Assembly (NCBI RefSeq): GCF_030684315.1
Contig: NC_081386.1
Location: 6,395,914 to 6,459,913, forward strand
DNA length: 64,000 nucleotides
Origin: Stegostoma tigrinum
Lineage: Eukaryota
Direction: 5' to 3'
Position numbers and translations under genes: made by a program. Below are positions 1-64,000 of the stretch, one piece after another. The notes below the pieces were generated by a model that saw only the letters and a program-made list of their open reading frames with translations, was not told where the DNA came from and did no database searches. Numbering within the stretch: position 1 is the first letter of the stretch; every line of letters begins with the position of its first letter.

Positions 1-4
1 GACG

Positions 5-100
5 TGAAATAAAAACTGATGGATAAACTCAGCAGGCCAGGCAACATCTGTAGAAAGAGAGCACAGTTAATGTTTCAAGTTCCGTAACCCTTCTTGAGAA
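5..100 (-). repeat. Degenerate family B PLE-end fragment
   Basis: aactcagcaggccaggcaacatctgtagaaagagagcacagttaatgtttc...acccttc resembles the 60293-60430 copy. Confidence 0.6.
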
Positions 101-299
101 GCAGACATACCTCCAACCCTCCAAGACAGTAGCCCACTGGATCAAAGTACCAAACTCACTCCAACCAGCAGCGAGGGAAGACTTTCGTCCCTTCACAAAC
201 TTCAGTCTCTAATCTTCCAACTGTTGTCATTTTTTCACCTTGTAATATTTAACTTGCTCTTGTCTTACTTTGAAGCAAGGTCCATTCAGTTATTTCCCC

Positions 300-720
300 C
301 ATGCTTTTTGATCAACATTGACTCCTGATTAAGCCATACGTTGATTTTCAAATTCACATTCCTGTTTTCAAATGCCTCACACCTCTTTTTGAAACATCCT
401 CCAGTCCACAACCTCTGAGATATCTATGCTTCTGAAACTCTGCCTTCTTGAGCACCCCAATTTTAGTTGCTCCACTTTTAGTGGCCATGCCTTCAGTTAC
501 TTAGGTATTAAGTTCTGGAATATCTCCTCTGCACCTTACTGTTTCAGCAATTTTCACTCTTCCCTTTCAGATGACCCACAAAACCCAACTCTTTTACTAA
601 ATATTTGGGCATCTGTCCCAGTATGTCCTCAAGTGGTTCAGTGTTCTACCTTTGTTTTATTAATCTTGTGAAGAAACCGGATATGTTATTATAGGTTCTA
701 CGTAAATGTGGGTTGTTATC
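300..720 (+). mobile_element. L2-like LINE 3' fragment
   Basis: ttgattttcaaattcacattcctgttttcaaat, ggccatgccttcagttacttagg..ttctggaat, tail gttgtt; paralogous to 7150-7755. Confidence 0.6.
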
Positions 721-2349
721 ATCCTCGGTACCTTCCCATTTTCAGAACACAAACAAACATTAAAGAAATTTGGAGATGGTTAGCTCTTATGCCTGGATCA
801 CACTCAGAGCTTAGGAAAGAACTTAAGGTTACAGGTCATCCTCGAGTACGTTTCCTATTTATTTGAACAAATGTTTGCTAATATTTTTAGATGTTAAAAT
901 GAGAAAGCAAAGTCTCCTGTATTGAATCAAGCAATAATTTTGCTTGGTGTATTAATGCAATAATCTTTTGCGAGCTCTATTCACATTAAATGATAAAAAT
1001 AATTCAAAGGGGGGGGTATTGTGTCTTGGTAATTTTTGTTATTTTGTTATCACCTATCTGTGAAAGGAAGAAACAATTTAAATTATGAAGTTTGTGGCAT
1101 TATGCTGTGAAGTGGCAGGAATTACGGTCAAGATCATGTCTCGCAACTGAACTGGGTAACTCAAGCATGACTGAATGACAAAGTGCTCCTCATCTATAGA
1201 GTAAGAAGAGAAAGATCAGCATGGAGAAACTGCAGCTGTCTCCAGCACCAGACAGGATTGTTAAAGTGACAGCAGTTTTGTTAGTGAATCAATGGATTGA
1301 GGTCAAGTACAAAGCCTCAAATAATTGGAACCACCAAGTGCAATAAAGATTAAAATATTCCGTGATATATTTTCTTGAAGCCAACCTTTCAATGTGAAAC
1401 ATACAAACAAAAATTGGGAAATCAGTGGGTGAAGCCTGTTTGCAAGATTCCCAACTGACTTGTGCAGAAATGAATTCTCCCGTAGTTGCATGGAATGTCA
1501 TGCCAGAGCAAAGCTGTGATATTTAAATTAACGTAAACAAAACATATGCAATTTCCTGTAGGTTTTTGAGTGGGACTGATTGTCCATCTACAGTGGTGTA
1601 CTGAAAAGTGAGGAAAAATTCTTAAAAGGTTAGACATGTCTTCGAGTAGGGAATTACTATAGCACTAGAGGAGGCCACTTGGCCTCTCGCTGTCTGCACT
1701 GGCTCTTGCTTTGAAACTTGTGTTTCATACTCTCATCTTTCAGTGGCAACTTCTGTTCTTTATATAATTGTTTGTCTTTATGTCAAAAGACAAAAATTAA
1801 TTTAATATCCAGCAGTCTCTGAACAACGTATTTTCTCCACCACCCTTCCTCCCCAGCTAGGATATGCAAATATTGAAACTATGCTACAGGAAAACAAATT
1901 AACACAGTTGCCTGAAATATCTTATTTTTTAAGGTGAACATTAAATCTTTAAAATAAACGCAATTTATTTTAAACTGATAAAATAATCTTCAGTACTTCT
2001 CTGTGAGTGAGAGTTACATCCCCAGGCGTGAGGGTGTGATGGGGGCTGGAGATTACTTTTGCTAAACACCACTTCTATTTAGTGAATAAATTACGACAAT
2101 GTTATTTCAATACAGAGCCCAATGTCAACAAGAAAATTCAGAGAATCAACTGTCTATGAACGAGAGAGACAAAATTATGATCAGATATTGCTTTTGACCC
2201 TAGGGGTTTTCAGCATGAGTTGGATTTATGGTTCTGTCTATTCATACAATCAGTAACTTTCAATTCCTTCAAACTCTCTCATATCATCAGTGCTGTTTGT
2301 TTAAACGAAAAGAAAGACGGGGGTCAAAACAGCCTGTTGTGATTTATTG

Positions 2350-2716
2350 TAACAAAAACAGAAATTGCTGGAAAACAGCGAGGAGGAACTGCAGATGCTG
2401 GAGAATCTGAGATAATAAAGTGTACAGTTGGATGAACACAGCAGGCCAAGCAGCATCAGAGGAGCAGGAAGGCTTACGTTTCGAGCCTAGACCCTTCTTC
2501 AGAAGTGAAGGGTCTAGACGCGAAACATCAGCCTTCCTGCTCCACTGATGCTACTTGGCCTGCTGTGTTCATCCAGCTCTACACCTTGTTAACACAATTG
2601 CTGGAAAAACTCAGCTTTTCTGAGCAAGGGTCACTCAAACTGAAAAGTTAGCTCTGATTTCTCTTCACAGATGCTGCCAGACCTGCTGAGACTTTCCAAC
2701 AATCTGTTTTTGTTTC
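2350..2716. mobile_element. Family B PLE-end fold-back element, interrupted by the family A insert
   Basis: aacaaaaacagaaattgctggaaaa ... ctgagcaagggtcactcaaactgaaa ... cagatgctgccagacctgctgag...ctgtttttgtttc. Confidence 0.7.
2376..2595. mobile_element. Short fold-back PLE-end element (family A) nested in a family B element
   Basis: Arms ggatgaacacagcaggccaag...tagacccttc and gaagggtctaga...cttggcctgctgtgttcatcc. 13-bp duplication aattgctggaaaa at 2363-2375 and 2596-2608. Confidence 0.82.
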
Positions 2717-4764
2717 TTGTCATCATCTTAAACTGGCTGACTGACCAATGGAGATAACCCACCAGTTTCCCTTCATGGGCAAATCCAAAACCGAGGCCAG
2801 ACATGTAAGATAGTCATTAAAGCAATAAACAATTCAACAGAAATGTCTTTACTCAGACAGCAGCATGGTTGAAAGAAAGAAAGAAATAGCAGGATATGCT
2901 AAGAGGTTAGCTGAAGTAAGGTGAGGGGAGCCTAGAGTAGATCATAAATACTGGCTCAGAGTCACATTAGGCTGAATGGTTTGCTTTGTTGTTGTGAATT
3001 TCTAATAATCAGATCATCCTTCAACTCATTCAATCCCAGTGATAAGAAATTTGGAACTTCTCAGTTTTCTCTTCAAAGCTATAACCCATCTATGCTGGTA
3101 ACTTCCAGTGTAAATTACAGGGCTGGTCTCTAACCATGTTGCCAAACTTACAAAATATACACCAGAAATTACTTCGAATATCAACATTTCTCAGATTTTT
3201 CATTTTCATAATTTGAGGGTAAAAAGAAAAAGTGCATTAAATGAGCTTTGCAAAGTTAAACATAAGCTGCTTTGTTCACTAAATCCTTTGATACAAGTAT
3301 CCCTTCAACAACTAAGAAAAAAGTTAACCACACTAACAGGAAATCTCAATGACTTCTGTAGAATATAAAACCACTTTTGCAGGAGACAATTATGACAAGA
3401 TTACTTTTCTTATATTAACTTTAGCCTTCAAGCCACTGGACTGGAATGCCACTTTGGATTTATGCTGCTAACAGCATGACCCAACACTCACGCAGCAGTC
3501 AAAAATCATAATTACTGTACCAGCACAGGCAAGCCCTTACACCTGGTCGGGAATGTAAGTTAGTGAGATGCCTAATTTAGAGAACACAGATGGCAGTGAA
3601 ACCAAAGGCAAGATTCACTGTAAAACAAAACCCTTTTCTGCTCAGAGAACTCAGGGCAATGCCGGAGGGGCATGTGTTACTGTACATCTGCTTCTGCTTA
3701 GCAATACTGAATTGTGAAAGCATAGCAAGACTGAAAAAAAAAGCATTTATCCTGCCAGTCAAGGTCTCTGCTCTCCAAGATGAATTATTTCCATGCGATG
3801 GTTCAGCTGTTGTTTTGGTCTCTCTTCATTTATCCTCTCCTGAAGGTGGTGGATCTGGACACCCGCAATCCTCAGCATATTGCTCATGTTATCCATTCTT
3901 CATGAGAGCACAGGGTTAAAGTATTGGTTAGTAGAGCAGATATGGGTGCCTTTACACTCCAACAACCCTTGTGCTTAGTCAAGGTCCATAAAACGCACAA
4001 TTTTCAGTGCAGGTCAATGGCAAGTGACCAGTACTGTAGTAAGAACCTAGTTGATTTGGCACAAATTATTGACAGTCAGTGGCATTCCATCTGCTGCTTT
4101 GGTTGAAGACAGCAAGCTAACCATAGTCCAGGAGTCAAACTTTCGACCCCCTAGCTTATGTGGCCAAGTCCTACGACATGGCACGCATCTAACTCGATGT
4201 ACTGCTTTAGTAAGACTTGGTCCTGAATCCTCACATGGATTTATTGAACAAACGCAAACAAATACCCTTTATGATAAGACGGCCCAGGTGAAATACATGC
4301 ATGATTGAGGTTTATTTCAATCAGTCGGCCCCTCAGCTCCTGAAATTGCAAGCTTACTTCTAGATTTTATTTTAATAGTTATTACGTTTAGAAGTACACG
4401 AATAAGAAATGTACCGGGGTTGGGGGACAGGGGTGGTGTTGTGGTGAGGAACATGGTCCAAGCACAAGCAGGTTTGGAATTATGGTCAGAAAAGGCTGGT
4501 TGAACTGAAGGGTCAGTTTCCATGTTGTATGACTCGATGTCTTAAATTTTTGAATTTTATTAATTTTATTTCATTGTTTCTAGCTAAACCCTCAGTCATA
4601 TACCTCACATGGTGCTTCAGTTGCACCGATAGGTAAAATATTATGGCGTGCTTAAAGTAATGCACAAATTACTGCACCCACTACCCATTTCATTGTCTTT
4701 GACAAAATAATGTCTTTCGACATTTTGATTTAAAATTTAACTGAACAGATCTCTTACATCTGTG

Positions 4765-4975
4765 CAGGTAGTTCAGCTATAACGCATGTTTCATTACTGC
4801 AAATTGGCTGTAACATGGTTGATGAATAGTGGATACTATTTGGATAACACAAACTTCCTGCTCTACCGGTATAGTGATTTTCTACAGCGATCTCACTATA
4901 ACCCAACTTGCTATGATGATTTTCTCTGGAGCGAGGTCACACAAGAACGCAACTATCACATTATAGAACTACCTG
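4765..4975. mobile_element. Tc1/mariner (Tigger-like) MITE
   Basis: TIRs caggtagttc..ctataa and ttatagaactacctg; TA on the right flank, TG on the left; internal gcgattttctatagc-like subrepeats. Confidence 0.7.
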
Positions 4976-5298
4976 TAGTTGCATAATCACACTTCTGTGT
5001 CAAATCTTTTGATTAGAAATTTCAATTTTGACGTTGATAATGAAAGCTGTTTTTGTGAATGTATAATGTTGCAATTATTGCATCTTGCTAAAAGGGACAT
5101 AGCGACTCCTCAGCTTTGCACCTTCCAACTCCTTGTCCTGCTCTGCAAACAACTTCTACCAACTCTAAGTTGCCATAAGATTTGCTAACTGCAAAAAGAT
5201 CACACAGGAATGACAAACTCAATGACTCTAAACTTCCTGAAGGCTCCATTTTGAATACCCTGAACCAACAAGTTAAACTTGGCATAGTCTTTGTACAG

Positions 5299-5390
5299 GA
5301 TAATAAAGTGTGAAGCTGGATGAACACAGCAGGCCAAGCAGCATCTCAGGAACACAAAAGCTGACATTTCGGGCCCAGACCCTTCATCAG
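5299..5390 (-). mobile_element. 92-bp single-arm PLE-end insertion beginning at a hammerhead core
   Basis: 13-bp TSD agtctttgtacag at 5286-5298 and 5391-5403. Minus strand starts CTGATGAAGGGTCTGGGCCCGAAATGTC. Confidence 0.85.
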
Positions 5391-7149
5391 AGTCTTTGTA
5401 CAGTCTCATTCAATCAAGTCAAATTTGTTTACTTCCAACCGTTCGATGACAACATTTTAAGCCCCAAATTCTTACTTTGGTACACTGTTTATGTTGCTGG
5501 ATTCAAATAATTAGACACTTTATTTTTTAAATATTATCTGATTTACTACAGAATGTAACAAATAGTATACAATTGTTGTGCTAAATCATACCGTATTCAA
5601 TTTTAGTTTTTATGCTCATTATAAAGGCAAAACAAACTCAACTTAAATGGTTTGTAAGTTCGGATTTCGAGTTTGAGATTTGTTACAGTAGGCAACATGC
5701 CAAGAACCAACTGCAGTTGCATCTTATCATTGAAAGTGATGATTTAGCAGCCTATCAACAATCAAATTAGACTTCAGGTTGTAGTCACAAATGCCCAGTC
5801 AGTTTTATTACCACTGGATGTGGCATTGTTGGCAAGGCATTTATTGCCCTTCAGTAGCAGTTTGCTGCTTGCCTGGTCACTTCAGGTAAGAGTCAGCAGC
5901 CAGTCATATCAATGCAGGAGGACAGACATAAACAAGATCAGACAAGGTTGTGAATTTTAGTTCCTTAAAAAAGCATGAGTGAAACATTTGGATCCTTGCA
6001 ACAATCTGACAACTTTATTGTCACTTGTAGCAACTTCTTATTCCCGCATTTATTTACAAACTGGAATCAAGAGATGTGCATTAATTTAGTCCATGTATCT
6101 GGATTACTAGGCTGAGAACAGCCATTTAACTATCACAAAATTACAAAGGAGCATTAAATAAAATGAATAAGGAAAGAACCTGTCATCTGGTTTGGAAAGT
6201 CATTAACAAGAAGCCTGTCACCAAGAGATTAGGAATAAGGTCAGGACCACCACTAGCACGGCCACTATTTTCCCTGAATGCTGAAGAGGTGATTTGCAAA
6301 ACTGAACAATGAAGACGAGATTGATGAGGCAGTGGGTAGCCTTGCAGGTCACTGATACTCCATTCAAGAGGGCACTCATTTAAAATGTGCTGTGTCATGC
6401 AATGTTCAAAAGTAGTTTAATGTGAATGGTTATTACCTGGATATACTGAAGCGTAAAGATTATATTGTGGTTTTGTGATCAGACGTTTGCCTAAGATATT
6501 ATCTCTCAATTCCTTCTAGCATTTCTCTAATTTGAACAAAGACATAATGACAGCATTAGCCACAGTCCTGAAAGGCACACCAAAAGAAGGTGTTGGAGAC
6601 ATTGTGCATCAGGTTAGCTATGACCTAATTCTTCTACTCAAGAGCTACGTACACCTGTCTCTCTAGGTTTTGGGTACAGGGTATTTTTTATTTTCAAATC
6701 AACCTGCTCAGAGATGTTTTTACACACCTCGGCAGCAGGTGGGGTCTTTTACTTGGACCGCTGAGATCAGAGGCAGGGACTCTAACACGGTGTCACAAGA
6801 GCTCTGGGTAGTGGGTATATGTTTACCTAGAGATGTATGTCACCTGCCCCACACTGTGGACGTGAAACATTTAATAGCTGCATTCATCAGCCCAGTGTGG
6901 AGCATATAAACCAGACCTCTAGGGCTGAATGGTCAGTTTTGGTGCATTAAAATTCAATGCAGGCAGGATGCTTGATGTGTTTACAATCAACATGCTCACG
7001 TTTGTAACTTTTCAGACAGGACAAGTCCTTGGCTTTACATATCTTCCAGATGAGATTTAAAATTCAACTTTCTGACGAACTTTTTAACTAAGTCCTCAGC
7101 ATAGGACTCAACAGTGACTGATTTATTGCAAAGGGGAACATTTTGTAGC

Positions 7150-7755
7150 TCCTTGATGAATCCTTGTAACCATGCATCTTTGAAATACTGCAGTGGAGTT
7201 TCTGGTTTGGATCTATGTCCTTGCTATCTCCACACCCGAGTGCTCCAATCCACTCCTGACTACTCTTCAATAAACGCAAAGTCCTCCAGAATTCAACCAT
7301 CCATGACTCAATTCACTCCACGTCCCAGTCATCTATCTCCAAATCACTGACTTACACTGGATCCCAGACAAGAGATACTTTGATTTTTAAAATTGAAACT
7401 CTTCCATGTTCTCCCATCTTAGCCACCACTTCCGTTCAGCCCACTAGCTTCACATGTCTTTATTCTTCTAATCCCAGCCTCTTAACCAGCCCAATTTTAA
7501 TCAGTCCCCCATTGATGGTTCTGCCATCAGTTTCTTAGCCTCAACTCTTGGAATATCCTTCTGCGCTCCCTCCTCCCCGCCTCTTTACTTCTCTTTCTTA
7601 CTTTGAGACACTTTGTATGACGTACCTCTTTGACAAAGCTTTTAGTCATCTGACCTAATATCATCATATGTGGCTTGGTGCCATGTTTTATTCTGTGACA
7701 CACTTGGAATAATTTAGGATAATATAGGCATGATGGAAATAAAATGTGTTGTTGT
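7150..7755 (+). mobile_element. L2-like LINE 3' fragment
   Basis: cctgactactcttcaa, cacttacactggatccc, ttgatttttaaaatt, cctctttgacaaagcttttagtcatctg, tail tgttgttg. Confidence 0.6.
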
Positions 7756-8035
7756 GAAAGTATTCTGCCATTATTCTCAAGTGAATTGAAGGATTTGAAA
7801 AAATCGTACTCCCTAAACCTTTTGGAGGGCTTTTCATGGGACTGGGGAGCATCACATCTTAAGGCAACTTTAGATCAAGATTTTAAGTAGATACAGTGTT
7901 ATGGGAGAGTGTAGGCCAGTGTGATTTGGATTTGGATTGCTAGCACAGAGTCACCAGAACAAGATAGACTGAACAGCCTCCTTTTGTGCTAGAGAATTCT
8001 ATGTTTCAAATGTAATTGCACTCCAAACATTACAG

Positions 8036-8185
8036 CCCAGAAATTCCAAAACTTAATTTGTCAGCCTGATCAAAGCTGAATGAAAAACTCCTGTATCTTT
8101 TGATTAGTGCTACCCTGGAATTTCCTGGACAGGAGACTCAAGATGTGAAACTGTGGAGACTTATCTGAACTTTGGAATTTCTGGG
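8036..8185. repeat. 150-bp element bounded by a perfect 15-bp inverted repeat (MITE-like)
   Basis: cccagaaattccaaa (8036-8050) and tttggaatttctggg (8171-8185). Confidence 0.6.
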
Positions 8186-10170
8186 ACAATATCCATTTTG
8201 CTCTGCCCAGTGTTTGAGACTTCTGTACTTATTAACTTTAACAAAGTTCAGCAGCTTTAATGTATTATTTCCACAGTATCTATTTTATGTATAAGCTAAC
8301 TCACAGCCATTACTTAAGCACTTGGAATGCAATATATACATATATTATATATACAGATATGCATGTGTAAAATGACACTTTTTAAAAAACTTCAATAGCA
8401 GTGTAACTACTGAAAGGTTTTTGGGTGAGCTAAACTTATAAAAACACTTATTCATCACTTTACAAACGAAAGCAAAGACAGGAGATGACAGCACTGCATG
8501 TAAAGAAATAGGCAGGGTAACTTTTCAGATTCTCTCATCAGATCTGCTGTGTACTTTCAACATTTTGCCTTTTATTTCAGTTGTTACAAATCCATCTGCC
8601 TCAAGGACATATTTGGTTCACAGCTACAACAAATGGGAATGACTATGCTGCTGTGTCTGAACACGAAGCTCAGCAAGGTTAGCAATTTGGTAAAGCTCAA
8701 GCTGCCCTCAAATGCATTCTTTTTAATGCTGACCTTAGTGGAAATTGCAGAACTCACTTTACACTGTAATAAGAAGCCAGCCAGTGATGTCCATATGTTC
8801 AGAAAACTATTTTGTGTGATGTGAGTTTTTCAAGGAAAAGCCATTATTCAAGAGATTGAATTACATGAAATATAATGTCACATCTTTTCTTAGCATCCAC
8901 TACTGGCAGAGGCTTTATGGGTTGCTTTAATTTAAGATTGTGAGAAAACACCACATCTGGCAAGAAACTAATGTGAAAAACTGTGTGCCCTGTTGATTTT
9001 TTTTAAAGGAAATGAATATTAGAATTTAAAATGACATTGCAGGACATCAACATGTGATCACTAAACTTCGCCTGAGCAGTTGGGAGAGAAAACACCATGA
9101 GTGAAAGACAGACCGGTGAGTTGCTTTTTGGGAATTTGGAGCGCTGTGGGAATTCAGTACACAGGGAAAGAGGCCAGTTGTGCTTTTGTTTTGGTACATA
9201 GTTTGTAATGCCCTTCTTGATGGGTGATAATTTGTACGACTATATTTTTTGGCTTCAGTTGGCTTCAAGATGGGAGTCCTAGCTTAACAGAGCAGCTTCA
9301 GGGCTCTGCTGAATGAGAAAACAAATCAAACAGTGACATTACAGGAAAATGGCGCATTGACTGATTTAGGATATTAAAAAGCGTATCTTTTCTGAAGAGG
9401 AGAAATAACAGGCATAAGTGACCTTCAGATTGAACGACCATCAGTCGTCTGTCTCTCTAATGACAGAGCAGCCCTGTGGTCTGGTGACTTTACCTTTTTA
9501 TAATAAAAGAGTGTCAGGGAATTAAATTAATAGCATCCTAACATAAGAATAACTTTTTTTTAAAATAAGGATGTAACTAAAAGACGTCAAGAAAGTCATG
9601 GCAGCAGAGCTCACATCTGTGATATACAGGAAATCATGGAAACTGCAGTTGCCTTGGTAACCATGTGTGCAGGAAGTGTATCAGCTGCAGCCATTGGCTA
9701 AGTGCATTTCAGAGCTGCAGCTGTAGGTGAATTCAGTGTGGATCATCACCAATACTGAGCATGTCATGGATAGCACGTTCAATCAGGCCCACAGGTGAAA
9801 ACTGAACAGGCTAAAAGGGCAAGGGTGACGACCAGGTCTGTAGAAGAGGATAGGCAGCACACGAGTCTCCTGTGGGGACCCTTCTTCTTAACAGATATAC
9901 CATTTTAGATACTGTTGGGGATGGGAAAGCAGTGACATCAAACTTCATGGCCTCGGGTGGGTCAGCTGAACAAGAGTAGGAAGGAAGAAGGCAGGGCTAT
10001 GGTGACAGTAGTTTGAAATAAAGAGGAACAGATGGTCATTTCTGCAACTGCAAGAGAGATTCCAGGATGGTGTGGTGCCTTCCTAGTGCCAGGGTCAAGA
10101 ATGTTAGAGAATGGCTGGAAGGCATTGTGAAGGAATGGGGGTTGGGGGAAAACAGACAAAGATCGTGGTA

Positions 10171-10240
10171 CATATTGGCACCAAACAAACTATATTGGTA
10201 CCAAAGAAACCATATTGGTACCAAAGAAACCATATTGGTA
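10171..10240. repeat. 20-bp tandem repeat (about 3.5 units) inside CR1 ORF1
   Basis: catattggcaccaaacaaac / tatattggtaccaaagaaac / catattggtaccaaagaaac / catattggta. Confidence 0.9.
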
Positions 10241-12622
10241 GAAAAAAGGATGATATCCTAAAGCAGAATTTCAGGAGTTAAGAAGCAGATTAATGAATAG
10301 GAATTGGATCAGCATCTTTGTGTGAAGGTTTGCTAGTGCTGTTTGGGAGGGGTTAAGCTAACTTGGTGAGGTTGGTGAAGGACGGTATCCAGATAGAACG
10401 TTCAGCAGGGGAAGATGAATGGCCAAAATGAGAAGAAACAGCAAGTGAGTCAGGAAAGCATGGACACTGCAGGCCAGTTAAGGCACAAGGAAGTTTGGCA
10501 AGGTTGGATGGCATTTGTTTTATTGCAAGGAATCTGGTGAACAAGGCAGACGAGCTGATAATACAAATTAACTCATGGTAGAATGATGTCATTGCTGTCA
10601 CTAACATTGACACTGTCACTGAGAGAAGGACAGGATTGGTTGCTCAATATTCCAGGATAAAGAATCTTCAGGAGAGGAAGGGAAGGAGTAAAAGTCGGGG
10701 TGGGAGTGTCACAATATTGATTGGGGGATCAATTATAGCAGTAAGGAGGGATGATATCCTAGAAGGCTCCTCAAATGAAGTTAAGTGGGTAGAAATTAAT
10801 AGCCAAAAAGGAGCAATTGCATTGCTGAGAGTGTACCACAAGTCCCCTAACAGTCTAAGAGAAATAGAGGAGCAGATACATGGGTAAATTTCAAAGACTG
10901 TAGAAGTGATAGGGTTGTGATAGTACGAGATTGTTCAATTCCGCAATATTAACTAGGGATAGTCATAGTTGGAAAGGTTTAGAGGGATTGGAATTCTCAA
11001 AATGCATCCAGGTGAGCTTTTTAAGCCAGTACATAGAAGGCCTCAACTTTAGGTATTGAAGCTGGGCAAGTGGTTGAAGTATCAGTTGGAGAGGACAGCA
11101 GTCATAACTTTGTTAGATTCAAGTTTGACATGGAAAAGGAGAAGGATGTGCCAGAAATCAATGTTCTAAAGCTGAGGGAAGGTTGGTTTTAATAAAATCA
11201 GGTACTATATGACCAGAGTAAACTGGGAGCGAATACTTCTAGGTATATTTATATCAGAACAGTGGGACACATTCAAGAAGAAAATAGGGAGAGTCCGGGG
11301 CCAGTATGTTCCAATAAAGATAAAGGGTGGAAGCAACAGTGAATCCTAGATATAATGAATATACAGGATTGGATAAACAGAAAAAGGGAGATTTACGGCA
11401 GTAACTGAGGCCCTACAGGAATGGGAAAACTTTAAAAAGGAAATAAAGACAGCAAAAAGGGGCATTAAAGAATAATCTGTAGGCAAAATGAACAAAAACC
11501 TGAAATTATTTTACGAGTACATTATGAGTAAAAGGACAACTCATGTTACAGTAATGCCATTAAGGACTACAACATGCATTTGTGCATGGTGACAGAGGGT
11601 TGTAAATGAATATTTTGTGATGTTCACTAGGGAGGGGTATGATGTGGGTTTAGAAATCAGGGAGAAGGACTGTGATATCCTTAAAGAGGTTAGCATCAAC
11701 AGACAGGAGGATCTAAGGGGTTTGGCATGCTTAAAAGCAGATAAATATGCAGGGCTGGATGAAATGCATCCCAGGCTGTTGAGTGAGGCAAGGAAGGAAA
11801 CAGCACGTGTGATGGTAGTAATTTTCAATTCCTCTCTGGCCAAAGGAGCGGTATCAGAGGACTGGAGGGTAGCCAATGTGGTATTCAAGAAGAGAGCAGG
11901 CAGTAAATGAGGAAACCACATGCCAGTTAGTCGAGCATCAGTGGTGGGAAAACAATTGTAAGCGATATTGAGAAAGAGAATTAATTTGTAATTGGATGGG
12001 CTTTGTTAAGGGGAAGTCATGAATGACTAATTTGATTGAAATTTTTGTAGAGGTGACCAGGTACGTAGAGGAGGGCAATGCTTTTGATGTAACCTATGTG
12101 AACTTTAGCAAGGATGTTGATAAGGTCCCACATGGGAGACTAATAGCCAAGGTAATAGCCCATGGGATCCAAGGACATTTGGCAAACCGGATCCACGACT
12201 GGCCGAGTGGCAGGAGCAGAGGGTGATGGTGGAGGGGTGTTTTTGTGACTGTAAGCCTGGTTGCAGTGGGGTCGCACAGAGAAGAGTGTTGGAGCCCTTG
12301 CTGTTTGTAGTTTACAAAAATGATTTAGACTTGAATGTAGGAGGGTTGTTCAGCAAGTTTATGGATGATTAAAAAACAATTGATGGGGTTGTTAAGTAGT
12401 GAGGGCGAAGGCCACAGATTATCGGAGGAAATAGACAGGCTGATCAGTGGCAAATGGAATTCAATCTGGGTAAATGTACTTGGGCAGGACAAACAAAGCA
12501 AAGGAATACAGAATGAACAGCAGGTTCCTGGGAAGTACAGACGATCTGATAGACATTGGTGTGTGTGTACACTGGTCCCTTTAGGTACCAGCACAGGTAG
12601 ACAAGTGGTGAAGACATATGAC

Positions 12623-12933
12623 TAGATTAGATTCCCTACAGTGAGGAAACAGGCCCTTTGGACCAACAAGTCCACACCGCCACTTGGAGCATCCCACCCA
12701 GACCCATCCCCCTATAACCCACACAGCCCTGAACATTACGGGCAATTTAGCATGGCCAATCCACCTAACCTGCACATCTTTGGACTGTGGGAGGAAACCG
12801 AAACACCCAGAAGAAACCCACGCAGACACAGGGAGAATGCGCAAACTCCACACAGACAGTCGCCGAGGCTGGAATCAAACCCAGGTCCCTGGCGCTGTGA
12901 GGCTGCAGTGCTAACCGCTGAGCCACTGTGCCG
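12623..12933 (-). mobile_element. HE1-type tRNA-derived V-SINE
   Basis: Minus strand: A box (GTGGCTCAGCGGTTAG), B box (GGTTTGATTCC), V-domain tgtgtggagtttgc..ctgcgtgggttt..tcccacagtccaaagatgtgcaggttagg, CR1-like tail (aatct)n. Confidence 0.9.
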
Positions 12934-14601
12934 TGGGATACTTATCAGCTGAGGCATAAAAATTAAGCTCAGTGAGGCTATGCTGAAACTGTGTAAAAAC
13001 CTGGTAAGGTCTCAGCAACAGCATTGCTTGCAGCTCTGGAATCCACTTTTTAGGAGGGATAATTGCACTGGAGAGGGTGCAGAGGAATTTTACCAGGATG
13101 TTACTCAGGCTGGTGAGATTTAGTTATGAAGAGAAACTAGATAGATTCGTGTTGTTTTCGTTTGAGCAGAGAAGACTGATGGGGAACACGATTGGGATGT
13201 ATAAATTATAAGGGGCATCAACAAGGAGGATGGGAAGAAACCTCTCTCTTTGTTGGACAGATCAATGACCAGGGAATACAAATTTAAAAAGTAAGGCATA
13301 AACAGTTTAGAAGATATGCGCGGAAAATCTTCTTCACCCAAAGGGCGGTGGGAATTTAGAACTCACTGCCTTTAAGGGTGGTAGAGGCAGAAACCATTGT
13401 AACATTTCAGAAGTATTTAGATGTACACTTGTAGTGCCAAGGCATATACAGCCTGGGAAAGTGCTGCAAAATGGGATTACAACAGGTTGGTGGTTGGATT
13501 TGATTGGTGCAGACTCAATGGGCTAAAGTTCCTTCTTTGTGCTGTAGATCTCTGTGGCTCCGTAACTGACTTTCAAAATTCTATTCTTCACTATTTTGGC
13601 AATTATTTCTGAAACAGCACAAGGAATTTCTTATAAAATTTCTTCCAAAGGTGTTACAGCGTTTATACGTTACTGTCCTAGAGTGTTCGCTTCCATTTCT
13701 ACAAGATGCTATCGTGGAACAATAGCCATCATCGATAGCTGCATGAGGAATGCAAGCTGCTGGAGAGGAAATCTCTCCAGGTCATGTCAACTGTCTTGAG
13801 CTAATCTGCTGATCTGTGTGTTGTCAAAATAAATCTGTTACAGCTAAAAGTAATTGCTTCTTTTCTGGGACAAATTGTTATCTTAATAATTTTCTTTATA
13901 AAATATATTCAACCCTCCTGAAGGTTCAGAGGGTCAATTACCTTGCTTAAGACCATGACAGCAGCCACAAACATCCAAGGTTTTGATCTATGTTGAACTA
14001 GCGCTGGTGGGGGTGGGCGTGGGGGTCGGGGGAATAGAAGCAGCTAACCTAGTGATGATAAAACACAGTCATTAAACAGGCTTTTTCTCCTTCTGCTCAT
14101 TCAGAACACTATGCTTCAATTGCCATCATTGTGGACACTGAGTGTGGGGATTAAAGTCCCACAGATTAAGTGATTTTCCTGCTTTCAGCTCACTGTTCTC
14201 TTAGCTCACTCCACAATTACTACGGGCATTCCTTTAGCCCATCATATGCAAAGTCCTTGTACTCAGTCTCCTCTTAAATTCTTATATTTTATTTCCTGCA
14301 TGCCTTGGTCAATCCTGACACCTTTGTTCCTTCCATCATAATTGTTTTTGTACTCTTTCCACTCATCACTTTGCTGAAGTGTAATAGGAAAGGTCTGGAT
14401 AAGCACACAGGTAAGATTGTGGGGCTGGGGAGGAGGAGGAGGGGAAGAGAGAGGGAGGGAGGAAGGGAAGAACTGATGCAGCACTATGGGTAGAAGAAAA
14501 GGACAGTGTGAGTAATAGCTGGGTGAGGGAAGACCTAGTTCATTAACCAAAGATGGAGGACATACAGTATCTGGTTTTGTTGATTTAAAATGCTAGTTAG
14601 T

Positions 14602-14904
14602 GGTGGCACGGTGGCTCAGTGATTAGCACTGCTGCCTTGCAGAGCCAGGGACTTGGGATCAATTCCACCCACGGGTGCCTGAATGTGTGGAGTTTGCAAA
14701 CTTTCCCCGTGTCTGCGTGGGTTGCCTCCCACAATCCAAAGATGTGCAGGCGAGGTAGATTGGTCATGCTAAATTGCCTGTAGTATTCAGGGATGTGCAG
14801 ATTAGGTGGGTTACAGGGGGATGGGTCTGGGTGGGTTGCTCTGAGGGTTGGTGTAGACTTATTGGGCCAAAGGGCCTGTTTCCACACTGTAGGGATTCTA
14901 TGAT
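14602..14904 (+). mobile_element. HE1-type V-SINE
   Basis: ggtggcacggtggctcagtgattagcactgctgcc...gtgtggagtttgc...ccaaagatgtgcagg...gggcctgtttccacactgtagggattctatg. Confidence 0.9.
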
Positions 14905-15424
14905 CGATAATCTATGAACTGAGGGGAAGGAAATTTCAGTATTAGCTAGGAAGATGGGCAGGGGATGTGCAAAGTAAGAAATACGTCCTCTTGTATTTAA
15001 TGCCTATAGATCTGATGTCACCAATCCATAGTTAAAAGACCAGGTATAAATGTTCCACTTAGGGTTAATCCATTGAAAAAAATAATAATTAAAAACTTTT
15101 ATCCACCAGTCATTGATTTTCTGTTGATACTGGGGAAAAGGAGGGAAGTGCAGAAAATGGTAATCAATTCCCAAATGACCAAAAAGAGTATTTTTCAATA
15201 AAACTCAACAAACTCCCCTCACAAGATTCAACTTCGATCCTCATTTTCATTCTAGATTCTATGAGGCAAACAAAATATCAACATTTCTAGGTAACAATGC
15301 CTTCAACAACTATTCCCCTGAGATTTTAATTTAATTACTTGCTTTTTTCTTTCAATATACTTTGGCATGTTCACAAACTAAATTCTAGTTTCACACCCTA
15401 CTGCAGTTTGAGTACATGCAATAC

Positions 15425-15830
15425 TTGACTCAGTGGTAGCACTCGTATCATTAAGTCACTGATTCACTGCAGAGATTTGAGTTGGGATGACATTCAGCAG
15501 GAGAACAGAACGAGTGTGCACAGCCTTCCAGATGAAATATTATACTGAGGTCCACTAAGGTGGACAAAAGATTCCACACTATTGGAGGATGGCAAAGAAG
15601 TTCAGTTGGTGTTTGATAAATATTTATTCTTCAACAACATCACTAATTCTGATCACTTGGTTATTACCATATTGCTGTTTTCAATGCAAACTGTGTACAG
15701 CACTAAAGCTGCTGGATTCTTTTAATATTACTACAGTGATTGCACACAAAGAGGTAATTTATTGGCAATAAATCACTTTGAGCTGTACTCAGCTTTATAT
15801 AAACTGTACTGTACAAATGTAAATTCTTAC
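15425..15830 (+). mobile_element. Deu-domain SINE, highly decayed
   Basis: gactcagtggtagcactc, ttccagatgaaatattatactgaggtcc, aatatttattcttcaacaacatcact; parallel to 44735-45160. Confidence 0.6.
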
Positions 15831-16055
15831 TTTTAATTTCTTTCCGACAAATCATAGGTTTATATTCAGGCCCCACTTATGGTTCTTACATTAGCATTGC
15901 CGCTCAGTACCCTTTGAACTGTACCTGAAGATGAATTATTGTAGAGAAGACAAGTAGAGAAAGAGGGAGTAAAGGAAGGGACCAAGTGTGGCTAACTCCC
16001 AGATACCACTGAGTCAAAAACAGGAAGATTCCAAAGCTACATCTGCAGCAATCAG

Positions 16056-17181
16056 AGATAATAGGAATTGCGGATGCTAGAGAATCCGAGATAACAAGGT
16101 GTAGAGCTGGATGAACACAGCAGGCCAAACAGCATCTTAGCAGCTGGAAAGCCAACATTTCAGGCCTCGACCCTTCATCAGAAATGGGGGTTGGGGAAGG
16201 AGCTTCTGAAATACATAGGGAGAAAGGGGAAGGCAGATAGAAGATGGATAGCGGAGAAGATAGGTGGAGAGGAGACAGTCAGGTCATTGAGGCGGGGATG
16301 GAGCCAGTAGAGGTGAGTGTAGGTGGGGAGGTAGGGAGGAGATAGGTCAATCCAGGGAGGATAGACAGGTCAAGGGGACGGGATGAGGTTAGTAGGTAGG
16401 AAATGGGGGTGCAGCTTGAGGTGGGAGGAAGAGATAGGTGAGGGGATGAACAGATTAGGGAGGTGGGGACGAGCTGGGCTGGTTTTGGGATGCAGTGGGG
16501 GAAGGGAGATTTTGAAACTTGTGAAATCCACATTGACACCATTGGGCTGCAGGGTTCCCAAGCGGAATATGAGTTGCTGTTCCTGCAACCTTCAGGTGGC
16601 ATGTTGTGGCACTGCAGGAGGCCCAGGATGGACATGTCGTCTGAGGAATGGAAGGGGGAGCTGAAATGGTTTGTGACTGGGAGGTGCAGTTGTTTAGTGT
16701 GAACCAAGCAGAGGTGTTCTGCAAAGTGGTCCCCAAGCCTCCGCTTGCTTTCCCCGATGTAGAGGAGGCCACAACTCAGGTGCAGCGGATGCAGTATACC
16801 ACATTGGCAGATGTCTGGGTGAACATCTGCTTGATGTGGAGAGTCTTCTTGGGGCCTGGGATGGGGGTGAGGGAGGAGGTGTGGGGGCAGATATAGCACT
16901 TCCTGCGGTTGCATGGAAAAGTGCCCAATGTGGTGGGGCTGGAGGGGAGTGTGGAGTGGACAAGCGAGTCACGGAAGGACTCCATCCCCGCCTCTTTGAC
17001 CTGTCTGTCTCCTCTCCACCTATCTTCTCCTCTATGCATCTGCCTCCCCCTCTTTCCTTATTTACTTCAGAATCCCCTTCCCCTCCCTATTTCTAATGAA
17101 GGGTCTAGGGCCAAAATGTCAGCTTTCCTGCTCCTATGACGCTGTTTGGCCTGCTGTGTTCAGCCAGCTCGACGCCTTGTT
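16056..17181 (-). mobile_element. Truncated Penelope-like retroelement with GIY-YIG remnant and inverted terminal repeat
   Basis: Minus frames give CNRRKCYICPH...NVVYCIRC and CGLLYIGESKRRLGDHFAEH...PVTNHF (PLE CCHH plus GIY-YIG). 16978-17181 is an inverted copy of the 3' end. 15-bp TSD atctgcagcaatcag at 16041-16055 and 17182-17196. Confidence 0.9.
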
Positions 17182-18289
17182 ATCTGCAGCAATCAGGTTG
17201 TTTTTGGATTGAACCAGCATAATGAATATAAATTTGGGTAACTTCAGTGTTCCAGTCCTAGGTCACAACTGAAGATGGCTGCAATGCTTCTGTTCCAATT
17301 CTGTGGCCCTGTGCTCCATTTTGAATGCAGCATCACTGAATTTATCCAAGCAAAAATAGATAGTCTTTACAACAAAACAGATGGTCAAATATTCAGATCC
17401 ATCCACTTGATGAAAACCATACGTTAAAGTTTTACAGCAGATTAGGGCTGCAGCTACCTCTCTGTAGCCCTACAGAGTTCCACTTTTCAGATTTTTAAAA
17501 ACATATATGTAAACCCTTTTATGAACATTACACCATGTTTTAAACTTCCAAGCAGCTTTTACACTTCCAAGACTGCTGAAAAAAGCTTTATGAAAAATGT
17601 TCTCTATTTCATCACAAATATCTGGCAAGCAAGATTGACATGCATATAACACAATCTCATCAGAATTACTCAAATGATATTGCACTGAATTTTAGGGAGC
17701 AATGAGTGTTTGTAAATCTGAAACCGTAAAAAATTGCTATGCTGGCAGTCGTCATTAAGAGGAAAATTGATTCAGTACATACTTCCACAAAATGCACAAA
17801 TAAAATTCCAAAATGCAAAAGTATACTGCAAATCTGAAGTAAAACAGAAAATGGTGGAAATACACAACAATAAATGCAATACTTCATGGGTTAGGAAGCA
17901 TCTCTAAAGAGCAAAGAGATTATAAAAGGCCCGGTATATGTCCCAAATGTATGAAGGCGGTATGCACCACAATAATCAAAGGAAACTGGGCAGGCTTTGG
18001 AGATAAACCTGCAGAGGGTAGAGTGGGGGGTGGGGAGGGAAAGAAAGGTTTACTGGAAAGCTGTGGGGAAAATTAGATTCAGTGGGCTGAAAGCTGCGTG
18101 CTAACAACTCCATGACTCAATGTTTTTCTCTCTCTACGCACCGAGTGTCCTGTTGTAATTTCCATCATTTTATTACATATGCACACACTAACAAATATTA
18201 CTGTCGATATCCAGATGCAACTGTGGCGGTTATTGTTTCGGGTTTTGGTGTGACTGGTTGTGTTGTCTGTTGGCTTGACATCTGTAGAT

Positions 18290-18690
18290 GAAGCTGTGGG
18301 TAACCACCATCCCAAAGAAAAAACACCTCAGAATTGACAGCCAGACTACTCAGACCGCTAGGAATCATGACAGCGCACGAACTGGCAGCCACGCTAAGAC
18401 AGCACTGATCAGAGTTAAAGACCCAATAGATACCACGGACAGGATGAATGCCGTCTGCAGGGTACCATGCGGAGACTGCACAAAACACTACGTGGTACAA
18501 ACAGGCAGACAACTAGCAACCCGCACCCACAAACACAGCTAGCAACTGAAAGGCACAACCAGATGTCCTTGATTTCAATGCACATAGACAAGAAAAGACA
18601 CACCTTCAACTGAGACAACGCTATTATCATGGCACAAGCCAAACAGAGGACATCCAGGGAATTCTTAGAGGCTTGGCATTCATCTACTAA
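18290..18690 (+). mobile_element. Fragment of a second Penelope-like lineage (GIY-YIG region)
   Basis: LIRVKDPIDTTDRMNAVCRVPCGDCTKHYVVQTGRQLATRTHKH, then after a frameshift HTFN*DNAIIMAQAKQRTSREFLEAWH. This is the Penelope/Poseidon-type GIY-YIG pattern. Confidence 0.78.
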
Positions 18691-19674
18691 AGAGTGTTGG
18701 ATTTGATTAAAAAAAAATTTTCTTGGTAAAATATTTGTTTAATTACAATTTAAATGTATTTTTTGTGGGAGCATATTGGTGTGTGTTTGCAATTACATGT
18801 GGATACATTTGGTAAGAATTACAGGTTTTGATTAAAAGGTGAATTTAATGGTAAAATATTTGTCTAAAGGTTACTTACATGTATGGTTCTGGGACCATTC
18901 AATTCCTTTAAAAAAAACATGAAAACGGTTCCAGGAATGAGAAACTTAAGTTATGAAGACAGATTGTAGAAATTAGGACTGATTTCCCTGTAGAAGGCAG
19001 AATGTGGATGTGACAGATATTCAAAATCATGAGTGATCTGGATTGGGTAGACAGAAAGAAACTATTTCCACTTATGAAGGGTTGTGCATGAGAAAACACA
19101 GATTAAATAATTGTTAAAATTGGTAAAAGAAATATGCTACACTCAGATATGACATAAATTACTCAGACAGTACCCCAAAACTGCGCTGACAGTAAGGCTT
19201 GTCTGTCAGACATATGTATTTGAGCTTATTGAGCATTCAAATGAATGCTTGAAAATACAGCCCGAATAGGGGCTGAGAGTGGCAGAAGTTCTCTCTCTGC
19301 TGGTGAGAAATGGTTTGCGCACAAAACATGTTGACACTCAATGCTTTATGTATAGTATTAACCTTTCAGTACCTTAATAACTCTTTTAGCAACCCTGCAT
19401 TGTGTCCTTTCTTATGTTACAAGTGAACCTTGCATTAAAACAGCAGCGCCCTTACCTAAGTACCTTGCATTTGAAATCAGCCAAATTTGAAGGCTAACCA
19501 CCAACACACCCAAATGAAATAAATATCGAACAAGAAATTGATTCCTGTTGCATCTGTTTTACAGGCATAAAATGGATGAAGAGAGGACTAATTTTGGTGT
19601 GTAATGGTGCCTGAAAAACATTCAGTACTAAACTGAGCTGGGGCTAATCCTACTGATAAACTGGGTCATTAAGT

Positions 19675-19835
19675 ACATACAAAGCTGAAACCTACAGGAT
19701 ATTTTTTCGATAAGGGAATCAAGTGTTATGGGGAAAATCAGCAGAGTGCAGTTGAGGATTATCAGATGAGCCATGATCTCGCTGAACGGGAGAGCAGACT
19801 CAATGGGTTGAATGGCCTACTTCTGCTCCAACATC
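19675..19835 (+). mobile_element. CR1 3'-end fragment
   Basis: aagggaatcaagtgttatgggg...gagccatgatctc...ggttgaatggcctacttctgctcc. Confidence 0.7.
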
Positions 19836-20819
19836 TTTTGGCTTTCTGTATCCCAGCCACAGCCTGCTCTGGTCCTGGTATCTTTCCCATCATCCTCATC
19901 TCCTCTCAGTTGCTGCTGCTGGAAAGGCAGTTGGATCATAATCGCCTGTGTGTATTAGGTGGGCTGCCTCTGAATATGTGGTGGGCAGCAACAATTTACC
20001 CTGCATGTGGGTCATAAGCCCAAGGACCTGCTGCTTGAACCAGCAGGCTTTGCCACATTTGCCCTGCTGACTAACTCCAGATTGAGCAAAGAACCACACT
20101 TCTGCTAATTCATATGTGTTTCACATGTGCGGCTTTGTCAATCTTCACCATATCAAGTAGGGGCAAACCACATTTTCACCTGGTCTAAAGTAAGGCAACT
20201 TTTACGGCCTTCTGGGTCCCCTCAAGAAACCTGCTGATCATCCAGCAGATACCTTAACCCGAAACCAGCCTGGCATCGTTGACCGAACCTTGAGATTCAG
20301 AGAAATGTGTGGAACTTTTCTCATTGCTTTATGAAACATTCCAGTGTATCAACAACTGAGCCTATAAAGAACAAATGAATAAATTATCTGTTTTGTGATA
20401 ACTAGATAGTAGAATAGTTCCAGCCCGCACTTTGTTTAATTTCTTTAAATGGTGACCAGTTTGAACAACCGTGCAACTTTAAATAGACATTTTATTTCAC
20501 AAGGTGGTGATTTCTGAATGGGTCGTACATTTCTGAAGCTCTACAGATTGAAGCATCTGTCGGCTGTACAGCTCCTTGGGATGGTTTCTGTCCAGTGTTT
20601 ATTCTGATTGAATATGCAAATCTTGACCTGAGCGAATAGTTCTTCTCCATTTCCTGCAGTAGCCTTATGTATTAACCTAAATTGAAGCTCAAAAGCTTTT
20701 ACGAAATCAGTTTTATGCCGTTAGCCCACTTTATCATGAGAGATCATATTTAGTCTCCCAGTAACCTCTTGTTCTATAATGTTTAGAGACTTTCAGGAAC
20801 AGTGCAACTCATGGCAACA

Positions 20820-22020
20820 TGACCAAGCATGTGGATGAAGGTAGGCAGTTGACGTGGTGTACATGGACTTCAGTAAAGCCTTTGATAAGGTTCCATATGG
20901 TAGGCTATTGGAGAAAATAGGGAGGCACGGGATTGAGGGAGATTTAGCAGTTTGGATTAGAAACTGGCCTTCTGTAAGAAGGCAACGAGTGACAGTTGAT
21001 GGAAAATATTCAGCCTGGAGTCCGGTTACTAGTGGTGTGCCTCAAGGATCTGTTTTGGGACCACTGCTGTCTGTCATTTTTATAAATGACTTGGACGCAG
21101 GCATAGGTGAATGGATTAGTAGGTTTGCAGATGACACTAAAGTCGGTGGAGAGGTGGACAGTGTGGAAGAATGTTACACATTGCAGGGAGACTTGGATAA
21201 ACTGCAGAATTGGGCTGAAAGGTGGCAAATGGAGTTCAATGCGGATAAATGTGAGGTGATTCACTTTGGGAAGAATAATAGGAAGGCAGAACACTGGGTC
21301 AATGGAAAGATTCTTGGTAGTGTGGATGTGCAGAGGGATCTTGGTGTCCATGTACATAGATGCCTGAAAGTTGCCACCCAGGTTGATAGTGCTGTTAAGA
21401 AGCCTTACAGTGAGTTAGGTTTTATTGGTAGAGGAATTGAGTTCCGGAGCCGTGATGTTATGCTGCAACTGTACAAAACGCTAGAGCGGCCTCACTTGGA
21501 ATATTGCGTGCAGTTCTGGTTGCCCCATTACAGGAAGGATGTGGAAGCATTGGAAAAGGTGCAGAGGAGATTTATCAGGATGTTGCCTGGTCTGGAGCAA
21601 AGGCCTTATGAAGAAAGGCTGAGGGGCGTGGGTCTGTTCTCATTGAAGAGAAGATGGCTAAGAGGGGATTTAATAGAGACATACAAGATGATCAGAGGAT
21701 TAGATAGGATAGACAGTGAGAGTCTTTTTCCGAGGATGAAGATGTCAGCTTGTACAAGGGGGCATAGCTACAAATTGAGGGGGGATAGATTTAAGACAGA
21801 TATCAGAGGCAGGTTCTTTACTCAGAGAGTGGTAAGGGTGTGGAACGCCCTGCCTGCCAAAGTAGTTAACTCAGCCACATTAGGGGCATTTAAACAGTCC
21901 TTGGATAAGCAAATGGATGATGATGGTATAGTGCAGGGGGAGGGGCTTAGATTAGTTCACAGGTCGGTGAAACATTGAGGGCCAAAGGGTCTGTTCTGCA
22001 TTGTATTGTTCTATGTTCTA
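20820..22020 (+). mobile_element. Young 5'-truncated CR1 LINE with uninterrupted RT-to-end frame
   Basis: 374-aa ORF 20854-21978 with [59 protein letters not shown]; 3' tail (gttctat)n. Confidence 0.95.
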
Positions 22021-22084
22021 CGGCAATCCCAAAAGATCTAAACAGGTTTCTCTATTCCTTCTATATGGATAAGAGGTTAACTCA

Positions 22085-22245
22085 AGACCCCACCTAGCTG
22101 CTTAAGGGAATGTAAAAGATCATTACAGTGTTATTCAAAGAAAAACAGGGGAAGGTTCCCCAGGGTACTGGTCGATATTTATCCCTCAAGCAGCACTAAG
22201 ACAACAGATCTGTGTCATTTATCGCACTGTTGAAATTTGAGAGCA
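22085..22245 (+). repeat. Deu-domain SINE fragment
   Basis: tgtaaaagatc...aaaaacagggg..gttccccagggtactggtcgatatttatccctcaa. Confidence 0.6.
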
Positions 22246-22868
22246 GCTCAGCTCCAAAAATAAGAGGGTAACACAAATGATACAAAAACGTTGAACAAGA
22301 TACTGTACAACCAAGGAAAAATAACTACCAAATCACAAAAGTAATGAAAAACAAAATCCCTTTGAAAATATGTTGAGACCTTCCTACTTTGCCACAGCTA
22401 CGTAACATCCTGCTTCATTTATTGTAATCAGTACAGAGAACAATTAGAGCAGCATAAGCTATAGATAAGTGATATTACATCTGCAAATGTTGCTTTAATT
22501 GTGAAGGAAATATTGATCCATTCCACAAAGGTGGCAGCAACTGACAAACCAGTCAACTGGTGAGAAATGAGAAACAATTATAAGCAGCCAGAAATTAAAC
22601 ATGAAACAAAAAGATGTTGAAGTCCTTTGACAGCTGAGCAGTAAGAAGACAGGTGACTATAAAATGTGGGGAACATTCAGTAAGTCAAGAAGGAACTATA
22701 AAGTGACTAAATACGCTAATGATTAGCGTGAATATTATTCTTATAAAGAGGTAACACTCAGGATGGTCTTCAACAAATGTTACCCAAACGTTTGAATAAT
22801 TTCATTGCTTCCTATTTCCTTTTTCATCATAAAACTTAAGTTATCCAAGCAAAAAAACTTAAAGAATG

Positions 22869-24021
22869 TGTAAGGCTGGATGAACACAGCAGGACAAGCA
22901 GCATCAGAGGAGCAGGAAGGCTGACGTTTCGGGCCCAGGCTCTTCTTCAAAAATGGGGGAGGGAAAGGTGGATCTGAAATAAATAGGGAGAGGGGGGAGG
23001 CGGATAGAAGATGGATAGAGGAGAAGATAGGTGGAGAGGAGACAGACAGGTCAAAGAGGTGGGGATGGAGCCAGTAAAGGTGAGTGTAGGTGGGGAGGTA
23101 GGAAGGAGATAGGTCTGCCCAGGGAGTACAGACAGGTCATGGGGGTGGGATGAGGTTAGTAGGTAGGAGATAGAGGTGTGACTTGAGGTGGGAGGAGGTG
23201 ATAGGTGGGAGGAAGATGCCGCCTCATTCTCCCATGAGGAGCTTGAACAGCTCATCCAATTCACCAACACCTTCCACTCCAACTTTAAGTTCACCTGGAC
23301 CATCTCTAATATCTCTTTTTCCTTCCTGGACCTCTGTTTCCATCTCTGGCACCCACCTAGAAACTGATATCCATTTCAAGCCTACCGACTCCCATAGCTA
23401 CCTAGGATACCCCTCCTCCCACCCACCTTCCTGCAAAAAAATGCCATCCCCTATTCCCAACTATTTCGCCTCTACCACATCTGCTCCCAGGATGAGGCAT
23501 TCCACTCCTGTACATCTCAGATGTCCTTGTTTTTCAAGGACCGCAACTTCATCCCCTCAGTGGTCAAGAACGCCCTCAACCGTGTTTCCCACATTTCCTG
23601 CAACTCATCCCTCACACCCATTCTCCACAATAACAACCAAAACAGAATCCCCCTCATCCTCACGTACCATCCCACCAATCTCCAGATCCAACGCATCATC
23701 CTCCGACACTTCTGCCATCTGCAATCCGACCCCACCAAAGACATTTTTTCCCGCCCCACCATTAGCTGCTTTCCGGAGGGACCACTCTCTCCATGACTTC
23801 TTTGTCTGCTCCACACTCCCCTCCAATCCCACCACACCTGTCACTTTTCCCTGCAACCGCAGGAAGTGAACACCCCCTCCCCCTCTCCCATTTCTGAAGA
23901 AGGATCTGGGCCTAAAACATCAACCTTCCTACTCCTCTGATGCTGCTTGGCCTGCTGTGTTCATCCAGCTCTACACCTTGTATCATAGATTCTCCAGCAT
24001 CTGTAGTTCCTACTATCTCTG
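22869..24021 (+). mobile_element. Truncated Penelope-like retroelement with RT C-terminal remnant and inverted terminal repeat
   Basis: Plus frames give FTNTFHSNFKFTW..SFLDL, TDIHFKPTDSHSYL..SSHPPSCK, RIPLILTYHP and CNRRK (PLE RT thumb/linker). Inverted end at 22869-23210. 14-bp TSD aaacttaaagaatg at 22855-22868 and 24022-24035. Confidence 0.9.
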
Positions 24022-24829
24022 AAACTTAAAGAATGGGTTGCTTTACTAGATAAAGAATGAATTGATACAGTACAATCTTCATAAGCAAGTCATGCAGAAT
24101 CTTTTATAAAAGGCAACACTGGCACCAATTAACATTAAGCAATTTATATTCTTCGGAATTTTTAAAGGGCCAGATCTTACCTCATTGATTTAGAGTTAAA
24201 ATCAGACCTTTACTTTCCAAGTTGCACCACCTTCTCATTCTTCATTTAGCTAAACATTTGACAGGAAGTTCATTTTTTTCCAATTACAAAACTATTCGAC
24301 ATACGTACTAATTTACTTCCTGTTTCGTCACCATCCTCAACTTACGTCAAACGCTAAATATGATAAATGCACTTCTTGTTCTAGATCTAAATTGTTTGTT
24401 CAAATGTGTCTCAGAATTACAGGATCACAGAATTATTACAGTGGAGGCGGTGATTGTTTGGGTCATCATGCGCGCATGGGTTCTATTATCTAGTACCAAC
24501 CTCCTGCCTTTTCCCTATATCCCTACACATCGTTGCTGTCCAAAAATACATCCACTGCTGTCTTAAATGCCCGAACTAAACTGCCTCAACCACATTTCGA
24601 GGGGGTGCATGCCGCACCCGAGCTACTCACTACATTAGAAAGGTCTGTTCTCACATTACCTTTGCTTGCTGTGTTTGAACATGATTTTAAATCTCTGCCC
24701 TCACACTCTAATTTCTTTTACAAGTATACAGTTTCAACCCATCTATTCTGTTCAGCTGCTCAAGATTTTGAAAATCTCTTCCAAAACTTCTCTTTGTCTC
24801 CTCTCTGGAGTGAACAGCCTCAAGTTCTT

Positions 24830-26010
24830 TGATAAGGTTCCCCATGGCAGGCTGATGGAGAAACTGAAGTCACATGGGGTCCAGGGTATGCTAGCTAGAT
24901 GGATAAAAAACTGGCTAGGCAACAGGACACAGAGAGTACTAGTAGAAGGGAGTTTCTCAAATTGGAGACCTGTAACCAGTGGTGTTCCACAGGGATCTGT
25001 GCTGGGACCACTGTTGTTTATGATATCTGTAAATGATTTGGAGGAAGGTGTACGTGGTCTGATCAGCAAGTTTGCAGATGACACTAAGATTGGTGGAGTA
25101 GCTGATAGTGAAGGGGACTGTCAGAGATTACAGCAGAATATAGATAGACTGGAGAGTTGGGCAGATAAATGGCAGATGGAGTTCAATCCGGGCAAATGCG
25201 AGGTGATGCATTTTGGACGATCAAACTCAAGGGCGAACTATACAGTAAATGGTAAAGTCCTAGGGAAAATTGACGAACAGAGAGATCCGGGTGTTCAGGT
25301 CCATTGTTCCCTGAAGGTGACAACACAGGTCAATAGGGTGGTCAAGAAGGCATATGGCATGCCTTTTCCTTCACTAGACGGGGTATTGAGTACAAGAGTT
25401 TGCAGGACATGTTGCGGTTGTATAGGACTTTGGTTCGGCCACGTTTGGAGTACTGTGTACAGTTCTGGTCGCCACATTACCAAAATGATGTGGATACTTT
25501 GGAGAGGGTGCAGAGAAGGTTCACCAGGATGTTGCCTGGTATGGAGGGTGCTAGCTATGAAGAGAGGTTGAGTAGATTAGGGTTATTTTCATTAGAAAGA
25601 CGGAGATTGAGGGTGACCTGATTGAGGTCTACAAAATCATGAGGGGTATAGAGTATAGACAGGGTGGATAGCAAAAAGCTTTTTCCCCCCAGAGTGGGGG
25701 ACTCAATTACTAGGGGTCATGAGTTCAAAGTGAGAGGAGGAAAGTTTAAGGGAGATATGCGTGGAAATTTCTTTACACAAGAGGGTGGTGGGTGCCTGGA
25801 ACGCGTTGCCAGCGGAGGTGGTAGACGCAGACACATTAGCGTCTTTTAAGATATGTTTGGACAGGTACATGGATGGGCAGGGAGGAAATGGACACAGACC
25901 GTAAGAAAATAGATGACAGGTTAGACAGAGGATCTTGATCGGCGCAGGCTTTGAGGGCCGAAGGGCCTGTTCCTGTGCTGTAATTTTCTTTGTTCTTTTG
26001 TTCTTTGTTC
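24830..26010 (+). mobile_element. 5'-truncated CR1 LINE inserted into an older antisense CR1
   Basis: [25 protein letters not shown] with later frameshifts; 3' tail (ttctttg)n. Flanks 24420-24825 and 26010-26120 read as decayed minus-strand CR1 (PHYREDVNAL..QRQFTRLV). Confidence 0.93.
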
Positions 26011-28629
26011 TTCAACCTACCCTCATAGCTGAAGTTCCTCATAACTGAGACCAATCTTGTAAATTGCCTTTGCATGCTCACCAGTGCATTCACATCTTCC
26101 CTGTAATGTGGCACCACAACACGAATGGAATAAACCAAGAGATGATTCTTGTGGAACATTTTGTCTCACCATTATTTTGTAGACATTGGTGGGATTTAGG
26201 CTTTGCTGGCTATTGCCCCATCCCTAGCGTACCAGTGAGCTGTCTTTTTAAACCAGTGCAGTATTTGGAGTGCAATGTTTGAAGCGGCATGGTGTGTAAA
26301 GGCAATATCACTGGATTAGAAATGCAGAGATGCAGGCAAATGCTATGGGGTTATTATATTGGCTGGCAGATGGCGAAATCCAAAACAAGTGTGCAATTAA
26401 AAAGCTAATCTAAAGATGATCATGAAATTATTATTGACTGTTGTAAAAACCCATTTTGTTTACTAACATCCTTCAGGGAAGAAAGTCTACCACCTTTATT
26501 TGGTCTGATCTACATGTGATTCGAGTTTGTGACAGCATCGTGGATAACTCTTAAATATTTTCTGAAATAGTTTAGCAAGCCACTCAACTGTATCAAATTT
26601 CCGAAATGTCTTCCCAACTTCTGCCTGTCTGCTTCAGTATTTGTTGAGTGCTTGCTAACCATTGTGCTCCTGACACCCTGATTCAACATTTTCCGACTTT
26701 AGCCTTGAGTCTACTCTATGGTATCCGATTGAAAGCTGTTTGGAAATTCAAATACATTAGATCTGGTACATTGCCTGTGTCTATTTTTTCTAGTACTTTT
26801 CCAAAAAAAAATGCAATAAGATATATCAAGCATTACCTCCCTCTTTGAAATCTGTGCTAACTACTTTTTTAAACTTTCTTTTCAGCTTATTACATCTTTG
26901 GTTAAGGATTCCATTATCTTTCCTGCAGTTGATGTTAAATCAGACTTCTTTGGACTTGGTGAACACGCCTTTTTGAATATAGAAATCACAATTTCTGTCC
27001 ACCATTATTCCCTTTTCTAGTGCATTTTTATTCACATATAATAGCCTTCTGTTAGCTCTTTGTGAGCATCTTTTACTGTGTGAGGATGAAATCTATTCAG
27101 GCCAAGATTTTACACTTTTTAAGATGATTGGTTGATCAACAATCTCTCCTCTTTTCTTTCTTAACTATCTCCATATCTTTTGGGATCTCTATGGAGACAC
27201 AATAATTGTTTACTATTTCTAGAAGGTGTGTAGGTCTGTATATGTAGTCTGTCCAATGCAGACCGTACAGTCGCTTCCCATAGGGACACATATCCAGTTA
27301 ACTAAATATAGTAAGTTTAGGCCCAGTTAGCACAGCTGATGTTTACGGATCTTCAAGTGTGCTGAGGATAGCTTCAATCTTAATCAATTTACTGGCAATC
27401 TTCTTGCCGTTTGACAAGCTCTGACCATTCTTTCCATTAGGAAACCCGTGTGAGATTATTCCGGAAATCATTCAGGAAGGAAAAAAAAATGCAAGTTGAT
27501 CCAGAGAATTGTTTTGTAGTAAACCCAATCATTCTTAATGCACTGAGACACAATGCCCCTGGGATCCTGTCAAAAGATCCCAATAATGTTTCTGCAATTC
27601 TGGAGGTATATCACTTTCTTTGAAGATCATGAACAATGTACAAGAGCTATAAGAAACTGCATGCAGAGGGATAGGAGCTCTCCTCAAGGCAGTAAACGTG
27701 CCTTATTGTGGTCTTACAATGGTCACCCCCTCCCATAGTTAGTCACAGAGGCTGTTGAAAACAGGATGCAGTAAGACAGTCTGGAAAGTTTACATGTCAT
27801 CGTTGCATTGTGAACTTGGCTATGAGTAAGGGAGGCACTTGCTAAGGTAATGATGCCTGCAATAGGTAATGAGCAGTCAGAAAGCACAAGTCACAAGGCA
27901 ATGCAACAAAAAAGGGCTAGCAGCATTCAGATTAAACATTAAATATGTTATCCATCAGAAATATTGTACTCACTGTTGCTCTGTGATAATTTACATTATT
28001 GTTGTGGGTTTTCTTTGATTTTCAATAGAAGTGATTCACCAATTTGTGGAAGAAAACATATTTCCAGGACATAGAATACGGTAGAAAAACAAATTCTCTT
28101 ATAGATTTATTAGGCAGTACGATGCCACAATAGAATAATGTAACAAAATAGGAAATGGTTTAGGCTATTGGACACCACAATCAAAGCATGTAACCAGATC
28201 TGAAATGGTTTTGAAAATGTGCCTCTTCTGAATCTTCACATCAATAAAACTGAACATCTGGAAAAAATCCGACTCTTGTTCAGCATGGGTATGCAGTCAA
28301 TGCAAAGCACATTTCAAAGTTTGAAGCTAATACAATCCTACATTACAGCTCTATGCTCATCATTGGTCTGCTGAGTTTAGAATGGTTTTGTTGCTTTTAA
28401 AAAGAAACTTGTACAAAATATCGTAAAGCAGAACAGGTGACAGATTAAATGGGGTTTCTATTGCATATTAAGGTAAACCCATTAAATATCCCAAACTAGT
28501 TAAATTTTCATATATATAGCAAGTGGAGAGGGCAAAACCATAGTGGTACGTTTCACAGTTGCAAATAAAATTAACTACCATGTCTACTAAACTGTGGGCT
28601 GCAATTATTTTTTAAACATCTCTGATTTC

Positions 28630-29960
28630 AAATCATACATCATGGAAACAGACCTATCAGCCCAACTTGTCCATGCTGACCAGGTTTCCTAAACTGAACT
28701 AGTCCCATTTGCCTGTGTTTGGCGCATATCCCTCTAAATCATTCCCATTCATGTACCCGCCCAAATGATTTCTAAATATTGTAACTGTACCCACCTCGAC
28801 CACTTCCTCTGGAATGTTGTTCCATATGCGCATCACCCTCTGTTTGAAAGAGTTGCTGCCTTAGGCCCCTTTTAAATCATTTTCCTTTCAACTTAAACCA
28901 ATGTTCTCGAGTTTTGGACTGCCCTACCCTGGCAAAAATATCTTGGCTATTCGCCTTATCTATGCCCCTCAGGATTTTAACCTCTATAAGATCACCTCTC
29001 AGCCTCTTATGCTCCAGGGAATAAAGTACCAGCCTATCCAGTCTCTCCTTATAACTCAAACCCTCCAGTCTCAAACATCCTTGTAAATCTTCTTTGCATC
29101 CTTTCCAGTTTAATAACACTCCTCCTAAAGCAGGCCGATCAGAATTGTACACAGTACTCCAAACGTGGTCTTACCAATGTCTTGTCTCACCGTAACATGA
29201 CATCCCAATTCCTGTACTCACTGATCTGACTGACGAAGGCAGGCAAGCCAAATGCCTTCTTCACCATCCTGTCTACCTATGATGCCACTTTTGAGGAATT
29301 ATGTACCTGCATCTCTAAGTCTGTCCGTTTGACAACACACCCCAAGGGTCTATCATTAATTATGTAGCCCCACCCTGGTTTGTCTTAGCAAAATGCAGTA
29401 CCTATGTTAAACTCCATCTGCCATTCTGCTGTCTACTGGCCCAGTTGATTAAGATATCATTGTACTCTTAGGTAAAATTCTTCACAGTCCATGATACAAC
29501 CAATTTTGGCATCATCCACAATTTACTAAACATGCCTTCTATCTTCTCATCCAAATCGTTAACATAAATGACAAACAACAGTGGACCCAGCACTGATCAT
29601 TGCAGCACACTGCTGGTCACAAGCCTCCAGTCTGAGTCTGAACAACCCTCTACTTTTGTGTTTAATTGGCTAGCACTCTGGATCCCACGTAATCCAACCA
29701 TACCAATCAGTGTAGCATGCGGAACCTTGTCGAAGGCATTGCTAAAGTTCATGTAGCCAACGGCTCCTGCTCTGACTTCATCTATCTTCTTGGTCACCTT
29801 TTCAAAAAAATTCGATCAGATTAGTGAGACATGATTTTCCACGCACAAAGCAACCCCTAAATTAGTCTTTGACTTTCCAAATGCATGTTGATCCTGTCTC
29901 TCAGAATCCCCTTCAACAACTTACCCACCACTGATGTCAGGCTCACTAGTCTGTAGTTCC
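28630..29960 (-). mobile_element. Decayed 5'-truncated CR1 LINE
   Basis: Minus frames YMNFSNAFDKVPH and LEGLSYKERLDRL..RLRGDLIEV; 3' end similar to the HE1 SINE tail. Confidence 0.88.
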
Positions 29961-30387
29961 ATGTTGCATGATGCTAGTTTCTATGTATGAAATTGCATCA
30001 ACTGAAAGACTAGGGCCCAGGTTTGAAATCCGGTCTAGAAAGATAAGGTAAGGGTTTTGGTTGGGCAATGAAACATTCTGGATGGCCACTAAGCAAAGTG
30101 AAAGCACACAACAGAAAAATGGCCCTAGAGAGATACTAAGTCAGCTATCAGATTCATATATTTAAACGAAACCATGAGAATGTAGAAATTACAATTAAAA
30201 TGCCCAGACAGCCCTACGGCATCCTTAATAACCGTTTGCCTATTTCAACATACTCTGCAGCTAACTACTAGGTGGCACTTGTGGCTGTATGACCAAAATA
30301 AGGCAAATGTACTGCTGCAAAGTACAGAGACCACTTTTGATTGTTAAAATGGACGGATTGCACCCAATTTTGTTACAATTTCGGCAA

Positions 30388-30672
30388 GGGGGAGGCAATG
30401 GCCTAGTGATATTATTGCTCGACTGTTCATCCAGAGACCCAGATGGCTATCTAGGGATCCAGGTTTGAATCCCACCATAGCACAGGATGGAAGTTGAATT
30501 CAATAAATATCTGGAATTAAGAATCTAATGACAACCATGAATCCATTGAGAATTGTCAGGAAAAATCCATCTGGTTCACTAATGTCCTATAGGGAAGGAG
30601 ACTGCTATCCTTATCTGGGTAATAAATGCTGCCTGATCAGCGACGCCCTCATCCTGTGAAAGAATAAAAAAA
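30388..30672 (+). mobile_element. tRNA-derived SINE-like repeat (family not assigned)
   Basis: A box ggcaatggcctagtg, B box ggtttgaatccc, body ccatctggttcactaatgtcc..agggaagg, A-rich end. Related pieces at about 26285-26590, 32205-32315 and 5810-6130 (minus). Confidence 0.7.
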
Positions 30673-32044
30673 ACCTGACTGGACACCCTATGATGCTGGC
30701 ATTGAGAGCTCAGTTTCTGTTCCTCGAAACCGAGATCTCCTTTCTTTTTCACATGTACAAAATGTATTCCCTATATTAAAATAAAAAAAAACAAATCCTA
30801 CATTTTTCACCTTCACATTGGATTCTCCACCATACATGGACATGATCCATGCACGATCTGCCTTGCTGTCAATACTACCTAAGCTGTTTGTGCTGTCCAA
30901 TCATCAAACTTTTAATGAAGAAGATAAGGAGAGAGAATAGCTCACTACTCTGTGAGGCTCGTAATATGCTGAGATGCTGAACTAATCAGGTATGGAGGTC
31001 TGAGACATATATTCCATATTCAATGCACCAAGCACAAACAAATGTATGCAGGAAGCAGCTGGAGTCATAGAAACCTTCCAATCTTATACAGACTTATAAA
31101 GTTTCTGCACATGATATAACTTAGGGTCCCTTTCCACTGTATAGCTGAAAAGTCTTCCAAATACAAAAAATTTAAAAAAAATGTTTTCCTGCTTAGTCTA
31201 AGAAATCTTCATCCCACTACTTTAAGGTTTAACACCCTCCTCAGAAAGGGGATGGATGTTTAATTGGATAACAGGCACCAGCTGTGGCCTAACCAGTGAT
31301 CTACGATTAAGCATAACTTCTTCACTTTTACAACGTACCCTATGTTGTTCTCTTTAATTTACAAAGCCAAGACCATATTGTCTTTAAACAGGAGTTTACA
31401 GAAAATTAATACCAGAGTTGGCAGCCATTTGATTCATTGTATGTATACCAGCCAAAATGGTGCATTCCAATCTAATTCTATCTTCCAGTTCATACCTTTC
31501 TGATCATTTCTCATTGCTGAAATTCTATACTCTGCAATATCTTCATAAATTTGTTCTGTACCCTTTAGTGGAATCACATCCTACCCTGTAATGCAGAACT
31601 GAACACAATTCTTCTTGTGTGGTTTAACTAATTCTAGTATAACCACCATCCACATGGATTCTATGCCTTGGACAATAAAGGAAAGTGTCTGTATGCCTTC
31701 TTCACCAACTTAGTCACCCGTCTGTATAACTTCAGGGATTTGAACATCTCCAGGATCGTTCTGTTCTAATAAGTTCACAGTACACCCAATTTATTGCCCT
31801 TGCCAAATGCACCACTTCAAACCGAATTTCAACAGCCTTTTTTCTGCACACCTCACCAATTCACCAATAGCTTCCCATTCACTAGAAAGGGTTGAGGAAC
31901 GACTCAATAAAGCTCTCCAAAATTACTGAAGGGACGGTACAGAAGCTGGTTCCCCTCCTTGACAAGACCAAAACTAAGGATTCAGTCGCCCCAATAAATC
32001 CAGTGGTAAATTTTTTACTCAGAATGGCTAAAATTTGGAACTTG

Positions 32045-32570
32045 AGAGGTTCTTGCGGTGCAGTGGTAGTGTTCCTATCGCTGGACCAAGAAGCCTGGGT
32101 TCAAGTCCCACCTGCTCCAGAGCTGTGTAATAACACCCCTGAAAGGTTCAACTAGCAAAATAGGTTATATTTAAAAAGTTAAGAATGTGGAACTAACTGC
32201 TGGAGAATGGCCTTTGTAGTTTTATTGCTAGACTATAAATCTAGAGACCTAAGTAATGCTCTGGGGGCCTAGGTTTTAAATCGTGGTGATGGCAGATGGT
32301 AGAATTTGAATTCAATGTAACAATACATAGGATATGGAAATAGGCTAAATTTAAAAAGAAAATCACAACTGGTGCCCTCTTGTGGTGCAGTGGTAGTGTC
32401 CCTGCCCCAAGCCAAGAGACCTGGGTTCAAGTCCCACCTGCTCCAGAGATGCATAATAACATTGCTAAACAGGTAGATTTAAAAAAAAATCTAGAACCTG
32501 GAACTCAGGGGTCTTGCGGTGCAGTGGCACAGTCTCTACTTCCAGACCAGACAGGACCAGGTTCAAGCGG
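32045..32570 (+). mobile_element. Cluster of three short tRNA-like SINE heads plus one head of another family
   Basis: tcttgcggtgcagtggtagtgt..ctgggttcaagtcccacctgctccagag at about 32050 and 32378, partial at 32510; minus-strand relative at about 6700-6800. Confidence 0.75.
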
Positions 32571-33104
32571 TGGGAGGAAGCTTCCACAGTGCCTAAAACC
32601 TGGCATGGGCTAGTTGGGCCAAATGGCCTGGTTGTATGCTGTTTATTCTACAGAAGACAACGGGTGGAAGCAAAGATCCTTGTAGCATACATAACCAAGG
32701 TCATTTACCAAGCAAACCAACTCAGACATCAAGGGAGATCAATAAAATGACTATGACTGGCTTGGCTTTCAATGGCCAATTGGATATATGAATCGTTAAG
32801 TTCCAAAATCAACGACAAGGACTTAAGGTTATTTACTGTCTGAAGGTCCAGATACTGGAAGCATCTGGGTGGAACTGAAGAAATAGGATAACATTAGTCC
32901 CACTGGAGTGAAATTGCATCTTTGAGAAAATTAATAGAGGCAGCAAACAGACAGCAGTGGATATCCGGATTGTATGAGTGAGGCATCAGCAATACATAGA
33001 GGGAGATGGGATAGGGATAAGGAAGGAAATTAACTGTGTTAGAGAAATTTCTCTCTCTTTCTGCTGTTTTTACTACCTTGCTGCAATGCTACATGAACAT
33101 ATAG

Positions 33105-33241
33105 ATGTTAAATTGCCCATAGTGTTCAGAGATGTGTAGATTATGTGGGTTATAGAGAGATGGGTTTGGGCAGGATGCTCTGAGGGTTGGTGTGGACTTG
33201 GGCTGAAGGGCCTGTTTCCACACTGTAGGGATTCTATGATT
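33105..33241 (+). mobile_element. 5'-truncated HE1-type SINE
   Basis: taaattgcccatagtgttcag...gggcctgtttccacactgtagggattctatgat matches the 3' half of 14602-14904. Confidence 0.85.
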
Positions 33242-33499
33242 CAATTGTTTTTCTACCCCAAACCAACAGTGATCACTGCATTCATCAGAGATTTGTCTGG
33301 TGAATCTCGTGTCTATTAATACATAACTCTAAGAAAACATACATACACATTCTGGATTTTTATCTATTATGTTCATAATTCTTACAGGAAATGACTTAAT
33401 TTAAGTAGGCTTGAGGAGTCAGTATGTAATAATGCTTAACTTATCATAACTGCCCAGGACAGACTGAAGGCCTATTTTTCCTGTCTATCATTGTTCGTA

Positions 33500-33830
33500 A
33501 ACAGAAAGCCGTGAGGAGTAGACCATTCAGCCTACTTTGTTATTCTAGATCATGAATGGTCATCTATGTCAACACCAGATTTCCACACTATCCATTTATC
33601 CATTTTAATGTCATTAATATCTACAGATCTCTACCTTAACCATTCCCAATGGCTAAGCTCCCACAGGCTTCGGGGGTAGAGAATTCCAAAGGTTCATTTT
33701 TCTGTGACTGAAGAAATTCCTCCTCTCAGTCCTACATGGCTTGCCCCTAGTTTTAGATTCCCATCCTGGGGAACTGATTCTTTCTGCATCCACCCTGTTC
33801 AGTCTCTTCAGAATGGTTTGCATTTCTATA
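33500..33830 (-). mobile_element. CR1 3'-end fragment
   Basis: ggggtagagaattccaaaggttc...gaagaaattcctc is the reverse complement of the CR1 FFSQR..WNSLP region. Confidence 0.7.
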
Positions 33831-33899
33831 AACTAGTTGCAATAAAATTGAAGAGAAGTATATGAGTAGACCGCTCAATAAGTGTTATTCCTCTCCATG

Positions 33900-35400
33900 C
33901 CTTGTGAAATGTTTTCTATATTAAAAGACAAGTTGCAGCTGAACAGGGCTGGAATCAGCATCCTCATAGGAAGATTAATTCATTCTGGAGGGATGGGGGA
34001 TGGTGGGGGAAGTTTCAAATTAATTTGGCTGAAAGACAGGAACCAGGACACAACAAGAGAGTGGAGAGGCATATTGCGTAGAAAAATCAGGAAAAAAGAA
34101 AAAGAATAAAGAATAATTAGGTGCAGCTGAAACATAAAAGGTGGGGGTGGGGGTGTGGGGGAACAAAAGCTGACTGGAATGCATGTATTAATGTGAGGAA
34201 TATCAAAAATGAAGAGCAATGGGTACCCGGGGTTATGATATAATATTTGTGATAGGGATTTGGCTTTAAAAAGAAGAGGAAAGGAAACAAAACAGTACTT
34301 AGTTTTGGGAGATAAGGAAGGGATAAAGACAGTAGGGCAGGGGAAATATTGGTCACGGATAAGTTTACATTCTCCAGAGGTTAATATACCAAAGGATTCA
34401 AATACTGAATTTACTTGGCCAAAATTAAGGAACAGAAAACTAGATTTTTTTTTGTTTATTGAGCACTGCAAAAGATACCAGAGTTGACACAAGGTATGGA
34501 GAACAGAAGTGATAAAGGAGTCTATATACAGACTATATATATATTATCTATATTGATTACAGACAGAGGGAGAAACAGAGTGCAAACCAAGGAAGTTGAA
34601 GAATTCTAAACACGTATGCAGAAGAACTTTCTTTAATAGTATATTTTAGCCCAATGAGAAAGGAATCTGTGCTGGATCAAGTAGTGGGGATGAAGTAGAG
34701 CAGATGGTGGGCGTTTCAATGAGAGATCATCTGGGCAGCAATGAATCATTTATCATCAGTAAGTTTAAAGGAACGACAGGAAGGAACAAAACCAAAAAGC
34801 AAACAAAGAAAAATTAAGAGAGCCAATTGCGGTGATTCGGGAAACAATCTAGAACTGATCAACTAGAAGCAAAGATTGGTTGGGAAAAGACTAAACATCA
34901 AGATAAGTACTAGTCAGACATATTCCCATAAGAAGCAATGTGGAACATTCAAAACTAGATCTCCCTGGGTAATAAAGGAAATAGAAGTTGAATTAAAACT
35001 GAAAAAGCTTTATGATAATTGTAAGCTTGTAAAGTACAAAGAGTGTAGGGAGAAACTGAAAATGAATAAAGGAAGGGTAAAGAGAGAATGTAAGACAAGT
35101 TTACGCATGAAAACACAACAATTGCCTGGAAGCAGATAAACAATAAAAGAAATGGTAGTGCCAATTTGGAACAAAAAAAATCTTTTTGTGGAGACAGAAT
35201 GCATGACTAATAAGCTGATTGAACATTTTGCACCTGACTTCACAAAGAGGAAACAGTTAATGTTGCACTGGCAAGAAGTGAGAAAAATAGAAGTTTTAGA
35301 TAGAATTTAGATAAATAGAAGGGATACGTTGATACGTTTCTATTGGTCACAAGTTAACAAGCTACCCAATCCGACAGGAATACAACATAGGTTTGAGCCT
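33900..35400 (+). mobile_element. Highly decayed CR1 LINE (ORF1 end and endonuclease region)
   Basis: LQLNRAGISIL..R, SPMRKESVLD, SPWVIKEI remnants; purine-rich plus strand. Confidence 0.6.
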
Positions 35401-38400
35401 AAAAAGAAATGTTCTGCCAACATGCTGTGAAATAAGGTGCTGTTCAGTCAATATATTTTAATGCTGTATGCTATTCTTAATTTACCATTTCAAATTATTC
35501 CTGCATCAGTGGCAAACCATCATATTCTCACCTAAGTTTTTTTTTACATCAAAGGGATGTCTACAAACAAATGCCAGATGTTGAAAGAGAAGCCACACCA
35601 TTGTAATAGTAGTTTTCTTTTGTTGGTCACAGGATTAAAAAAGTTAATGTATCCACCATTACATTTGGTTGAAATTCAAGAGGAAACTTTGAAATAAACT
35701 TGCTTCCACCTGCATGCGGAGATACCATGAAATTTAGTTTTGTGAATTATTTGACTTAGATTCGATGCACGACTATAGATAACATATAAGCCGATCATAT
35801 GGTTAGAACTACTCACTGGGCTCTCCATGATATTGAGACATTTTGGAATATGCCACTTAAATAGTTCTTATTTCAGCTAACCATAACCTGGTGTCTCATC
35901 ATTTTGCTCCAATAGATTTCACATTAATTGCTTCGGTACTGTTGGAGAAATTGCCTTAATACACTAGCAAATTTGAAGAATGTTCTGTTCAAGCTTCCAA
36001 AGTACTGAGGAACTTAATAACTGACTTATTTCACTTTATGCCTATTGCCAAGTCAGACCAGCTGGAGGATTTTGTCCTCAAAATGCTTAAGCTTTATTAA
36101 GCACATTGAAAGGCACCATTCTAAGACACTAGTGAAAGAGAACAATTGGCCCAATATTCTTAAAGCAAAACACGTTTCCTGGATATTTTTGTCAACTTCT
36201 CCACGTGAGACACTGATTGCTGCTGAGAAGTAGGTGTTGTCTATTGCAGAACCTTAAAAAAAAGGTTGAATTAGAAAATATGAGTGGAATAATCCTCTGA
36301 AAAAAAAAGTAAATAGCCATGGTCAACAAAGCAGCAAAGGCACCTTACTCCAATATAGGGAGAAGTATGGTTAGACGTCACACAAGGGGCATCAAACTGC
36401 AAGTTGAGGGCCAGGCAATGAAACGTCTTCTCGAACTACCAGAGCCAGTTTGGAGATTGATCTCACACTGCTGGTGTAACTCTGCATCACATTTTAGCCA
36501 CATTTATTTATTCCCTTGAAAGGCTTACAGAATCCATATGGCATCCTACAATGAAAGAGGTAGACATTGACTGTGAGTGTTATTTCAGAAGACTGCTATA
36601 ACTGCAGTTCTGCGCAATCATTTTCAACTGTTCAAGTTGAAAATAAGGTTAAGAAACACTAGGTCAGAATCCTCGGCTAAGAGTGGAATTCTCAATCAAA
36701 CAATAAGACTAATGTAGCAACCCAATCAGACCTTTGGTAAAGTGTGCAACATTAGGTGGTGTGATGAAATGTCCAAGTCTGTCATGTGGAAATTGAATAA
36801 CTAACAGACATTGGGCTCGCAGAAGAATTGAGGAATGGAACAAAACAAAGAATGTATGTTCAAAATGAACCCCAAAGTCTGCTGCCAAGTCCTTGAACTG
36901 CAATAGGTTTTAGATTTACTACTTCTTTTCGGCTTTCCTGTAGTTTTGCTAACAACCAAAAACTGCAAAGGAAATAAAATGATTTGGATACAGATTAGAA
37001 AGCAGAGGTCATGCTGGAAATGTAAAAGTGCTCAAATGAGGACAAGGAGCTTGAAGAATCAGGAGGATATGTAAATTAAGAAAGGAGAACCTAGGTCTTA
37101 CGAGTCATTTTCACTCAGAATTCACAGAGAACATTTGATACATTGAGCATTTTTTAGATCATGGGTCTATTTGAGATCATAGCTCTAAAAACAGGTTAGA
37201 ATCTTGTCTGGACTTCTCTTGTGGAGCTTCAATTTGAGGTATAAAAAGGAGGAACTTAAAAACTTCACAAATTCCTTCCCTTGTTTGAACTTTGCTTGAC
37301 TCTGCTGAGGAGAGGAATTTGATGGTAACACACAGTTGAAACCAGTTAAATGGCAAATCAGTAGAAAAGAAGCGGTGGTGGCAGTCATATTCATCATTAC
37401 GACTGGTCTAACCTTATATGCCACTGTCATCTATTCTAACAGGAGCTTTGGGTTCTGGGAGATCAAAAAGTTAGAAATGCGCGTTGTGTTAACAGATTGC
37501 TTTACTGACATGATTCCAATTCTTACCATAAATAATATATCTAAATACAGTCATGAAAGCCTTATGCTTCAAAGATGACCACTACAATAATGGCATCTTA
37601 GAATTACCTGCGATGGGAAGTTATAAAAATTTAACAGTTTTAATTAGACAACAATTATTCTCCTCTCTCCTGTTCCAGTTTTCTCTGTCAAAGATATAAA
37701 TAAAAAGTAAAATACGTTGTTTAAAAACCATTGCCACGTGAGCTAAAATATTAAAACCTACATTTTATTTCAGAAAACATTTTGCATATTATGAATTATT
37801 TTCTTTAATGTTATTCATTTTGTTCCAAGTCTTGCTTGTTATTAAGTATAGTATCAGTTGCATTCTGAATCAAATTTAACTAATTGTTTTGTGCGAGAAG
37901 AGTTATTGATTATCTGAGGGGATCATATATACTGTAATTCACAGCTTGTAGGGACCATAATGATCATAGAAGACGCTTCAGTAGCCCAAGTAAAATTTCT
38001 ACTGGTTTGAATTGCCTTTTACTGAGCTGTGAAATGGCCCTTTGAGCTAATCAGAATAATTTGACTGCAGTTTGATACATGATTCTGAAACAACTTGCAG
38101 AGCAAGCAGAGACAACACAAATTACAACATATGGGATTGGATTTTCTGAGAAGTGACAATCTCACTCAAGATTGCCTCTCTGCCTCTTACTTTTTACGAA
38201 AGGACAGAGCACTGCACTCCTGACAGAAGATTACAATCAGGGCTCCTTCAGAAATGTGTGGCCGCACTTCTACTCTGACAGTTCTCTCGTAGCCCTTTCC
38301 TCAGTAGTTAGCTGTTGTATTCTGATGTGTTAAGGTCCAGAACAACAAACAGCTACTTTGTCAGGCGCTGTCAAATGGTAAATAGAACAGACAAGTCAGA

Positions 38401-39189
38401 AGTTAGCCTGCTGATAGAGAGTGGTTGGATGCCATGACGCAGGGTGGCTGATGGGTCAACTAAGTGCATGGGATATGTCGGAGTGGGTTGGAGAAACTAG
38501 GCACAGTGGCTGGTGGAGAAGGGTGTGTTGGGTTGGCAGTGGAGGCAGATCAGGTGCCGACCAAGGAGTGGGAAGATGATGAGATCTGGAGGTAAGGCAA
38601 GGGGGAGGGGGGTTGAGGCAGGCAGTTCAAGTCTAGAACAGGTGAGGAAAAGAGTAAGGGGAAGAGGGAGGCGGTGAGGTGGTGGTTGGCTCCTGGAGGG
38701 ATGAAGGATGGTATGAATCCAGAGTGGATGAGGTAGGATCTGAATTCCCCAGTTTAACTGGATTCTTTCACAAAGTTCCAAGGGTAGAGTAATTGCCAAG
38801 CAGAAACTTCAATTTTTCAGTGCGGTTCTTTCAAAGTGTGCTGATTGAGACTCATCAGGATTCTCACTTGCAACCCCAATTGTGCTGGATCATCAGCCCT
38901 CTGTCCAACAGAAAATCTGGGCTACAGGTTTTCATTTTGCCAGTACTGAACTTTTTGTTTTCCACTATCTATTGAAAATAAATAAGGTTTCCAATTTAGT
39001 CAAGTATAATAATTACAGCAGCAATGGCTGGTTCTTTGTTTCCTAATAACATTAAAAAACAGATACTTGGTTGTGCAGTGCATGAGAAGTATTTAGTCCT
39101 TGTTAGATTTACTCCTACAAGACTCTGCTCTACAATCCCTTGTTTTCTTCTTAAAAAATAGATGATACTGATTAAGAGGAGAATTTGAG

Positions 39190-39800
39190 TTAGTGGCACT
39201 GACTCCAGTGAACTAGAGAATACTGAGGTTCCTTTCTAGTGGAATAGAATTAGAAAGCAGAAGAATAATGCTAAACTTGTATAGAAATGATGTGCTGTTA
39301 ACTGTTCTAATCTTCATATTTTGAATTAAGGATCAGAGGCAGTAGAAAAGGTGAAGAAATTACTAAAATTATACAGTTTATATCCATCAGAAAAGATCAA
39401 AATGGCTGAGGGATCTTTTCTCTAGAAAAGGAGAGAAACAGCAGTGTTTTTAAGATTTTTTAAAAGTTTTTAAGATAACAGAACGGTTTGAAAGGTTAGA
39501 CAAACAGAAATTGTTACTATTTCTGAATGAATCCAGACTGGAGACTATAAGATAACTGCTACGAAATTAACAGGAAAATGCGGGATAAACTTTATTTTAC
39601 TCATTGTAGCCAGAATGTGAATTTGCAACCACAGAAAGTGTTTGAAGTGAATGTACTTAAGGGGAGGCTAGATGAACCTTGAGGGAGGGGTTAAGGTATG
39701 TTGATTGTTTAGATGAAGGGAGGTGTGAGGATGTTCATTTGGACCATAAATGCTGGTATGGATTATTGGGCTGAATGGGCTACTTTTTTCTGTTGACACT
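39190..39800 (+). mobile_element. Old CR1 3' fragment
   Basis: atgctaaacttgtataga, ttttctctagaaaagga, gggctgaatggg remnants. Confidence 0.6.
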
Positions 39801-40619
39801 TTGCAACACTCAACAAAAGATTTAAAATTATGCGCATCGCAGATTGAGCCAATTCCTCTTAACTCAACATCCACGGCATTCTTACATCATGTCTGAGTGT
39901 ACAAACCAAGGCAAAGTTTCAAGGTCAATGGTTTGTTCTTTACTGAATCCAAACCATCATGAAGAATAACAGTAGTAATACTGCGAGAGCATTGCTTCTT
40001 TCAAATTGTCTTCCAAATCACGCATCAACTTGACTTGGCCACGTATGAATGGTGCAGGGTCAAAATTGCGAAAAATCCCTATAGCTAACATTGCTATTGC
40101 CATGACACAATGAGAAGAATCAACACTGGCATTTTAAGAGTTCAAGTAATTAGGCATTCCCAGAATCGCAAGTATAAAAATGAAAAAAAAAACCCAGCTA
40201 CAGACAGAGTAGGGCAGTAGGATTAGTGCTGAATTCCTCTTGCAAAAAGCCGATAATAAGAGAATGAGCCAATGGCCGCCTCTGGTGCTGCAGACTTCAA
40301 CTGTTGTATGATTTTGAAGTAAAGAAAATGAACCAAAACGAAAAGAAATACAATTGAAAAATTTATAACAAGAAAGTTCAGTAGGCTCTTAACAGTAATT
40401 TCGAGAATATCCATTTAACATTTAAATTCTTCTAATTTCTGATGAACATAGCTGAATTACAGCAGACATTTGAAATTTCAGAGAATTTTCTCATTCTCAT
40501 TTGTCAAGGAGGAGAACGGACTTCTTTACTTAATTCTGTTTCAGTCCAAATACATTGTGTCCATTCTGCATCTCTAAACACCCATCTGGTGACCTTCAAC
40601 ATAATTAATCCAATAGGAC

Positions 40620-40971
40620 TGGATGACACACTGGCACAGTTACTACTGCTGCCCCATTAGCACCTGGAACCCAGGTTTGATTCTACCCTCGGGCGACTGC
40701 GTGGAGTTTGCAAATTCTCCCTGTGTCTGCGTGGGTTTCCTCCAGGACTCCAGATTCTTCACACAGTCCAAAGATGTACAGGTTAGGGTGGATTGACCAT
40801 GCAAAATGCCCGTAGTGTCCAATGGCACGCAAGCTAGGTGGGTTCGCCATGGGAAAATGCAGGGTGACAGAGATATGGTAGGGGAATGGGATGCTCTTAT
40901 TAAGGTCAGTGTGGACTCAATGGGCTGAATGGTCTGCTTCTACACTGTAGGGATTCAATGATTCTATGATT
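40620..40971 (+). mobile_element. Older HE1-type V-SINE
   Basis: B box ggtttgattc, V-domain gtggagtttgcaaattctccctgtgtctgcgtgggtttcctcc, tail gattctatgatt. Confidence 0.85.
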
Positions 40972-41004
40972 ATAAGCAAGATAACTGATTTACTTTACCA
41001 CATA

Positions 41005-43122
41005 ACAATGGCAGGAGTTTCTGGGTGTAATTGAGGACACAGTACAGAGGTTCATCCCAAAGAAAAGAAAGATTATCCGGGGTGGGATTAGACAGCCATG
41101 GCTGACAAAGGAAGTCAGGAAATATATCAAAGAAAAAGAGACAGCCTATAAAGTGGCAAAGAGCACTGGGAAATCAGAAGATTGGGAAGGCTACAAAAAC
41201 AGACAGAGGATAACCAAGAGAGCAATAAGGAAGGAGAGGATCAAATATGAAGGTAGGCTAGCTAGTAATATTAGAAATGATAGTAAAAGCTTCTTTCAAG
41301 ACATAAGAAACAAACAAGAGGCAAAAGTAGATATTGGGCTGCTCCAAATTGATGCTGGAAGGCTAGTGATGGGAGATAAGGAAATAGCTGAAGAACTTAA
41401 TAAGTACTTTGTGTCAGTCTTCACAGTGGAAGACATGAGTAGTATGCCAACAATTAGGGAGAGTCAGGGGGCAGAGTTGAGTACGGTAGGCATTACAAAA
41501 GAGAAAGTGCTAGAAAAGCTAAAGGGTCTAAAAATTGATAAATCTCCTGGCCCCGATGGGCTACATCCTAGAGTTCTGAGGGAGGTGGCTGAGGAAATAA
41601 CGGAGGCTTTGGTCGTGATCTTTCAAAAGTCACCGGAGTCAGGGAAAGTCCCAGATGATTGGAAAATTGCTGTTGTAACTCCCTTGTTTAAGAAAGGATC
41701 AAGGCAAAAGATGGAACATTATAGGCCGATTAGCCTAAACTCGGTAGTTGATAAAATTCTAGAATCCATTGTCAAGGATGAGATTTCTAAATTCCTGGAA
41801 GTGCAGGGTCAGATTAAAACAAGTCAGCATGGTTTTAGTAAGGGAGGTCGTGCCTGACAAACCTGTTAGAATTCTTTGAAGAGGTAACAAGTATGTTAGA
41901 CCAGGGAAACCCAGTAGATGTTATCGATCTAGACTTCCAAAAGGCCTTTGATACAGTGCCTCACGGGAGGCTGCTGAGCAAGGTGAGGGCCCATGGTGTT
42001 CGAGGTGAGCTACTGGCTTCGATTGAGGATTGGCTGTCTGACAGCAGGCAGAGAGTTGGGGTAAAAGGCTCTTTTTTGGAATGGCAACCGGTGACGAGTG
42101 GTGTCCCGCAGGGTTCAGTGTTGGGGCCGCAGCTGTTCACCTTATATATTAATGATTTGGATGAAGGGACTGGGGGCATTCTGGCGAAGTTTGCCGATGA
42201 TACAAAGATAGGTGGACAGGCAGAGAGTACTGAGGAGGTGGGGAAGCTGCAGAAAGATTTCGACAGTTTAGGAGAGTGGTCCAGGAAATGACTGATGAAA
42301 TTCAATGTGAGTAAATGTGAGGTTTTGCATTTTGGAAAAAAGAATACAGGCATGGACTATTTTCTAAATGGTGAGAAAATTCGCAAATCAGAAGTGCAAA
42401 GGGATCTGGGAGTGTTGGTCCAGGATTCTCTACAAGTTAACTTGAAGGTCGAGTCCGTAATTAAGAAAGCGAATGTAATGTCGTCGTTTATCTCAAGAGG
42501 GTTGGAATATAAAAGTAGCAACGTGCTTCTGAGGCTTTATAAGGCTCTAGTTAGGCCCCATTTAGAATACTGTGTCCAATTTTGGGCCCCACACCTCAGG
42601 AAGGACATATTAGCCCTGGAGCGTGTCCAGCGGAGATTCACACGGATGATCCCTGGGATGGTAGGTTTAACGTACGATGAATGGCTAAGGATCCTGGGAT
42701 TCTACTCATTAGAGTTTAGAAGGTTGAGGGGAGATCTAATTGAAACTTACATGATAATGTATGGTTTAGAAGGGGTGGACGCTCAGAAGTTGTTTCCGTT
42801 AGGCGGGGAGACTAGGACCCGTGGGCACAGCCTTAAAATTAGAGGGGGTAAATTTAAAACGGAAATGAGATGACATTTCTTCAGCCAGAGAGTGGTGGGC
42901 TTGTGGAATTCATTGCCGCAGAGTGCAGTGGAGGCTGGGGCGTTGGATGCCTTCAAGGCAGAGATCGACAAATTCTTGATCTCAGAAGGAATCAAGGGCT
43001 ACGGGGAGAGTGCAGGGAAGTGGTGTTGAAATGCCCATCAGCCATGATTTAAATGGCGGAGTGGACTTGATGGGCCGAATGGCCTTACTTCCACTCCTAT
43101 GTCTTATGGTCTTATGGTCTTA
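41005..43122 (+). mobile_element. Young 5'-truncated CR1 LINE (2.1 kb)
   Basis: Three consecutive ORF pieces (41153-41857, 41893-42291, 42295-42873) with [43 protein letters not shown]. One frameshift near 41845 and two TGA stops. Tail (cttatggt)n. Confidence 0.95.
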
Positions 43123-44734
43123 CTTCATAGGCCCTGCAACCTTGCAGTCGTGGAATCTACCATTAGAGATCCACAGTTCTTGGTAGCTTCTGAGATTCCC
43201 TTCAAATGGGCAAAAACAGCAGAGTAAAGGGTGGTTATGAAGACAGTGTGGATGATGGTAAATTTAAAAGAAGGGTCACCACGCACAGAGAGGACCGTTA
43301 ACAATATCAGTTACTAAGAGGATCAGAAGAAGTTGGGTGATCAGCAGTCCAGGAGAAATAGGGCCAAGGGATCACAACATGAACATTGTGGACAAGGTGA
43401 GGTTGGAGCTGACAGGAAGTGAGCTGCGGGAGAAAGTAAAGAAAGATGGGAGTTCAGAGCTCAAGCAGTTGGGCAGGGCAAGGATTTGGTAGGTGCAGCC
43501 AGCAGTTCATCCGGTTTATTGTTAAAGTAAATGCGAAAGAAACAAGGGAGAGTGATGCATAATGGTTTCTGATGGAGAAAAGAAGCCAGGACACAACCTT
43601 CCTTTCCAAGATGATCTTGGATTTAAAGAGATAAACCGTCAGCAAATTAGTTGCAATTGGGCCAACTGAACAGGCAGTTTGATGAGAGTGTAGGGTGGAA
43701 AAAAATCTGAGGCTGCTGCTTGTAATGAGCCTGTGATAAATACCTTTTGATAAATTTCTGTTTAACTCAATGATTCACTTGGAAAAATCTTTTCTCACTG
43801 CTAGTGTTAAAAAATCAACCATTAATAAACATGATGAATTTCAAGATACTCTGCTGATTTAAAAGAAAAATGAAATCACTATTATTAGCACTGCAAACGT
43901 CTGCCTCTTGCTGTTTTTCTGCCAGAATTTATGCGAGTGTATTAGACATTGCCATGTGCCCAGAGAGCTTCCACTGATTTTGCCCTATACTGCTTAAGTT
44001 AATTCCAAAGCTCAGAAGTATTCATGGATTGGCTTTCTAATTAGGCAGTGACACTCACAATACCGAATTTTGGCCGTTTGAAATTAATGCATGGAAAATC
44101 AGGTACTGAGACTGCAAATCTCCGCGTTTTGTTTTTATTTATCTTTGTCTATTTGTCCTCAAAGGTGAGGGTTATGTCTTCTCTGGACATATTAAAAAAA
44201 GTTTGCCTGGTTACTTCAGCGAATAAGATGCAAATATGAGACTGGACTTATGCAGAGACAGCAGGCACATTTTCCTCAGAAAAGCAAAGAATCAATTGAG
44301 TTTCTGCTAGAGACTAACAACTTGCCATCGTGGAATTTGACTTCTGAATGTCTGGGTTTCAGTACCAACGGATCGATTTAAGTTTTCTAACAATACACTG
44401 AGAAAATCTATATTCCGCATGTTCTAATTCTCAAGCCTGGGTATTGTGGCAGCAAACATAAAAGACCAAAAGTTGGAACTTCTCAATTATGTCTCAGCTG
44501 TTCATTATGCAACATTGTGGCAATTTCTGATAGAAAAATGTATTCTTACAGAGCTCTTAAAACTGACTGCTGGCGTTCACATGAGAAATAGCCTTCAAGG
44601 GCATGATTCTAGACACCAAAATAAAATCATTAACTCCAAGCTGCTCACCCAACTTTTGCAACAATTTGTCATTTTAATGGCACAGTTTCCTAAATGACAT
44701 CATCAACATTTTCAGTTTAATGCACCAGTGCACA

Positions 44735-45160
44735 TTGGCTCATTGGTGGCACTCCTGCTTCTGAGTCAGAAAGTTCAGGATTCACATCCCTCTCCTTAGA
44801 CTGAAGTACAAAGTCTAGGTTAACATTCCACACTGACAGAGTGCTGCACTGTTGGAAGTTCCATCCTTCAGGTGAGACTTTAAATCATTACCTATCTTTT
44901 CAGGTTAACAAAGAAAATTCCATGGCACTATTTAAAGAGCAGCGGTGGAGTTCTTCATGGAATAAAAATCAATACTTATCCCTCAACTATTATTAAAACT
45001 AGATGTTAACATTATTGTTTATGGGTTCTGTACTGCATGCAAACTTGTTGTCACAGATCCTACGTTAAAATGCAAAACTAAAAGAGTGTTGGCTGCTGAA
45101 CGTCTGGGACTGCCTGACATCATGAAAATTGCTACAGTGCAAACTGATGCATTTAGTTTT
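44735..45160 (+). mobile_element. Deu-domain SINE (SacSINE1-like), old
   Basis: tRNA-like head, then gtgctgcactgttggaag...tcaggtgagactttaaa...ttccatggcactattt..gagttct..caatacttatccctcaac (Deu-domain-like). Confidence 0.7.
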
Positions 45161-45214
45161 AAAACATCATATTAATGAGGACTCATTCTTCAATTCTGTG
45201 ACTTTTTCCTGTCA

Positions 45215-45493
<279 letters not shown>

Positions 45494-45552
45494 TTAAAAA
45501 ATCAGAACACATATATATCCATGAACATAAAAACCAAATACTTTGAATGCTT

Positions 45553-45716
45553 GAAATCCAGAACCAACAGAACATTCTGGAAACACTCAACAGGTCAGAG
45601 TGTAGAACAAAGTTAACTGTTCAGGCTGATGACTTTCCATCCTTCCAGAAAGGTCATTGACCTGAAATATGAATTTGATTTTGCTCTCTCACAGACACTA
45701 CCCGAACTGCTGAATA
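45553..45716. repeat. Degenerate family B-like fold-back element
   Basis: ctggaaacactcaacaggtc...tcaggctgatgactttc and gaaaggtcattgacctgaa...ctgctga. Confidence 0.55.
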
Positions 45717-46409
45717 GGATTTAATGTACAGTAAGTAGCAGCCCTGTAAAAACTTGTGTAATATTACAAAGAATAAGTACGTGAGACCTAGTTATATTTG
45801 TTGTGATTTTTCCAGGTTAAGACACTTTTGAACAAGGTTCTCAATCTACACGACAAATACAAATGCTACTTACAGTCAGGAAATATAAATCCTGTGAGGC
45901 AGAAATGGTTCTATCAATGTGCTCATCCTCATGTAACTGCATGACTTTGCTCCTTGCTAACTCAGTAAACTTCCTCGAGCCCAGCTTCAATTACTTTTAA
46001 CTTGCACCGTTAACCTGTGGCCAAATTAACGTTCTGAGATCAGCAGGGCTGATTTCAACTCTGTCCTTTCTTTCTCACCCATCAAACCTCCTGTCATGTT
46101 ATTCAAACTCTGATATATAGAAGGACAAGTGAGTGGAACTGGTTCTATTTAGAGAGTGTTAACACTCATGCTTGTAAACTACTATCTCATTGCCTTTTCA
46201 TTGTTCATTTCTAAAGTTTATATGGAAGGTGTTATTGACTTTCAAGTTATCCATTACTTTGAAAATTCTGGTCTAATCTACAAATGACATGGTAATTCCA
46301 CAGATCTTATTACTGTACGTTTGGATTATTAGCCCACATCATAATTCAAAACAATACAACAGATGTCAGCACAATTAAAAATTTAGAATGAAACAATCAC
46401 GTATATATA

Positions 46410-46800
46410 TTAAAATCTTGCATTTATGTGGCACCTTTAACGTAGTAAAATGATGCTTCGTGCATCAAAAAACATATTCAACCAATAATCACAGTGAGCA
46501 AAACAACGATACATTAAGACAGATGACTAAATACTTGATCAAACAGAAGGAAGAGAGGTGGAGAACCGAAGAGGTTTGGGAAGGGAAGTCCGGATTGAAG
46601 ATCTTCAGTAATTGAAGGCACGGTTGCCAATAACAGAACAAAGCTGGTTGGAGAAGCTAGAATTGGAAGAACAGAAAGAAGTTGGAGGATTGTAATGCTG
46701 GAAGGAAGGAAGCCAAATGAGCAGTGGAATAATCAGGTCTAGCAGCAGCTAAATATACGTGAAGCTTTCACTAACAGATGGGTTGTGGCAGGGTCAGAAG
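46410..46800 (-). mobile_element. L2-like LINE 3' fragment
   Basis: cttgcatttatgtggcacctttaacgtagtaaaa and gaggtttgggaagggaagtccgga are reverse complements of the L2-like ends at 300-720 and 7150-7755. Confidence 0.55.
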
Positions 46801-47324
46801 AAAAATAATGCCATAAATTGAACAGCTCAGTTGTATGATGAGTGTAAATTTAGAAATATTTTAATTTCTAAATTTTCGGTTGGGAGCATGGCTTGTATTT
46901 CTAATCCTATTAAATCAATAAAAGATTATTTTAAAGCAAATTATATTATTTCACATCCACTGTGACCCATCAATTGAAGTGTCAGTTTAGCTTCCTAAAT
47001 GGAGCTACATCTATATAGTTGTTGCATGTTTTGCTTTTCAGGTTAGAAAGTTTGCAGTACAAAGTCCACAGGCATACTGGCTCATCAGGAGGCCATTCAG
47101 TCGATCATGTCCACATCAACCTTCTGTACAGCAAACCAGTTGATCCCACTGTTTTGTTCAAGGCCCACAGTTACAGGTTTACAACAAAACAGTAGATAGC
47201 AGCAATGCTGCTAAAACCTCAAAATCTCAGCAAGGTTACGCACATACTATTTTAATCAGGTGACAAGTTCTCCTCACAAAGTGCATGATTTAAAACAGAG
47301 ATAACTGTTTCTTACAATCCTTAC

Positions 47325-48349
47325 CTAATACTTCTGCAGTTGCCATAATCTCACATGTGTACATCGCTGCCATGAGCCGTTGAGGTTGTGCCTGGAATGC
47401 AAAACGACAAGCTTCTTTCATCGTGGCAATGAGCTGGCCTGAGAAAGGGCCATAGCAATCTGTAAGCACAGCCTCAGAGTTACAATGGCCATCTGCCACA
47501 CTCTCTGCTGGAGTCCGACTGTCCTGAATCTGGTCACCTGGTCTTGCTTGGTTTTCCAATCTCGTCTCTAATTCAGAAAGGCTATTTTCATTTGACGTTA
47601 CTTGCTGCTGGAACTCCTCAACCTTTGCTGTTTGCCCCTCTGTGAAAGGTTGGCTGTGTATTTGAACCAGCTGCTGCACTTTACTCATGTCCCATTTCTC
47701 TAAAATGAAGCAAACACCCATAAGAGGTTCTTCACACACAGGACCTGACAGAGTCGCCAGTTGAAATCCACTGATTATACTGTTGTCAAAATCCTTGTAT
47801 GTCCCCAAGTCTTTCCTGGTTTTATCAAGACACTGCCACATTGATGGTCTATAACTTTCCAATCTATTTAGTAAAATATTAGGGCCACAACGGCGTGGTC
47901 CAAATGACGAAATTTGGTTCACAGCATTTCTCCATTTTCGGCCAACAAAATTCTCCTCCAGCTTTTGTTTGAAATTTTGGATGGCCTCAAGTGTTGTTGG
48001 ATTGATCTCCTGAGTGCCTCTGCCTTCTTTTACTGATAGATTGAATTGCTCTATTGTACGAATTAGATCACTGTTTTCTTCCAGTAACTGTGTCACTGTT
48101 TCAGGAAGTGGCATGGCTCTCACACTGAGATTGGACAGTTTATTAGGTGTATTCAAGGTGACAAGACCATCAGAATCCACAATGACACCTTCAGGGTATT
48201 TATTCTGGTCTTCCTTCTTTTGGTGAATGACGGCAATCTTTTGTTGTGTCCCTATGTCTTCATTCACCATGTCTACCTTTGGTGGCCGAATGATAGTCTC
48301 CCTAAAAGGAACGATTGGTGCTGATGAACTGATCTCAACCTTTGCAAAC
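47325..48349 (-). CDS. EFL1: EFL1 large internal coding exon (1025 bp), domain IV
   Basis: Open frame [30 protein letters not shown]...[12 protein letters not shown]...[22 protein letters not shown]...[46 protein letters not shown]. Acceptor tttttgcag|G, donor G|gtaagg. Confidence 0.97.
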
Positions 48350-48559
48350 CTGCAAAAAGAAAAACATGCTTATACAATGCAAAATTGAATCAACTGAAAG
48401 TTGCTTTTGGCAAAGTGCCACACTAGAGGACTTTCTACCCAAAAGAAGTCTGGAATTTGTGGTAGCAATTGAACTGGATTGAGAACTGACTGCAAGGACA
48501 TGGACAGAAAATGTGAAAGAAGGATTGAACTTTCCTTCGAAAGCAGTCATCAGAAATTA

Positions 48560-50012
48560 TGTTAGCTTTGTTGCTTCTTACTATTTTGTTAATGATCTGC
48601 ATGTAAGTATGGGGGACACAATATTAAAATTTGCAGATAATATTAAGATCGATGTGTATGTTAAGACTGTAAATAATGCTTGACTGCTTTAAATAGGCCT
48701 GGATGTGTTGAGAGATTGAGTTTGCAATGTTTAATTTCAAAAACTGCAGGCATATATACATTTGGACAGGATGAATGTTCAATATAATCTTGAAAGAAAA
48801 ACTCAAGAACTTGGAGAGACAATGTGAAATGGGTGTTTGAACACATGGATCTGTAAAGTCGTTTATTTAAACAGGCAAAGCGGTAGCCAGAATGAATAGG
48901 TGTTGGGTGCGCTTATAGTGCAATTGAGTACAAAAGGAAACATACTGTCTTGTTCTTACAAAACATCTTGGTCAGGCCTTAGTTGGAATACCATGTCCAG
49001 TCACAATGTGGAAAAAGGGCAGAGGAGCATTAGTAGATTAATAAGTAAACTTTAATCCAGGAATTAAGATAGTCCAATACAGCTAAGGCTTAATACTTTA
49101 CAGCAGCATTAATCTAGAGGCATTTGATTTAAGGTTAATATGATGATAAAAGTAATAGATTGTCTCAGAGTTGAAATTGCTCAAATTAGGTTAGCTTGTG
49201 TAAGGCCAGATGTAGGTTAGATAGCATAAGGTGGCTTGTTTCCAAAGAATAGCAAACGAATAGAACCAGCTGCTGGTTTGTGCAACAGATGCTGATTTGC
49301 TCAATTCCCACAGGTGGGAGCTGGACTTGTTTCTGGTTCAAGTGGAAATCACCTCGTAAAAAAACATTAGGCACTTCATAGAATTCTGGACTTCGGTTAC
49401 CTGCTACCTAGTTTTGATTACTTCAGGGATGGAGGAAGGGATTATTTCCAAAAAATTGTTCTGGATTTTTATCTGGCATTCCGGAGCACCTGGGAGTTCA
49501 CAAGTGGTGGAGTGAGACTGTATTTTGTAGTACACAAGGTAAATCAATTGTGCTGGTCAGGCTGGGTGGACCAAGGATGACTTTTCTAGCCCACCACTGC
49601 ACTCATGCCTGCAAATATACTAGAGTTTTCAACTTACTACAAAATTAGGAGAGGTGTGTCAAAAAAAATGGAAAAAAATGATTTTGATGATCCAAATAAA
49701 CAGAACCAGTGACACAGGAATTGGTTAAATGGAAGGTATGGATTTAAGGCGACTGGCAAAGGAACCAGAAACAAAATGAGGAAGCTTTTCATTGAGACAC
49801 CAAGTTATCGTGATCTGGAGTGTATTGCCTGAAAATGGTGGTAGAAGCAGAATCAATAGTAACCTTAATCAGAGAATGGCATAAATGTTTAAAGGTTTAA
49901 AAAAAAAGGACAGTGGGGAAAGAGAAGGGAAGTGGAATTACTTAGGTAGCTCTATCAAGTATGATGGGCCAAATGGCCTGCTTCTATGTTGTATCATTCT
50001 ATGATTCTATGA
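48560..50012 (+). mobile_element. Cluster of decayed CR1 RT and 3' fragments
   Basis: LKFADNIK, ggtcaggccttagttggaatac, and a 3' end gggccaaatggcctg..attctatgattctatg. Confidence 0.6.
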
Positions 50013-53000
50013 GTAGTGGTGGCCAAACATTCCAATAATGAGTGCACTGAGAAATGTCACAATGGACACAGACCTGGATTTCATACATCACTTACAATTT
50101 TTCAGACGGCCTGTGGAACTTACCCTGCAGGAGCTAAACAAATGCAGGTGACACAACCACACAGATTTCTATTTGTTCCTAATAGAAGTGTAGTGTCATA
50201 ACACCACAAGCATCAGTGAAACAGTACTTACCACCACAGCCCATGTGTTATGCTTGAAATTCTTTGAGTTCTATCCAAAACCCAGTGCCACTAATCACAG
50301 ATTTCCACAGTGAAGTTCCAAATTTCAACGCTGAAAGTATGTTTGGCTCTGTTATTTGGCCTCACGTGCACATCACCTGATTTTTTTCTCAAAGCAATGC
50401 GATCCAGTTGATGTGGGGAAGAGTGGGAATGCAATCTGCTCTCCAGCACTTCAGCAGCTACTCTCAGCATTTTAAAAACGTCTCACTTCATAAGAAGTGC
50501 ACTTCCATCCGGACAGCTTTAGTTTCTGGCAACTTCAGTGCAGACAATGCCAGCTGAGGCTCAGCTCCCAAATCCTTCACTTCCACAGCTGAAAGAAAGT
50601 TGGGTGAGGGCCGCATCTCTGGCATTATTTGCAATCTCAGCTGACACAAACCGCTAATCCATCTTGTTTAGTTACAGACATAGACAATAACATGACTTTC
50701 AGTAAAAATAGGCAAATTTGTGAATGTTTGAACTGAAAGCGTTGCAAAGAACTATATACTGAAATTAATCAACATCTCCAGAATACATAAAAAACATTAG
50801 ATGTGAAGAAGACTGATGTTCATCTGACTCTCAATCTGCTTGGAAATTGTGTGTGATGAAAGAGTTGTTGATTAACAAGAGCAGTTAATCTCCATTGATT
50901 AATTTAGGAACAAGTAATTACACTGGCAGAGTGGAAAGCTTTGGAAGCTATAGATTCAAGATCATCTGCCACTCCTAAGTACACACACTTATCAAATGAC
51001 ATATCCTAAATTATTGTATCTCAATATCTTTTCTGAAAATATTCAAACCATCATTTGGAAGAATTACACTACTGGCTGCCTAAAGAATTGTTCCATAGGT
51101 CTACTCACTCACTGAAATGATGTACTACAGTTTTGAAATTAGGCTCTGAAAGTGCATACCACATCCTTTAGCTTTTTTACCTATGGACAGCGAAACAGAT
51201 TGTCATGATTTATTTTACTCAGACTTTTTTGAACATCAGTCACATCACCTTTGATTTCTGGTCAGAACATGCCCAACTTTCTTAATCATTCTTTTTAACC
51301 CAATCCCTCAGCCTCTTCATTTAATCTGATTACTCTCTGCTGTGCCTTTCAATAGCTATAATATCTTTTCCAGTGCTGTGGCAACTAGAACTGTGTACAA
51401 GATTCCAAATGTGCTTGCATCAATGATTTATATAGCAGTGACATTACATCACCACTTCTCCACGTGACATTCTAAATACATCCCAAAATCATACCTAATG
51501 AGAGTTTCTATTTATGGTCAATCAAGTCCTCACCATCCTCTCACTTTCCATTCACGTTATTTTCTTTCCATTTAAAATGATACTTGGATACCTGGCTAGC
51601 AATTAGCTAATCCCTTGAGGCTAAAACTCTGAACTACAGCTCAAATCATTATTCATGATCATCTCCAGTACACGGTTATTTTGGTAAATATGCTTAGTTT
51701 AGTTCCAGCTGCTTTCTGTTCTCCAGCAGTGTCACATTAAGTAGAATTTTGTAAATTTTATTGGCTTCATAAACCTACCTATTACAATTGTTTAAATGGC
51801 TAGAAATAATACACCAACAATTTATAGTACCCCCATGGAGAATTTAAGGGTCCTTTTACTTTATTATGTTGCTTTGGTGGCAATACCTTTTTAGGTGCTC
51901 CATTTACTATACATGAAGCAATGCTTCTGCTGCATGTGGAGCAGTGCAGATATGCTTCATGTTCCTCCAGAAACAACAATAGCCAATAGAAAGATTCCCA
52001 CAAGCAGTCTTGGCAACCAGTTCTCTCTAGTATGTGAGCAGACTATCCTTAGGCACGAATATCAAAATTTGCACAATTGTCACTGCTGTGCTGTACAATC
52101 TGCAATGTCAACGTATGGTGGGAAAAGATTAGGCAACACTAAGTGGTCAGTTCCCTCCGGTGTTTTGCACACCCAAGAGACATCCTAATCTGTGGCTACT
52201 GTCTACTTGTGCAGAAGCAGTCTAAGCTCAGCAATTGCAGTGAATCCTTTCGGGAAGAGTGTGTACGCTCTATATGGAACAAACAGAAATTCTAGCTCGT
52301 CTTGGTCACTGATGAGCACTTAACAGCATTAAGTTGACTAGTCACTGGTCGTAGACACTTGGGAGGGTTTGGCTGCTATTGACTCCCAAACATATAAGTT
52401 GAGAAATGTGGATCTCTTAAATTCAGCCTATTTTAGATACATGATGCTCATCAAATAATTTTAAGTATTGGTCTGGCATAATTTAAACCAATGAATACTG
52501 GAAAGAATAAGTTAATCTATACATTGAAATAATATTACCTTTGAGCATTTAAATGTTTAAGGGGTTGCTGCTAAAAGCATTAAAGTGTAATCATAAGACA
52601 AGCTTGCTTTATTTTAAACAGAGGTAGTGGTAAATAATAGCTAGCTTAGACAGTAAACCTAATTAAAAGACAATCCAGCTAGACAGCTTTAATTAGTAAC
52701 AAGTTATTGCAGTCTTAGAACAAGTCGAGAAGCTTTCTTTATTCACTCAAGCCCTGAAAGATAAAAGTCAAGGTGTGACTGGAAGTCAAGAAGTGTAACA
52801 AACTGAGGAGTTACAGGTGTGTGTGTTGCTGATTGGGACAATAAAAACATGTTGAATGATAACCATTTGTTAGGTGATTTAATTGTATATACAAACTGCT
52901 ATTTACAAGAGTGGAAAAGGGAATAAATTTTGGGTGGTGGAGTGGATACTTTTGAAGGTCTGGCCCACCACGCACACAGATTCAGAACTCTGAGGTACAT

Positions 53001-54410
53001 TGACTTTCCAACTAAAGTCTGTAACATTTGTTGAAGTATTACTAATTATTGTTAATCAGTTATTATTGGATGTTAATGATTGTGAATACCTGACAATCAA
53101 TGCTGAGAACCCCACTACTGTTGAGTTAAGACTTGTAAGTATGAATACCCATCCTCAAATAATGTAATGAGACATGTGGTCATTATCCTGGGAGTATGTT
53201 ACCAATTATATCCAACTGAGGTATCTTTTGGGAAATAGTTTCTTTAATACATCGTAGGTCATTGGCTGTTAGGAGACACAAGTATTATAGAAAATGGTAG
53301 TCATGAAGTGAACGAAGATGGTATAATACGAAAATGAGCAAGGTGACTTACAAAGTAACATAAACATATTCGTTACTTGTCTGTACAGTTCTCGAGTGAA
53401 ATTTAATTGCAGATAACTACAAAGTACTTCACACAGAAATAAACTTGGGGTAAGGAATTATTGCTTGAATGAAAATAAAATGATGAGCCTAGAAACTCAA
53501 TATAATCTTGTAGCCTTAATTAACAATAAACAGAAGCTATCACAAAACACAGCAGGGAACATGTAAAGCAAATTAGCTGTTCTGGTGTATTTAAAAGGTC
53601 AGTTTAAACCAAAATAGTGAGATAATCCTGCCAATTTATATGTTATTGTTGTGACCACGTTCAGAATTCTGCATATAACTCTGATTTAGGAGTGCAAAAA
53701 ATATATTACTGCTATTAAAAAACTACAGAAGACAGCAAACAAAACAATTGACGGTGTGGAGAATATTGAGAAAGAATGGTTAAGGGCAAATTTAATGCAA
53801 ATAAGACATTATGTCCATGATAACCTATTTAACTACTTCCAAGGGAGAAGAACCAGATGACACGAGGTGCACTTGGAACAGGCATGGGACAGATTAAAAA
53901 CTTGCAGAAAACAAAGGGTGAACTTTTTTTTAGGTCAGGTGGCTTGTCACACCCACTGCCAATGAAAAGCTGGCACTAAGCCACAGGCCAATCAGAAGCC
54001 AAACCCCAACCATAAAGCATTATGGGAGCTATCTGATGATCAGATTAAACAGCAATGTTAAAGCTCAGTCATGGGTGCTGCTGGGTCTGCAGGCAGGGTC
54101 ATTAAGCACGGGCCGAAACCTGTATCCAGATAAATCTGGGTTGAGCTGGGTTTTTTTGACAAATTGGGAAAGGGAGAAAGGGTTGGAAATTTAAAAGTTA
54201 TGTGGGTGACAAGGGATGAGGATAAGTGGTATGTTTCTAGGAGTTCCCTTGATAGGCAAGAGAGAATTGCCAACGGTAGCACCATCCAGCACCACCCCCC
54301 CCCCAATCTTCTGATGGTTTTAAGCACTTTTCTAAAAAAAAACTGTGATTTGCACTCTTGCCTGACTATCCACGTGGTGTAATACTGGGGTCAACTGAGA
54401 TTTTAACAAG

Positions 54411-54582
54411 AGAGTAGGAACCTCAGATGGTGGAGAATCTGAGATAACAAGGTGTACAGCTGGATGAGCACAGCAGGCCAAGCAGCATCAGAGGAGCAGG
54501 AAAGCTGATGTTTCAGACCTAGACCTTTCTTCATTTCATGCTGCTTGGCCTGCTGTGTTCATCCAGCTCTACACCTTATTAT
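54411..54582. mobile_element. Short fold-back PLE-end element (family A)
   Basis: Inverted arms of the same family. 16-bp TSD ctgagattttaacaag at 54395-54410 and 54583-54598. Confidence 0.85.
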
Positions 54583-55285
54583 CTGAGATTTTAACAAGGT
54601 CAATTAACAGCACCTGTACAATTGTAGAATTATGGGGGGGTGTGCTCAAGAGCAGGTGTGAACATGGAGGCCACATGACCTAAATCACATACCACATGGC
54701 CTAAAACACAGCCTGAGGGCCACATAATATCCAGTCCAATATTTCAGACAGTGATGATATAATGAAGCTGTGTCCTAGGTGGAAACAGCAAGTATGGTAC
54801 ATTCTGAAGGAAATTAAACAGACTGCTTTCAGAAAATATTTTGGTATGTAATTTGAGACATGACATATTGTAAATATAACATTTACATGGAACAGATTTT
54901 TTTTTTAAGATAGCAAGACACAGGAACAGAAGTAGGCCATTTGAGCTACCAAATCTGCTCCACCGTTCAATTGAGATCATGGTTGGTGTTATAATCCTCA
55001 ACTCTACTTTCCTGCCTTTCTTCCATAACCTGTCTCTATTCTTCTGAGGTCCCATTGTGTCACCCTGATCACTTGCCTTCCCACCAATTTTTATGTTATC
55101 AGTAAATTTGGTTGAAACACATTCATTTTTCTTATCCAAGACATTGGTATTTATGGTAAATATTAGTGATCCCAATCATTAATTACAGGTTTCCGTCCTG
55201 CCAATGTCTCTCTTAACCCAAGATAATAAAATGTGAGGCTGGATGAACGCAGCAGGCCCAGCAGCATCTCAGGAGCACAAAAGCT

Positions 55286-55313
55286 GACGTTTCGGGCCTA
55301 GACCCTTCATCAG
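55286..55313 (-). ncRNA. Minimal hammerhead ribozyme motif, copy 1 (inside fold-back arm)
   Basis: Minus strand CTGATGA-AGGGTCTAGGCCC-GAAA-CG-TC. Conserved core boxes, stem II GGGU/GCCC, vestigial stem III typical of PLE hammerheads. Confidence 0.68.
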
Positions 55314-55463
55314 AGGGTCTAGGCCCAAAACGTCAGCTTTTGTGCTCCTGAGATGCTGCTGGGCCTGCTGTGTTCATCCAGCCTCACATTTTATTATAAG
55401 ATAATAAAATGTGAGGCTGGATGAACACAGCAGGCCAAGCAGCATCTCAGGAGCACAAAAGCT

Positions 55464-55491
55464 GACGTTTCGGGCCTAGACCCTTCATCAG
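55464..55491 (-). ncRNA. Minimal hammerhead ribozyme motif, copy 2
   Basis: Identical core CTGATGAAGGGTCTAGGCCCGAAACGTC, flanked by CT...AG (short stem I). Confidence 0.72.
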
Positions 55492-55637
55492 AGAGGGGGA
55501 TGGGGGGAGGGAACTGGAATAAATAGGGAGAGAGGGGGAGGCGGACCGAAGATGGAGAGTAAAGAAGATAGGTGGAGAAGGTGTGGGTGGGGAGTTGAAC
55601 ACAGCAGGCCAAGCAGCATCTCAGGAGCACAAAAGCT

Positions 55638-55665
55638 GACGTTTCGGGCCTAGACCCTTCATCAG
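55638..55665 (-). ncRNA. Minimal hammerhead ribozyme motif, copy 3
   Basis: Identical core CTGATGAAGGGTCTAGGCCCGAAACGTC, 174 nt from copy 2. Confidence 0.72.
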
Positions 55666-55826
55666 AGAGCAGTTCCCATTATCTCTGATCACATTTTATT
55701 ATCTTGGATTCTCCAGCATCTGCAGTTCCCATTATCACTCTCTCTTAACCCAACTCTGTTTTCTACTAGTTACCCAATCTTTGATCCATACTAATAATAG
55801 ATAAAACCAAACAGCTTACTTCTGTG

Positions 55827-55976
55827 ATAACAAGGTGTAGAGCTGGATGAACACTGCAGGCCAAGCAGCAAGTCTAGGCCAGAGGCGTCAGCTCTCCTGC
55901 TCGGCTTGCTGCGTTCATCCAGCTCTACACCTTGTTACCTCAGATTCTCCAGCATCTGCAGTTCCTGCTATCTCTG
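55827..55976. mobile_element. Short fold-back PLE-end element (family A)
   Basis: Arms ataacaaggtgtagagctggatgaac and gttcatccagctctacaccttgtta, plus tail. 18-bp TSD with 1 mismatch at 55809-55826 and 55977-55994. Confidence 0.82.
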
Positions 55977-56388
55977 AAACAGCTTTCTTCTGTGTTAACA
56001 TGTAGTGGGCTTTTCCTGAAAGTTACAAACCCCACAGGATGGCACAATTTCAAGCAATAGCGGTTTCATTTTGTATACAATGAGGCTATGTAAATTCACT
56101 TTTGATTAACTGTTTGAGTGATCTTGAACTGATTCTTATGCACATAACCTTTCCTCTTGTTTATATCCACTGTATTTGTAATCCACATATACCTTTTAAG
56201 GAAGTCCGGTTACAAAGGCTGTGAACAGCAGTAGTGGCAGGATTAAAGAGGATAAAAACATTAATTAAGCTGCAAACCATCTTCGTCCAGAGCTACAGCA
56301 AACTGTCTGATGCCTGCAGTACTTTGGAAATATACCTGATCTGTCCTAAACATTGCACAATTTAATTTCAGCACAACTCAATTAAATG

Positions 56389-56432
56389 TGCTTGACCTGC
56401 TGCGTTCATCCAGTTCTACACCTTGTTATCTC
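56389..56432 (+). repeat. Fragment of family A PLE end
   Basis: gcttgacctgctgcgttcatccagttctacaccttgttatctca matches the family A arm. Confidence 0.65.
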
Positions 56433-57509
56433 AAATAAAATTAAAGCTGGCATACTTCAACACATGCGGTCCTCATTATTGGCTCCCTGGAGCTCCTCCA
56501 TTAAAGAAGACTATGGGTGGAACCTGTACTTTGTAGCACTGGGAATACTGGTGAATGAACATAACATTTTCTAAGAGAAGCAGGAAGAAAAGTTTCTGAG
56601 TAAGATTTAAGGGGGAGGTGTCTACACTTTTCTTCTGTGTGCTTAAGTATGATTGTTGCAACATTACAATGGGGTGACAGAGGAACTGTCAGGGTGACAA
56701 TCTCTTTTGATTGAGTGTGAATAGCAAAATCTTTGTTTGGTGGTTTTACAGGAGAGAAGCGAAATGGGAGAAATAGGATTTGTGAATAACCTGTTGAATA
56801 CAGCCAATTAGAAGAAATAGCATATCAGCAACTTAAAAGAATTTTTTTTAAACACTATCGATTTAATGGGCATACTTTGTCTTTAAAATGCAGCTAAATT
56901 AATTCTAAGAAATAAACATTAAAATAGAGTAGTAATGAAACGAAACATACTTATCCCCAGGTGCAACTATAGTCAGTACATCCCTATCCTGATTGTAAGG
57001 GTGCATTAACCTTGTGGTACTGATTACGTGTAAATTCCATTGAATTTGGATCTTTATAGTCAGATGCTTAATGACCGAGTTAGGATTTTGCTGCGAAATA
57101 CAAGCCAAGAGAAACATGCTGGCACATAACCACCTCTATTATAGCAGGACAAACATTAGCTAAAAAGGTTGAGGTAGGAAGATTATTCACCTACTGAGTA
57201 TAACAACCCTGAAAATAAGTCAAATTAGGGCTGCGACCAGCAAAAATTGATGCTTTTTCAGCAAGTGATCCAGGGATAGCCTCAAAAATGGACCAATATA
57301 GCACCGACAGACTGTGTTTGCTGTATCAGAGAACATTCGCATCCAAAACAATGTAGAACAACAAGAACTTCTCTAGAAGATATATGAAAACAGAGAAACA
57401 CAAACTCAGAGCAGAATCAGCTGTGTATTGCACAGACCTCTACAAAGACATGGAAAATATGGTGTCCAAAATGTACAGCACAAAAAAAATGACAGCTACT
57501 GAAGTACTT

Positions 57510-57722
57510 CACCTAGCTCTGTTGACTGAATGGTTGGTTTGCAATTCAGATTGACGCCAACAATCCCGGTTCAATTTCTGCACTGGTTGAAGTTACCATG
57601 AAAGACTCCTTCTCAACCTATCCCCTCGTCTGAGGTATGGTGACCCTCAGATTAAACTACCACCAGTCGTTTCTCTTTCTCATGAGTGAGTAGCCCTTAT
57701 GGGCTGGTAAGATGACTTTACT
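57510..57722 (+). mobile_element. Old tRNA-derived SINE (family not assigned)
   Basis: B-box-like ggttcaatttc; body ctgaggtatggtgaccctcagattaaactaccaccagtcg..ctct..atga. A matching fragment lies at about 9412-9495. Confidence 0.6.
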
Positions 57723-57834
57723 TCATATGGATCAAACAGGGATCAAGTTATTTTGCATCTAGTAAAGAGTAACAAGGTTAGTTTAATAAATGAGCTCAGA
57801 ATAAAAGATCCCCTTAGGCAACAATGGTAACATG

Positions 57835-58016
57835 AACAAAAACAGAAGTTGCTGGAAAAGCTCAGCAGGTCTGGCAACATCTGTGAAGAGAAATCAGCGT
57901 TTATATTTTGGGTCCGGAGATCCTTCCTCACAACCTGCCAGACTTGTTGAGCTTTTCCAGCAACTTCTGTTTGTTTCTGATTTACATTATCCATAGTTCT
58001 TTTGGTTTTTATTTAG
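57835..58016. mobile_element. Short fold-back PLE-end element (family B)
   Basis: Arms acagaagttgctggaaaagctcagcaggtctggca and tgccagacttgttgagcttttccagcaacttctgt. 10-bp TSD tggtaacatg at 57825-57834 and 58017-58026. Confidence 0.8.
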
Positions 58017-58029
58017 TGGTAACATGGTA

Positions 58030-59590
58030 GAATTTAGCATTCAATTTGAGAGTGAGAAACCTGGGTCAAAAACAACTGTACTTGACTTAGATAAGGGTAA
58101 CTGCAAAGAAAAGAGAGCAGAGTTGGCTTAAGTGGACTGGGAAAGGAGTTTAGCAGAAAAGGCAATTGGATAATTGCATATATTTAGGAAATTAGTTAAT
58201 GATTCGCAACAAAGACATTTCCCAGTGAGGAAGAAGAATTCCAGGAAGCGGACCAACCTTGCTTAACCAAGTAAGTTAAAAATCATATCCAATTGAAAAA
58301 GATGCACACTATTAAGAAGATTAGTGCAGAGCGACAGAATTGGGAAAGTTTTAAAAAACATTAAAACAATTTAAAAAAAGGAGAAAATAACCCTTGAGGC
58401 TAAACTAGCAAATAATATGAAAATGGACTATCAGAGCTTTCTTGAATACATAAAAGAGAGAAGCTGAAGTGAACATAGGCTCCCTTAGAGAATGAAACTG
58501 ACGAAATAATAATATGGAACCAGGAAAAGGCAGAAAAACTGAATAAATACTTTAAATAAGTCATGACATAATATTCGAAAAATACTAAATAATCAAAGGA
58601 CAAAAAGGTGAAGAGGAAATAAATACAATAATTGTAGTAAGGAAAAAAAGTACGTGGAAAACTAATGGAGTTAAAGGCTGATAGGTGCCCTGGAGCTGAT
58701 GCCATTAAGAGAATATTAAAGGATGCACTGTTAGTAATCTTCCAAAAAAATCCTTAGATTCTAGAAAAGACCCAGAGGATTAGAAAACTACCAATGTAAC
58801 ACCTTTAATTGAATACAGGAAGGGGTTAAAAACAGTTAACAATAGGCCAATTAGCTTAACATCTATCATTTGGAAAATGCTGGAGTTTATTATGAAGGAT
58901 GTAATAGCAATACATTTAGAAGTACATAATACTACCAAGTAGACCTATCATGGCTTCACAAAGGAGAAATTATGCTGGACAAATGTATTTGCATCGTTTG
59001 AGGATGCAACAAGCAGGATAAAGGGCAGCCAATAGTTTTAGTATACTCAGATTTCCAAAAAGCATTTGTTAAGATACCACACCTAAGGCAACTTAATAAG
59101 GCAATGGTTTTTGGGGTAATATATTAGCATACATAGAGCACTGACTTACTAAAAGACAAAGTTGGGATAGGAAGACATTTTCAGGATGGCAACCCATAGC
59201 CTACAACATAAAAATCAGTGCAAGGCTCACAACTTGGGGAGGTAAGTGAATTGACAGGGTAGATGTGGAGAAGCTGCTCCCCTTATGGGTGAGTGTAGGA
59301 CCTGTGGGCACAATCTCAGTTAGGGCTTTCCAATTTTGACAGAGATGAGGAGGAATCTGTTCTTTCACACTGTAGTGAATTGGTGGAATTCTTCACCCCA
59401 GAGGGCTGTCAAGATTGGTTCATTAAGTATATATAAGGTTGAGACAGATTTTTAATCAGTCAGGGAATCAAAGGTTATGGGCAAAAGACAGAGAAGTAAA
59501 GTAGAGTTGAGGATTATCAGATCAGCCACAATCTTTTTGAATGCTGGAGCTGACTTGATGGGCTGAATGGCCTATTTCTACTCTTATGTT
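58030..59590 (+). mobile_element. Old CR1 LINE fragments
   Basis: Remnants of LKADRCPG, RPISLTSIIWKMLE and DFQKAF, plus a CR1 3' end (ggctgaatggcctatttctactc). Confidence 0.78.
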
Positions 59591-59599
59591 TTGAATTAT

Positions 59600-60890
59600 A
59601 GAGTCAAACAGCATGGCAACAGACCTTTGGTCCAACTCGTCCATGCTGACCCGAGTTTCCCAAACTTAACTTGTCCCATTTTTCTGCATTTGGCCCAAAT
59701 CCCTCTGAACCTTTCCTATTCACATACCCAACTAAATGTCTTTTAAATGTTGTAACTATGCCTGCATTTACCACTTCCTCTAGCAGTTTGCTCCATATAT
59801 GCTCCACCCTCTGTGTGAAAATGTTGCCCTTTAAGTGCCCTTTTAAATCTTTCTCCTCTCACCTTAAAATTATGCCCTCTAGTTTTGAACTCCCGTATCC
59901 TTATATATGCCCTTCGTGATATTATAAATTTCTATAAGGTCACTGCTCAACCTTTTATCCAATGAAAAAAGCCCCAGACTATCCAGCCTTTCCTTATAAC
60001 TATCCTTCAGTGACTAATGAACAAGGACACTTTCCAATTTCTCAACACATAAGAGATACTCTGCACCTTCATTTGTCCTTCCAAACTTGATAGTCTTACA
60101 CTTACCCACATTATATTCCATATACCATGCTCTTACTTCACATGTCATTCAGCCGATCTAAAACCTCTTGAAGCTTCTTTGCATCCTCCTCACGAGTCAC
60201 ATTCCCCACCAAGATTTGTGTCATTCTGAAAATTGGTCCCCACATCCAAATAATTTATATAGATTGTGAATGGCTGTGACCAAGCAGTTGTGGTTAAAAC
60301 TGAAAGAACTGAGGATGCTGTAGATCAGAAACAAAAACAGAAGCTGCTGGAAAAGCTCAGCAGGTCTGGCAGCATCTGTGCAGAAACTAAGAGTTAACAT
60401 TTCGGGTTGAGGGGCCCTTTCTCAAAACTGACCCTTGTGGTACTCGACAATTTAATAGCCTGTCATCTTGAGAAAGATCCATTTATTCTTACGCTATCCT
60501 TTCTAACTATGAATCAATCCATTTTAGCACGTTGCTCCCAATTCTTTCCATTTTAGTTTTATATTGTAAACTGTGTGGCACTTTACCTAAAGCCTTCTGA
60601 AATCCAAATAAATCAGACAGGTGTGCAAGGTTCTCCCCTATCAACAAAGTTACTAACATGTTCAAAATCTCTAAATGGTTTGTCAAACTAATTTCACATT
60701 CATTAATCTCTGTTGATTCCACCCCAAAACTCAATTGTTTTCTAGATATCCTTAATAATAGATTACAGTATCATTCCCCACTAATGAATCAGGCCAACAG
60801 ATGTACAGTTCAAGATTTTGTCTCTGCCTCATTTCTTATGCAGTGGAGTCACACTTGCAACCATCCGATTTTCAGGCACTACAACATGGT
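59600..60890 (-). mobile_element. Minus-strand CR1 fragments (3' end plus older RT piece)
   Basis: Minus frames IWSKLLEEVVNAGIVTTFKRHL and FQKALGKVPH; interrupted by a family B PLE end. Confidence 0.75.
60293..60430 (-). mobile_element. Family B PLE-end fragment inserted in an old CR1
   Basis: gaaagaactgaggatgctgtagatcagaaacaaaaacagaagctgctggaaaagctcagcaggtctggcagcatctgtg...gttaacatttcggg. Confidence 0.72.
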
Positions 60891-60923
60891 CTCAGTAGGC
60901 TGTTATACCCAGCTCACTCTAAC

Positions 60924-61071
60924 CTTTCTCTGAGGTCATCCAAGCAGCGCTGCAGGTGTACCTCTCCAGCAGTTATTAATACGTGCTCTCCTGTCTCCTG
61001 GACTAACACTTCCACACACGGATCAGCCTGGTTAAGCAGCTTCATCCCTTTCACCAGCTGTGGCATTTCAC
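60924..61071 (-). CDS. EFL1: EFL1 internal coding exon (148 bp), domain III region
   Basis: Translates [48 protein letters not shown](R), the EFL1/Ria1 form of the EF-2 domain III motif. Acceptor cttgtacag|GT, donor AG|gttaga. Phase fits the next exon (AG+G = Arg). Confidence 0.96.
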
Positions 61072-61124
61072 CTGTACAAGCAAAAAGAAACAAATCCAAA
61101 TGGGAAGTTGGCTCTAAATTTAAA

Positions 61125-62370
61125 ACAAAGGTGCAAAGAAAATTATAGCACGGTAACAGGCCCATCGGCCCTCCAAGCCGGCACCGATCCAGATTCTCTA
61201 TCTAAACCTGTTGCCTATTTTCCAAGGATCTGAATCCCTCTGCTCTCTGCATCCTTCTGCTCTCTGCCCATGCATCTGTCTAGATACATCTTAAATGGCA
61301 CTATCATGCCCACCTCTACCACCTCCGCTGGCAACGCGTTCAGGCACCCACCACCCTCTGCATAAAGAACTTTCCACGCATATCTCCCTTAAACTTTTCC
61401 CCTCTCACCTTGAAATCATGACCGCTCGTAACTGAGTCCCCCACCGTGGGGGAAAAAACTTCTTGCTATCCACCCTGTCTATACCTCTCATGATTTTGTA
61501 GACCTCAATCAGGTTCCCCCCTCAACCCCTGTCTTTCTAATGTAGATAATCCTAATCTACTCAATTTCTCTTCATAGCTAGCGCCCTCCATACCAGTCGA
61601 CATCCTATGAACCTCCTCTGCACCCTCGCCAAAGCATTCACATCCTTTTGGTAACGTGGCAACCAGAACTGTACGCAATATTCCAAATGTGGTCGAACCA
61701 AAGTCCTATACTACTGTAAAATGACCTGCCAACTCTTGTACTCAACAGCCCGTCTGATAAATGAAAGCATGTCTAATGCCTTCTTGACCACTCTATCAAC
61801 CTGTGTTGCCACCTTCAGGGTACAATGGACCCGTATACTCAGAATTCTCTGGGCATCAATTTTCCCCAGGGCTTTTCCAATTATTGTATAGTTCGCTCTT
61901 GAATTGGATCTTCCAAAATGCATCATCTCGCATTTGCAAACTCCATCTGCCATTTCACCACCCAACTCTGCAATCTATCTATATTCTGGTGCATTCTCCT
62001 GACAGTCCCTTCATTATCTCCTACTCCACCAATCTCAGTGTCATCTGCAAACTTGCTATTCAGACCATCTATACTTTCCTCCAAATCATTTATGTATATC
62101 ACAAGCAACAGTGGTCCCAACACGGATCCCTGTGGAACACTACTGGTCACAGTTCTCCATTTTGAGAAACTCCCTTCCACTACAACCATCTGTCTCCTGT
62201 TGTCCAGCCAGTTCTCTATCCATCTAGCTAGTGCACCCTGGACCCCACGCGACTTCACTTTCTCCATCAATCTACCATGGGAGCCTTATCAAATGCCTCA
62301 CTGAAGTCCATGTATATGACATCTACAGCCCTTCCCTCATCTATCACCTTTACCTCTTTCTCAAAGAATT
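61125..62370 (-). mobile_element. 5'-truncated CR1 LINE, same subfamily as 24830-26010
   Basis: Minus frame [44 protein letters not shown]; same 3' UTR (gatcggtgccggctt..gggcctgtt..gtgctataattttctttg). Confidence 0.92.
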
Positions 62371-62453
62371 GAAAATAAGCCCACTACAAGTCTTAGTTTT
62401 GCAATGACGAAAACAAGACTTTCCAAGGCTCATCACTCCATTCACCAGGAAGA

Positions 62454-62526
62454 AGGCTGCACCAAGATTTGAACTCGGATCACAGGATTCAGAAACCAGC
62501 ACTCTCACTATTACACCATGACAACC
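62454..62526 (-). pseudogene. tRNA-Gln(CTG) pseudogene
   Basis: Minus strand GGTTGTCATGGTGTAATAGTGAGAGTGCTGGTTTCTGAATCCTGTGATCCGAGTTCAAATCTTGGTGCAGCCT aligns end to end with vertebrate tRNA-Gln(CTG), including the B box GAGTTCAAATC and CTG anticodon. Stems carry mismatches and no oligo-T terminator follows. Confidence 0.8.
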
Positions 62527-64000
62527 AGAGCTGATCATTTAGAAGGTATATGGTTTACACAACACTTAACTGAATCAACACATCACTAACTCATTCTAAT
62601 CATTTAGATACATGTTAAATGACCTTTCGGGGAAACTACAATCCTCATATGGAGATTAGTGGCAAGAAATTATTCCACCCAAAAACATACTAATTCCCCA
62701 TTGTTGATTTTAATTTTACGCACTCTACCAGCACAGTGCCATTAATTTGAGTATTGCAAGCAAAGCAGGTCAAGTAGAGTAATTTTGTGCATTTTTCCTT
62801 ATTATAATCAGATAACAACTACATCCCTCAGTCGGCCTAGAAAGTGAAGGAATCTTTATATGTAATTCTTATATTGTACATGATTTAAAGGCACTACAAA
62901 CCATCCAGTTGGATTTACTCTCACACTGGTTAGTCAACTATGAGTTGCAACTAATTCCAACTGCAAAACCATTAAACTACTGCACCATCTAAACCATGCA
63001 GCACTCAGTCTACAGGAATGGGTTTCAATAGGTTGGTCATGAGCGAGACCACTACTGTAGTTAACCTATTGGAATGAACTCTCCCAAACAATGGATTGTT
63101 TGCTCTACTCGCTGTTCCAATATTGTCTATTCCCAAAGTGTATTTGCCTGGGCTCAAACTGTTGTTGTTCCAGTTTGCTATTTCTTACAGATACTGCACT
63201 CTGGAGGAAAGAGTGAGAAAAACTGAACAGGAGATAACCCATAGCAGGAAGCAGCCAAACAACAGCACCAGCAATGAAAAGGGGGCAGAAAAGCCTCCAA
63301 AATTCGTAGGTGTGCTGCATTCATTCCTCGTCTACCCTTTGACTTCCAGTGAAGACTGTCATTTCTTGCATCATTTTAGCACCAAGAACATCAGGATATA
63401 TTCTTATGGAGCTAAAGAGACTCAGTAGAGCTGTGAAAACGGAAATCAGTCTTTGATTCCTAATCCCCCATTTTACCAGTACCAAGGGTGAGGCTTGCTT
63501 CAGATTACAGGCCCATTTGCTGTGCTGTTGGTCTGTTTAGGCCAATGCGTCTTTTTTATATTCTTGCTGACGGCTCAGATAATAAATCAAAGTTTTATCA
63601 CAATGCATCAAAGGGAAATACTGCTTGATTGACAGGTTTGGCTCTAATAGTCAGTACTGGAAGTGTCCGTTATTGATATTTTAAAGACTGACACTTTCAT
63701 TGCTCTGTAATGAAAGGAAATTTTATTTAAAGTGTAAAATTGAGAATGAATGTCTGGTTTGTTTCAAAGATTCAAAAAAAAGCACATACTGTGACTATAA
63801 AGTTCACTACATCTGTTTAGTATATGAGATGGCATAGGGGTACAACAGATTAGCTTGGAGGTTGAGGAGCATAGCTTGGACTAGGGAGTGAGAGGCATAA
63901 AGGGGTTTGGTGGAAGAAATGAGGTGGCATTGAAAGGGCAAGGAAATTGATTGCAGGAGGACTGGAGGGCTGGTTTTATCATAACAGGGCTGAGGTCCTA

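What the first reader, a model, noticed from the sequence alone, without database searches (positions are those of the whole stretch)
55222..55738. Three intact minimal hammerhead ribozymes, 174-178 nt apart, in the sense of the EFL1 pre-mRNA (retrozyme-like cassette)
Seen: a young insertion with a perfect 15-bp TSD holds three identical minus-strand copies of CUGAUGA-AGGGUCUAGGCCC-GAAA-CG-UC, at 55638-55665, 55464-55491 and 55286-55313. The minus strand is the EFL1 transcribed strand. Established: Penelope-like elements carry minimal type I hammerheads with almost no stem III that cleave as dimers, and animal non-LTR retrozymes are tandem hammerhead repeats of a few hundred nt or less that yield small linear or circular RNAs. 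Inference: copies 2 and 3 could dimerise in cis through the palindromic ACGU, cut the intron co-transcriptionally and release a 174-nt monomer. Copy 1 sits in an ~85-bp fold-back whose antisense arm could also pair with copies 2 and 3 and switch them off. Weak point: stem I looks only about 2 bp (CU/AG).
Basis: partly seen in the sequence, partly recalled or inferred. Interest (0 to 1): 0.8.

Follow-up and report, generated by a model that had tools for sequence, protein, structure and literature searches.

The report
Nested Penelope transposon ends with hammerheads
The three ribozyme motifs are real, but they are the ends of one very common jumping gene that landed inside an older copy of itself, not a purpose-built self-cutting cassette; the many other copies in this genome hint that this ribozyme sometimes does cut its RNA in living cells.

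Summary
The three motifs, their spacing and the 15-bp duplication are as described. They are minimal hammerheads from the terminal repeat of a Neptune-type Penelope-like retrotransposon. The exact 28-mer occurs 92,176 times in this genome, equally on both strands. The locus is not a tandem repeat but two nested insertions. An outer two-armed stub (copy 1, 15-bp TSD) was hit by a different subfamily (copies 2 and 3, own 14-bp TSD). The same self-insertion shows its duplication at 12 of 18 loci with this junction. The 174-nt unit's junction is unique, so this is not a retrozyme. The antisense arm pairs with copy 2, not copy 1, and stem I has 2 bp: intron cutting is unlikely. By-product: genome-wide, cDNA ends pile up 4 nt upstream of the core (probable capped start) and again exactly at the predicted cut (about 800 fold-backs versus 20-100 at four other palindromes). 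That may record cleavage in vivo, an open question. The scan noted such two-armed stubs before in two other genomes.

The parts
55207..55221 (.). Left copy of the 15-bp target-site duplication of the outer insertion; its last 4 nt also match the element (+93 to +96), a likely priming microhomology
   Evidence: (D13)
55222..55315 (-). Outer insertion, arm 1: element end from +92 back to -1 (C of CUGAUGA = +1); subfamily X
55286..55313 (-). Hammerhead copy 1 (outer insertion)
55314..55397 (+). Outer insertion, arm 2, first part (+8 to +91); lacks CUGAUGA and has GAAA changed to AAAA at 55327; antisense to the three copies in the pre-mRNA; subfamily X
55384..55397 (.). Left copy of the 14-bp target-site duplication of the inner insertion (a stretch of the outer element itself)
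55398..55594 (-). Inner insertion, arm 1 (+94 back to -102), 100% identical to locus L022; subfamily Y
55464..55491 (-). Hammerhead copy 2 (inner insertion)
55596..55669 (-). Inner insertion, restarted piece (+70 back to -3) after a template jump; junction unique in the genome
55638..55665 (-). Hammerhead copy 3 (inner insertion)
55669..55689 (+). Inner insertion, arm 2: short piece of the 'tail' (+111 to +131), subfamily Y
55689..55702 (.). Right copy of the 14-bp inner target-site duplication
55703..55738 (+). Outer insertion, arm 2 resumed: the 'tail', subfamily X
55739..55753 (.). Right copy of the 15-bp outer target-site duplication
   Evidence: D13
48350..60923 (-). Host EFL1 intron (GT..AG) that holds the insertion

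Best explanation
The stretch is debris of a very active Neptune-type Penelope-like retrotransposon (PLE) whose terminal repeat carries a minimal hammerhead. Shown: the family's full-length form is inverted arm + repeat + 1073-aa RT/GIY-YIG ORF + repeat; most insertions are two inverted arms, one beginning near +92 and one near +128, inside a 14-15-bp duplication. Inferred: the enzyme nicks both strands 14-15 bp apart and each nick primes reverse transcription at one of two internal start sites. When it starts on the 5' repeat the cDNA runs off the RNA end just upstream of the hammerhead and leaves a stub of about 220 bp. Here such a stub (subfamily X) landed in the intron; later a subfamily-Y copy inserted in the stub's own AT-rich end, and its first arm jumped back and recopied the hammerhead. 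Three same-strand motifs result by accident. In the pre-mRNA they are probably silent: stem I has 2 bp and an 84-bp hairpin captures copy 2.
For: 92,176 exact motifs, control 0. Full-length layout in L055 with hammerheads at 1917(-), 2404 and 6016 around the ORF; RVT_1 and GIY-YIG hits below Pfam cut-off; DKG, YIDD, CX4CxxC linker and CxxC inside GIY-YIG read from the sequence. Every piece of the insertion maps to the element end at 98-100%. 40 of 47 two-armed insertions have one short and one tail end; duplications of 13-17 bp in 31 of 47, none found in 8. Base +55 and tail type are linked (36 + 4 concordant, 3 discordant of 43; p = 6e-4); the outer pieces here are all X, the inner all Y. 18 loci share the junction; 12 of 18 show tail + duplicated 14-mer, and in the 9 where the outer tail resumes its type matches the outer arm. 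Fits PMC11167929 (both strands cut and extended, two internal RT starts bounding the tail, cuts in its own repeat) and PMC8557442, PMC3846280 (inverted copy, tail).
Against: 6 of 18 junction loci did not show tail + duplicate: one is not nested (L069), one has the duplicate without a tail (L081), four had no far end found in the DNA held. No read or contig shown spans the three inner junctions, so they rest on the assembly. Silence in the pre-mRNA is a model result only: the energy model ignores tertiary contacts and protein help, and I had no active hammerhead dimer as a control. After the arm binds copy 2, copies 3 and 1 are still free to pair. Clade rests on motifs, not on a tree.
Confidence: 0.9

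Rival explanations
1. Retrozyme-like cassette: copies 3 and 2 dimerise, cut the intron and release a 174-nt RNA that can circularise and spread.
For: Three intact same-strand cores; no other same-strand pair within 400 nt among 132 distinct intact cores in the fetched DNA, and 1 such pair among the first 100 places. Dimers and trimers of a minimal PLE hammerhead showed low but detectable cleavage (PMC4209133). A 2026 preprint derives animal retrozymes from PLE terminal repeats (10.64898/2026.07.22.740005), so such a locus could be raw material.
Against: Unit junction unique; spacers unrelated; retrozymes as defined in PMC7229834 are tandem repeats with canonical hammerheads (6-bp helix I per PMC4209133), here stem I is 2 bp (third pair U-C in 129 of 158). 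Hammerhead fold is not the minimum-energy fold, arm sequesters copy 2. In the preprint 8 of 9 predicted dimers did not cleave.
Confidence: 0.05
2. Accidental origin as in the best explanation, but with residual activity: copies 3 and 1 (or 3 and 2 before the arm is made) cut a small share of EFL1 pre-mRNAs, perhaps helped by the element's own protein.
For: All three cores are intact with the same 2-bp stem I as the active family. The lizard PLE hammerhead cleaves when its protein is added (PMC11167929). Genomic ends at +29 suggest the family's ribozyme can cut.
Against: Constrained dimer folds cost 41-46 kcal/mol against the free ensemble (no positive control). The piece holding copy 3 stops at +70 and lacks the downstream region where RT starts. 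One motif per 35 kb means most long introns carry such motifs and tolerate them (inference).
Confidence: 0.12
3. The triplication is an assembly artefact.
For: No listed contig spans the stretch or its inner junctions.
Against: Both outer junctions are crossed by exact contigs in runs X1 and X2 (these may be the assembly's own sample). Two exact nested duplications and consistent subfamily marks are not what misassembly makes, and the same nesting recurs at 11 other loci.
Confidence: 0.02

Closest known systems
EN+ Penelope-like elements, Neptune/Nematis type (PMC8557442; PMC3846280)
   Same: RT then C-terminal GIY-YIG with CxxC, extra CX4CxxC linker, pseudo-LTRs with a hammerhead, inverted 5'-truncated copy, 30-40-bp tail at one end, insertion into earlier copies.
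   Different: Duplication length is tight (14-15 bp) and a fixed self-target site recurs; stubs of about 220 bp are a main product. I found no paper naming this family in the held library.
Minimal hammerheads of metazoan PLEs (Cervera and de la Pena 2014, PMC4209133)
   Same: CUGANGA core, extra base before stem II, G10.1-C11.1, palindromic 15.2-16.2, no loop III.
   Different: Stem I is 2 bp (their trematode motifs 4-5 bp; D. virilis 2 bp), stem II 4 bp; 92,176 exact copies of one motif against 4,000-9,000 reported there for coelacanth and frog.
Poseidon element PAc of Anolis (Frangieh et al. 2024, PMC11167929)
   Same: Two internal RT start sites bounding the tail, both strands cut and extended, AT-rich cuts in its own repeat, mostly uncleaved RNA as template.
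   Different: Here the ORF starts at +167, not inside the hammerhead; junctions often show short microhomology; a share of genomic ends falls at the cut site, whereas they found no RNA reads ending there.
Animal non-LTR retrozymes (PMC7229834; preprint 10.64898/2026.07.22.740005)
   Same: Type I hammerheads a few hundred nt or less apart, PLE-related.
   Different: No repeated unit, no amplification of the unit, minimal rather than canonical ribozyme, long antisense arm.

Membership tests
EN+ Penelope-like element | Single ORF with RT and C-terminal GIY-YIG in the parent family | tested here: met
   L055 ORF of 1073 aa: RVT_1 E 4.7e-05, GIY-YIG E 0.004, both below Pfam cut-off; motifs read
EN+ Penelope-like element | Pseudo-LTRs flanking the ORF, carrying a hammerhead | tested here: met
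   L055 motifs at 2404 and 6016
EN+ Penelope-like element | Inverted 5'-truncated copy and 30-40-bp tail at one end | tested here: met
   40 of 47 two-armed insertions; both nested insertions here
Neptune/Nematis clades | [quoted passage not shown] | tested here: met
   CX4CxxC upstream of GIY-YIG (definition in PMC8557442)
Neptune/Nematis clades | Placement in an RT phylogeny | not testable with these tools
   No reference PLE set on hand
Minimal type I hammerhead | Core boxes, extra base 5' of stem II, stem II, palindromic stem III | tested here: met
   variation among 210 copies falls at U7, loop II, a U-G to U-A change and CpGs
Minimal type I hammerhead | Stem I | tested here: inconclusive
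   2 bp only; a second family in the genome swaps the first pair from U-A to A-U and keeps pairing (6 of 158 hits)
Minimal type I hammerhead | Self-cleavage | not testable with these tools
   Indirect genomic hint only
Non-LTR retrozyme | Head-to-tail repeats of one unit, each with a hammerhead | tested here: not met
   Spacers differ in origin and sequence
Non-LTR retrozyme | The unit is amplified as a family | tested here: not met
   Junction found once in 3.2 Gb
Non-LTR retrozyme | Canonical hammerhead with 6-bp helix I | tested here: not met
   2-bp stem I
Non-LTR retrozyme | Monomeric linear or circular RNA in cells | not testable with these tools
   No RNA run was laid

The most novel reading that the evidence does not exclude
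The roughly hundred thousand copies of this element are a fossil record of the RNA ends its reverse transcriptase ran off. Most stubs end 4 nt upstream of the catalytic core with an extra non-templated C (a copied cap), so the transcript starts right at the ribozyme; a minority, of the order of a tenth to a quarter as many, end exactly at the predicted cut. A hammerhead with only a 2-bp stem I would then cleave in the germ line, removing the capped first 32 nt, and cleaved RNAs would still be inserted: in vivo evidence that the papers I read say is lacking for PLE hammerheads.
Probability: 0.45. Interest if true: 0.6.

Novelty: new member of a known kind. Interest (0 to 1): 0.3.

Why it matters
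The locus itself matters little: it shows how ordinary Penelope insertions can mimic a retrozyme, and would be a false positive for tandem-hammerhead screens. It is a clean example of an element inserting at a fixed site in its own end (17 such junctions against about 1-2 expected under uniform targeting, rough estimate), a route by which tandem hammerheads could arise. The wider value is the family: what PLE hammerheads do in vivo is open (PMC4209133, PMC8557442, PMC11167929), and junction counts in this genome give a computable test and exact sites for an experiment.

Tried and rejected
Rfam scan of the window: no match. Genome-wide count of same-strand pairs 159-189 nt apart could not be run; replaced by the first 100 places and by fetched loci. 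Sequencing runs: no RNA holder listed, so expression is untested. Laying contigs (4 of 23 listed runs): swamped by the repeat; no joint across the empty site among the rows shown; one contig of organism C stops matching at 55221, the end of the left duplication, with 37 letters left over, which fits an empty site but was not shown to resume. Stem covariation within the main family is thin (one-sided changes only). My unselected sample of 80 arms was too small to show the +29 peak (3 of 80 in +28 to +33, against 17 of 80 in -4 to +3). An intron between hammerhead and ORF: acceptor-like sequence before the ATG in L055 but no clear donor; dropped. Poseidon clade (my first guess): dropped on the linker motif. 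The first nested-map script gave an empty map and the first linkage count found nothing; both were redone. Lunse et al. 2017 could not be read. Supplements of PMC4209133 (alignments of fish hammerheads) were not opened and may already list this motif; preprint supplements were not seen.

Full report
Observation. The three minus-strand motifs, the 174- and 178-nt spacings, the 15-bp duplication and the 84-bp inverted arm are all in the sequence. The host is EFL1 on the minus strand: an exon ending at 60924 and one starting at 48349 have GT and AG ends, join in frame and match EFG_III weakly and EFL1 strongly. Rfam gives nothing at gathering score. Positions below count from the C of CUGAUGA as +1; the predicted cut follows +28.

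What the motif belongs to. The exact 28-mer occurs 45,976 + 46,200 times in the 3.2-Gb genome, control 0: about 1.8 per 64-kb window. All 30 loci read share the sequence downstream of the motif, 29 of them to an end near +90 or +128. Upstream many run into an RT and GIY-YIG frame. A protein search had 89,498 candidates, 150 scored, with open frames up to 1127 aa. Of 14 long ones fetched, L055 shows the full layout: inverted arm, repeat with hammerhead, 1073-aa ORF, repeat with hammerhead. The CX4CxxC linker puts it with Neptune/Nematis by the definition in PMC8557442 (introduction read, other passages seen). That the host is a shark is my recollection of this repeat and the wording of two earlier scan notes on other genomes; I did not test it.

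How copies are built. Among 47 two-armed insertions of at least 90% identity, 40 have one end near +92 and one near +128, 2 short-short, 1 tail-tail, 4 other; a duplication of 13-17 bp was found in 31, shorter or longer in 8, none in 8 (the sample is biased to loci picked by motif). This is the inverted copy plus tail of PMC8557442 and PMC3846280 (passages), and matches the two internal RT starts and two-strand cutting of PMC11167929 (abstract, main text and part of the methods read).

Anatomy of this locus. All pieces map to the element end: +92 to -1 inverted (55222-55315), +8 to +91 forward (55314-55397), +94 to -102 inverted (55398-55594), +70 to -3 inverted (55596-55669), +111 to +131 forward (55669-55689), then +78 to the tail end forward (55689-55738). 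A 14-mer at 55384-55397 recurs at 55689-55702. Removing what lies between restores an ordinary stub. Base +55 and tail type mark two subfamilies (36 and 4 concordant, 3 discordant); the outer pieces carry one set, the inner the other. The left junction occurs at 18 loci. Twelve of 18 show an inner tail followed by the duplicated 14-mer; in all 9 where the outer tail resumes, its type matches the outer arm; 16 of the 17 nested loci show the Y mark on the inner arm, one is too short to tell; one locus is not nested, one has the duplicate without tail, four had no far end found. A rough uniform-target expectation is 0.7-2.3 (assumed copy numbers). So 178 nt is the length of the outer stub's two arms, and 174 nt comes from one template jump whose junction is unique.

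Would it cut the intron? Stem I is 2 bp in all three copies; the third position is unpaired in most family members. Single copies do not fold as hammerheads at minimum energy, and z-scores are not significant. In transcription order the antisense arm follows copy 2 and pairs with it (81.7 pairs against 0.8 with copy 1). Forced dimer folds cost 41-68 kcal/mol in the full RNA or the prefix before the arm; the model lacks tertiary contacts and I had no positive control, so this is weak. PMC4209133 (results and discussion read) reports no activity for a monomer and low activity for dimers; the 2026 preprint (abstract, methods, results, discussion read) found 1 of 9 predicted dimers active. Copies 3 and 1 stay free and could pair. 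No RNA data were laid.

Is the motif a real hammerhead? The descriptor finds 158 hits and 0 in reversed DNA; a second family keeps the core with a different 6-bp stem II and an A-U first pair in stem I. Changes among 210 copies fall mostly at U7, loop II, CpGs and a U-G to U-A pair.

By-product: where cDNA arms end. In 80 unselected arms, 17 end at -4 to +3, 12 at +4 to +13, 4 at +14 to +27, 3 at +28 to +33. Equal-sized fold-back patterns give 7,933 loci near 0, 959 near +21, 992 near +32, 2,528 near +45 and 148 near +62. Of the first 50 loci, 40 fold exactly at AGCT (+29 to +32) and 2 at ACGT (+24 to +27); the scripts used 41, a miscount that changes nothing. Scaled up: about 800 at the cut site against about 40, 100 (CTAG, 5 of 50), 40-80 (GGCC +16, 2-4 of 50) and 20-30 (GGCC +56, 7-11 of 50) at other 4-nt palindromes (hand counts on the first rows listed, chiefly contig C1). 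For all junction types, ends at +29 outnumber ends at +27 about 3-fold (17-18 of 100 rows of 7,512 against 18-19 of 100 of 2,123). At -3 the next base is a non-templated C in 17 of 27 junctions to unrelated DNA (p = 3e-5), as for a copied cap (cap copying is recalled from other retroelements). At +29 it is 0 of 6 clear cases, or 2 of 8 with two ambiguous rows; the p = 0.007 used 0 of 7 and does not hold with the ambiguous rows. Rivals: a second start at the CA of +28/+29, an RT stall at the 3' edge of a folded dimer, or special ease of AGCT annealing. The larger count near +45 can be read as trimmed +29 ends or as an independent hot zone. Searches for such an analysis in print found nothing; subscription papers, including Lunse et al. 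2017 (seen only as cited in PMC6765202, passages), were not searchable. PMC7229834 was seen as passages.

Verdict. An ordinary product of a known class, fully explained by nesting and a template jump; not a retrozyme. Interest 0.3, mostly for the recurrent self-target site and the possible record of cleavage in vivo.

Noticed in passing
genome-wide: Arm ends pile up at -3 with an extra C and again at the predicted cut site +29; possible capped start and cleaved-RNA templates.
   Followed up: partly
L066-L083: Seventeen nested insertions at the same base of the element's own end, nearly all by one subfamily, with the same 14-bp duplication.
   Followed up: yes
fetched loci: A second minimal-hammerhead family with a 6-bp stem II and a 3-bp stem I; its parent element was not identified.
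   Followed up: no
window 54395-54598, 55809-55995, 56389-56436: Three older, more diverged insertions of the same or a sister family within 1.2 kb of the finding, the first with a 16-bp duplication: a local cluster.
   Followed up: partly
window 2385-2577, 5299-5392, 16054-17168, 22865-24020: Further remnants of this element, some with RT-thumb or GIY-YIG frames.
   Followed up: partly
L055 2407-2448 and 2535-2572: The AUG inside the hammerhead core opens a 13-codon frame upstream of the main ORF; cleavage would cut it off. An acceptor-like sequence precedes the main ATG.
   Followed up: no
L055 ORF residues about 240-280 (other loci): A variable tandem peptide repeat (TADGTPP) N-terminal of the RT, with different copy numbers between elements.
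   Followed up: no
L030 and rows: Some junctions continue with antisense sequence starting about +200, inside the ORF start: perhaps a third RT start site.
   Followed up: no
window 20845-21978, 24639-25571, 41006-42873, 61788-62304: LINE-type RT remnants (RVT_1 hit for the first).
   Followed up: no
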